Below the pieces are notes generated by a model. The model was not told where the DNA came from. It searched no databases and was given only the letters and a program-made list of their open reading frames with translations. The translations under genes and the position numbers were made by a program. Below are positions 1 to 64,000 of a stretch of 64,000 bases of DNA, piece after piece. The DNA is from Paragordius varius (Eukaryota; Animalia; Nematomorpha). Position 1 is the first letter of the stretch; every line of letters begins with the position of its first letter. The DNA is taken from contig OZ176056.1 of assembly GCA_964247055.1 (NCBI GenBank), positions 2,170,001 through 2,234,000 on the forward strand, in the 5' to 3' direction.

Positions 1-480
1 ATGGTGTTTTAGTTGTTAACGAGTTGAGAATTGATTGAAAACAGATTTTGCCGGACGGTTGATTGTAAGATTTGGCTAACTTGAGTTTACTGTAAAGGAC
101 TAAACAGATTAAAATATTATTGTGTACATCCACTCATCACCGAAGCCCCAATTCAGTAACAAGATAGACGGTGTTTTGGTTGTTAACGAGTTGAGAATTG
201 ATTGAAAACAGATTTTGCCGGACGGTTTATTGTAAGATTTGGCTAACTTGAGTTTACTGTAAAGGACTAACCAGATTAAAGTATTATTGTGTACATCCAC
301 TCATCACCGAAGCCCCAATTCAGTAACAAGATAGACGATGTTTTGGTTGTTAACGAGTTGAGAATTGATTGAAAACAGATTTTGCCGGACGGTGTTTTGT
401 AAAGACTTGGCTAACTTGAGTTTATTGTAAAGGCCTAAACAGATTAAAGTATTATTGTGTACATCCACTCATTACCGAAC
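1..480. repeat. Tail end of a 167-bp-monomer satellite array (same family as 20627-38215)
   Basis: About 3 tandem copies of ATCCACTCATCACCGAAGCCCCAATTCAGTAACAAGATAG...; the last copy degenerates at ~470-490, just as the large array does at ~38200. Confidence 0.97.
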
Positions 481-1016
481 CCACCGATTTTCAAAACAAG
501 AGAAGGTTGTAGGTTTTATGTATTCTATTTGTGTCTTATTATTTAAAAAACATTAACTTTAATAAAATGATTGTTGCTTAAATTATATATGCTCATGTTT
601 TAAGCATTTTGTACAATAACGAGAAAAAGCTATTTCACAAATATTAATATTACAAACACAACATGGAAAAATTGAAAAATATTTTTTTAAAAGACTACTC
701 TACTTATTCATAAATTATGATTCCCATAATTATAAAAATAAGCTAAACCAATTTACATCTCTAATTCCCATTTCACAACCCAAAGAGTTAAATAGAAAAA
801 ACAAAAAAAAGAAATGGTTGTTTTTAATTTTTACTTATTGTCTGTGTAATTCAAATTACTGTAAGTTTGATTATACACATTTTAAAAATGTGAAAATGTA
901 AAATAATCATTTTAAACTACCGAAAATGTTCATTAAAAATAAAAACAAGGATTTTTTCATAAGATATCCACCTTATCAAATGACCCCACATGCTCAATGA
1001 AAATGGGCGAACACTG
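481..1016. repeat. Conserved right flank of the satellite arrays, copy 1 (paralog of 38215-38758)
   Basis: Colinear similarity by eye with 38215-38758, e.g. TTTAATAAAATGATTGTTGC, CCAATTTAC.TCTCTAAT, TGTGAAAATGTAAAATAATCATTT and CACCTTATCAAATGACC. Both copies end at AAAATGGGCGAACACT and then diverge. Confidence 0.9.
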
Positions 1017-1039
1017 CAGTGACTTACCGAGCAGGCGCC

Positions 1040-2270
1040 CGGGGCATAAAAACGATCTTGACCCATCGTCGATCGCATATATGTTAAAATAAATTTTAGT
1101 TTGCTGGAGGTTTCAAAACTAGCGACTGACGTTGAAATAGTTAAAAGTATTTGAAGTGCAATCCTTGTATTGGGAAACACCGCCGCATAAAATTATAAAG
1201 GTTAAGAGTTCTAAAGGAGTTTCAGGTTTGACACCTTTTCGACTTAGGAGTACTATCCTACAATCACAAATTTCATTAAATAGATCTGTTCCATTAAAAT
1301 CTCTATTGCAAAATTCGCCTATATATTTACTCTTATTTTTAAATCTTATTGTTATTTATTATCAATATTTTTGATATCTACAAAAATCTATAGTTTTCAT
1401 ATAATTTTAGCTTTTTTATGGCTTCCTCAAAAATTTGATTCCAATATCATTAGTTAAGGATTCAAGGTCCTTAAATGCTTCATTAAAATTAATTTTAGGA
1501 TCTTGCAATCTATGTTAAACCCTATTGATTCTTTTTCGTATTTGCTTGAAAAAAATTAACGTTAGAAATTAAAAACACTCTGGATTAAAACGGATGCCTC
1601 ACTTCTTGTTTCACTAGTATTTGAAGTATTTTTACTTAAATCTCTAATAGCTCTATCAAATCATTTATTCCCTCAACAATGCCATTTGCTTGAATTCTGA
1701 CACTCCATCGGGTTTCAGACTCACGCTTAACAGTTTTTTTAGTTTCTTTTTTAGTATGTCCCATCTAATAGTTGAACGTAAAAAAGATAGATATTTTAAA
1801 TTATTCCGGCGCAGGTCACAACAATAATATCTTGTTTTGATTTTTTCCATTTCAACATTTTATGAAGTATTACAACCAAATGCCCCTTAAAATATCTCAA
1901 AAAATATTTTTAGCGTCAGGCTAAATTTAATGATGTGCAGTTTAAGCCTCTTAGGCACATGATAAAGCAAATAGGTAAAAAATCTCCATATACTTTTCGG
2001 TGACTTTTTTTCCATTAATTTTTAACACTGTGAATACAAAGGCAAATAAATGTGTATTATAATTAAAATCGGATTACAAAGATTTTTATGATATTCTAAT
2101 ATCAGCGCTTCAATTTGAGTTATCCCATTTGGATTATAAAAGTTAACTATAAAAATTATAAGTTTTTTATCTAGAAGAAATATCAAATAATTTTTAGCGT
2201 AACCGATCTCAGAACAGTATGTATCCTAAAAACTCTGGGCTAGAAAACCACGCTAAACCTGCCATCTCGT
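1040..2270 (-). pseudogene. Degenerate hAT (ZMYM1/DUF4371-like) transposase, middle to C-terminal dimerization region
   Basis: ORF 917-1180 FPNTRIALQILLTISTSVASFETSSKLKFILTYMRSTMGQDR matches the hAT dimerization consensus FPN..IALRILLTIP.T.AS.ERSFSKLKLIKTYLRSTM.QERL. Frameshifted upstream pieces: STIRWDILK (~1750), AH(S)LNLA (~1925), EFLGYI (~2230). A hAT-type CAGTG.. terminus lies at 1017. Confidence 0.8.
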
Positions 2271-3047
2271 ACAGAAAATGTAATAAAATGTTAACCATTA
2301 ATGGAGTGACTTGTTGGTATTAAGTATGAAATAAGTGTTTTCTATATTTTAAAAAACTAATTTTTAAGATTTAACACTTTTCTAAAATTTTAAATTATTT
2401 TTTATAGTATATGATTATGGCTTACAAAAATGTTTTCATCTACATGCATAAAATGTAAGAAATGTTTATTTACTGAGGTAACATTCAAAGAACAGCGGTA
2501 TTTTATCAGGGAATATTGTTTCAACAAATAAAAAAAATAAAAGGGGATTTAAATAGTTAAACTAAAATTATGTCATATAGGCATTTATAAATAATTTATT
2601 TCAAACTTAAAAACAATCTTTTCCAGTTTTTGCCAATCGGGTAGATGTATATGTAGAAATGTTTTTTTAAACATAAATTTCCATAAGGTTTTGTGAGCAA
2701 ATTTTTGCCAATCATGATTTTCCGAATATTTCGCGGGGCACACGTGAGGTCTTGGAGGGTTGTTCGTTGGACAACCTTACCTTAAATCAATTATTTGCGA
2801 TGCATGTTATGTGCCATCTCGAAAAGTATTTATAACCATTTATTTTTTAATACCAATGCAGTTTCTGTATTTTACAGGTTATATCTAATATTAACTTACG
2901 GTAACTTCAAACGATCGTCAATTTAAGAAATCTAAACACGTATCAAATATATTTATTGGATAAATAACTTAGTGAATTTTGCTACAATATATAATCTATA
3001 ATTTTTTTATGAAAAATCTTCCAAAAATATTATATATGACAAATAAA

Positions 3048-3169
3048 TTATTCCGGCTTTAGATTTCTAATGGCTTCTTCCAAAACTTCTAAAATTAGAA
3101 ATTAAATACAGTTACATTTATAATTATAATGTTTAACACTGTATGTTATAGTTTAAAATATATTTGTTA

Positions 3170-3202
<33 letters not shown>

Positions 3203-6200
3203 ATTGATATTTCATGATCCTCCAATCCTAATGCATCTAGGATTATTATAAAAAATTGTTTATTTGGTTAAAGTGGAATTTTATTAATCCAGTGTAGTAA
3301 ATAACAAATAAGATAATATATTGAGTATTGTTAAATATTTTTTATATCTTAGGATGTATACTGTAAATAAAACTTCATTGTCAATTTATACCGAGGATTT
3401 CAAATTTTCTAGTTCTTAATTATTAGGAGTTTTTATGTGTGACAGGATTATCAATTTGCTTATATTACAATCGATATAAAAATTAATAAAAATATTTTTA
3501 AAAAATTAAATTATTTTTAAAAAATTTATAAAAAATATATTACTTTCAACTCCTGCATCTGGAAACATGGCACCTTAATTAATATAAAAATAAAGTTATA
3601 ATGCCATATAACCAGATATTTAAATATATTTTAATTTACAATATTTTAATAGAAAAATTTATAATTAATTACGTAATTTGTCAAGTTATTTGATAATTTT
3701 TTTGTGCATTTTATTTAGCAATTAATAGTAATTATATCAAAATTATTTACTTTCATTTGCTTTGTCGATTAAATCTAATTTAGGATAGCATAACTATGAA
3801 AAAATGAAGCCCGCTATATAAGGATCCTTTGTTGTTAAATGGATAAAAAGAATATATTTAAAAATTGAATTTTGGTTTTTATGGATTAACCATTTTTAAA
3901 GTAAATTTATCAAAAATCATATTTTGGTTTTAATATATTTTTTCACGGATATTCTTTCAAATTATAAAATTATAAATATCCGTATCATACTGTAATTATA
4001 TTTTAAATACACAGTAATAATTGGATTATACAGACAAAATGTATTTTCAAAATACAATCATACTTTTTATACCTTGATTTTTCTTATATAAAATATTTAC
4101 ACACCACTGTAAAATATAAAATTGATTGTGTTTCCAATATTCATTAGATAACTTAAAAATAAGATTTAATAGTAAGGTGGCCTTTTAGAAAAAATATCTA
4201 CGTTTTGTACGTGTAATTCCAATTTTAACTGTATTAGTAAAAAACTGATACATAATAAAATAGAAAGACTATTAAAAATTAATTTTAAAAATATAAAAGC
4301 ATTTTAAAGCCTTAATAAACTTTTTTGGGAAGTTTTTGCGTTTTTAAAAAGATAGTTTTTATTTTACCTTGAATAGTGTCCATCATATCTATATAAATAT
4401 TGTTTAAAGCCAAAAATATTATTTTTATATATTAAAATCTGTAAAAAAATTAGCCATGCAAAAAATATACTGCTAATGCGCTCTTTCAAAGCTAAATTTG
4501 AAATATATAATTTATTAATTTGTGAAATTTTCTAATTTTTAGTATTATAAAGCATTTTATGGATATTTTCATGCCGTCTAAATAATTTATAGAAATATTA
4601 AACAAAAGTCAAAAAGGTAATCTAACAAAAATCTTTCTCTAATATAAAAGAGTACTTGAAAAGTACTTTTTAAAATATTTAACAATTTTAATCCTATATG
4701 TGCGGTTGGAAAATCAGCGTGTCTCTGAAACCTAAATGGCTTAAATAAATATATCTTAAAAACCGGCAGTTTTAATAATTATTCGAATTTATTGTTATTA
4801 ATAATTTAGGTGATTTTAAACTAATGTCGTCAATTAATACACAATAATTATTTTGAGCATTATATAAATTTCTTAACTTATCACAAAATTTATCCCAATG
4901 TGGACTCTTATAGTAATCTTTACATACAATTATTTTTTTTATTACACCAATGTTTAATTAATTATTAAAAATTACCAATTTTGGCCCGATCTATATTAAA
5001 TTTAATGATTTAATTATAATTTTATAAATTATATTGCCATAAAAATTACTTATATTTTCTGGACCTAATCACGAAGTAAAAAATTTTAATAATTTTTATA
5101 ATGAAAACTATATATAAAAATATTTTACTAATATTCCGCGTTTCCTCCAAAAAGTTTTTTGAATCTAAATATATATAGGGATAATTTAATAAAGATATTT
5201 AAAAAATAAAATTAAAATTGCTGCAAAATGTAAAATAAAACATAAATAGAATTACGATTAAACCCTAAAATGTATTGAAGATTATAATGTAACGCAAAGC
5301 TATTTTGATTTAAAAATAAAAGGTCATTGATTAATATAAATCAATATATATGCCAAAAATTTAAAAATTTGATGGTATTAAAAACTTTATTAGAGTCTTC
5401 AGACTCCTTGGGAAATACAATAAAATCAAAAAAAAAAATTTTTAAGTTTTTCCGTATTAAATCACATGATTTTATATACCATTTTATAACCAAATGCAAC
5501 TAATTATAGCCATAGGAAAATAAAAATGTTTGTTTTAGTTAAAAATGTTGCGTTTGGTAAAATTGTTACTTTTGACTAAAAATCATATAATTATAATTAG
5601 ACGGGCTATTTGGAAATCAAATTAAATTTTATGAAAATATATCAGCTGCCATAAAGTAATTTTAAAAACCTTATCGATATCCTTATAAATTATTATAAGT
5701 CATACGTTTAGATATAAAACATCAGATTTAAGCTTTTTCGATTTTTATGTTTTGAAGTTTTTTGTTATTACAAATATGGTAAAGCTTTTAAATGTTCTAC
5801 ATTTTAAAAGAGTTAAAACACAAAACATTTGTTTCTCTTGGTTATTTGCGCTTATTTATCTTTTAAGGCGCTGGCCTCTCATAAGGATTTAAGGGAATTT
5901 GAAAGTCAATCGCAGTGGTTTTTCCTTAAAAATTTAAACAGGCTGTATGAAAGCACTTTTAGGGCCGCGGTTTTAATTAATCTATTGGCTTAATACAAAA
6001 ACCTAAGTCTCTTAAAAGCGTACAAGGGGAAATTCACAAACTACGCCAATTAAAAAGAGTGGAGAATTATGAAGACTACTGACCTGATTTATAAAAATTA
6101 GTCAGCAATATAATTACATAGGCAAATCAAGTTTTTAGTAAGACTCTGTATTTATACAAAACTTCTTGAATATTTTTTATTTTTACAAATATTTTGGATC

Positions 6201-9152
6201 ATTACAATTCATTAAAGCTAATGAATAAATTATACATTAACTTTCATCGATCTTCCAATAAATTTTAATTTATAACAGTTGAATTATGGTTTATATTTTA
6301 TAAAACGTATTTTATGAAAAGTCAGTAACCATCTAAGAGAACGGTTCCAATGTATACCGGTATTAAAAGTTATACTATAAGCCAGGTTTTCCAAATTTTA
6401 AGAGATATGCTGTTTATTTTAAATTTTTTACAACCCGATTGTGATTATAAACGAGCAGAAACCATTGAAATTTTGGTTCCACTTTTTTTGACCTGGTTGT
6501 CTAGGCGTTAGTTTACATGTTTTGCCCTTATAATTTTAATTTTTATTAATATAGATTATAAGTAAGACATATACCTTCCATAAGATTGGATCCTTCTGCA
6601 GAGGTAAAATAAATATATTCAATATATAAGTAAATTACTAAATACCTGTATTCAAATTTTCGACATCTGAAATATATGGTTTATATCAATAAAATCAAAT
6701 CGATATATGTGCAAAAATGGTTTTCAAAAATTGCTCAATTAGCTTTAAAATATGTGTTTAAAATATTTTAATATGAAAGAAATTTAGATTTGAAAAACAT
6801 ACGCTCCAATATTTGTCGGCCTATAAAATTAAAGTGAAATAAAATTCTTTTTTTTTAAAAAAAATTAATAATATAATTTTTTTGAATTGTACCTTGAACG
6901 ATTCTGTCATGACTAGTTTTAAATTTTTTGCCTTATGTAAAATATTATGGATGGTTTACTTGGTTGAGGTTCTAAATATGAGAAACGCTAAAGTGATGCA
7001 AAGTTTTTTGGTTACCTTTTTTAAAAAAATATATATTTTTTTTATTAAATGAAGCTTAACTAAAAGGAATTTACGTTCAAACGACTTAAAAAACTAATTA
7101 CTCACTTATGTTCTTAAAGTGCTGAGTACTCAATTTTATTTTTTAAAATTTATTTTATAAATTAACCAAGATTTAATCTCTATATTTAAACAATTTGCAA
7201 AAAAAATTAGCTTTAATATTAATATTACTTTTTTTGGATTAAAATATAAATTATACCGCTTATATCATCGTCAACTACATCAGAGTCTAAATTTAGGGAA
7301 ATATATATTTAAATATATATCCATCAGAACTGAATCAACAAAATTAAAATGGAGTCTCAAGAACTAACTTAATTTCGGCCTTAAATTTTGAATATCAGTC
7401 ACTGACCTCTGATAGGATAATATAAATTAGCCAAATTTTATATAAAAAATTAATATTTTGTGATTATTTTTAAACTTTTATGTGGAATATGGTTTTTTAA
7501 ATTGTCATACATCTTTTTAAAGGTGTCTATTTTGATTGCATTTTAATTAAAAGGTTAAAAAATTATCAGTCTTTTTGGACATCTATTTTTTTTAATTTGG
7601 TTTCATGTTATATAAATGTGATATGGAATCATACATTTCATAATTGATATAATATTTAGCCTACCTAGGGTAAACTGCTCATATGTGTAAAAAATTTGGT
7701 CGCAAAAAAATATATGTATTAAAAAAAATATGCTTATTTAAATTATTTTAATAACTTACAAATCATTAATAAACGTAATATTAATTTAAATTAATACGCT
7801 TGCAAATTTTTAACTAAAAATTTATTTTAATTCAACATCATATGATATTTTTGAATATTTTTAAAAGTGGGAAATGCTAAGGTCATATAAAATAAAATAA
7901 TTTTTTATAAAAATCTACTTCTTTGAAGACCGGATGGTCCAGGTTGGGGTTCTGTGGCCTCTGTTTTTGATATAATTTAAAAAAATTAATATGTATTTCA
8001 TAAAAATAATTTTCCCGTAAAATATTAAAATATATATAAAAATTAAAACCAGATGAGATTTGTGGGGTGAATTCAGTTATGGCATTATCAGAAACTAAAG
8101 AGAAAATGGATAATTAATGAAAATTTATATAATCACAATTGATTTATAATACTATTTCCTACTTCCTTAATATTAGTCTCAAACTTGCATGGACAATAAT
8201 TGATAATGTAATAGAGACTAATTTAAAAAATACCTTCAGTTGATGGTAGATCCACTCTGGGCCCTGATAAAAATTAAATATTTGCTTTTAGTTATAAAGT
8301 AGGATTTTTTGATTTTTGAACATTAACTGCCAAAAATACTTAGGTTAGGGTGTAATACAGACAAAAAAAAGTAAAAAATGTTTCTAAAAATAACGGTAGT
8401 TGAACAAATTTTAAAATTTGTTAATTGCCACCAAAAATTAACACTAACTTGTCATTACCTGGTTCGAATTGAGCCAATTCGCCTTCATTTTCTAGATTTT
8501 TAGATTTATTTTAAATAAACATATAAAAATTTCCAAAATAGATTTTAATTGGTTTGAAATAGTTTAGCGAAGCAAATATTTCAATTAAATAATTTTATAC
8601 AATTTCCAATGTGTTTACCTGTTGTAATATTGAAAAAACCCGAAATTACAAAACAAAAAGTTATTTTTATATGAAACAATTTAATTATTATATATATTAT
8701 TACCAGTATTAGCAAATGTTTCAACCAATTTAGCTGCCTCAGTGATTTCAACTATTTTAAAATAAAATAAATATAAACCAAAGTAAATTTTATAATATAT
8801 GGTTAATTTGATAATTAATTTTTATCATAACATATAATTTTTTGGATGATTAAATTTATATACCTCCATCTACAATATTTATATTTGTAAAAAAAATATT
8901 TGAGTTTTACCTGTGAGTACAGTGGCTACATATTGAAAATATTTAATTATATTTTTAAATTTAAAAATAATAGAAATTATCTTTGAAGTGATCGTTTTTT
9001 AACAAAGAAATTGGTAAAAAATTTATTTTAATAAAATAACAATACAAAGTTGCAAATTCATACAAAAATTAAATCAAAAGGCTAAAGTTTGTTTTTATGG
9101 TTATATATTAGGTTAATAACTTATCAAAACTCTGTTCGTAAGGAAAGAAAAT

Positions 9153-9202
<50 letters not shown>

Positions 9203-10647
9203 GTTATTGCAATTTTTAAAGAACTCTTTTGTCTTTGTAAAAAAAGAAAAATGAAATGTGCTAAAATTATTTTGTAAAAAATCAGAGTCCTCATACATTC
9301 GTCCCGCCTTAAATGGCCTTCACAGGAAACTATAGTAACGCGCTAAAAAATAAGCTCAATTTCCTATTTTTATACTAGAGTCTTGGCTTTAAATAATAGT
9401 TTTGACTAGTTGTTAGGTTTTTGGGGACCTCATAAAGAGCAAAAAGCAATAAACTCAAATAAAATATAATTAAAACAAATTTATAGTTCTTGCAAATGTA
9501 ATTTTGTTTATTCTTTAACGAATTTCTCGGTATGGTAATGTTGTCGGTTTAGAACGTATATACTGTTAATATACAAGTTTAAATGGGGTAACTTTAAATG
9601 CGATCAAAGAAAATAAGTAATGACTGGACTGAAACAATATTTACATATTTTTACTTCATAAAATAAAAGATTCTAGCCAATAATTTTTAATTAAAATAGG
9701 GAGAGTTAGGATCAAATATATACATTAGATATATTCATACAAGCCAATATAATAAATTCATATCTTAAAAAGGTCAAATCAGTTAACCTCTTTGAAACAA
9801 AACATATTCTTTATTGTTGTAAGACTTAATTCTGTGAAACTATACGGACAAAACGTACAAAAAAGGATACCTCACAAATTAAAACATTCGTTTGCCTTGA
9901 TTTTTCCCATTTTAATTTTATGTTTTTATTTAGTTTTTTAAGAATTTAAATCTCAATTTATCATTTTGTAAACGACAAAAGGCTGAGTTGATTTTCAATG
10001 TCAACATTTTAAGAAAGTGTTGTCTCTTATAGAAAGCCCTTCTTTGAGTTTTTCCGTTTTGTTTGTATGATTATGGTAAAATATTAATTTGAAAATAAAA
10101 TTACATTTTACATTATAAAAATACCCGAACTTTTATCCGGTAATATTAAAATATTTGCAATATAAATTAAATCATTATCGTTTACCTGCCACTGAAAATA
10201 TTAAATAATAACTTTATAAAAAATATTTTTATGATATTTTTCGAATTGGTAAATTTTAACCAAAAGAATTACACATTGCTGAGCCTAATATTTATCATTT
10301 TAAACATTAATAATAACTAGTTTGAAATATGGATGTAAAATTTAAAATTTTTTTGTCCATAACGTATAAACAAATTTAAAGTTATAAATAAATTAAATGA
10401 ATTTTACAATAAAATAACTCACCAAAAAAATGTAAATAATTTATCAATATTGGATAAAATATAATTTAGTTTTGATTATTTCTATATTTTTTTATTAATT
10501 TCAACGGTTAAAATTACTAACTTTTTTGTTTGATATAAAGCAATTATGAAGAAATACTTGTGGAGCTAAAGCACCTAAGAAGTTTAAAAGCAAAAATATA
10601 TTTCGAGAGATACAAATATGTCGTACCAATTCCGATCGCTGCAACAA
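3048..10647 (-). CDS. Candidate micro-exon gene (partial model), acidic/disordered protein of unknown function; may be more than one gene
   Basis: GC-richer islets flanked by AG and GT on the minus strand, mostly 3n long and phase 1-1: 10647-10627, 10191-10186, 9342-9297 (0-1), 8925-8911, 8869-8864, 8751-8704, 8491-8459, 8263-8234, 8094-8050, 7960-7919, 7286-7257, 6971-6960, 6820-6803, 6666-6646, 6595-6575, 5164-5129, 5064-5050, 4990-4976, 4491-4471, 4388-4368, 4228-4211, 4106-4101, 3774-3751, 3573-3544, 3236-3201; terminal exon 3088-3048 (EVLEEAIRNLKPE*). The 9342-6575 chain reads without stops: RVTIVSCEGHLRRDESTVLTDGVEITEAAKLVETFANTENEGELAQFEPGPRVDLPSTEVSDNAITEFTPQISSEATEPQPGPSGLQRNSDVVDDDISEPQPSRQILEHVENLNTEGSNLME. 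The start codon and several linking exons are unresolved. Confidence 0.6.
3172..3199. repeat. (TA)n microsatellite directly after a putative splice donor
   Basis: Perfect TA run; on the minus strand it begins at the GT of the donor at 3200. Confidence 0.95.
5776..6082 (+). CDS. Candidate ~50-aa protein (MALASHKDLREFESQSQLYESTFRAASLKSVQGEIHKLRQLKRVENYEDY*) with short introns
   Basis: GC-richer island. Model: ATG 5776-5778, intron 5779-5867, exon 5868-5914, 27-nt intron 5915-5941, exon 5942-5969, 38-nt intron 5970-6007, exon 6008-6082 ending in TGA. No homolog recognised. Confidence 0.3.
9157..9198. repeat. (TA)n microsatellite
   Basis: Perfect TA run; it produces the spurious IYIYIY ORFs in the track. 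Confidence 0.97.
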
Positions 10648-10794
10648 CTAATTTAAATCAATGATAAAATAAATTAGTAATTAAATTTTTAAAACAAAAC
10701 TCTTCGATATTTAAACAAAAATTTTAAAATAACTGGTGTAATTATTCTTTTTAGGCTTAAATAATGATGTAATCCTTAATATAATGTTTTATCC

Positions 10795-12165
10795 AGGGGC
10801 GTATCCTGCACCGCAATCCTTCAAAACATTTTTGTGAATTATTACACTAGTCGACAAGCATTTTTGAGCACCACCACTCAAAATTTTAAATTATGACTAA
10901 TTTCAGTGTTCTAAAACCGAATCTAAATTTTGATCCCCCCAATCAGAATTTTGAGATATTATTGGCTTTTTAATTATTCAAAAACAAGAGAAAATCAAGA
11001 GAAAATTAAATATAAATTTATAATAAATGGTTATTATATTATAAAATTAATTTCATTTAATAAAGCTATCTTTTAAATATAAATATGTTATTTAAATATC
11101 AGGGAGAAAATAATAGTACGGATATAAACGTCAAAATTTAGTCTTTTTTAGTTAATCTTAAACACGTACAAAGTTATATTAAAAAAATACTAAAAGATGC
11201 ATTCTATGGTTTAAACCTTTGGCTTTCAGATAGGCTATATTTATTTTGTTGGATTTTGTTATTTCTAGGTATTTTCTATTCGGCTGACTCTTACAAAAAA
11301 TCTTCTTACTTATACCTAGTGAATATTATTTATCTCTAAAATGATTGGCTTTTATTTGAATTTAGATGGATGTTTGGCAGCCACTTTTATTACCTGGATT
11401 ATGGTAATATACCATAATAATATTATAAACTGCAAGCATTTGAACTTCTCTAATCTTCTTATACAATTACATGGTCAAATCTGTCTAACTCTATTCTGTG
11501 AATTGGTTAATTTAACATGTCAATATAGATTTTGCTGAAGTTACTACTTTATATTGAACCTCTCTCCTACCGGGCTTTAAACACCTCATTATTGTATACC
11601 TTTGCCATATCTGGCATTATAGGATTGCTTCGGGGATTTTTGCAGGGCTTATGCAAGCCACCGGGATATACCCACACACCATATATTATCCTTTTGATTT
11701 TTAATAATCTTTGGCTCTTAGCAATATATTTTAATTCGATATTCTATAAGTTTTACAAAATATTTTATTTAATGCATATAATTTTTAATTAATATATCCA
11801 ATAAATTGATATTTATTTATTGTATATTGTCCATTTCTTTTACATTTTCTGCACAGTCTTCGTTTAATCTTCTGTAGTATCGTATACAGGGTCTGGTATA
11901 TTTGAATCATTTATGCATTTTAGTTCTATTTTAAAAAAAACCTGGCTTTGGAATACCACTTCTTTTGACTTGCTCGTTTAAATATTTAAATATAAGTGCA
12001 CTAGGAATATTTATTTTATAAAATTAAATACAAAATTTAAAATAAAATTTTTAAAAAATCCTATCGGGGGCCTCATATTTTAATTTTGTTTTGGCCTTTC
12101 CATCCCATTAGGTAACAGAAAATGCAAAAAATGGGGTGGTGCAAAACCTTGTTGACCAGTGTTAT
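10795..12165 (+). mobile_element. ~1.35-kb non-autonomous DNA element, copy 1 (inverted copy at 51558-52700)
   Basis: Starts CAGGGGCGTATCC (hAT-like end). Segments ACACTAGTCGACAA, TTATGACTAATTTCAGTGTT, CATTCTATGGTTTAAACCTT, CCATATCTGGCAT and GGGGTGGTGCAAAACCTTGTTGA recur as reverse complements at 51558-52700. Confidence 0.8.
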
Positions 12166-12252
12166 CAATTAAAATTATATGAATGGCAAAAATATGTCCA
12201 TTTATTTTATTCAAATTTTTTGGAAAAACTTTGCTAAATTGGTGAATAATTA

Positions 12253-12253
<1 letters not shown>

Positions 12254-12296
<43 letters not shown>
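12254..12296. repeat. (TA)n microsatellite
   Basis: Perfect TA run. Confidence 0.97.
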
Positions 12297-12298
<2 letters not shown>

Positions 12299-13419
12299 CG
12301 AATGCTATTAATTCAAAAATGCGTCTCATAAAGCCATTTGTTATAGTTACCCCTGTTTTTTACCCATCTTATCTAATTATTGGTTTGTATAAATTGTGAG
12401 TCAATCAAAATCATTTTATTATATCTTAAAATGCAAATTTAATGTTTTTATTTTTATTGATTAATTCCCTAATTTTGAACTTTTCTTTAAGTTAAAATTC
12501 TGGTAAAATATATTGACAATAAATGCCATGAGGTCCAATTATTTGTCCAAACTGTCCCATTTAAGATGTATAAAATAAATGAAATATGAATAAAGATAGT
12601 ATACCAGGAGAAGCAGCTAAAAATTTTTTCCATAAATGACAGAATCCTTTTTATATTAAATATATTTTCATACTTGTGTCCGACCTTTGTAAATTGGGCT
12701 TGATTTGTTGAGCCTTTCATATATCTTTTAAGAATTATAATATTACTATAAAGTTTTATTTAATGTCAATTTCATATCACTGAATTTATTTCAAACGTTT
12801 GGCTATGATTTTCAAAATTTTATGCTACTAAAATTCTAAGCAGGGAAAAATATCAGTTAAAATCTTATAAATATAAAAAATGTAAAAGCAAATTGAGTTT
12901 TTTTGAATAATATGATGCAATATCATCAAAATTAATAATAAATTTATTTATGAATTTTCGTTAGATTCCTCTAACTTCTTCGGACCAACACAAAAATTAA
13001 GCCTGATTATTTATGCATTTTCAAATATAAATACCGTTTTATTAGACTCTTTCTTTATATTCGCAGCTATATTTAGAATGAATAAGATTTCTAATTGCTA
13101 TTTAAAAACATCACATTAAAATCTTTAACCATTTTAACAACATAAAAATGATTTAACATTGTATTCCGAATCGGTGAATGCAAATTTTATTTTTTCTTAA
13201 TTATTATCGTTAAGCTTTTTTATTTCAAGCGGACGCTCTTCATTCCTAACTATGAGCTTTAAAATACTGCCCAACTGCATTTTCCAAATACATAAACAAA
13301 TTTTTTTATAATGATCGTTGGTTAACATTGTGTAAAAATATAAAAACCTTTAGACTAAAAAATGAGGTAATCAATTATTTAACATAAAAATAAGATTTAC
13401 AATTGAAAGGCAGTTAATA

Positions 13420-13591
13420 TACAGTAGTTGCTTATTTTATAGTAGGGTAATTTGCAACACAGGAGTGTATGTATGGAAAAAAGAAAGGAATAAATTGTTT
13501 ATTTTATATTTTGTTGTTTTTTCCATACACTAATACTGTGTTGCAAATCGTCTATAGTGTGAAATAATCAGCCATCAAAATGCATACTGTA
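13420..13591. mobile_element. Tc1/mariner-type hairpin MITE
   Basis: TA-CAGTA...TACTG-TA termini. Internal inverted repeat ATTTGCAACACAG..GTATGGAAAAAA (13450-) / TTTTTTCCATACAC..CTGTGTTGCAAAT (-13548). Confidence 0.65.
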
Positions 13592-14456
13592 ATAAAAATT
13601 TATATGTATTCTAAATTATCTATTTTTTTAAAGCATGTTCAAATACTTATAATTTAGATAGAATAAAACCCACACGCTTTTACTTGTTTCACCTGGCCCT
13701 GCCTAAAAAAGTATGATTAATTTTTTTGTAAAGCCTAAATTTATATTGTACAGTAAAAATCGGAATTTTGAGACAAAACCTGAAAACATAAAGACAAATA
13801 TTTTTTTGAAAAGCAATCATATTTTGAAATCCTCTTTATAAGTAGAATATATAAATTGTGTTACGAATTATCTTTATTTCATACTTTGCAGTTTGATATA
13901 ATGAGTTATAATTAAAATAATCAAGTCTTAAAAAAACGATAGCCGTGTTGAAATAATTTGTATTTATATTTTTACATTTTGTCGGTATAATTTCAATTTT
14001 CACTGTAATTATATATTATGCAGAACAGTTTTCAATTACAAGACCTGATAATAATATTTATCCATCAACTGAGTTTCATTTGAATCTGAAAAAATAAAAC
14101 AGATGATACAATTATTTCCTTATTGAGTTTGACCCGGCTTATAATTCGCGCTTGTGATTATTAAAAATAACCAGTCAATACTTAATAAATATTTTAGAAA
14201 TACAAATATGAATTTGACATATGGTAAATTTAATTTTATGTCCAAATAAATATATATAATCATATATATGGTCATAAAAAAATTGAATTTTCACTCTCTA
14301 TGCCATTTAACTCTTTATATTATTAAAGCGGGAATTGCATTTATAAGCAATAAGATCGTTATTTTTTTATCGGTCAAACCAAAATTTCTTATATATGGTG
14401 TAAATTAAACAATGAATCACTACAATACGTAGTTTAATATCATTTTATCATAAAAC

Positions 14457-14726
14457 CAGGGGTACCCAACACAAATGGCTTCGCGGGTCTTTTTGAATCA
14501 AAAAAATCGGCGGACCGCATTTGAAATATTTTGTATATATAGGTATTTATAAATATTTGATTTGAATAATATTACAAAATACACTAGTTTATTGCCTATC
14601 GAATAAAATAATTCAAAATTTTTTTTGAGAAATATTAATTTAATATTCATAGGCATATTTTTTGAAAATATTTTTCCAAATTTTCCCGTGTCTCACGAAT
14701 TATCACGGAAGTGTTGGACACCTCTA
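14457..14726. mobile_element. hAT-family MITE with 8-bp TSD
   Basis: Ends CAGGGGTACCCAACAC / GTGTTGGACACCTCTA; flanks CATAAAAC vs CATTAAAC (7/8 match). Confidence 0.8.
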
Positions 14727-16363
14727 CATTAAACCAAATGAAAATATTGCATATGCCATTTACAATTTAACTTCACTCCTGAACACTTAAATCACCCTAA
14801 AAATAAATTAGGTGTTTTCGGGCTAATATAACTCCTCATTTATATGAAATATATCTTATTAGCTTAGTTTATTTCTTTTCAATATTATTATAATTACAAA
14901 ATATCATTCTTTCAAATATAAAAAAATATAAGGTTTTAATCTTACACTTAATTTATTTAAGGGTGTTGAATTGTTCGAGGGCGAATTTGTTTGTTTAAGG
15001 GGGAATTTGAATTGTAAATGGTATATATAAAGATTATATATTGGATTCCAAAATATATTACTTATTGCAAATTCAGTAACAGACACGTTGGGTATTTTAG
15101 TGAGATTCTGCAAATTCAAAAATTTGAATTAAATAAATAATGATTGCCCAAATATAATTATGCTAACAAAAAAGGAATTATTTTTAATTATAACTTGTAT
15201 ATTTTCTGAAATTCCTAATAATAAATATGTACAAAAATATAAATTATAAATCGATTGAAACAGCAAAACATTTAAAAATTCTCATTTTCCTTTTTAAAAG
15301 TCTCTTATAAAGTATGATTCAGAATCATACGATGTCCGCTTTATAATGGTATTTTAAAAATATGGAATAAAGATTTGACAATGACTTAAAAAACCACGAA
15401 CTATAAAAGTTTTTTTTTTCATAAAATTTTGCGGAAAAGTCGAAACAAAAAATTGCTTATTTGAAACCAATTTTAAAATAATTCTAGTATAAACCATTGT
15501 AATGCATATTTAGAGTTTTTTTCGACAAAAGCATAATAAATTTAATTGTTTGTTGACATGGTTTAAACCACTCTCAATGACAAATGGTTTTAACTTATCA
15601 TTGTTAAGAGAAAATAAACAACAATAAACGTTTTTAAAAATTGTATATAATGCACCATTTTATCCATCCTAATTTTTATATTTTTTTTACGCTGAGGACG
15701 GACACACGTTAAAATGTCCGAAACCGTTCGAATTTTATTTATTCTATGATACGTTTTAAATAAATTTCCATATTTTTAAAAGCATATATGTGTACTTTGT
15801 TCAATGTCCGTTCTGGATTGATTAGTATTAAGTGAATAAATGTCATCTTTGATCTCAATAACTAATATTTACAATAAAATGTTAACTATATGTAAAAAAT
15901 ATCAATTGACTTTGGCTTATATATTTTTTTGAAAAAAAATTTATTCATATTAGTTAATCATAAATATTAATATTCTGAAGTAATTTAACAAATTATAATC
16001 AGGTAAAAATATAATAATATGTAAGTGTATATCTTTACCGAATACAATTTGTTTACGATATGCTATATAATTTTATAAAAAAATTATTAAAATTCGTAAA
16101 GCACAGATCAATATATTAAACCGGTCGATTGGCTTTATAATACCATTATTTGCAAACTTTTATCAATATTTAAAAAATATACCATTGCTCTTCAAATTTA
16201 TTCTTAAAAACTTTAAATTCACCCTCAAGCATTTTAAATAACTCTAAAAATTGTGTTTTTGAATATCTTAAATTACATATAGTTTTGTAAAATAAAATTT
16301 TAATATTATTATTACATACGGAAAAACAATGCCATGGCATTGAGAAAGATACCATTCAATAAA

Positions 16364-16596
16364 TACAGTCATGTATCCTTTATTTTACCAAACATTTATT
16401 TTTTCGTTAAATGGGTTTAAATATTTGGTAAAGAATGGGAAAAACAAGAGATCTATGGTAATTCTTATACTTTTTTTGATGAATTTGATATTGTTAATAC
16501 CATAGAGCTCTCGTTTTTTCAATTCGTTAACAAATATTTATACCCATTTAACGAAAAAAAATAAATTTTTGATAAAATAAACGATACAAGATTGTA
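16364..16596. mobile_element. Foldback MITE (near-perfect ~105-bp arms)
   Basis: TACAGTCATGTATCCTTTATTTTACC...GATCTATGGTA is the reverse complement of TACCATAGAGCTC...GATACAAGATTGTA with few mismatches; TA at both ends. Confidence 0.85.
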
Positions 16597-17864
16597 AGTT
16601 CACTCATAATTTTTTAGGAGTATTTTAATTGCATGAAATCATCAAGGTAAGGAGGTGTGAACTCCATCAAATCACTTTCAATATTACAAATTAATAAAAT
16701 AATGCTATCAATTAAAAATTTTCAAATTTTTTTACAATTAATATAACTTAAATAAAATAATTATATTTAAATAACATTTACAATTTTTTCATATTTTAAG
16801 CAAATAATTTAGTTAAATATATATTTTCTCTATCAAATACGAAATTAAAGGTTAATCACAAATTATTGTTTATTCTAAAGAAATTTTAAACCGACTAGCC
16901 TAAAATACTAAAATATACGAATGCCATTTATCACATAATGTTCAGGTCATGATGATGAATCGTTTATATAATGATTGATTTTACACATCGATTTAGTTAT
17001 ATATATTTAGTATTATAATATTTCAAATTCATATTTTGTTGGAAATATAGAGAGGCTCTAATTTAGAAATTTACTGCATAGCTAAAGTCTAAAAAGGTTA
17101 TTTGTCGGATATGAAGTAGAGACATATTATTAGTGTTAAAGGTATCTAATAAGTTTACTGACTGCTTTTAGTATATTTATTTTCAAACATTGTAGAGGTG
17201 TAAAGGTAAAAAGGCGAATTATTGCAAGCTTGAATTACAATCCTTACTCTATTAACTAATTAAAAGACTTTAACACGCAAAAATGTAAGTTTTATTGTAA
17301 AAATCTAAGAATCTGTAAAATATTTTTAAAATTAATTGACATAATATTTAAAGCAGTCAAAAAGGTTTTCCTAAAACTACAAATCGGCGAAACTTACCTG
17401 TCGTTTGACTTAGTAGAATACATGCTATAAAATTATAAATTAATGTTCGCATAATAGGAATCATCATCATCGGAATATTTAATAAAATACTTTTTAAAAA
17501 AATATTTGGATATTCACGTTAAAAAACATTTTATAAGGTCAGTTATCTATAGTACAAGGTACGCTCCAGCTACAATGTAATATATAAACAAGATAACAAA
17601 CATCATTTCTTAATAGTTATAACAGCCTAAGCAAAACAAAGTTAAATTACGTTTAGGATTAAAAATTATTTTGCATAAATACTTAGTGAATAATTTAATT
17701 TTAAAGGGATTTGTAAATCCGTGCGAATAACAAGTATTTAAGCAACAATATATGTTTTTAAAATGAATAAATGTATAATTTGAAGAAAAAAACAACCTTT
17801 TTCACATTATTTCAGGTTAAATAAAATATATAAATACTTATTCCTGTAATATTTTAATTTTAAA

Positions 17865-18082
17865 TGTTACGATTATGCCATTTATTATTTAAGTTTCGCT
17901 AATTATGGAACTTAAATGCAAAAATCATGGATCAATGATAACTGATTCCTTCAAATTGAAGGCAGTCAGCTCATGTCAAAAAAAATCGTCAATTATTTTT
18001 AGTAGAATTAAAACGCGAGACCATTACAGTCACCATATAATTAATTATTGCAAAAAATATTGGGAGGAAGCAAGTAGTTGAA
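17865..18082 (+). repeat. ~215-bp dispersed repeat, copy 1 (direct copy at 42408-42616)
   Basis: Shared TTAAGTTTCGCTAAT.ATGGAACTTAAATGCAAAAAT, TTCCTTCAAATTGAAGGCAG and CCATTACAGTCACCATAT; both copies start TGTTACG. Confidence 0.85.
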
Positions 18083-18093
18083 TTATATATATA

Positions 18094-19004
18094 TACTGTG
18101 TGCAAAAAAGAGGTCATTTTGATTTAACGAAATTTTTTTTTAATGAGATAGCTTATGACCAGCGTAGCCGCAAAAATTTTTATTTGTTGACAACCTAGTT
18201 TTTGAGATATAGAAAGAAAATCGAAATCGGGCAAAAATGGAAAAATAAGGATAATTAAGGATAATTAAAAAATAATGATAAAATTTGAAATATTACGGTT
18301 TATTATCATTTTAGGAGATATTTTCAATATATCAACCAACAATCCTTACAATTTCCTGTAACAAGTCTGTATGACAAATTAATATTTGTGTTGGCATTTG
18401 TACGGATTGTTGGTTGATATTCCACTAATTTTCAATCCTATCATGCATAAATTAATACTTAAAAATTCCCACTCATTTAAGAATTCAAAATAAAACAGTA
18501 TAAATTTTTATACACTCATAAACCAGATGACAAAAAAGTGCAAAAATAAAAAACAATATTTTTGGTTTTATTTTGATATAGAAGTTTATTTTACTGAATA
18601 AAATATAAATGTTAAGATTATAATAGTGAGTTTAGGTAGTAAATAATTAAAAAAATATATTTTAATATAGTTTCATTAAAATTTTGTCTTTTAAGTGTGA
18701 TAAAAAAAACGCCATCTTTTGACCCTGAAATTTTATAGAAACCCAAACTATATGATTTTAGGCTATTTATATATTGAAAACCTAAAATGATAATAAACCA
18801 TAATATTTCAAATTTTATTATTTTTTTTTGAATTATCATTAATTATCCTTAATTTTCACTTTTTGCCCGATTTCAATTTTCTCTCAATATTTTAAAAACT
18901 AGGTTGTCAACAAATAAAAATTTTTGCGGCAAATGAATACGCTGGTCATAAGCTATCTCATAAAAAAAAATTTTTGCGTTAAAATTTTTTTTCCATACAG
19001 TGTA
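18094..19004. mobile_element. Non-autonomous TIR element with ~220-bp TIRs and a nested small inverted repeat
   Basis: GAGATAGCTTATGACCAGCGT..GCCGCAAAAATTTTTATTTGTTGACAACCTAGT (left) and its reverse complement at 18897-18960; TA-rich termini. Internal ATATCAACCAACAATCC / GGATTGTTGGTTGATAT at 18328-18420. Confidence 0.85.
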
Positions 19005-19499
19005 TATATATAAGATATTATGGAAAAACGACGTTTTTGATAAATCAAAGGATGAAATTATCAAAAATATTTAAACTAGTATATTTTAATTTTGGAATTT
19101 AAATCATATATTTAATAATTGTTTGCATTGGTTTGTAAAAATTAAAAATCTTAAGGAATTGCCGGGATCAGTCCACCAAGAACACATTCTTTGTGGGACA
19201 TTTTAACCCCTTAAAAATAAAATAAGATTTGGTCCTCGCATGATATCAAATTAAAAACCAATATCCACATTACTATGGAAAGCTGGACATACATGACGAA
19301 CGTTCTATAAATCCTTTAAAAATTTCTCCAAACAAATATGTCAGACAAAATACCCAACTTTCTACTATTTTTAACAAAATTAATTCTGAAATGCCTCCCA
19401 TTGGCAATACGCCAAAAACTCTCCGGTGATAATTTTTCTCACATCAGAATTTAAATTAAATCTTTGTTTGCTTCCAAATTGAATCAAATTTTGTAAAAA

Positions 19500-19503
<4 letters not shown>

Positions 19504-19560
<57 letters not shown>
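19504..19560. repeat. (TA)n microsatellite
   Basis: Perfect TA run of ~28 units. Confidence 0.97.
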
Positions 19561-19563
<3 letters not shown>

Positions 19564-20626
19564 ATATATATACATATATGCAACTTAACTTTGAACAATT
19601 TTTTTAATCAAAATTCTGAGGTGATATGTAAAGCATTAGTAAATATAAAAAAAGTCTTTTTATAACTTATCAAAGCGTACTTAAACCGTTTTCGTCATGT
19701 ATGTTTGAAAATGGCATGCAATACGGCTTCATTTTGACGAAATCTTAGTTTTAAAACATTTTTCTTAAAATAATTTTTTAATGTCATAGGTGTTCAATTT
19801 GTCGCGCGATGTCGGCATTTTGCGTTATTTTAGATAAACCATTCATTTTAGGAACCGTCCGTTGTTCGCAATCTAATGGTATGACCCAAAACAAAATCAA
19901 CATAGAGTTCCTATCATTTTTTATCAGAAATATATATAATTGGGTATTTTTCATACCCACCCTACCCCAACCCCCAATTTGGTGCACATTTAAATTTATA
20001 TATATCTACGAATTTACAACAACTATTTATTTAAAACGACAACCGACTAACTAGATAATTCCTAAATAAACAAAAATAAATATTTAAGTATATAATATGA
20101 TAGTGTCCACACTTAAATCAATATATATACTTTGCAATACAAAACGGTGATCCTATAACATATGGTTAAGAAATATAGTAATCTTTTATCTCTACTGTAT
20201 AATTTTTAAGAATTTATATTTTTGAAATAAATCTTACCAATAACATTTAATTTGGTACAAAAATTGAAGGTAGTATACGGAATGGTTGTCTGTCCTAATT
20301 GATTTATATCAAAATATCTAAATTATATTTATAAATAACCATACACGAATATTATATACGATTAAATTATTTATTTTTTTATTTTGTAAGGTGTTATGAC
20401 CCCATTTTTGGGGTTATATATGTATTATTTAATAAAACATTAATAAATATTGGATATCAAAATAATAATGGCTGCAATTCTTTTGTAGTTTGTTTTGAGA
20501 GTTGGAGAATAAGATATGTGACAAAAATAAGAGTGAGATAGGCAAATTGGAATTATATGAAAAGCAAAATAAGGTACTGTTAGTTTTTGTTGTATCGATA
20601 AAAAAACCTTTTGGCCTAGTCTTTTA

Positions 20627-23600
20627 TATCCACTCGTCACCGAAGTCCGCAATTCAGTAACAAGATAGATGGTGTTTTAAGTTGTTAACGAGTTGAGAAT
20701 TGATTGAAAACAGATTTTGTCGGACGGTTTATTGTAAGATTTGGCTAACTTAAGTTTACTGTAAAGGACTAAACAGATTAATGTATTATTGTGTACATCA
20801 ACTCATCACCGAAGCCCCAATTCAGTAACAAGATAGATGGTGTTTGAGTTGTTAACGAGTTGAGAATTATATGAAAACAGATTTTGTCGGACGGTTTATT
20901 GTAAGATTTGGCTAACTTAAGTTTACTGTAAAGGACTAAACAGATTAAAGTATTATTTTGTACATCCACTCATCACCGAAGCATTCAGTAACAAGATAGA
21001 TGGTGTTTTGGTTGTTAACGAGTTGAGAATTGATTGAAAACAGATTTTGCCGGACGGTTTATTGTAAGATTTGGCTAACTTGAGTTCTGTAAAGGACTAA
21101 ACAAATTAAAGTATTATTGTGTACATCCACTCATCACCGAAGCCCCAATTCAGTAACAAGATAGTTTTGGTTGGTAACGAGTTGAGAATTGATTGAAAAC
21201 AGATTTTGCCGAAAGGTTTATTGTAAGATTTGGCTAACATGAGTTTACTGTAAAGCAACAGATTAAAGTATTATTGGTACCTCCACTCATCACTGAAGCC
21301 ACCATTCAGCAACAAGATAGATGGTGTTTTAGTTGTTAACAAGTTGAGAATTGATAGAAAACAGATTTTGCCGGACGGCTTATTGTGACACTTGGCTAAT
21401 TTGATAAAGGACTAAACAGTTAACGTATTATTGTGTACATCCACTCATCACTGAAGCCCCAATTCAGTAACAATATAGATGGTGTTTTGGCTGTTAACGA
21501 GTTGAGAATTGATTGAAAACAGATTTTGCCGGACGGTTTATTGTAAGATTTGGCTAACCTGAGTTTACTGTAAAGACAAAACAGATTAAGTTATTTTGAG
21601 CATCCACTCATCACCGAAGCCCCAATTCAGTAACAAGATAGATGGTGTTTTGGCTGTTAACGAGTTGAGAATTGATTGAAAACAGATTTTGCCGGACGGT
21701 TTATTGTAAGATTTGGCTAACATGAGTTTACTGTAAAGGAACAGATTAAAGTATTATTGGGACATCCACTCATCACCGAACCCCCTATTCAGTAACAAGA
21801 TAGATGGTGTTTTGGTTGTTAACGAGTTGATAATTGATTGAAAACAGATTTTGCCGGACGGTTTATTGTAAGATTGAGTTTACTGTAAAGGAACAAATTA
21901 AATTATTATTGGTACATCCACTCATCACCGAAGCCACCATTCAGCAACAAGATAGATGGTGTTTTAGTTGTTAACAAGTTGAGAATTGACAGAAAAATAA
22001 TTTTGTCGGACGGCTTATTGTAACACTTGGCTAATTTGATAAAGGACTAAACAGTTAACGTATTATTGTGTACATCCACTCATCACTGAAGCCCCAATTC
22101 AGTAACAATATAGATGGTGTTTTGGCTGTTAACGAGTTGAGAATTGATTGAAAACAAATTTTGCCGAACGGTTTATTGTAAGACTTGGCTAACTTGAGTT
22201 TACTGTAAAGCCTAAACAGATTAATTTATTTTGTGCATCCACTCATCACCGAAGCCCCAATTCAGTAGCAAGATAGATGGTCTTTTGGTTGTTAACGAGT
22301 TGAGAAATGATTGAAAACAGATTTTGCCGGACGGTTTATTGTAAGACTTGGCTAACTTGAGTTTACTGTAAAGCCTAAACAGATTAATTTATTTTGTGCA
22401 TCCACTCATCACCGAAGCCCCAATTCAGTAACAAGATAGATGGTGTTTTGGTTGTTAACGAGTTGAGAATTGATTGAAAACAGATTTTGCCGGACGGCTT
22501 ATTGTAACACTTGGCTAATTTGATAAAGGACTAAACAGATTAACGTATTATTGTGTACATCCACTCATCACCGAAGCCCCAATTCAGTAACAAGATAGAT
22601 GGTGTTTTGGTTGTTAACGAGTTGAGAATTGATTGAAAACAGATTTTGCCGGACGGTTTAAGATTTGGCTAACTTGAGTTTAATGTAAAGGACTAAACAG
22701 ATTAAAGTATTATTGTGTACATCCACTCATCACCGAACCCCCAATTCAGTAACAAGATAGATGGTGTTTTAGTTGTTAACAAGTTGAGAATTGATAGAAA
22801 ACAGATTTTGCCGGACGGCTTATTGTAACACTTGGCTAATTTGATAAAGGACTAAACAGATTAACGTATTATTGTGTACATCCACTCATCACCGAAGCCC
22901 CAATTCAGTAACAAGATAGATGGTGTTTTGGTTGTTAACGAGTTGAGAATTGATTGAAAACAGATTTTGCCGGACGGTTTATTGTAAGATTTGGCTAACT
23001 TGAGTTTAATGTAAAGGACTAAACAGATTAACGTATTATTGTGTACATCCACTCATCACCGAAGCCCCAATTCAGTAACAAGATAGATGGTGTTTTGGTT
23101 GTTAACGAGTTGAGAATTGATTGAAAACAAATTTTGCCGAACGGTTTATTGTAAGATTTGGCTAACTTAAGTTTACTGTAAAGGCTAAACAGATTAAGTT
23201 ATTTTGTGCATCCACTCATCACCGAAGCCCCAATTCAGTAACAAGATAGATGGTTTTTTGGTTGTTAACGAGTTGAGAATTGATTGAAAACAGATTTTGC
23301 CGGACGGTTTATTGTAAGATTTGGCTAACTTGAGTTTAATGTAAAGGACTAAACAGATTAAAGTATTATTGTGTACATTCACTCATCACCGAACCCCCAA
23401 TTCAGTAACAAGATAGATGGTGTTTTGGTTGTTAACGAGTTGAGAATTGATTGAAAACAGATTTTGCCGGACGGTTTAAGATTTGGCTAACTTGAGTTTA
23501 ATGTAAAGGACTAAACAGATTAAAGTATTATTGTGTACATCCACTCATCACCGAACCCCCAATTCAGTAACAAGATAGATGGTGTTTTAGTTGTTAACAA

Positions 23601-26600
23601 GTTGAGAATTGATAGAAAACAGATTTTGCCGGACGGCTTATTGTAACACTTGGCTAATTTGATAAAGGACTAAACAGATTAACGTATTATTGTGTACATC
23701 CACTCATCACCGAAGCCCCAATTCAGTAACAAGATAGATGGTGTTTTGGTTGTTAACGAGTTGAGAATTGATTGAAAACAGATTTTGCCGGACGGTTTAT
23801 TGTAAGATTTGGCTAACTTGAGTTTAATGTAAAGGACTAAACAGATTAAAGTATTATTGTGCACATCCACTCATCACCAAACCCCCAATTCAGCAACAAG
23901 ATAGATGGTGTTTTAGTTGTTAACAAGTTGAGGATTGATAGAAAACAGATTTTGCCGGACGGCTTATTGTAACACTTGGCTAATTTGATAAAGGACTAAA
24001 CAGATTAACGTATTATTGTGTACATCCACTCATCACTGAAGCCCCAATTCAGTAACAAGATAGATGGTGTTTTGGTTGTTAACGAGTTGAGAATTGCTTT
24101 AAAACAGATTTTGCCGGATGGTTTATTGTAAGATTTGGCTAATTTGAGTTTACTGTAAAGGCTAAACAGATAGAGTTATTTTGTGCATCCACTCATCACC
24201 GAAGCCCCAATTCAGTAACAAGATAGATGGTCTTTTGGTTGTTAACGAGTTGAGAATTGATTGAAAACAGATTTTGCCGGACGGTTTATTGTAAGATTTG
24301 GCTAACTTGAGTTTACTGTAAAGACTAAACAGATTAAGTTATTTTGAGCATCCACTCATCACCGAAGCCCCAATTCAGTAACAAGATAGACGGTGTTTTG
24401 GTTGTTAACGAGTTGAGAATTGATTGAAAACAGATTTTTCCGGACGGTTTATTGTAAGATTTGGTTAACTTAAGTTTACTGTAAAGGCTAAACAGATTGA
24501 GTTATTTTGTGCATCCACACATCACCCAAGCCCCAATTCAGTAACAAGATAGATGGTCTTTTGGCTGTTAACGAGTTGAGAATTGATTGAAAACAGATTT
24601 TGCCGGACGGTTTATTGTAAGACTTGGCTAACTTGAGTTTACTGTAAAGACTAAACAGATTAAGTTATTTTGTGCATCCACTCATCACCGAAGCCCCAAT
24701 TCAGTAACAAGATAGATGGTCTTTTGGTTGTTAACGATTTGAGAAATGATTGAAAACAGATTTTCCCGAACGGTTTATTGTAAGATTTGGCTAACTTGAG
24801 TTTACTGTAAAGACTAAACAGATTAAGTTATTTTGAGCATCCACTCATCACCGAAGCCCCAATTCAGTAACAAGATAGACGGTGTTTTGGTTGTTAACGA
24901 GTTGAGAATTGATTGAAAACAAATTTTGCCGAATGGTTAATTGTAAGACTTGGCTAACTTGAGTTTATTGTAAAGGACTAAACTGATTAAAGTATTATTG
25001 TGCACATCCACTCATCACCAAACCCCCAATTCAGCAACAAGATAGATGGTGTTTTAGTTGTTAACAAGTTGAGGATTGATAGAAAACAGATTTTGCCGGA
25101 CGGCTTATTGTAACACTTGGCTAATTTGATAAAGGACTAAACAGATAAACGTATTATTGTGTACATCCACTCATCACTGAAGCCCCAATTCAGTAACAAG
25201 ATAGATGGTGTTTTGGTTGTTAACGAGTTGAGAATTGATTGAAAACAGATTTTGCCGGACGGTTTATTGTAAGATTTGGCTAACTTGAGTTTTTTGTAAA
25301 GGACTAAACAGATTAAAGTATTATTTTGTACATCCACTCATCACCGAAGCCCCAATTCAGTAAAAGATAGATGGTGTTTTGGTTGTTAACGAGTTGAGAA
25401 TTGATTGAAAACAGATTTTGCCGGACGGTTTATTGTAAGATTTGGCTAACTTGAGTTTAATGTAAAGGACTAAACAGATTAAAGTATTATTGTGCACATC
25501 CACTCATCACCAAACCCCCAATTCAGCAGCAAGATAGATGGTGTTTTAGTTGTTAACAAGTTGAGGATTGATAGAAAACAGATTTTGCCGGACGGCTTAT
25601 TGTAAGATTTGGCTAACTTGAGTTTTTTGTAAAGGACTAAACAGATTAAAGTATTATTTTGTACATCCACTCATCACCGAAGCCCCAATTCAGTAACAAG
25701 ATAGATGGTGTTTTAGTTGTTAACAAGTTGAGAATTGATAGAAAACAGATTTTGCCGGACGGCTTATTGTAACACTTGGCTAATTTGATAAAGGACTAAA
25801 CAGATTAACGTATTATTGTGTACATCCACTCATCACCGAAGCCCCAATTCAGTAACAAGATAGATGGTGTTTTGGTTGTTAACGAGTTGAGAATTGATTG
25901 AAAACAGATTTTGCCGGACGGTTTATTGTAAGATTTGGCTAACTTGAGTTTAATGTAAAGGACTAAACAGATTAAAGTATTATTGTGCACATCCACTCAT
26001 CACCAAACCCCTAATTCAGCAACAAGATAGATGGTGTTTTAGTTGTTAACAAGTTGAGGATTGATAGAAAACAGATTTTGCCGGACGGCTTATTGTAACA
26101 CTTGGCTAATTTGATAAAGGACTAAACAGATTAACGTATTATTGTGTACATCCACTCATCACTGAAGCCCCAATTCAGTAACAAGATAGATGGTGTTTTG
26201 GTTGTTAACGAGTTGAGAATTGCTTTAAAACAGATTTTGCCGGATGGTTTATTGTAAGATTTGGCTAATTTGAGTTTACTGTAAAGGCTAAACAGATTGA
26301 GTTATTTTGTGCATCCACTCATCACCGAAGCCCCAATTGAGTAACAAGATAGATGGTCTTTTGGTTGTTAACGAGTTGAGAATTGATTGAAAACAGATTT
26401 TGCCGGACGGTTTATTGTAAGATTTGGCTAACTTGAGTTTACTGTAAAGACTAAACAGATTAAGTTATTTTGAGCATCCACTCATCACCGAAGCCCCAAT
26501 TCAGTAACAAGATAGACGGTGTTTTGGTTGTTAACGAGTTGAGAATTGATTGAAAACAGATTTTGCCGGACGGTTTATTGTAAGATTTGGTTAACTTAAG

Positions 26601-29600
26601 TTTACTGTAAAGGCTAAACAGATTGAGTTATTTTGTGCATCCACTCATCACCCAAGCCCCAATTCAGTAACAAGATAGATGGTCTTTTGGCTGTTAACGA
26701 GTTGAGAATTGATTGAAAACAGATTTTGCCGGACGGTTTATTGTAAGACTTGGCTAACTTGAGTTTACTGTAAAGACTAAACAGATTAAGTTTTTGTGCA
26801 TCCACTCATCACCGAAGCCCCAATTCAGTAACAAGATAGATGGTCTTTTGGTTGTTAACGATTTGAGAAATGATTGAAAACAGATTTTCCCGAACGGTTT
26901 ATTGTAAGATTTGGCTAACTTGAGTTTACTGTAAAGACTAAACAGATTAAGTTATTTTGAGCATCCACTCATCACCGAAGCCCCAATTCAGTAACAAGAT
27001 AGACGGTGTTTTGGTTGTTAACGAGTTGAGAATTGATTGAAAACAGATTTTGCCGGACGGTTTATTGTAAGATTTGGCTAACTTGAGTTTAATGTAAAGG
27101 ACTAAACAGATTAAAGTATTATTGTGCACATCCACTCATCACCAAACCCCCAATTCAGCAACAAGATAGATGGTGTTTTAGTTGTTAACAAGTTGAGGAT
27201 TGATAGAAAACAGATTTTGCCGGACGGCTTATTGTAACACTTGGCTAATTTGATAAAGGACTAAACAGATAAACGTATTATTGTGTACATCCACTCATCA
27301 CTGAAGCCCCAATTCAGTAACAAGATAGATGGTGTTTTGGTTGTTAACGAGTTGAGAATTGATTGAAAACAGATTTTGCCGGACGGTTTATTGTAAGATT
27401 TGGCTAACTTGAGTTTTTTGTAAAGGACTAAACAGATTAAAGTATTATTTTGTACATCCACTCATCACCGAAGCCCCAATTCAGTAAAAGATAGATGGTG
27501 TTTTGGTTGTTAACGAGTTGAGAATTGATTGAAAACAGATTTTGCCGGACGGTTTATTGTAAGATTTGGCTAACTTGAGTTTAATGTAAAGGACTAAACA
27601 GATTAAAGTATTATTGTGCACATCCACTCATCACCAAACCCCCAATTCAGCAGCAAGATAGATGGTGTTTTAGTTGTTAACAAGTTGAGGATTGATAGAA
27701 AACAGATTTTGCCGGACGGCTTATTGTAAGATTTGGCTAACTTGAGTTTTTTGTAAAGGACTAAACAGATTAAAGTATTATTTTGTACATCCACTCATCA
27801 CCGAAGCCCCAATTCAGTAACAAGATAGATGGTGTTTTAGTTGTTAACAAGTTGAGAATTGATAGAAAACAGATTTTGCCGGACGGCTTATTGTAACACT
27901 TGGCTAATTTGATAAAGGACTAAACAGATTAACGTATTATTGTGTACATCCACTCATCACCGAAGCCCCAATTCAGTAACAAGATAGATGGTGTTTTGGT
28001 TGTTAACGAGTTGAGAATTGATTGAAAACAGATTTTGCCGGACGGTTTATTGTAAGATTTGGCTAACTTGAGTTTAATGTAAAGGACTAAACAGATTAAA
28101 GTATTATTGTGCACATCCACTCATCACCAAACCCCTAATTCAGCAACAAGATAGATGGTGTTTTAGTTGTTAACAAGTTGAGGATTGATAGAAAACAGAT
28201 TTTGCCGGACGACTTATTGTAACACTTGGCTAATTTGATAAAGGACTAAACAGATTAACGTATTATTGTGTACATCCACTCATCACTGAAGCCCCAATTC
28301 AGTAACAAGATAGATGGTGTTTTGGTTGTTAACGAGTTGAGAATTGCTTTAAAACAGATTTTGCCGGATGGTTTATTGTAAGATTTGGCTAATTTGAGTT
28401 TACTGTAAAGGCTAAACAGATTGAGTTATTTTGTGCATCCACTCATCACCGAAGCCCCAATTCAGTAACAAGATAGATGGTCTTTTGGTTGTTAACGAGT
28501 TGAGAATTGATTGAAAACAGATTTTGCCGGACGGTTTATTGTAAGATTTGGCTAACTTGAGTTTACTGTAAAGACTAAACAGATTAAGTTATTTTGAGCA
28601 TCCACTCATCACCGAAGCCCCAATTCAGTAACAAGATAGACGGTGTTTTGGTTGTTAACGAGTTGAGAATTGATTGAAAACAGATTTTGCCGGACGGTTT
28701 ATTGTAAGATTTGGTTAACTTAAGTTTACTGTAAAGGCTAAACAGATTGAGTTATTTTGTGCATCCACTCATCACCCAAGCCCCAATTCAGTAACAAGAT
28801 AGATGGTCTTTTGGCTGTTAACGAGTTGAGAATTGATTGAAAACAGATTTTGCCGGACGGTTTATTGTAAGACTTGGCTAACTTGAGTTTACTGTAAAGA
28901 CTAAACAGATTAAGTTTTTGTGCATCCACTCATCACCGAAGCCCCAATTCAGTAACAAGATAGATGGTCTTTTGGTTGTTAACGATTTGAGAAATGATTG
29001 AAAACAGATTTTCCCGAACGGTTTATTGTAAGATTTGGCTAACTTGAGTTTACTGTAAAGACTAAACAGATTAAGTTATTTTGAGCATCCACTCATCACC
29101 GAAGCCCCAATTCAGTAACAAGATAGACGGTGTTTTGGTTGTTAACGAGTTGAGAATTGATTGAAAACAGATTTTGCCGGACGGTTTATTGTAAGATTTG
29201 GCTAACTTGAGTTTAATGTAAAGGACTAAACAGATTAAAGTATTATTGTGCACATCCACTCATCACCAAACCCCCAATTCAGCAACAAGATAGATGGTGT
29301 TTTAGTTGTTAACAAGTTGAGGATTGATAGAAAACAGATTTTGCCGGACGGCTTATTGTAACACTTGGCTAATTTGATAAAGGACTAAACAGATAAACGT
29401 ATTATTGTGTACATCCACTCATCACTGAAGCCCCAATTCAGTAACAAGATAGATGGTGTTTTGGTTGTTAACGAGTTGAGAATTGATTGAAAACAGATTT
29501 TGCCGGACGGCTTATTGTAACACTTGGCTAATTTGATAAAGGACTAAACAGATTAACGTATTATTGTGTACATCCACTCATCACCGAAGCCCCAATTCAG

Positions 29601-32600
29601 TAACAAGATAGATGGTGTTTTGGTTGTTAACGAGTTGAGAATTGATTGAAAACAGATTTTGCCGGACGGTTTATTGTAAGATTTGGCTAACTTGAGTTTA
29701 ATGTAAAGGACTAAACAGATTAAAGTATTATTGTGCACATCCACTCATCACCAAACCCCTAATTCAGCAACAAGATAGATGGTGTTTTAGTTGTTAACAA
29801 GTTGAGGATTGATAGAAAACAGATTTTGCCGGACGGCTTATTGTAACACTTGGCTAATTTGATAAAGGACTAAACAGATTAACGTATTATTGTGTACATC
29901 CACTCATCACTGAAGCCCCAATTCAGTAACAAGATAGATGGTGTTTTGGTTGTTAACGAGTTGAGAATTGCTTTAAAACAGATTTTGCCGGATGGTTTAT
30001 TGTAAGATTTGGCTAATTTGAGTTTACTGTAAAGGCTAAACAGATTGAGTTATTTTGTCCATCCACTCATCACCGAAGCCCCAATTCAGTAACAAGATAG
30101 ATGGTCTTTTGGTTGTTAACGAGTTGAGAATTGATTGAAAACAGATTTTGCCGGACGGTTTATTGTAAGATTTGGCTAACTTGAGTTTACTGTAAAGACT
30201 AAACAGATTAAGTTATTTTGAGCATCCACTCATCACCGAAGCCCCAATTCAGTAACAAGATAGACGGTGTTTTGGTTGTTAACGAGTTGAGAATTGATTG
30301 AAAACAGATTTTGCCGGACGGTTTATTGTAAGATTTGGTTAACTTAAGTTTACTGTAAAGGCTAAACAGATTGAGTTATTTTGTGCATCCACTCATCACC
30401 CAAGCCCCAATTCAGTAACAAGATAGATGGTCTTTTGGCTGTTAACGAGTTGAGAATTGATTGAAAACAGATTTTGCCGGATGGTTTATTGTAAGATTTG
30501 GCTAACTTGAGTTTACTGTAAAGACTAAACAGATTAAGTTTTTGTGCATCCACTCATCACCGAAGCCCCAATTCAGTAACAAGATAGATGGTCTTTTGGT
30601 TGTTAACGATTTGAGAAATGATTGAAAACAGATTTTCCCGAACGGTTTATTGTAAGATTTGGCTAACTTGAGTTTACTGTAAAGACTAAACAGATTAAGT
30701 TATTTTGAGCATCCACTCATCACCGAAGCCCCAATTCAGTAACAAGATAGACGGTGTTTTGGTTGTTAACGAGTTGAGAATTGATTGAAAACAAATTTTG
30801 CCGAATGGTTAATTGTAAGACTTGGCTAACTTGAGTTTATTGTAAAGGACTAAACTGATTAAAGTATTATTGTGCACATCCACTCATCACCAAACCCCCA
30901 ATTCAGCAACAAGATAGATGGTGTTTTAGTTGTTAACAAGTTGAGGATTGATAGAAAACAGATTTTGCCGGACGGCTTATTGTAACACTTGGCTAATTTG
31001 ATAAAGGACTAAACAGATAAACGTATTATTGTGTACATCCACTCATCACTGAAGCCCCAATTCAGTAACAAGATAGATGGTGTTTTGGTTGTTAACGAGT
31101 TGAGAATTGATTGAAAACAGATTTTGCCGGACGGTTTATTGTAAGATTTGGCTAACTTGAGTTTTTTGTAAAGGACTAAACAGATTAAAGTATTATTTTG
31201 TACATCCACTCATCACCGAAGCCCCAATTCAGTAACAAGATAGATGGTGTTTTGGTTGTTAACGAGTTGAGAATTGATTGAAAACAGATTTTGCCGGACG
31301 GTTTATTGTAAGATTTGGCTAACTTGAGTTTAATGTAAAGGACTAAACAGATTAAAGTATTATTGTGCACATCCACTCATCACCAAACCCCCAATTCAGC
31401 AACAAGATAGATGGTGTTTTAGTTGTTAACAAGTTGAGGATTGATAGAAAACAGATTTTGCCGGACGGCTTATTGTAAGATTTGGCTAACTTGAGTTTTT
31501 TGTAAAGGACTAAACAGATTAAAGTATTATTTTGTACATCCACTCATCACCGAAGCCCCAATTCAATAACAAGATAGATGGGGTTTTGGTTGTTAACGAG
31601 TTGAGAATTGATTGAAAACAGATTTTGCCGGACGGTTTATTGTAAGATTTGGCTAACTTGAGTTTAATGTAAAGGACTAAACAGATTAAAGTATTATTGT
31701 GTACATCCACTCATCACCGAACCCCCAATTCAGTAACAAGATAGATGGTGTTTTAGTTGTTAACGAGTTGAGAATTGATTGAAAACAGATTTTGCCGGAC
31801 GGTTTATTGTAAGATTTGGCTAACTTGAGTTTAATGTAAAGGACTAAACAGATTAAAGTATTATTGTGCACATCCACTCATCACCAAACCCCCAATTCAG
31901 CAACAAGATAGATGGTGTTTTAGTTGTTAACAAGTTGAGGATTGATAGAAAACAGATTTTGCCGGACGGCTTATTGTAACACTTGGCTAATTTGATAAAG
32001 GACTAAACAGATTAACGTATTATTGTGTACATCCACTCATCACTGAAGCCCCAATTCAGTAACAAGATAGATGGTGTTTTGGTTGTTAACGAGTTGAGAA
32101 TTGATTGAAAACAGATTTTGCCGGACGGTTTATTGTAAGATTTGGCTAACTAAAGTTTACTGTAAAGGCTAAACAGATTAAGTTATTTTGTGCATCCACT
32201 CACCACCGAAGCCCCAATTCAGTAACAAGATAGATGGTCTTTTGGTTGTTAACGAGTTGAGAATTGCTTTAAAACAGATTTTGCCGGATGGTTTATTGTA
32301 AGATTTGGCTAATTTGAGTTTACTATAAAGGAACAGATTAAATTATTATTGATACATCCACTCATCACCAAACCCCCAATTCAGCAACAAGATAGATGGT
32401 GTTTTAGTTGTTAACAAGTTGAGGATTGATAGAAAACAGATTTTGCCGGACGGCTTATTGTAAGATTTGGCTAACTTGAGTTTTTTGTAAAGGACTAAAC
32501 ACATTAAAGTATTATTTTGTACATCCACTCATCACCGAAGCCCCAATTCAGTAACAAGATAGATGGTGTTTTGGTTGTTAACGAGTTGAGAATTGATTGA

Positions 32601-35600
32601 AAACAGATTTTGCCGGACGGTTTATTGTAAGATTTGGCTAACTTGAGTTTAATGTAAAGGACTAAACAGATTAAAGTATTATTGTGTACATCCACTCATC
32701 ACCGAACCCCCAATTCAGTAACAAGATAGATGGTGTTTTAGTTGTTAACGAGTTGAGAATTGATTGAAAACAGATTTTGCCGGACGGTTTATTGTAAGAT
32801 TTGGCTAACTTGAGTTTAATGTAAAGGACTAAACAGATTAAAGTATTATTGTGCACATCCACTCATCACCAAACCCCCAATTCAGCAACAAGATAGATGG
32901 TGTTTTAGTTGTGAACAAGTTGAGGATTGATAGAAAACAGATTTTGCCGGACGGCTTATTGTAACACTTGGCTAATTTGATAAAGGACTAAACAGATTAA
33001 CGTATTATTGTGTACATCCACTCATCACTGAAGCCCCAATTCAGTAACAAGATAGATGGTGTTTTGGTTGTTAACGAGTTGAGAATTGATTGAAAACAGA
33101 TTTTGCCGGACGGTTTATTGTAAGATTTGGCTAACTACTGTAAAGGCTAAACAGATTAAGTTATTTTGTGCATCCACTCACCACCGAAGCGCCAATTCAG
33201 TAACAAGATAGATGGTCTTTTGGTTGTTAACGAGTTGAGAATTGCTTTAAAACAGATTTTGCCGGATGGTTTATTGTAAGATTTGGCTAATTTGAGTTTA
33301 CTATAAAGGAACAGATTAAATTATTATTGATACATCCACTCATCACCAAACCCCCAATTCAGCAACAAGATAGATGGTGTTTTAGTTGTTAACAAGTTGA
33401 GGATTGATAGAAAACAGATTTTGCCGGACGGCTTATTGTAAGATTTGGCTAACTTGAGTTTTTTGTAAAGGACTAAACACATTAAAGTATTATTTTGTAC
33501 ATCCACTCATCACCGAAGCCCCAATTCAGTAACAAGATAGATGGTGTTTTGGTTGTTAACGAGTTGAGAATTGATTGAAAACAGATTTTGCCGGACGGTT
33601 TATTGTAAGATTTGGCTAACTTGAGTTTAATGTAAAGGACTAAACAGATTAAAGTATTATTGTGTACATCCACTCATCACCGAACCCCCAATTCAGTAAC
33701 AAGATAGATGGTGTTTTAGTTGTTAACGAGTTGAGAATTGATTGAAAACAGATTTTGCCGGACGGTTTATTGTAAGATTTGGCTAACTTGAGTTTAATGT
33801 ATAGGACTAAACAGATTAAAGTATTATTGTGCACATCCACTCATCACCAAACCCCCAATTCAGCAACAAGATAGATGGTGTTTTAGTTGTTAACAAGTTG
33901 AGGATTGATAGAAAACAGATTTTGCCGGACGGCTTATTGTAACACTTGGCTAATTTGATAAAGGACTAAACAGATTAACGTATTATTGTGTACATCCACT
34001 CATCACTGAAGCCCCAATTCAGTAACAAGATAGATGGTGTTTTGGTTGTTAACGAGTTGAGAATTGATTGAAAACAGATTTTGCCGGACGGTTTATTGTA
34101 AGATTTGGCTATCTTAAGTTTACTGTAAAGGCTAAACAGATTAAGTTATTTTGTGCATCCACTCACCACCGAAGCCCCAATTCAGTAACAAGATAGATGG
34201 TCTTTTGGTTGTTAACGAGTTGAGAATTGCTTTAAAACAGATTTTGCCGGATGGTTTATTGTAAGATTTGGCTAATTTGAGTTTACAATAAAGGAACAGA
34301 TTAAATTACTATTGATACATCCACTCATCACCAAACCCCCAATTCAGCAACAAGATAGATCGTGTTTTAGTTGTTAACAAGTTGAGGATTGATAGAAAAC
34401 AGATTTTGCCGGACGGCTTATTGTAACACTTGGCTAATTTGATAAAGGACTAAACAGATTAACGTATTATTGTGTACATCCACTCATCACTGAAGCCCCA
34501 ATTCAGTAACAAGATAGATGGTCTTTTCGTTGTTAACGAGTTGAGAATTGATTGAAAACAGATTTTGCCGGACGGTTTATTGTAAGATTTGGCTAACTTA
34601 AGTTTACTGTAAAGGCTAAACAGATTAAGTTATTTTGTGCATCCACTCATCACCGAAGCCCCAATTCAGTAACAAGATAGATGGTGTTTTGGTTGATAAC
34701 GAGTTGAGAATTGATTGAAAACAGATTTTGCCGGACGGTTTATTGTAAGATTTGGCTAACATGAGTTTACTCTAAAGCAGATTAAAGTATTATTGGTACA
34801 TCCACTCATCACCGAAGCCACCATTCAGCAACATGATAGGTGGTGTTTTAGTTGTTAACAAGTTGAGGATTGATAGAAAACAGATTTTGCCGGACGGCTT
34901 ATTGTAACACTTGGCTAATTTGATAAAGGACTAAACAGATAAACGTATTATTGTGTACATCCACTCATCACCGAAGCCCCAATTCAGTAACAAGATAGAT
35001 GGTGTTTTGGTTGTTAACGAGTTGAGAATTGATTGAAAACAGATTTTGCCGGACGGTTTATTGTAAGATTTGGCTAACTTAAGTTTACTGTAAAGGCTAA
35101 ACAGATTAAGTTATTTTGTGCATCCACTCACCACCGAAGCCCCAATTCAGTAACAAGATAGATGGTCTTTTGGTTGTTAACGAGTTGAGAATTGCTTTAA
35201 AACAGATTTTGCCGGATGGTTTATTGTAAGATTTGGCTAATTTGAGTTTACAATAAAGGAACAGATTAAATTACTATTGATACATCCACTCATCACCAAA
35301 CCCCCAATTCAGCAACAAGATAGATCGTGTTTTAGTTGTTAACAAGTTGAGGATTGATAGAAAACAGATTTTGCCGGACGGCTTATTGTAACACTTGGCT
35401 AATTTGATAAAGGACTAAACAGATTAACGTATTATTGTGTACATCCACTCATCACTGAAGCCCCAATTCAGTAACAAGATAGATGGTCTTTTCGTTGTTA
35501 ACGAGTTGAGAATTGATTGAAAACAGATTTTGCCGGACGGTTTATTGTAAGATTTGGCTAACTTAAGTTTACTGTAAAGGCTAAACAGATTAAGTTATTT

Positions 35601-38215
35601 TGTGCATCCACTCATCACCGAAGCCCCAATTCAGTAACAAGATAGATGGTGTTTTGGTTGATAACGAGTTGAGAATTGATTGAAAACAGATTTTGCCGGA
35701 CGGTTTATTGTAAGATTTGGCTAACATGAGTTTACTCTAAAGCAGATTAAAGTATTATTGGTACATCCACTCATCACCGAAGCCACCATTCAGCAACATG
35801 ATAGGTGGTGTTTTAGTTGTTAACAAGTTGAGGATTGATAGAAAACAGATTTTGCCGGACGGCTTATTGTAACACTTGGCTAATTTGATAAAGGACTAAA
35901 CAGATAAACGTATTATTGTGTACATCCACTCATCACCGAAGCCCCAATTCAGTAACAAGATAGATGGTGTTTTGGTTGATAACGAGTTGAGAATTGATTG
36001 AAAACATATTTTGCCGGACGGTTTATTGTAAGATTTGGCTAACTTGAGTTTCATGTAAAGGACTAAACAGATTAAAGTATTATTGTGCACATCCACTCAT
36101 CACCGAACCCCCAATTCAGCAACAAGATAGATGGTGTTTTAGTTGTTAACAAGTTGAGGATTGATAGAAAACAGATTTTGCCGGACGGCTTATTGTAACA
36201 CTTGGCTAATTTGATAAAGGACTAAACAGATTAACGTGTTATTGTGTACATCCACTCATCACTGAAGCCCCAATTCAGTAACAAGATAGATGGTCTTTTC
36301 GTTGTTAACGAGTTGAGAATTGATTGAAAACAGATTTTGCCGGACGGTTTATTGTAAGATTTGGCTAACTTAAGTTTACTGTAAAGGCTAAACAGATTAA
36401 GTTATTTTGTGCATCCACTCATCACCGAAGCCCCAATTCAGTAACAAGATAGATGGTCTTTTGGTTGTTAACGAGTTGAGAATTGCTTTAAAACAGATTT
36501 TGCCGGACGGTTTATTGTAAGATTTGGCTAATTTGAGTTTACTGTAAAGGAACAGATTAAATTATTATTGATACATCGACTCATCACCGAAGCCACCATT
36601 CAGCAACAAGATAGATGGTGTTTTGGTTGTTAACGAGTTGAGAATTGATTGAAAACAGATTTTGCCGGACGGCTTATTGTAACACTTGGCTAATTTGATA
36701 AAGGACTAAACAGATTAACGTATTATTGTGTACATCCACTCATCACCGAAGCCCCAATTCAGTAACAAGATAGATGGTGTTTTGGTTGTTAACGAGTTGA
36801 GAATTGATTGAAAACAGATTTTGCCGGACGGTTTATTGTAAGATTTGGTTAACTTAAGTTTACTGTAAAGGCTAAACAGATTGAGTTATTTTGTGCATCC
36901 ACTCATCACCGAAGCCCCAATTCAGTAACAAGATAGATGGTCTTTTGGTTGTTAACGAGTTGAGAATTGATTGAAAACAGATTTTGCCGAACGGTTTATT
37001 GTAAGATTTGGCTAACTTGAGTTTACTGTAAAGACTAAACAGATTAAGTTATTTTGAGCATCCACTCATCACCGAAGCCCCAATTCAGTAACAAGATAGA
37101 CGGTGTTTTGGTTGTTAACGAGTTGAGAATTGATTGAAAACAGATTTTGCCGGACGGTTTATTGTAAGATTTGGTTAACTTAAGTTTACTGTAAAGGCTA
37201 AACAGATTGAGTTATTTTGTGCATCCACTCATCACCGAAGCCCCAATTCAGTAACAAGATAGATGGTCTTTTGGTTGTTAACGAGTTGAGAATTGATTGA
37301 AAACAGATTTTGCCGGACGGTTTATTGTAAGATTTGGCTAACTTGAGTTTTTTGTAAAGGACTAAACAGATTAAAGTATTATTTTGTACATCCACTCATC
37401 ACCGAAGCCCCAATTCAGTAACAAGATAGATGGTCTTTTGGTTGTTAACGAGTTGAGAAATGATTGAAAAGAGATTTTGCCGAACGGTTTATTGTAAGAT
37501 TTGGCTAACATGAGTTTACTGTAAAGAAACAGATTAAAGTATTATTGGTACCTCCACTCATCACCGAAGCCACCATTCAGCAACAAGATAGATGGTGTAG
37601 TTGTTAACGAGTTGAGAATTGATTGAAAACAGATTTTGCCGGACGGTTTATTGTAACACTTGACTAATTTGATAAAGGACTAAACAGATTAACGTATTAT
37701 TGTGTACATCCACTCATCACCGAAGCCCCAATTCAGTAACAATATAGATGGTGTTTTGGCTGTTAACGAGTTGAGAATTGATTGAAAACAGATTTTGCCG
37801 GACGGTTTTTTGTAAGACTTGGCTAACTTGAGTTTACTGTAAAGACTAAATAGATTAAGTTATTTTGAGCATCCACTCATCACCGAAGCCCCAATTCAGT
37901 AACAAGATAGACGCTGTTTTGGTTTTTAACGAGTTGAGAATTGATTGAAAACAAATTTTGCCGAACGGTTTATTGTAAGACTTGGCTAACTTGAGTTTAT
38001 TGTAAAGGACTAAACTGATTAAAGTATTATTGTGTACATCCACTCATCACCGAAGCCCCAATTCAGTAACAAGATAGTTGGTATTTTAGTTGTTAACTAG
38101 TTGAGAATTGATTGAAAACTGATTTTGCCTAACGGTTTATTGTGAGACTTGGCTTACTTGAGTTTACCGTAAACGACTAGACAGATTGTGTACATCCACT
38201 CATCTCCCGATCTTC
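20627..38215. repeat. 17.6-kb satellite DNA array, 159-167 bp monomer variants, with higher-order repeats
   Basis: Monomer starts at 22721, 22880, 23047, 23210, 23377, 23539, 23698 (159/167/163/167/162/159 bp). Diagnostic variants recur at periods of 818, 2124, 1624, 978-985 and 965 bp. Edge monomers are diverged. Confidence 0.98.
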
Positions 38216-38758
38216 AATAATTATAGATGGGTGGAGGGTTTGTGTATTAGTGTTGTATAATTAAAAAAACATTAAATTTAATAAAATGATTGTTGCTCAA
38301 ATTATAGATGATCATGTTTTACACAATTTCAATAACGAGAAAATGTTATTTCATAAATAATGATATTACAAAGACAATATGTAAAAACTGAAAATAAAAT
38401 TTTACAAAAAGAACAGCATATTTATTATGACGTCGAATATTCTAATTATATAATTCCCATAATTAAATAAATGAGCTATTACCAATTTACCTCTCTAATA
38501 CCCACTTCACAACCCAAAGAATTTATTTAAATTAAAATACACAAAAATAGATATGGTTGTTTTTAGTTTAAAATGTCTTCTCTCTAATTTAAATTTTGGT
38601 TACACAAATAATAAAAAATGTGAAAATGTAAAATAATCATTTCAAGCTACCGAAAATTTTCTATATATTAAAAATAATATCTCATAAATTTTTTTTATAA
38701 GACATCCATCCACCTTATCAAATGACCTCACATGCTTAATCAAAATGGGCGAACACTT
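38215..38758. repeat. Conserved right flank of the satellite arrays, copy 2
   Basis: Colinear with 481-1016, ending AAAATGGGCGAACACT. Confidence 0.9.
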
Positions 38759-39179
38759 CTACCCCCCCCCTTCCTTTTTTTGAAAGCCACTAAAACAATT
38801 TAGTAAAAAAAGTACAAACGTTGCAACCTATACACCATAGATAAGATAGCACATTCACATAAATTTTAAATTTATCAAATATAATATATATGAAACTAAG
38901 TTTATTCATATTCAAATATGTACATACATGTAATTCTAATAAATTTCTTAATATGGAAATTATATATAACACATTGATTTTCGCTGCATATATTGAATGC
39001 ATCTTATGATAATGGCGAACAATGATTTAAAAAAAATTTATAATACAGATTTCAACATTAAATTTTATGACAATTTATGTAATGCAATTTATTTAACCCC
39101 TAAAATATTAAGTATATAAATGAGTTTTACTAATTGGAAAGGAAGAGGCAATTAACAGAAAAAATTTATTTTATGTAAA

Positions 39180-39990
39180 AATTTACAATTTGATAACTTA
39201 ATATTATCCATATTTATTTCTAAAATTACCTTTTCAATTGACATTGTATCTTTGTTGAATAATTGAAAAAAAAACCAAAAAGGATTCTTTTATGACAACT
39301 TTCTTTTTCTCATAATCAATATACACATACCTTACAACTTGAGAAATTTGTTCCCGGTGGGCCATATCAGGCGTGTAAATATAAGTCCATAATATTTACT
39401 TTTTTTATGTCACCGATTAATTTAGCTTTAACTCCTGAAGCTAAAGATGTAAAAACTCGTTTTGGTTGGGTGAAACATAGGATAAAGTATTAGCAATGTT
39501 TTTCGTATGTTTTCCCATTATTGGGTCAAACTGAACTACAAGTAATAAAGATAAGAGGTTTCCAAGATTTGGTGCTGAGTATCTAGATACATAAGACTTT
39601 CAACATGTCCTCGAAAAGGGAGATTTTGGGTGATTAAAAATTTCATGAAGGTCAATATTCGATGACAAATATTTCGCCATCGATCCTTTTTCTATTATAT
39701 GTGAGCTTCTAGAGCAGAATCAATTCCTGTTTTATTTATCAATCTTCTTTCCGCCTCTTTACAGTTAGGAAATCCGATGATTGATGCTATTTTCATTATG
39801 GATAAATTTATCTTTTTTCCTCCATTTAAAACCATGCGTAGTTATAAAAGATGATAGTAAGAATTAGATCGATAAAGCCAAGACTTCTCAACTTCAAATC
39901 CTTCTTTTTTACCGAAACGTCGAAAAACCAAGATTGGAGGGTGATTTTTTTTCAATGCATTTATTTTGTAATCCTTGAGATCCACGAATA
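39180..39990 (-). pseudogene. Degenerate hAT (ZMYM1/DUF4371-like) transposase, N-terminal half (missed by the ORF track)
   Basis: Manual minus-strand translation with stops and frameshifts: EKSWLYRS and HGFKWRKKDKFIHNENSINH (TTF zinc-finger-like), KDRWRNICHRILTFMKFLITQNLPFRGHVES, KAKLIGDIKKSKYYGL, HREQISQVVRYVYID..IKESFL. These are typical motifs of this hAT group. Confidence 0.8.
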
Positions 39991-41654
39991 ATCATTTCTG
40001 TGCAAAGTTGATTAGATATTACGGGAACATTAGTAATTTTAAAAAAGGCGACATCATTAAACTCTATGGCTATAGCACTTCGAACTACTAATCTCATCTC
40101 TATTTATTGGATCATTAATTAGGGTTTTAGTCATTATTATTTGGGGGTACCGTTATGTTTGTGTTGCATACACTTTTTTCAATGTTATGATCAGATTTTT
40201 TCGTTAAATAGATTTCATACTCATTCGCATTATATTTGTTTTATTCTCATCCTGAATTTTTCTTTTCCTATTGCTAAATCGCTAATTTAGGCATTGATAT
40301 CTGATGAAATGAAAGTAATTATAAAAAACATAAGGCTATAATAACACTAGACGACAAATTTTAACTTTTTTTAACTGCCATTCTTGTAAATTTAAAATTT
40401 ATTTCATTAAAGTACATAATTAGTATATCTGAAAAGAAAATTGGTCTAGCATGCAAGATTTTTTTTATATTAGAGTTTATTGATAATTTTTGGCCCCGAT
40501 TTAACATTAAACTCGAAATTTCGAAAATTTTAAGTTTTAGATATGAAGCCATGTATTTTATATCATTCGAAAGAGCGCAAAAAACTGCATCTTTTAAATG
40601 GTAGTAAGTCATTTAAATCAATCGGATGTAAAAGTTATTTGGATTTAAATGGTCGAAATTTTCAATCCTTAAATAAGTCAAGAATTTTCACAAACTAATT
40701 TGAAAATCATATAAATTATTTTAATATAATTATTAGGGTTATATTAGTATTTTATTTAAAAAAATGTTTGGCAAAGCTTTTGGTTTGCTTTTTAAATAAA
40801 AATTATTATTATCATAAATATACCTAGTGGATACTAAAAGGCATAGTTATAACTGTAAATTTATTACATAATGGCTATAAAAGATCAAAAATATCTTAAA
40901 GTTTGTTTTTATCTTTAAAATTTTGAAATTTTCAGCCACGTAAAGAAAATAAATTAATATTGATGAGATGGTAATTTTCAAAAAACTTAAAAATGGCTGT
41001 TTTGAGTGACATAAAAGCAATAAAAAAATGTTCTAATCAAAAAAACTTTCTTGTGTTATCTTTTTTGGACATTCATCACCATCTAAACAAAGTTTGAGCT
41101 ATTTTCATCCATTAGTTTTAAAAATATAATAATTAAAAAAAAATGCTCTCGCTTCGCGCTTTTGTCGCTCTTTGTGTCCAATATTAACTGTCGATGTAAT
41201 ACATATTAGTATGCATATTATAGAGTTTTCATTACTCTTTCGAATGATATATTACAAATGCGCATTACTTGTATATTTTCAAAGAAAAACATTTTTTAGT
41301 AAAATTTTGATAAAGAGGGCGCATAATCAAAAAAATCAAATTATACAAAATTCTTCCAATGAGTTATAATTTTTATTTCATATTTACTGTTAAAATGATA
41401 CTAAATATCAGAAAATGCAAAAAACTCGAGTGGCAGAAAAATTTGTTGTCCAGTGTAATAATAAAGCCTACCTTGTTAGAGATGGAATGAACTTGGGATT
41501 TAAATAAACAAAATGGATTTTGAAATTAAATATGTAAAATGAAAATGTAATTATAAATTTTATATGAATAAGGGATAGATAAGGTTTTAAACAGAGAGAG
41601 AAGTTAAAAAAGGCAGAGAGAATTAACAATATATGCGTGATAAAGAAACGTTTT

Positions 41655-42197
41655 TTAACATTTCGATTCAAATTGGGGCATCTAAATACCTCAGACAATA
41701 TTTAAGTTGATATTTTTAAAAAACTGCTGAAAGAAACGTTCTAATTTAAATTTATGCTTCTATCATAATAAAATTTATATAAATAAGCCAAAATATCTAA
41801 ATTAAATTTAATTTTTGAAAAAAGTTCCGTATCAAACTACTTGGACGCCATTTTTTATTTTTACAAAATATTGTGTTTACTTGATTCTTACCCTAAAATT
41901 TGGTTTGCCTTTTTATTAAAATTCCATTTATTATTATATAAAAAAAGAAGCGGTATATTGTGCTTTATTTTTAGATTTAGCTTATGCACACATATGATGT
42001 TAGCTAAATTTTACATTGGGGTTTTACCTCAGAATAAGTAATATCAAGTATTTTTAAATGATTTTTTTATTATATTTCGCTTCATTAATGTTATATAAGT
42101 GCAAACTTTTGCCATGGTTTTAATTTATTCCATATTTTTTAAAATATTTAATTGTAAACAAGCCTGGAGTATACCACAATTTGAATCGAAGGACTAA
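41655..42197 (+). mobile_element. piggyBac-type MITE, copy 1 (copy 2 at 58513-59052)
   Basis: TTAA followed by CATTTCGATTCAAATTGGGGCATCTAAATACC; right end TTTGAATCGAAGG. The interior is colinear with 58513-59052. Confidence 0.7.
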
Positions 42198-42407
42198 AAT
42201 GAATGAAAGTTGCTTTTTGCATAATGTTTGCTTTCAATCTCTATTTTTATATTTTAGGGATCATTACATAGATTGCTGAAAATTACTTGAAAGTTGTTAA
42301 TATTTTTTCATAATTTAAATTTAATCGAAAAAATCATTTAGGCACCCCTATATAACGGCGCCCGGAGCATGATGCACCCCCTTGCCCCCCTCGGTACGCC
42401 ACTTAAA

Positions 42408-42616
42408 TGTTACGCTTGAGCCATTCATTTATTAAGTTTCGCTAATGATGGAACTTAAATGCAAAAATGATGAATTAATGATAACTAATTCCTTCAAATT
42501 GAAGGCAGCCAGCTCAGCTCAAAAAATCATTATTAATAGAATTAAAACACGAGGCCATTACAGTCACCATATATTTAATTAATGCAATAAATTGTGGGAA
42601 AAAGCAAAAAGTTGAA
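42408..42616 (+). repeat. ~210-bp dispersed repeat, copy 2 (see 17865-18082)
   Basis: Direct similarity to 17865-18082; preceded by a hAT-like right end ..CCTCGGTACGCCACT (42403). Confidence 0.85.
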
Positions 42617-43655
42617 TATTAACTATGCTGTCATTCAATTAATAATATACAATTTTAATTAATCAAGAACATCTATAGTAATACCTTAAAAATATCTCAA
42701 TCAACGAGATCCTTTATCTGCATTTTTCAAAATATTTTTTAGATATCGGTGAAAATTTTGATAATTCGCACCTGAAATCCTTCAATTTGTTCTAGTTCCA
42801 TTTTTTAATTAGATTCGCCAAATTTTTCGCACCCCCTCCCAAGATTTTTCTACGCCCCCTTTTGCATTGCATTAGGGTTATGTGGTTGATATAAATTTTA
42901 CCGACCTTAAAAATAATCCATACTAAAATAATAAATGATTAAAACTATTAGAATATGGTTAAATTATTAACGCTAATAAAAGCTAAAAATGATTTAATAG
43001 TTTTACTAAATTTTTGTAAATATAATATTTTTCCATATTTTTTAGAAAGCAGCTGGCTATGGGTTAAATAAGTAAAGCGGTTGAGAAATTACAAGCAAAT
43101 TAAAATCTCTACAGGATTAAGTGTGATATGATGTTACGAATAAATAATTAAACTACATTTCATAATACGGTGTATCCCTGCGATTATAACAGATTAATAG
43201 CTATAACATTTTTTTAAATATTTTAAACAGGGACAATATAAAACGAATAGCGAACATAATTTGTATTCTTGTAAAATAACGTATGAATTTTTATGTTTAC
43301 CATAAAATATTTAAACGTTATAACAGTCAATTACCTGATGCTTACTGCTATACCAAATTTAAACAACAAAATATATTTTATAATTGAATTGTCTAGGTTT
43401 ATATATTATCCATGAAAATGCTGATTGTCAAAGTTGCATTGTAGAATTCGAATTTAAAAAGTGTTTAAAGTTATAAACGATTAACTATTCTATTTGATAG
43501 TTAACAAATTATTAATACCGTTATTTAAATTAATATATTGAAGATGCCAAGTTTAGGCATATTAATCGCTAAAATAAAAATAAATATATCATTTATTAAA
43601 TAATCTTTTGTATTTTAAATGCAAAACTCAAATATTAAATTTATAAATTGACACT

Positions 43656-44435
43656 TTATATGTCACTGCTTTTTAAAGCAGATAATTCAGAAATAAAACT
43701 TTTGGCTTTTCTTGTCATCATAAATGAAGATGTGGATGATAATTTAGTATCTGAGATTTAAAAAAATATTAAGAAACTGTTTGTTTGAGATATTGTAGCT
43801 AATATAGAGCTAAGTGGTTCAATGAAACTATTTTTATCATCCAAATAAACTATATGATGGTTAACTCAAAAATATAATCAATATATCTCAAACTTTTTTC
43901 CTTAAATATCCAAGTTGGAATGGCGAAACTATCCCTATTCACCTTTTCATTCGCTTGTGAGCGATTAATAAATGACCCAATTAAAATTGTTGGAATCTTT
44001 AAAATTATGTGTAAATGAATTACATCCTTTTTATAACGTAAATTTTCCAAATCTTGTTTAACATAATGCAAATCTTCGGTATATTTTGGTTCTAAATGTC
44101 TCCGAGTAGCATTGTAAAAAAATATAATGCCCTATATTTATGCCTAAATTTACATCAAGATTGTATAGATATTCAGCTAAGTCATGAATTTTATCCTGTA
44201 ATGATTTAAAAATTCTAACTGTAGATTGAGTATCATAAAAATGCAATCGATCCTTATTCCCCTTCTCATATTCAACATAAAAACTGTAGGTATCATCTAT
44301 AGTAGGCCGATACTAAATTAAAATAATTAATACATGATATTTTTCGATATTAAAATTATCTTCTGATAAAGCGTTAAGAAATATTGTTTTTCCACTCTGG
44401 CTTCGTCCAAACACACCAATTTTTAATGTTTTCAT
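43656..44435 (-). CDS. NKIRAS: kappaB-Ras (NKIRAS)-like small GTPase, ~209 aa, 7 exons
   Basis: Exons 44435-44334, 44312-44220, 44195-44154, 44131-44024, 43996-43894, 43864-43778, 43750-43656; introns of 21, 24, 22, 27, 29 and 27 nt, all GT-AG. Protein: MKTLKIGVFGRSQSGKT (P-loop)..YRPTIDDTY..VEYEKGNKDRLHFYDTQS (cf. NKIRAS VETDRGVKEQLHLYDTRG)..DGIIFFY..KKDIPTILIGS (cf. KKEVAIVVLGN)..W..EK..DDKNSFIEP (cf. TDRKTLIEP)..ISQ..SSF..RKAK. The comparison is from recalled human sequences. Confidence 0.85.
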
Positions 44436-44693
44436 TCTATCATGTGCGTTGTGCTAGAAATCGAGGCCTTTTCAATAAGAAAATTGGGGTTTATCATGAT
44501 TATATATAATATATATGATGTTTTTGATATTATACGATTAATTTATGATAAATAAAAATGAAATTTTATAGATTTTAATTATTAATTCTGCGCTCCAAAA
44601 ATTCAAATTTTTCATGCTTTACCTAACAATGAGTTAATTACATAAAAATCAAGTAAAATCAAATTTTACGATTAATTTTACAATATTCTTGAT

Positions 44694-46266
44694 CAGGGCT
44701 TCTTAAACTATGGGTCGCGACCCCATTTGGGCTTGCGTAGCAAAATGATGGGGTAAGTGATAAAAATATCATTTAACAAAAAATGTTTATCGTAGATATG
44801 AATATTATAAAATCTTCTGGTTGGGAAAGGCTGTTCATACCAGCATCTCTATTCCGATCATTATAATCTATAAACATGGAAAATTCTTGCTTTGTGATCT
44901 GTTTCCGGAAAACCGGTAGACCCATTCAAACCCAAATAAAAATATAATCATTAATGAATGCTTCGACGATAGCTTCGCATTTTTTGAATTAGGATCCCTG
45001 TTCGGGCCAACCCCATTGTAGAAACAGGTTTTTTGAAAACAGAAGTCCAAAAAAATTGTGTCTTTGAGACAATTTTCCGGAAAACGTGTTGTATTCTCGA
45101 TTTCAAATATGATTTTTACTTTTTTTCAATCGCACTTACTTTTTTAATATAGGCTCTCTTTTTAACCGTTTCCTCCGTAAAATGCCATTTTTTTTAAAAC
45201 TAAATAATTCCAGGGTATGAGACTGTTAAAATTCATTCGAGTTATTCTCTGTTAAAAGGCAAAAATTTTAGTCTTGCGTTTTGGTAATATTGGCTGCTGG
45301 GTAAACAGATAGCCGCTAAAACTGCACCACTATATGTAAATTGCGTTGTTTTGGAGCTAATTTACAGAAAATTTATGGAGCCATATGAGCTCATTTAAAG
45401 CTTGAAATATTACCCGTAACTAAGTAAAAATTAAGGTCGAGTTTTTTTATTAGCCGTTAATTTGGGGCCTTTATGCTCTAAAACGTCATCATATAACGAT
45501 TATTTAGTGTTAAAGTATTTTTTCGAATTACCCATGAGACGATGGCATCAAAGATGATTCCAAATATTTGCCCTATAAAGAATATAACTCAGCGCTTTTT
45601 CCATTATATGGGTAGGAATCTACCGGTTTAAAACAGAGACGCCATACAAAATAGGCGTAATTTTGGAATTTTTAAAAATATTAAGAAGCCATACGACAGT
45701 GAATTTTCTGTGCAATTTGTATAATATCATTCTTTCCCTTAAAAAGTGACCACAAATGAATTACTTTTTATATCCCTTGATCCCAGCTGTGTGAACACAT
45801 TTTTAAATTAGAACTTTAACCATGATTTCGTAAAACTAAAATCTTAAAATACCAATGTTGAAAACTTTAATAAGGGACCGATTGGTCACTTTCGAGTACA
45901 CAATGTTTCAGCCTATGCAAAAACTCGTAAAAGAATAATTAAAATCATTTTTACCAAATATGTTTATTATTATTTATTTACCATTAATTCTATTTATTGC
46001 AAATTAATAAGAATAGTCGGTGAGACTACACAAAGTTTGACAGGGCAAGTCTCTTGTATAAATTTACTATGAATCAGAAAATGTTATAGAAATTTATACA
46101 AAAAATGTAGATTTATTTTTGTCAATCTATCAAACCCGAAATAATCCTGAAATATTATCAACAAAATTTCTAAGTGTAATTTCAAAGAAACTATTAATTT
46201 CTTTTATATTTTGGGCTAGTCGCAATCATAAATGGGGTCGGGAACTACAAAAGTTTAAAAAGCCTG
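44694..46266. mobile_element. hAT (Charlie-type) MITE interrupted by nested insertions
   Basis: Left end CAGGGCTTCTTAAACTATGGGTCGCGACCCC; right end GGGGTCGG..AAAAGTTTAAAAAGCCTG; 8-bp flanks TTCTTGAT vs ATCTAGAT (6/8 match, nTCTAGAn-like). Confidence 0.65.
44870..45700 (-). mobile_element. Nested element related to 62400-63900 (inverted)
   Basis: TTTGTGATCTGTTTCCGGAAAACCGGTAGACCCATTCAAA (from 44891) is the reverse complement of ~63847-63886. The stretch 45310-45490 matches the ~300-bp subrepeat of 62450-63550. Confidence 0.75.
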
Positions 46267-48698
46267 ATCTAGATCAATGGTTTTCACTAAAAATATTTCA
46301 AGAGCCGAATAAAATAGTTTTTGACTCAAGGGGCGAATACCATAAAATACCGACAAATGCTGCATAGCTTGTTGACATTATAAGAATTAAGAATAATTCA
46401 GGGTTTTAAAATAGCTCTTACCCCATGCGGTCGTGGGCCGTGGTTTAAGTACAGTTCAAGTGTTTTGGTTTCGGGCCTTATTAATGTTATAAAAAAACTA
46501 TTTTTTTTTGGGGGGGGGGGTGTGCGCTATATCGTAAAATGGTTTGCAAACATTTAATCTTTTGGAAAAAAACTTTCAATAATTACTACTAAAATATATA
46601 AAACTATATATAAAGAAGCAACCATCTTTTATTAAATTTTAAATGTGGGCCTTTAGAGTCTTACAATTTTAAATCTGCTTTAGGACAAGCTTTCCTCAAT
46701 TAATGTTGCGCGATAATGCGGGCTAAGTTTGACCCCAAAACTCACTAAAAAATTGGGGATTTAGCGCAAAAATTAAATTAGCAAAAATTTGGTAAATCAA
46801 AAACATATGATTGTCGAAAACTTAAAAAACCTTTTAATATTATATAGCTCAAATTATTAATTATGCAACTTTTGATAGGGAACTGCCATAGAAGTAAAAA
46901 TAATTTGTTTAACAATGCGTAAGTTTAAGGAGGAAAAGCATAATAATCCACAAAATTATCAATAATAAAATTATAATAAAAATAATTAAAAACTATTTGA
47001 CAGTTAAGGCGATTTTACACGGGGGATAGTTTCGAAATATGTATAAATAATATTTAGTCTTTAGCAGTATTTATATTTTTGCATACTGTATTTACCGAAG
47101 ATGGGACCTCATTCAGAGGTTAAAGTGCTAAAATAAAATATTTATAATACGGGGGAAAATTGAAACGATAATAGAAATCTCCTTGGTTTCTGAGTGGTTG
47201 CCTCTAAAGCACATTTTTTATATTGTCCATTTCACAGAGTTCGCCTGAAGGATCATTAAAAAAGGACTAATTAAAATTTTAGCCGTGATAATGTCAACAA
47301 ATAATATTATTGTCATATGATACTTTGCTTATTTAAAAAGTTATCAGTGTATATGATGCATTTACAAAAGAGCTGAGATAAATATTTAATTTAAAATTAT
47401 TCTACCCACCCATCGGATTATTTACGAGACCGTGAGAAAAATTTTAATCTTTAAAGTGAAAATAGGTAAAACTCTCATTGAATACATATCGTTTCATGGG
47501 TTTTATGAAAATTTTTTAAAGTTACTATTATATGGTAATACAGTTTAAAAAAAGAGGCTGACTCAGCGTTAATTTGGCTTTATATTGAAATAAATCATTA
47601 TTTTTTATTTTCAAAATTATTTGTAAAAAACCTATTTGAAGGCTAAATATAGGGGTTTTAAGAGGGGCCCACATAGATTCGTCTCATTCGTAAAAAATCA
47701 ACTGTAATGAACACATAATAGGAACGCGCTTTAAGTTTGATATTTTGGGTATATTTTTAAAAAAACTCTATTTTCAGACAAACTTAACTGAGGTTAGGAC
47801 TAAATAAACTATTTTTTATTTTAAGGTAGGGCTACGTGGTAAAAAAAATGACAGATACAACATTATAATTAGTATAAATAAATAGATCGAATAAGAATTA
47901 ATAAAAATTTTATTTTCCAAATATATTATAATTTATAAAAACGGTCTGGGCTCGTTTATCACACAAAAATATAATGAGGTGGTAAAATTAAGAATTTTAA
48001 TGTCGTCAAATGGTAAATAATTTGTTTATTTCTAACTATTTCTTTTATTTAAATGTTGCAAATTTTAATATATAATTTAAGAAAAAAATCATTTACTTTA
48101 AGGAACTTATTTTATAGATAAAGCTGAGTCAAATAATTAATCCTCATTACTATCAGCCAAATTATTATAGCTTGGTTACAATTGATATCCCTATAAATTA
48201 ATAAAAAATTACAAAATTTTTCCATTATTAATATATTTATATAATTACTTTATATTAAAAAATTATTTATTTAGCTAAATACATTAGTGATTACTTTATT
48301 GTTAATTATAAAATATGTATAAAATGGGCATGTATTTAATTAATTGGTAATAATTATATTTAAAATACAATTAAGTTGAATTAATTAAAAGTTTTTAAAA
48401 GTTAAAAATGAATATCAGTAGGCCTTTGATACCTGTTTAGCATAAGCCTACCAATTCGCAAAAAAACCGCGATGATGCTGCAAGCAAAAAAATAAATAAT
48501 TTGTTTCTCCATATTTTAAAATCATGTAATGTATGTGAATCCGAATAGACCCTTAGGGATAATTTTCCGTATTATATAACAAGAAAAAAGTTACTAGTTT
48601 TACAAAGCATATTGTAAAAAACTTAATAATTAATTTTCCATCAAAGGCATTCCATATAAATCCTGTAATAATGTGCAAAATATAGGCATAATATATCA

Positions 48699-49028
48699 TT
48701 AAAATGTCGAATTTGGTGTATTTATACATTTCAAAATATCATCAGACACTTTAAATGGCGATCGGATGAGTTGCTTGAGATCTTCAAACACAGCACTGTC
48801 ATCGAAATTATTTTTTGCTTGAGGATTTATCCTACAATATTCTTGATGAAAATAAGTTAACCAAGCTGCATGCATATGAAGAGCGTAGGCTCCAGCTTCT
48901 TTTTTCAAAGGTGTCTCTTGATTATAATAAATACCGGCATTCCTATTTTCTGGACAATTATATTGTGTTACAGCAGAATGTTGAGACGAAAATGGATATA
49001 TATACTTATCGGAATCATCAAAATCCAT
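48699..49028 (-). CDS. Hypothetical 109-aa protein (MDFDDSDKYIYPF...), divergent from the AKR gene
   Basis: True ATG, open for 109 codons in a GC-richer island with protein-like composition. No homolog recognised. Contains internal GT..AG stretches of 18-30 nt that could be tiny introns. Confidence 0.5.
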   Translation of the reverse strand: MDFDDSDKYIYPFSSQHSAVTQYNCPENRNAGIYYNQETPLKKEAGAYALHMHAAWLTYFHQEYCRINPQAKNNFDDSAVFEDLKQLIRSPFKVSDDILKCINTPNSTF

Positions 49029-49085
49029 GGAGGCCTTACTTCTTTTAACCTTACATATGACTTATTGCAAATATTTGGATAGCAA

Positions 49086-50792
49086 ATGCAAAACACAATT
49101 GTGCTAAATTCTACCAAGGAACTTTCAAAAATATCAAGTTTTAATTTTCTTTTAATAATTACAGCTGCCATATTTGATGCCAAAACGATCAAAAATGCTT
49201 ATGATTTTGGATATCGTTCCTTCAGTACGACTTTTTAACATTTTTTAGTTATCGATGACTTCAATAATACATCGGTGTTTGTGAAAGATTCTGGAGTAAA
49301 TAGAGAAGATATAACAATAATTACACATATTGGTAAAATTTATAGCCTTATCATGTTTTATTAGAAATGACAGCAAATCACATAATGGAGTTAAAATCTG
49401 CCATTGCAAATAATTGTTTTGATTATATTGATATTTTGGTTGTGAATCATCCTCCTGAATCCACGAATCATAATTTCAAAGATAAATTTACACAATTGTG
49501 GAAAATTCTTGCCGACTTTAAAAATCAAAAATATATTTATGATTTGGGTTTGGCAAATTTTACCGACATTAAAATGATTGAATACATTTTGGAATGCGTT
49601 AAAAAGTTTGGGCGTACAGAATTCCCGAAACCCGTTGTGAATCAAGTGCAAATAAACCCCTTATCGTTTCCACAACAATTGGTTAAGTTTTGTCACGAAA
49701 AAGGGATACAAATTGCGACATGTGGTTTGTTCGGAGGTTAGTTTTTTTAAAAAATAATATTTGTTGCTAAAATTACGATGAAAATAATATTAGTGTGATT
49801 AGTGGTTTTATTATAAAATGTATTGAAAATAAATATACTTTGAAAATTTATTTCCGTAATTTTATTTTTAAACAATACATTGTTTAAATACCGCGGTATA
49901 AAATATTGGGTTTAGGGTTAACTTAAGATTACAAACCATATTTATCTTGCCATGGAAAATGATAATGACGTTGATATTAAAACCATAGTTTATTAGATTT
50001 TAAAACCAGAACGGAGCCTACTTTATATTATTTATAACTATAGGTTTTCTATTTTAGAAGTGTTCAAAATTAATTTTAAATTCTAAAAATTGTTATTTTT
50101 AACGATAGTTTTAATTTTTACTTATCTATTTATTTTTATATATAATTAGGGTCCTCCCATATAGCTCATATCATAAAATCTCCAGCTATTATTGATGTTT
50201 CAAATGACATTTTACAGACTATAGAACGGGATCAAACAAATACTAATGAATTTGCGGTCCCAAAAGACTCAAATAATACAGTATAAATTAAATTTTTAAT
50301 AGGCAAAATTTAATAGGTAAAGGACTTTCATTTTGTGTAAATCTTATTTTTAATCCATGTATCTTACTATATAACATATGTAATTAAAACCGACTTATCA
50401 TTAAATTGCGATATATTTACCAATTTAAATTTTTATTCCCTTTTATAATTGTAAGTAAAAGAGTATGGTGTTTATACATAAAAACTATTTGTTCCCTTAC
50501 TCTTTATATGTTTTGTCTTTCTATAGTATACTTAAATCTTTTTTACTGTAAGGTACAACAAGATGATAGCACATTTTTCACATATGACGCATTGACTGAG
50601 GACCAAAAGATGCAATTTAATGCTGAAGTTATAATACAATGGGCACTTCAACATGGCTTTCTTTTATGGTTAAATGCTCAGAATTTGCAACATCTAAAAA
50701 CCAATTTAAAAGACGTTCAATCGCCTTTTACCCTAAATCCGGAGGAAATGAAAAAATTGGATGAAATGCATAAAAGACATGATAGGACCTGA
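49086..50792 (+). CDS. Aldo-keto reductase-fold protein, probably catalytically inactive, ~312 aa (321 if the first intron is retained)
   Basis: Exons 49086-49137, 49165-49224, 49249-49332, 49365-49736, 50150-50280, 50553-50792; introns of 27, 24, 32, 413 and 272 nt. Motifs: MQNTIVLNS; IKNAYDFGYRSF; SGVNREDITIITH; YIDILVVNHP; LGLANF; KPVVNQVQINP..QQLVKFCHEKGIQI; AEVIIQWALQHG; FTLNPEEMKKLD. Confidence 0.88.
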
Positions 50793-51557
50793 GTTATTTT
50801 GATATCGGCACAAATTTATATTTGTTAAACTTTTAATTTTTTGCATCAAATGACGAGAGATGTAAATTAGAAACAATTATATTTTTCTTAATTGTGTTCT
50901 AAGAACTTATTTTTTATGTTTTGTCATTATAATTTAATTTTTACTGTATGTCCCGCTTTATATCAGCAATGATTTGGAAAAATAGGGTTAAAATATGTAA
51001 ATAAAGTTTATTGTAAGATCCCCTAAATAATAAAGTTAAGATATATTTTTAGAACTTAAATATTTTATATAGCCAATATTATCGATGTTAACATTGATTT
51101 AAAATTATTCTAACTAGATACTCTCCAACCCCATATATCTCAATCATACATTTATAGGTTATTTGCAAAAAGTTAAATGATTTAAATATGTTTAACTTTT
51201 AGTTGATGTTTTTAATTAAATACACTTTTATTTCACATATATTACTTGTTAACTTTATATTATTTATAGTATATTTTAGCGAAATTTATCAATGAAATTA
51301 TATGATTAATTTATTGTGCATATATAAGAATAATTAAAAATTTGCAATCTCAAACACATTCCTTTCATTTATGCTCAAATATCACTGCCTCACTTTTGTA
51401 TATCAATCATCATAAATTATCTAATTTAATATGTATCTAAAATATTATTATAGCAAATCATGGAAAATTATTTTAAATATAAATTATTTAAGAATTTTAT
51501 TATATTTGCAACACAATAATAATTTAAAAGCCTTTTCCAATCTTATATATTTATTTA

Positions 51558-52700
51558 TAACACTGCTCAACAAGGTTTTGCACCACCCCATTATTTTTGC
51601 ATTTTCTGATACCTAATGGCATTGAAATGCCAAAACAAAAAAGAAAATTGAGGCCACCAATAAGATTTTTCCAAAATTTAATTTTAAATTTGTATTTAAT
51701 TCAAAAATATCAATCATTCCTCGTGTACATATGTTTAAATATTCAAACAAGCAAGTCGATACAAGTAATATTCCATGCATGGATAACAAATTCTAGGCAT
51801 TAAATAAGATACTAAACAAGCTAAGAGCCAAAGTATATAAAAATCTAAAAGGGGCTTATGTATAGTGTGATAGATATGGGCGGCTGCACAAGCTCTGCAT
51901 ATCCCCCAAGCGATCCTATAATTATGCCAGATATGCCAAAGATAACAAAAAGTAATCGTAAAGTCCGATAATAGAGACTTCCAATCAAAATCGTGGCAAA
52001 TTGAAATGTCAAATTAACCAATTTACAGAATAAAGTTAGATAAATTCTACAATTAAATTGAATATAAATTAGGTAAATACAAATGGTCCAACCCCATAAC
52101 AGTAAATTCTACTAAAAGTGGCTACACAACATCCATCTGAAATTCAAAATACAAAACAACCAATATTTTTAAAAAAATAAGGTATATCCACTAGGTATAA
52201 ATAAAGGATTTTTTATAAGAACCAACTCAAGAGAAAAAGTCTAATAAGTACTCGAAAGAACGAAATCTAACAAAAAAATATAGCCTATCTGAAAGCCGAA
52301 GGTTTAAACCATAGAATGCCTTTTTTAGTATTTTTTTAAAAAAATTTATATGTGTTAAAAATTCACTTGAAAAAAAAAAGACTAAATTTTGACGTTTAAG
52401 TCCGTACTATTTTTTTCTCTCTGATATTTAAATGACATATTTATATTCAAAATATATAGTTTAAAACGCTTTATTAAATGATATTAAGTTTATAATATAA
52501 TAACATTTTATTAGTTATATTTAATTTTCTCTCGATTTTCTCTTGTTTTTGAAAAATTGAAAAACCTGTAAAATAAAATTCTGATTGGCGGGATCAAAAT
52601 TTTTTTATAATTCGGTTCTAAAACACTGAAATTAGTCATAATTTAAAAAGTTTGAGTGGTGGTGCTTAAAAATGTCCAAATTTGTCGACTAGTGTAATTG
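51558..52700 (-). mobile_element. Inverted copy 2 of the 10795-12165 element (internally deleted)
   Basis: Reverse-complement similarity over ~1.1 kb; lacks most of the part corresponding to ~11800-12060. Confidence 0.8.
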
Positions 52701-53916
52701 ATTATAACAAATAAACAGTTACTTTTTTATTATTAATAAAAGGATGCAAAAAATAAAAATGCATTTTTTGCGTTTATATAGCTTAATATTGTGTGAAAAT
52801 GATTCTAATTCAAAAAACAGATAATTAAATTATAAATTAACATGAAGTAATATCAATATCATTTTTAAGTTTACAAATTACATATAGTATAAAAACGACA
52901 TAACACTGCCATAATATATCGATTAGGTAATAGAATATTTTTTAACATAAACATTTTCCCATAGGGTATTTGGTGAATATTAATTTATAAATTCAAGGTT
53001 TTTATAAAAATAATTGATTACATATTCAATATATTTAAAAATAATAAAATTATTTTTGCTTTAAAAATGTATTTCTTATAAAAAAAACTTTAGATATGAA
53101 AAAATCTTTTCATAATAATTTTATTTTCATTTTTCTGTTATTAATTTTAATCCGTTTCGATGCGATTGACACACAAATTATATTTCAGCAACCTGCATTC
53201 GTAAATCCTTATGCCCCTATAAGTAACATAAACATTACGTTAAATTAATAACAATTCATTATATATATATCATAAAAAACTGATAATTCCAGAACATTTA
53301 AAATTCACCCTAAAAAAATTTGTATTTTCAAAAAATATTTTTTTATAATTTTTGATTTTTTGTAAAAGTAAGTCGTTGTTTAAATCAAAATAAGATGGAA
53401 ATAATGAAAAACTATGCCATAAATCAATATTAAGTTAAATTAGCCCAACGAAATTTTACGGGTAAATTGGAAATGTTTAAGGGTGAATTTGCAATGTTCA
53501 AGTTTCGAAGTGTTCAAGAGTGATATTGAAGTTTAAATGGTATTTATTAAAAAATCAACATATGAAATAATATTATTTATATAAGTTTGGTTAATTCATG
53601 TTTAATTTTTTAATAATGATTTGGGGAGAATTATTATTGAGTGCTATTCAATCAATAAGCAACAAAGAATTGATATTTAATTTTTTAACATAACACCATA
53701 TAAGCGAAAAACGCTAATTTAAATTGCGCACAATATGGTGCTCTTTTTGGGGAAAAGAATTTGTCATTTTCGATAAACAAAAATATTCCGTTACTGTTAT
53801 TACGCAAATAGCATAGGTGCAAAAAATTCCTTTATATCGTAAAAACTCTATTCTCATATCGCAAAATTTTGGTAGCCAGAAAATTTATTGCGTCCACAAA
53901 AATAAAATAACCTGTT

Positions 53917-53919
<3 letters not shown>

Positions 53920-53949
<30 letters not shown>
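53920..53949. repeat. (TA)n microsatellite at the left end of a TIR element
   Basis: Perfect TA run. Confidence 0.95.
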
Positions 53950-53954
<5 letters not shown>

Positions 53955-53957
<3 letters not shown>

Positions 53958-55023
53958 TCTGATAGGAAAATGTATCAGGATAATCATAATGCTTTTGGAT
54001 TTGGTTATATGAAAATTTTATACACTTTTGTGTTAAGTACTCCATAGAATTGAGCACATTTTCGCAAAAAAATTTTTGGATGAAGGTTAATGCTTTATTT
54101 CAAAATACACTAAAACATATCATAAACTACCTATAACAAACATTATTTTAAATTTTTAGATGAAAGCTTGATCTAAGTTTTTTCGCTCTTCTGAAATAGG
54201 TTCTTTAAAAAATGCAAATGCCGCGATGGCGCGATAAAATTTTGACATCAAACGGTATTTAGTTTTTAAAATTAAATTTTTAGTAAATTTTGTTGAAACG
54301 GAGGTACTTAATCTTTTTTTAGGCATGGAAACGGTATCTCTTTTTTTCTATATAATTTGAGGATCTGAACATTTCTATAGCTTTAGAATGTTAATTTAGA
54401 GGTTTGTTTAGTTTTAAATGATGTTAAATTTTTATAAAATACTCAATTTATATTTGAGATAATATTAATGATGAACGATTTTTGAAACAAAATTCTGAGA
54501 TGATAGAAATATTCAGTATCATTAAATTATATAGAAAAGTGTTTTTATAATATCTAAAAGCGTTTTAATACTGTTTCCATCATGCTTAAAAATATGAAAT
54601 ACGCTTCAACAAAATTTTGCTAAACATTAATTTTTGTAAAAAATATGCCTTTTTAGAAAATATATGTTTAGATGTCAAAATTTAGCATATATTTTAAATT
54701 TTTAACGCAATCAGAGTATTTTGCGTTTATTTAAATAAAACCAGATCACTAAGAAGAGCGAAAAATTTTGGGTGAAGCCCACATTTAAAATATTTTAAAA
54801 ATATTGTTTTGCTTTTTATAGGTACTTTATGATATATTTTAGTGATTATTTTTGGAATGCACCATTTAGCTTTCATCAAAAAAATTTACAAAAAGCGTAC
54901 TTAAATTTTGCAATTTACCATGGAGCACCTACTACAAAAATGTAAAAAAGTTTTCTTATATAACTCCTATGGGCCAAAACCAAAAGCACCACCATAATCC
55001 TGATACATTTTCCTATCAGAATA
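53955..55023. mobile_element. ~1.07-kb non-autonomous TIR element with long imperfect arms, flanked by TA runs
   Basis: Perfect 26-bp terminal inverted repeat TATTCTGATAGGAAAATGTATCAGGA / TCCTGATACATTTTCCTATCAGAATA; imperfect arm similarity continues for ~350 bp. Confidence 0.85.
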
Positions 55024-55149
55024 TATATATATCATCAGGTTTATTTTGTTATAATTCTCGATATATTGTATTACCAATCGGTCAAAAAGGTATGTATTGT
55101 ACCAATTTATACAAAATTTAAAAGGTTAGCACATACTTATACATTTTAT

Positions 55150-55460
55150 GATACAGTTTATAAACAAGATTTGAATGTTTGTGTATTTTAAATATAATTT
55201 TTGACTTGTTAACAAGTCTTTAACAATTATTATTAACAACACCTACAATAATAGTAGTACAATTTATAAGAATTATCAGATCATTTCAAACAATACAAGT
55301 AACATATAAAGATAAATAAAAAAAATATATAAATTTTTATTTACAAAACTAGGGTGCCCTATTCCACAATGCCTTCCGCCATGCGCTTTATTTCGAACAG
55401 CCTCCTGTCCAATTTGTCAATGCCCCCGAGGTATGATTTGTCTTTTGTTTTGACCTGTTT
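55150..55460 (-). pseudogene. piggyBac-like transposase C-terminal remnant
   Basis: SYLGGIDKLDRRL resembles the YN..MGGVD..D motif around the third catalytic Asp; a frameshifted AWRKALW follows, and SNLVYKLY lies further downstream. Confidence 0.45.
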
Positions 55461-55832
55461 TAAAAAACTTACCCTTCAACAGATAATGGTGAATTTCGAT
55501 TGAAATGATACGGCAAAAATGTAAAAATATAAAAACAAATAATATTTTTAAAAGACAGCCAACTGTTTTAACATTATTTTTTTATAGCTCATTTTTATTG
55601 GTCACAATCCATCATGTTTTGAATGTAATCAAATAATATATGTGGGAAAAATTAAGTTTTAAAAATGTATGGGTAGTCTTTATTATTTCCATGTTTTGTC
55701 TGTAAAATCTACTTTTTACTATATGGTTTTTTTATAATAATATCCTAGACAAAAAATTGAAATAAAAGTGAATTCATGATATGATAGATATATTTTTTAG
55801 TTTTGGTAACAATTTGTTAAAATGTTTTAAAC

Positions 55833-56020
55833 CAGGGGTGTCCAACAGAATGGTTTCATGGGCCACATTTAAATAATATGTGATTTTTTTACTAATAATT
55901 TCTATCGTACTTAATTGGGAAAAAGTTCAAAAAATTGAAAGTTTTATCAGCCTATTTTTTACAAATTAGTGGTTTTGTCGTTTTTATTTGGGAATTGTCG
56001 TACAAAAATCGCGGACCCTG
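55833..56020. mobile_element. hAT MITE with perfect 8-bp TSD
   Basis: CAGGGGTGTCCAAC ... CGCGGACCCTG, flanked on both sides by TTTTAAAC. Confidence 0.85.
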
Positions 56021-56833
56021 TTTTAAACTAAAATTTTTAATATGCTTTATCTTGTTTTTTAAATAAATTAATGATAGGATGCCCGCCCTGCCCACCTGGG
56101 TGCAGACCACGTTGGGGGCTTTTTGCGCTTCGATGTCCTAGATGCATATGTCCTGGACCAAGTACATTAATTTAAGAAATAAAGTTTTGCGAATATATTT
56201 TTTTGTTTGAAATATATATGTCTATATATATCTTCCTATTTAGTTTTATGGGGATGAAACTACCTGGGAATGGTCCAAACATATTGGAAGAAAGGACAAA
56301 AATATTATTACGCACTTATAAGATGTCGATTGATTTAGTTTTAAATTAAATACATTTAAACATTATTACCTATTTATATGTTAGAGTTAAAGGACAGTCG
56401 TTAACAAAAGCTATTTTTCTCTTATTAACAATAGATACTTATGCAATATAATGTATAGGAGTTCTCCATTTTAATAAATTTTTAGCATTAAAATCTCTGT
56501 AAATTTAATTCACACTCTTTATTGTCACAATTACTAAAGTTTAAGAATCTTACATATATTAACTAATGCGCTTTGAACTCAAAAATAAATTAAAAATGAG
56601 CCAAGATTACTTAAACAAAATAACAACTCAATTAGAAATAAAATTTTAAACAAGAAAATGGGTTTTGGAACCAGAAACAGTTCTGATGATTTCTATTTTA
56701 GATGCACAAATGTGGTTCCCCATATGTTTTTTGATTAAAAGAAGCTAATAGATTGTTTCAGCTGCAATATAATTATTTTAGCATATTTGATCGCTATAGA
56801 TGAAAATCAAAAAAATCTCTAAAGCTTTTATTT

Positions 56834-57100
56834 CAAGGGTGTTTAAAACGTGGCCCTCCACCATATTTCTGTAGCCCGCGAGAAATTTCAATAAAAAATT
56901 TTACTAAATCTAAGTAAAATTAATTTTCTGAATAAATATTTCAAATTTTGCCAATGAACTAGCAAAAAAAATTAAAAATGGTAGTTTTTACAATCTTTGG
57001 TTTAAAATCTAAAAAATATTTTTTATTATATTTTGCGACTGTGGCATGCCGGATTTTTTTTATTAAAAACTCGTGAAGCCATTTGTGTTGGACACCCCTC
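56834..57100. mobile_element. hAT MITE (same family as 14457-14726)
   Basis: CAAGGGTGTTTAAAAC ... GCCATTTGTGTTGGACACCCCTC; flanks TTTTATTT / TTTTAGTT (7/8 match). Confidence 0.75.
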
Positions 57101-58258
57101 TTTTAGTTACACGTTCCGATTAAAACGGTAAAAATTAATTATGTTTAGGGGAAATAAAAAGTGTTATATTGGTTTTTAAGAATTAAAAAATTTCATTTTA
57201 TTACCACATTTGCCAGTTTTTTAGATTATAAATATATGGGAAAGCACACCTAAATTATGTAATATGATTATTAAAATATCTGATTTACTGTTTCTAATTT
57301 ATAATGAATTGTCTGAAGATCGGGGCTTTAATGGCTAAATTTTATTTCAGTTTTGAATGTTAAACTACGGAGATGCTGACAAAACATTTTTAAGCTTATA
57401 TAAAATTTAAAAAAAAATTTACAATTTTTAAATACAAAGTTTATTTTCCATAGGTAATGTGCATAATTAATGAAATCAAGGTTTTTTTAAAACTAATTAA
57501 TTTTTGTTTCAAAAATTAGAAAAATTTATATTGAGATTCAAAATGTTTTCCCATAAAAATTGACATGAAAAAATTGTTTTATTATCGTAAGAAATTTATT
57601 TTAATCCTTCTTTTTGTCCATTTTTGTGCGATTGATTAACAATCCATATTTTAACAACCTGCATATGTTAACCCTTATGCCCCGATAAGTACTTTTATTA
57701 AGTTTTTATTCATTGTTCATTGCGACTATTAAATGACGTTGTAGTCTTCAGAGCTTTTAAGAGACCATTTTAAAAGTTGTTTTTGTTAAAATAATTATAC
57801 TTATATAATAAAAAAGTTTTTGTTTTTTAAAGTTTTTTAATTATACAGAGTAAATTTTACATAAATTTCAAATCCCAAAATAATAAAATATCAATATATA
57901 TATATAGCACATGTATTAAAAGCATTTAAAAATAAATTTTATGTTTTAAAACATATTATAATATGCCAGGTACTTAAGCGATTTAATTAAAATTTACAGT
58001 AAAAATTGAAATTATATGGACAAAACGTAAATATAAAAGACAACCATACTTTTTACATCTTTGATTTTAACTCATTGTTTTAAATTCTAAATAAAAATAG
58101 AGATATATATTGGTAACATAATCAATTATCTATTTTAGGCTTGTTATTAAATATTTAACTAGGATTAATTTAGATTTTAAAAATTATGGTTGCCTTTTAG
58201 AAAAAAGTATTTGTCTTTATATTTTAAAGTTTTGTCCCTATAATTTTAATTTTAACTG

Positions 58259-58280
58259 TATATATATATATATATATATA
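58259..58280. repeat. (TA)n microsatellite
   Basis: Perfect TA run. Confidence 0.93.
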
Positions 58281-58512
58281 ATATATGCATTTGTTGGTGG
58301 TAAAAAATTGAGATGAAGCTTCAGAATATTATAATTTTCTATATTTTAACATCGTTCTGGGATACAATGATATCACAAAAACGGTTAAGAAGTGTTAATA
58401 TGTATAAAGTAAAAGGAGAAGTTTAAATTTTTTACGATTTTCAGGAAATATACAAATTAAAAATTTACTCAATTTAAACAAGCGTATTATTAGTTCAAAA
58501 AATAAGTTTCCT

Positions 58513-59052
58513 TTAACACTTCGATTCAAAATGGGGTATCTAAATACCCCAGACTCATTTTGAGTTAGGATTTTTAAAAAACTACTGAAGGAAACGGTCC
58601 AAATTAAAGTTTATGCTTTTACCCTAATATAAATTATATAAATATGCCAAAATACCCAATTAAAATTTAGTTTTGAAAAAAAAGATCCATGTCAAACTAC
58701 TTCGACGCCAATATTACAAAATTTTTGCAAAATATCGTGGTCATTTAATTTTAAGGGTAAGATTTAAGCTAATTTATTTAAATTACATCTAACATTGGTT
58801 GAAATAGAAAAAGCGGTTTATTTTGTATTATTGTTCAATTTTACCATTGCACACATGTCAGTTTGACTAAATTTTTACCTTTCGGTTTTAGCTTAAATAA
58901 GTAACATCAAGTATTTTTGAAATTTTTCTTATATATTTTGGTTTATTATTGTTATATAAGTGCAATTTGCCATTTTAATACCTAACATATTTTTTAAAGA
59001 ATTTAAACAGGTCTAGGGTATTTAAATACCTCAATTTGAATCGAATGACTAA
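58513..59052 (+). mobile_element. piggyBac-type MITE, copy 2
   Basis: TTAA-CACTTCGATTCAAAATGGGGTATCTAAATACCCCAGAC ... GTCTAGGGTATTTAAATACCTCAATTTGAATCGAA (~35-bp TIR). Confidence 0.75.
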
Positions 59053-59150
59053 AATGAAGAGTGCACCATATGATGTTGCATAAAATATTCATAGACAACA
59101 GAGTTTAAATATCTATAAATAAAAAAAATATATCAAAAACTTAAAGACAA

Positions 59151-60375
59151 AGATTGTTTTTGTTTTTTATGTTAGTATTTCAGACATATAAGGTAAATTG
59201 CCGTTTTTAATAAATTAGTCAAATTTAATTTTTTTGTTTTTTTGGTTTTGCATTGTTAATTTAATTACTACATATTTTGGACATTTTAATAAATACAGGT
59301 AAAATTGCGGTATTAAATAAATTTATACAAATTTAAATTGTATTTAATATTTTTGACATACAATAATAAAGACAGGTAAAAGTCAAAGTTTTTCGGTTTT
59401 ATATGTAATTATAAATACCCACCAATAAAAATAATCTATATTCATATAAAACATCGCTGAAAATAACATTTTTGAATTTTTTATTGAAGAAAATATTTTT
59501 TTGCAAATTTAGTTGAATTTTATAAATTCATCCCAGAAAATGATGTTGATTGTAATTTTCTGAATTATTTATTCCTATCGATTTTTTGGCATCTCATAAT
59601 ATTAAATTTAAGTTATGATCACCATGAACGCACACCGCATCGTATATCAATATTAGAATTATCAAAATTACTTGTATTAATATCAATAAGATTACTAAAT
59701 TCAAACAATGCTTCCAACATTAATTTTTGACCTATATTATAATAATACATTTATATATAAATGTATTTATCTATGATCAAAAATTATTTCCCTATTTTTC
59801 ATAGCTTTTGAATGTCTTATAGAGGGTGATTAAAAAATATCGGTGAGTATATTTTGCGTGACTTAATTAGTAGTTTAAACCTCTAAAATTTTTGATTTAA
59901 ATATATTTATTGCATCTATACAGCGATGTTTTATGTGAATATATATTATTTTTATTGGTGGGTATTTATAATTACATATAAAACCGAAAAACATTGACTT
60001 TTACCTCTCTTTATTATTGTATGTCAAAAATATTAAAAACAATTTAAATTTGACTAAATTTATTAAATACCGCAATTTTTACCTGTATTTTTAAAAATGT
60101 CAAAAATATGTAATAATTAATTACAATTAACAATGCAAAACCAAAAAAAACAAAAAATAAATTTTTACTAAATTTATTAAAAACCGGAATTTTTACTTGT
60201 ATTTATTAAAATGTCATTATGTAGTAATTAATTACAAATAATAATGTTAAATAAGAAACAAAAAAATAAATTTGAAATTAATTAAAAACCGCAATTTTTA
60301 CCTGATTAAAATGTCTGAAATATTTAAAAAATTATTAATAATTAACAATGAAAAACATAAAAAACAAAAACAATC
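59151..60375. mobile_element. Foldback element with long arms containing ~110-bp tandem subrepeats
   Basis: Left arm 59151-59460 is the reverse complement of right arm 59921-60375 (e.g. TATAAATACCCACCAATAAAAATAAT / ATAAAACATCGCTG). The right arm has an extra subrepeat. Confidence 0.88.
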
Positions 60376-60389
60376 TAAAATCTACTAAA

Positions 60390-62060
60390 ATTTTTACAAA
60401 TCACAACTCCAAAAATCTGGGGAACATAAGCAACACGGATAATGTAATGTTAATAAATAAAAATGAAATTATCAAACTCTGGGAAGAATTCGGTACTTCT
60501 CTTTATCATGTCGACTCTAGTCCACATTCATCCATCGGCACATTCCTTAAAGCTTCTGAACTTGATCGCCCAATTTTACCTGATGAAGCTCAATACGCCT
60601 TAAAACAATTTTCATCCTCCAACTCTTAGGTTACAATGATTTTCCAATAAAATTCTACACACGATCCCCCTCTACTTCTTAACTGATCTTTTACAAAAAG
60701 TTTTTCAAACCTGTATTTGGCCGGATGATTGGATTAAATCTTTTCTCCTACCCTTTTTTAAAAAGGGAAATCCCCATCTTTGTCAGAACTATAGAATGAT
60801 CGCGATTACTAATAAACTATCCAAACTTCTTCTCAAGATTATACTCAAAAGAATCTCATCCTCGCTGGACTATGAAATATCTGAGGCGCAGGCTGGCTTT
60901 AGAGCAAAGAGAAACACTACTAATCACATAGTTAATCTTAATACAATAATTCGAAGATACAATGAATTTGGGAAAAGTCTATACTGCTGCTTTTGAGACT
61001 TCAGTATGGCATTTGATACAGTCAACCACGACTGCCTATGGAGCATATTAAGATCCTCCGGAGTTTCCCCGCACATAATACTCTTGCTTCAATCGCTGTA
61101 TTCTAGACAAACAGCTGCGATTAAAACCCAATTCGGTCCCACCTACTGGTTTTCTATTCTCAGAGGTGTGAGACAAGGATGTGTCCTTTCTCCCCTCCCA
61201 TTTAACTTATACAGAGAAACATTAATACGCAATTGTAACTTTCCCCAACATATTGGGGCACGGATCGGTGGTCTTACTATTTCCAATCTCCGGTACGCCG
61301 ACGACACCATTCTCTTGTCGGAATCCACACGGACATGACCTATCTTTTAATCACCATCGAAGCAAGTAAAATAATGATCCTAAACGCTCCACAACTACCA
61401 TTTACAATCAATAACTCCCCCATCGAACAAACCGATCACTGTAAATATTTAGGCTCCATATTTACATCCGACGGTAGCTCGGATCCCGACATACGAGCGC
61501 GGCTAGCATTGGGACGTGCTACTATGGGTAAACTGACCAAAATTTGGAACTCGTCAATCATAAGACTTCCAACCAAACTTGCCATCCTGAAGGCGATGAT
61601 ATACCCCGTGGCAATTTATGGGTCCGAATCATGGATATGCAAATCCATTGACAAAGCCCGCATAAACTCTTTTCAAATGTGGTGCTTTCGAATATTGAGA
61701 ATCTCCTGGAAAACCCACATCTACAATTCTTATATCCTCAACCTCATCAAACCCGAATTTTTACTTCACGATTTAATAATCTTTAAACAGCTAAAACATC
61801 TGGGTCATATCCTGCGATCCGACTCGCTAGAAAAAAGCATACTCTTTGGGTTGGTAGATGGCACCCGCAGAAGGGGCCATCCCAAAAAGCGATGGATCGA
61901 CATGCTTAAATCAATAACAAACCGAACTTTTCTTCTGTTTAGAGAATCACAGGATCGTCAAAAATGGAGAACACTAATTTATGAGAAAGTTAAGAGTCAC
62001 TACATGACTAGCTTAAAACAACAACAATAACAACTAATAGAATAACAATACCAATTTTGA
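60390..62060 (+). mobile_element. 5'-truncated, inactivated RTE-clade non-LTR retrotransposon (RT domain)
   Basis: WPDDW..PFFKKGN..CQNYR, QAGFR, AFDTV, GVRQGCVLSP, LRYADD, YLGS, GTRRRGHPKKRWID; no RNase H; (CAA)n-like 3' tail at ~62018. In-frame TGA at 60994-60996 and frameshifts at ~60630-60710 and ~61335. Confidence 0.92.
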
Positions 62061-62399
62061 TTACCACAGGTATTTATCATGTTAAGAAATGTAGATTATT
62101 AAATTTAATAAGGAATAATAACATAAATAATCTTAAAATACCTATTTTACTATTTATTAATTTATTAAAGATAAAACCCACAAAATAACAACAATATTTC
62201 TAAATTGCTATAATATTATCAAAATTTAACATTACAAAATATCCATCAAATTAAAGCCTATGTTAATTCTCACGTCAATCCTCTTTCATATATTAATTTT
62301 GTGGATCAGCATTTTACGCATTTGATGAACCATTTATGTTATTTGACTGGCAATAGAATTACTTAACATACATTAAAAATTTACTTAGTAACTCATTGA

Positions 62400-63900
62400 A
62401 ATAACCCCCTCTACTAAAATATTTTTTTAAGGGGTAATATATATTTTAAACCCTTATTGAATTCACATAGTCCCATAGATTTTCTGAAATTTGGCTTCAA
62501 AGGCATGCTGTATCAAGGCAGTTTTACGCGGGTAGCCTACCAGGGGCGAGACATGATTAATTCCATATGATCTTGCGGGATTTTCGAAAAATTGCCTCAA
62601 AACCAAAAAGTCATTCTATGATGGGGCATTCAGGGAAAGGGCCTGATTAAAGGGTAATTTAATAAAAACGCTTTATTTAAATTTTGCCTTTTTACGGGTA
62701 ATATTTCAAGCCCTTATTGAACTCATATGGCCTGATATGTTTTATAAAATTTGCCTCCAAAGTCACGCTGTAATATGGTGGCGCAGTTATAGGCTGGTAG
62801 CCCCTTACCCAGGAGCCAATATAATAAAGGCGTTTGATAAAGGGTTTTTGCCTTAGTGGAATATCTGGACTCATTCAATTTCTTAACGTTTTTGGAAGAA
62901 TTGCCTCAAAACTAAATAATAGTTCAATAGAGCATTATTTAGGGCTCAAAGGGCCTAATCAACGGCTAATTTAAAAAAACCGCTCGACTTAAATTTTTGC
63001 TTTATTGGTAATATTTCAGGCCCTTATTAAACTTTCATGGCCTGATAAGTTTTCTGAAAATTCTTAACAACGCAATTTCGACATGGGGGCGTAGTTGTAA
63101 GCGGGTAGCTCCCTACTCAGAGGCTGATACAAAAAAAGCCCTTGATTAAAATTTTTGCCTTTTTACAGAAAATAATTGGAATCATGATTGATTCCATATG
63201 CTCTCATTAGTTTTCGGAAAAATTGCCTCAAAACATAAATTTTTCTATGGTGGCATATTTTTCAGGGCGTGAAGGGCCTAATTAACGGTTAATTTTAAAA
63301 AACCCCACGGCATAAATTTTTGCCTTGTTACGGGTAATATTTTAAGCAGCTATTGAACTTATATGGCATGATAGGTTTTCTGAAATTTAGCCCCAAAGGC
63401 ACGCTATTTAGATAAAACGGGGCAGTTTTAACGGGTAACTTCCTACCCAGCAGTTATCATCAAGGAAACGCTTGACTAAAATTTTTGCCTTTTAACAGGG
63501 AATACGTGGAATCCTTATTGAATTTTTACGGTCTCATACCTTGGGCGAAAAATAGATTTAAAATATTATTTTTGTGGACTTTGTTTTTTAAGAAATGGCA
63601 TTTTAGGGGGGGAGCGGGTAAAAAGAGGGCCTAAATTTAAAAGGCGAGCCGACAATGTTCGGCGCAATCGAAAATATTTAAAAAAAATCATATTTGAAAT
63701 CAAATGGTCCAAGACATTCTCCGAAAAATTGTCTCAAAGACACGATTTTTTGGACTTTTTTTTCAAAAAAACCGTTTTTTACATGGGGCGGGCCCGAACT
63801 GGGGACCTAATTACACTTAATGATTATATTTTTTCGATGTTTGGATTTGAATGGGTCTACCGGTTTTCCGGAAACAGATCACAAAGCCACCACTTTCCAT
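62400..63900. repeat. GC-richer element with old diverged tandem subrepeats (~260-330 bp)
   Basis: CCCTTATTGAAyTCAyAT.G.CCyGATA-like motif at ~62451, 62711, 63019 and 63350; AAATTGCCTCAAAA and AAATTTTTGCCTT recur. The distal end matches 44870-45120 inverted. Confidence 0.75.
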
Positions 63901-63961
63901 CTTTATAAATATATAGATTACCGTTTATTAACACTGGTAATGTTATGGCGTTGGTCTAATA

Positions 63962-64000
63962 CAGGGGTGTCAAACACGCGGCCAAAAATTGGAAATCCAT
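63962..64000. mobile_element. Left end of a hAT MITE (truncated by the window edge)
   Basis: CAGGGGTGTCAAACACGCGGCC, same end type as 55833. Confidence 0.6.

What the first reader, a model, noticed from the sequence alone, without database searches (positions are those of the whole stretch)
3048..10647. Candidate MEG-like micro-exon gene: ~24 symmetric phase-1 exons of 6-48 nt, invisible to ORF calling
Seen: in an otherwise ORF-less 7.6 kb, short GC-richer islets are repeatedly bracketed by AG and GT on the minus strand only. Examples are ttttcag|TGGCAG|gtaaac (10191-10186), attgtag|ATGGAG|gtatat (8869-8864) and ctctgcag|AAGGATCCAATCTTATGGAAG|gtatat (6595-6575). Most lengths are multiples of 3 (6, 12, 15, 18, 21, 24, 30, 33, 36, 42, 45, 48). 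Joined in phase 1 they give a stop-free acidic S/T/P/E/D-rich peptide with an internal echo (EPQPGPS, EPQPSRQ). A hydrophobic VAAIGIGALA stretch lies near the 5' end. Established: schistosome micro-exon genes are built from symmetric micro-exons and encode secreted, splice-variable proteins. Inference: this could be an independent MEG-like protein-diversification system in another animal. Caveat: I chose the exons by eye, which biases towards 3n lengths, and some linking exons (5499-5256, 4917-4878, 10574-10558) are asymmetric.
Basis: partly seen in the sequence, partly recalled or inferred. Interest (0 to 1): 0.85.

Follow-up and report, generated by a model that had tools for sequence, protein, structure and literature searches.

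The report
Hidden micro-exon gene, likely secreted
An AT-rich animal genome (probably a horsehair worm's) very probably hides a real gene cut into 20-33 tiny frame-neutral pieces, built like the micro-exon genes of flukes and aphids and likely encoding a small acidic secreted protein; no RNA data could show that it is spliced or makes variants.

Summary
A scan blind to length and frame finds 19 exon candidates on the minus strand, 18 with 3n lengths (p=3e-8), against 0 of 9 on the plus strand. The candidates show codon periodicity when read in phase 1 (p=1e-8), and the top 16 are all stop-free in that phase. I count 18 confident and up to 13 weaker phase-1 exons, plus a terminal exon (3088-3048) and a poly(A) signal.

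Corrections: 5499-5256 is not an exon, asymmetric linkers are not needed, and the EPQP echo is not significant. The finding has no start codon. A signal-peptide-like phase-1 first exon at 17452-17398 is the best candidate, which would make the gene 14.4 kb and 183-292 aa.

The model meets the published structural definition of a micro-exon gene and the bicycle-gene structure score, but has no CYC motif. This scan noted at least ten similar genes elsewhere in this genome; I found no paper on such genes in Nematomorpha.

The parts
17398..17452 (-). Candidate first coding exon, 55 nt, signal-peptide-like (MRTLIYNFIACILLSQTT), ends in phase 1; alternative ATGs at 17470, 17467, 17464
   Evidence: full AG|GTAAGT donor; the only signal-like phase-1 ATG exon between 10.6 and 20.6 kb in the scan; link to the array is inferred
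16223..16243 (-). Weak candidate symmetric exon, 21 nt
   Evidence: region not enriched over background
16039..16062 (-). Weak candidate symmetric exon, 24 nt
13684..13698 (-). GC-rich candidate exon with unclear boundaries (13702 or 13698 to 13693, 13684 or 13670)
12605..12616 (-). Confident symmetric phase-1 exon, 12 nt, upstream of the finding
   Evidence: score 10.1
10627..10647 (-). Confident exon, 21 nt, hydrophobic (VAAIGI)
10518..10574 (-). Exon with certain acceptor and uncertain donor: 17 nt (to 10558, asymmetric) or 57 nt (symmetric)
10273..10284 (-). Weaker exon, 12 nt (or 10 nt if it restores frame after the 17-nt form)
10186..10191 (-). Confident exon, 6 nt
8911..8925 (-). Confident exon, 15 nt
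8864..8869 (-). Confident exon, 6 nt
8704..8751 (-). Confident exon, 48 nt, amphipathic-helix-like
8459..8491 (-). Confident exon, 33 nt
8234..8263 (-). Confident exon, 30 nt
8050..8094 (-). Confident exon, 45 nt (GTT donor)
7919..7960 (-). Confident exon, 42 nt; in-frame alternative donor at 7931
7369..7401 (-). Weaker exon, 33 nt; peptide echoes the last exon
7257..7286 (-). Confident exon, 30 nt, acidic
6960..6971 (-). Weaker exon, 12 nt (EPQP)
6893..6931 (-). Weaker exon, 39 nt (alternative acceptor 6912 gives 20 nt)
6803..6820 (-). Confident exon, 18 nt
6646..6666 (-). Confident exon, 21 nt
6575..6595 (-). Confident exon, 21 nt
5491..5499 (-). Doubtful exon (9 nt, or 20 nt to 5480)
5256..5264 (-). 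Weaker exon, 9 nt
5129..5164 (-). Weaker exon, 36 nt, amphipathic-helix-like
5050..5064 (-). Weaker exon, 15 nt
4976..4990 (-). Confident exon, 15 nt
4885..4917 (-). Doubtful exon (33 nt symmetric, or 40 nt to 4878)
4471..4491 (-). Weaker exon, 21 nt
4368..4388 (-). Confident exon, 21 nt
4202..4228 (-). Weaker exon, 27 nt (or 18 nt)
4101..4106 (-). Fairly confident exon, 6 nt
3751..3774 (-). Weaker exon, 24 nt
3544..3573 (-). Confident exon, 30 nt (or 15 nt from the in-frame acceptor at 3558)
3201..3236 (-). Confident exon, 36 nt
3048..3088 (-). Terminal coding exon, 41 nt with TAA, entered in phase 1, amphipathic helix
   Evidence: sequence
2952..2957 (-). AATAAA poly(A) signal about 90 nt after the stop

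Best explanation
An intact, lineage-specific protein-coding gene on the minus strand, probably 17452 to 3048. A signal-peptide exon ending in phase 1 is spliced onto 19-32 internal micro-exons, all entered and left in phase 1, and then onto a short terminal exon. The product (about 183-292 aa) is a secreted, acidic, nearly cysteine-free protein: a Gly/Ala/Val-rich hydrophobic segment, a short amphipathic helix, a disordered Pro/Ser/Thr/Glu linker and a helical tail. Most likely it acts as an adhesive or host-interface secretion of a parasitic worm. The uniform phase most likely arose because only frame-neutral exons can be gained or lost inside a phase-1 intron behind a signal peptide, helped by a codon bias that puts AG mostly at phase 1. 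Skipping of any exon is tolerated, so some variation is likely, but one dominant isoform is the default expectation. Shown: coding exons, phase, open frame, 3' end. Inferred: 5' exon, secretion, splicing, origin, role.
For: 3n enrichment, strand asymmetry and phase-1 codon periodicity. No internal stop in either model; exon GC 0.43 against 0.22 for the region; 18 of 19 donors GTA; D+E 16-21% and one Cys; middle third predicted disordered. Only 1 of 190 possible skip junctions creates a stop in the confident set. Signal-like first exon with full consensus donor and matching phase. Phase-1 introns are known to be in excess right after signal peptides (PMC7259759). 55-61% of exon-internal AG sites lie at phase 1, which helps but cannot alone give 20 of 20 (p=5e-5). 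Exons are mostly unrelated to each other, which fits piecemeal gain better than recent tandem duplication.
Against: No RNA evidence. The candidate first exon is 4.8 kb from the next confident exon, the stretch between them shows no excess of symmetric exons, and signal-like ATG exons also occur by chance elsewhere in the window. A rival signal-like exon at 17606-17563 ends in phase 2. No homologue could be tested. The organism is not identified by my own tests: the neighbouring aldo-keto reductase has only 29% matches, to nematode and insect proteins.
Confidence: 0.55

Rival explanations
1. A true MEG-type diversification system: exons are skipped combinatorially to give a pool of near-identical secreted proteins, and phase symmetry is kept by selection for that variation at the host interface.
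For: Nearly all skip junctions are stop-free. Many exons carry in-frame alternative sites. Asymmetric exons are not above background. Schistosome MEGs with this architecture do skip exons (PMC4015677; PMC4350168).
Against: No isoform data. In-frame alternative acceptors follow from codon composition alone. Aphid bicycle genes have the same phase pattern, and the paper describing them has no occurrence of 'alternative splicing' or 'isoform'.
Confidence: 0.27
2. A real but constitutively spliced membrane-anchored or structural protein (for example cuticle or surface coat) whose 5' end lies elsewhere; the VAAIGIG stretch is a signal anchor or membrane segment.
For: The hydrophobic stretch reaches 1.7-1.9 on a 19-residue Kyte-Doolittle window. 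The link to the 17452 exon is unproven. Earlier scan notes call some similar genes in this genome membrane proteins (unchecked).
Against: The hydrophobic stretch is marginal for a membrane helix and depends on which small exons are used; the 17452 exon matches in phase and has the strongest donor.
Confidence: 0.12
3. A recently dead copy (pseudogene) of such a gene, for example cut off from its 5' end by the repeat insertion at 10841-12190.
For: A dispersed repeat sits between 12616 and 10647. A possible 12-nt exon at 8630-8619 has a good donor but no AG acceptor. Earlier notes point to duplicated relatives in this genome.
Against: All confident exons are open with canonical sites, periodicity is strong, and the stop and poly(A) signal are in place.
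Confidence: 0.05
4. Chance AG...GT islets in AT-rich DNA picked by eye.
For: AG...GT windows are plentiful (776 on minus, 747 on plus), and some of the 13 weaker exons may be chance.
Against: Length-blind and frame-blind scan, strand control, shuffles and periodicity each reject it at p of about 1e-6 to 1e-8.
Confidence: 0.01

Closest known systems
Flatworm micro-exon genes (MEGs) of Schistosoma, Echinococcus and Hymenolepis
   Same: Most of the coding region lies in very small 3n, symmetric exons; probable signal peptide; small product without a known domain; invisible to ORF calling (PMC4350168, PMC7653826, 10.1101/2023.06.21.545858).
   Different: Probably an ecdysozoan, whereas MEGs are described as restricted to flatworms. 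Introns here are shorter (median 124-261 nt, down to 28-41 nt, against 0.1-5 kb). Exon skipping and gland expression are not shown. No evidence of homology.
Aphid bicycle and megacycle genes
   Same: Many micro-exons, almost all starting at codon position 2 (their 'exon phase 2' equals intron phase 1 here); the published structure classifier scores this model above 0.9999 against a cut-off of 0.72 (PMC9168663).
   Different: No pair of C-Y-C motifs (one Cys, no CxC). The classifier was trained on aphids and measures structure, not ancestry. Different lineage.
Class 1-1 modular extracellular genes of animals (signal peptide followed by a phase-1 intron)
   Same: Phase-1 intron directly after a signal-peptide exon, followed by 1-1 exons (PMC7259759).
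   Different: Exons here encode 2-19 residues, not folded domains, and are mostly unrelated to each other.

Membership tests
MEG, structural definition (PMC7653826) | At least seven exons | tested here: met
   21 (confident) to 34 predicted exons; predicted from DNA only
MEG, structural definition (PMC7653826) | [quoted passage not shown] | tested here: met
   19 of 21, or 32 of 34
MEG, structural definition (PMC7653826) | [quoted passage not shown] | tested here: met
   Seven successive confident exons from 8925 to 7919
Schistosome MEG | Most of the coding region (up to 75%) in small symmetric exons | tested here: met
   83% in exons up to 51 nt; 58-63% in exons up to 36 nt
Schistosome MEG | N-terminal signal peptide; secreted or anchored product | tested here: inconclusive
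   Signal-like phase-1 first exon at 17452-17398 by a hydropathy rule; SignalP not available; link to the array unproven
Schistosome MEG | Protein variants produced by exon skipping | not testable with these tools
Schistosome MEG | Expression in glands or host-exposed epithelia | not testable with these tools
   No expression data
Schistosome MEG | Sequence homology to a flatworm MEG family | not testable with these tools
   No internal exon reaches the 20-residue minimum of the protein tools; the joined search was left out by operator rule
Aphid bicycle genes | Almost all internal exons start at codon position 2 | tested here: met
Aphid bicycle genes | Gene-structure classifier score above 0.72 | tested here: met
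   Above 0.9999 with the published coefficients
Aphid bicycle genes | Pair of C-Y-C motifs | tested here: not met
   One Cys and no CxC in either model; not filed as a bicycle gene
Aphid bicycle genes | Salivary-gland expression | not testable with these tools
   No RNA data

The most novel reading that the evidence does not exclude
One member of a large, independently evolved micro-exon gene system in horsehair worms, in which combinatorial skipping of phase-1 cassettes diversifies secreted host-interface proteins. It would be a further convergent origin after flatworm MEGs and aphid bicycle genes, in a genome whose spliceosome also handles introns of about 22-30 nt.
Probability: 0.25. Interest if true: 0.8.

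Novelty: new variant of a known kind. Interest (0 to 1): 0.52.

Why it matters
Genes of this design are missed by gene finders, so a whole class of secreted proteins may be absent from the annotation of this animal. In flatworms and aphids the same architecture marks proteins that act on the host. If this is a horsehair worm, a parasite whose secreted proteins are little described in the papers I could search, the exon map gives exact junctions to test. A further independent origin would also let one ask whether uniform phase-1 micro-exons are selected for splice variation or are a by-product of how secreted genes gain exons.

Tried and rejected

The joined frame was used only inside a local script to count stops and composition. 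Exon-by-exon protein searches were impossible because no internal exon reaches 20 residues. One exon (24 nt of 7960-7919) has no exact match in metagenome contigs. The signal-like first ORF has no Pfam match.

No second copy of the gene lies in this window (local tblastn; repeats). Recent tandem exon duplication is not supported: DNA p=0.38, best peptide echo p=0.043 uncorrected. Codon bias towards AG at phase 1 is real but insufficient alone. The dynamic-programming parse upstream of 12616 was unstable, so I do not trust exons there.

Organism identification through the neighbouring aldo-keto reductase failed. The original MEG paper (DeMarco 2010) is not held; definitions come from papers that cite it. 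None of the papers listed for Nematomorpha plus micro-exons linked the two topics; the Gordionus genome paper has no occurrence of 'exon' or 'intron'.

Full report
Setting. The window is AT-rich animal DNA, with a 163-bp satellite of 108 copies at 20628-38187, dispersed repeats, and no ORF of 80 residues or more inside 3048-10647. Earlier scan notes call the organism a horsehair worm. My own test gave only 29% matches to nematode and insect aldo-keto reductases, which fits a divergent ecdysozoan and identifies nothing. A published Gordionus genome has 26.9% GC (10.1101/2023.06.26.546503), which is compatible but proves nothing.

The observation. The three quoted exons are exact. To remove the by-eye bias I scored every AG...GT window of 6-60 nt with fixed splice matrices and a GC term, ignoring length class and frame. 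In 3000-10700 the minus strand gives 19 candidates, 18 of 3n length (binomial p=3.4e-8). The plus strand gives 9, none 3n (Fisher p=1.4e-6). Shuffles give 1-2 on average and never more than 6, and tiles away from the locus give at most 6. Phase is an independent check: 16 of the top 16 are open in phase 1 against 12 and 9 in the other phases, and codon positions show GC 0.54/0.43/0.28 with 37% G at position 1 (p=1e-8). A simpler second rule finds 17 exons that are 3n and open, where about 2 are expected, and 2 non-3n ones where about 4 are expected.

Corrections. 5499-5256 is not an exon (244 nt, 10 stops in the phase-1 frame). The other 'linking' exons have symmetric alternatives, and whether 10574 ends at 10558 or 10518 is open. 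The EPQP echo is not above chance. The best echo is between exon 7401-7369 and the last exon (p=0.043, uncorrected).

The gene. A self-trained parse recovers the same run of phase-1 exons at every penalty tried. I count 18 confident exons inside the finding, one more at 12616-12605, and 13 weaker ones with lower GC and weaker periodicity, some probably false. The array ends in a 41-nt exon with TAA at 3048 and an AATAAA at 2957. There is no start codon inside the finding. Upstream, 17452-17398 reads as a typical signal peptide (basic residue, hydrophobic core, small residues at the cut) and ends in phase 1 on a full AG|GTAAGT donor, one of three GGTAAGT sites on that strand. The link is inferred: the 4.8 kb between it and 12616 has no excess of symmetric exons, and signal-like exons also arise by chance. 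With it, the protein has 183-292 residues. The array-encoded part has D+E 16-21%, S+T+P 19%, one cysteine, a hydrophobic Gly/Ala/Val-rich start, a disordered middle third, and amphipathic helices at 8751-8704, 5164-5129 and the C-terminus.

How it most likely works. Shown: coding exons in one phase, open frame, intact 3' end. Inferred: the transcript is spliced to a secreted acidic protein that acts outside the cell, most plausibly at the host or environment interface. On origin, phase-1 introns are in excess right after signal peptides (PMC7259759), and inside such an intron only 3n, stop-free exons can be gained or lost, so every new exon is class 1-1. Codon usage here also places 55-61% of internal AG sites at phase 1, which helps but cannot give 20 of 20 alone (p=5e-5). 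Exons are not recent copies of each other. Skipping is tolerated (1 of 190 junctions makes a stop), but tolerance is not use. I give 0.55 to a secreted protein with a dominant isoform, 0.27 to functional combinatorial skipping, 0.12 to a constitutive membrane or structural protein, 0.05 to a pseudogene and 0.01 to chance.

Comparison. The model meets the operational MEG definition used for tapeworms (PMC7653826). The functional hallmark of schistosome MEGs, variants by exon skipping, could not be tested. It shares the exon phase of aphid bicycle genes and passes their structure classifier (PMC9168663), but lacks the CYC pair, so it is not a bicycle gene. It is built like these families; membership by descent is unsupported.

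One exon pattern is absent from metagenome contigs, and no second copy lies in the window.

Novelty. The scan has noted at least ten genes of this design elsewhere in this genome, two of similar size 150 kb and 866 kb before this window (unchecked, possibly paralogues). I found no paper describing micro-exon genes in Nematomorpha. Verdict: a real gene, a new variant of a known architecture in a probably new lineage, with the exciting part (splice diversification) untested. Interest 0.52.

Noticed in passing
window 49150-50790 (+): Aldo-keto reductase gene (PF00248) with candidate GT-AG introns of 22-32 nt (49225, 49333, 50281, 50526); best relatives only 29% identical.
   Followed up: partly
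   Followed up: partly
window 8619-8630 (-): Exon-like 12-nt islet with a good donor and in-frame length but no AG acceptor: a dead exon, a non-canonical site or an assembly error.
   Followed up: partly
window 17563-17606 (-): A second signal-peptide-like ATG exon, ending in phase 2, just upstream of the preferred first exon; could be an alternative start, using the acceptor at 17424.
   Followed up: partly
window 20628-38187 and 3-479: Satellite of about 163-167 bp, 108 copies, with a further stretch of the same family at the window start.
   Followed up: no
window 10841-12190 and 51533-52698: Two inverted copies (74-82% identity) of a dispersed repeat of about 1.3 kb; one lies inside the inferred intron 12604-10648.
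   Followed up: partly
window 16364-16596 and 18083-19013: Palindromic, MITE-like elements with long inverted arms.
   Followed up: no
window 48699-49028 (-): 109-residue ORF with no Pfam match, head-to-head with the aldo-keto reductase gene.
   Followed up: no
window 60348-62030 (+): Broken non-LTR retrotransposon (RVT_1 match) in several frames; a hAT transposase remnant lies at about 917-1700 (-).
   Followed up: no
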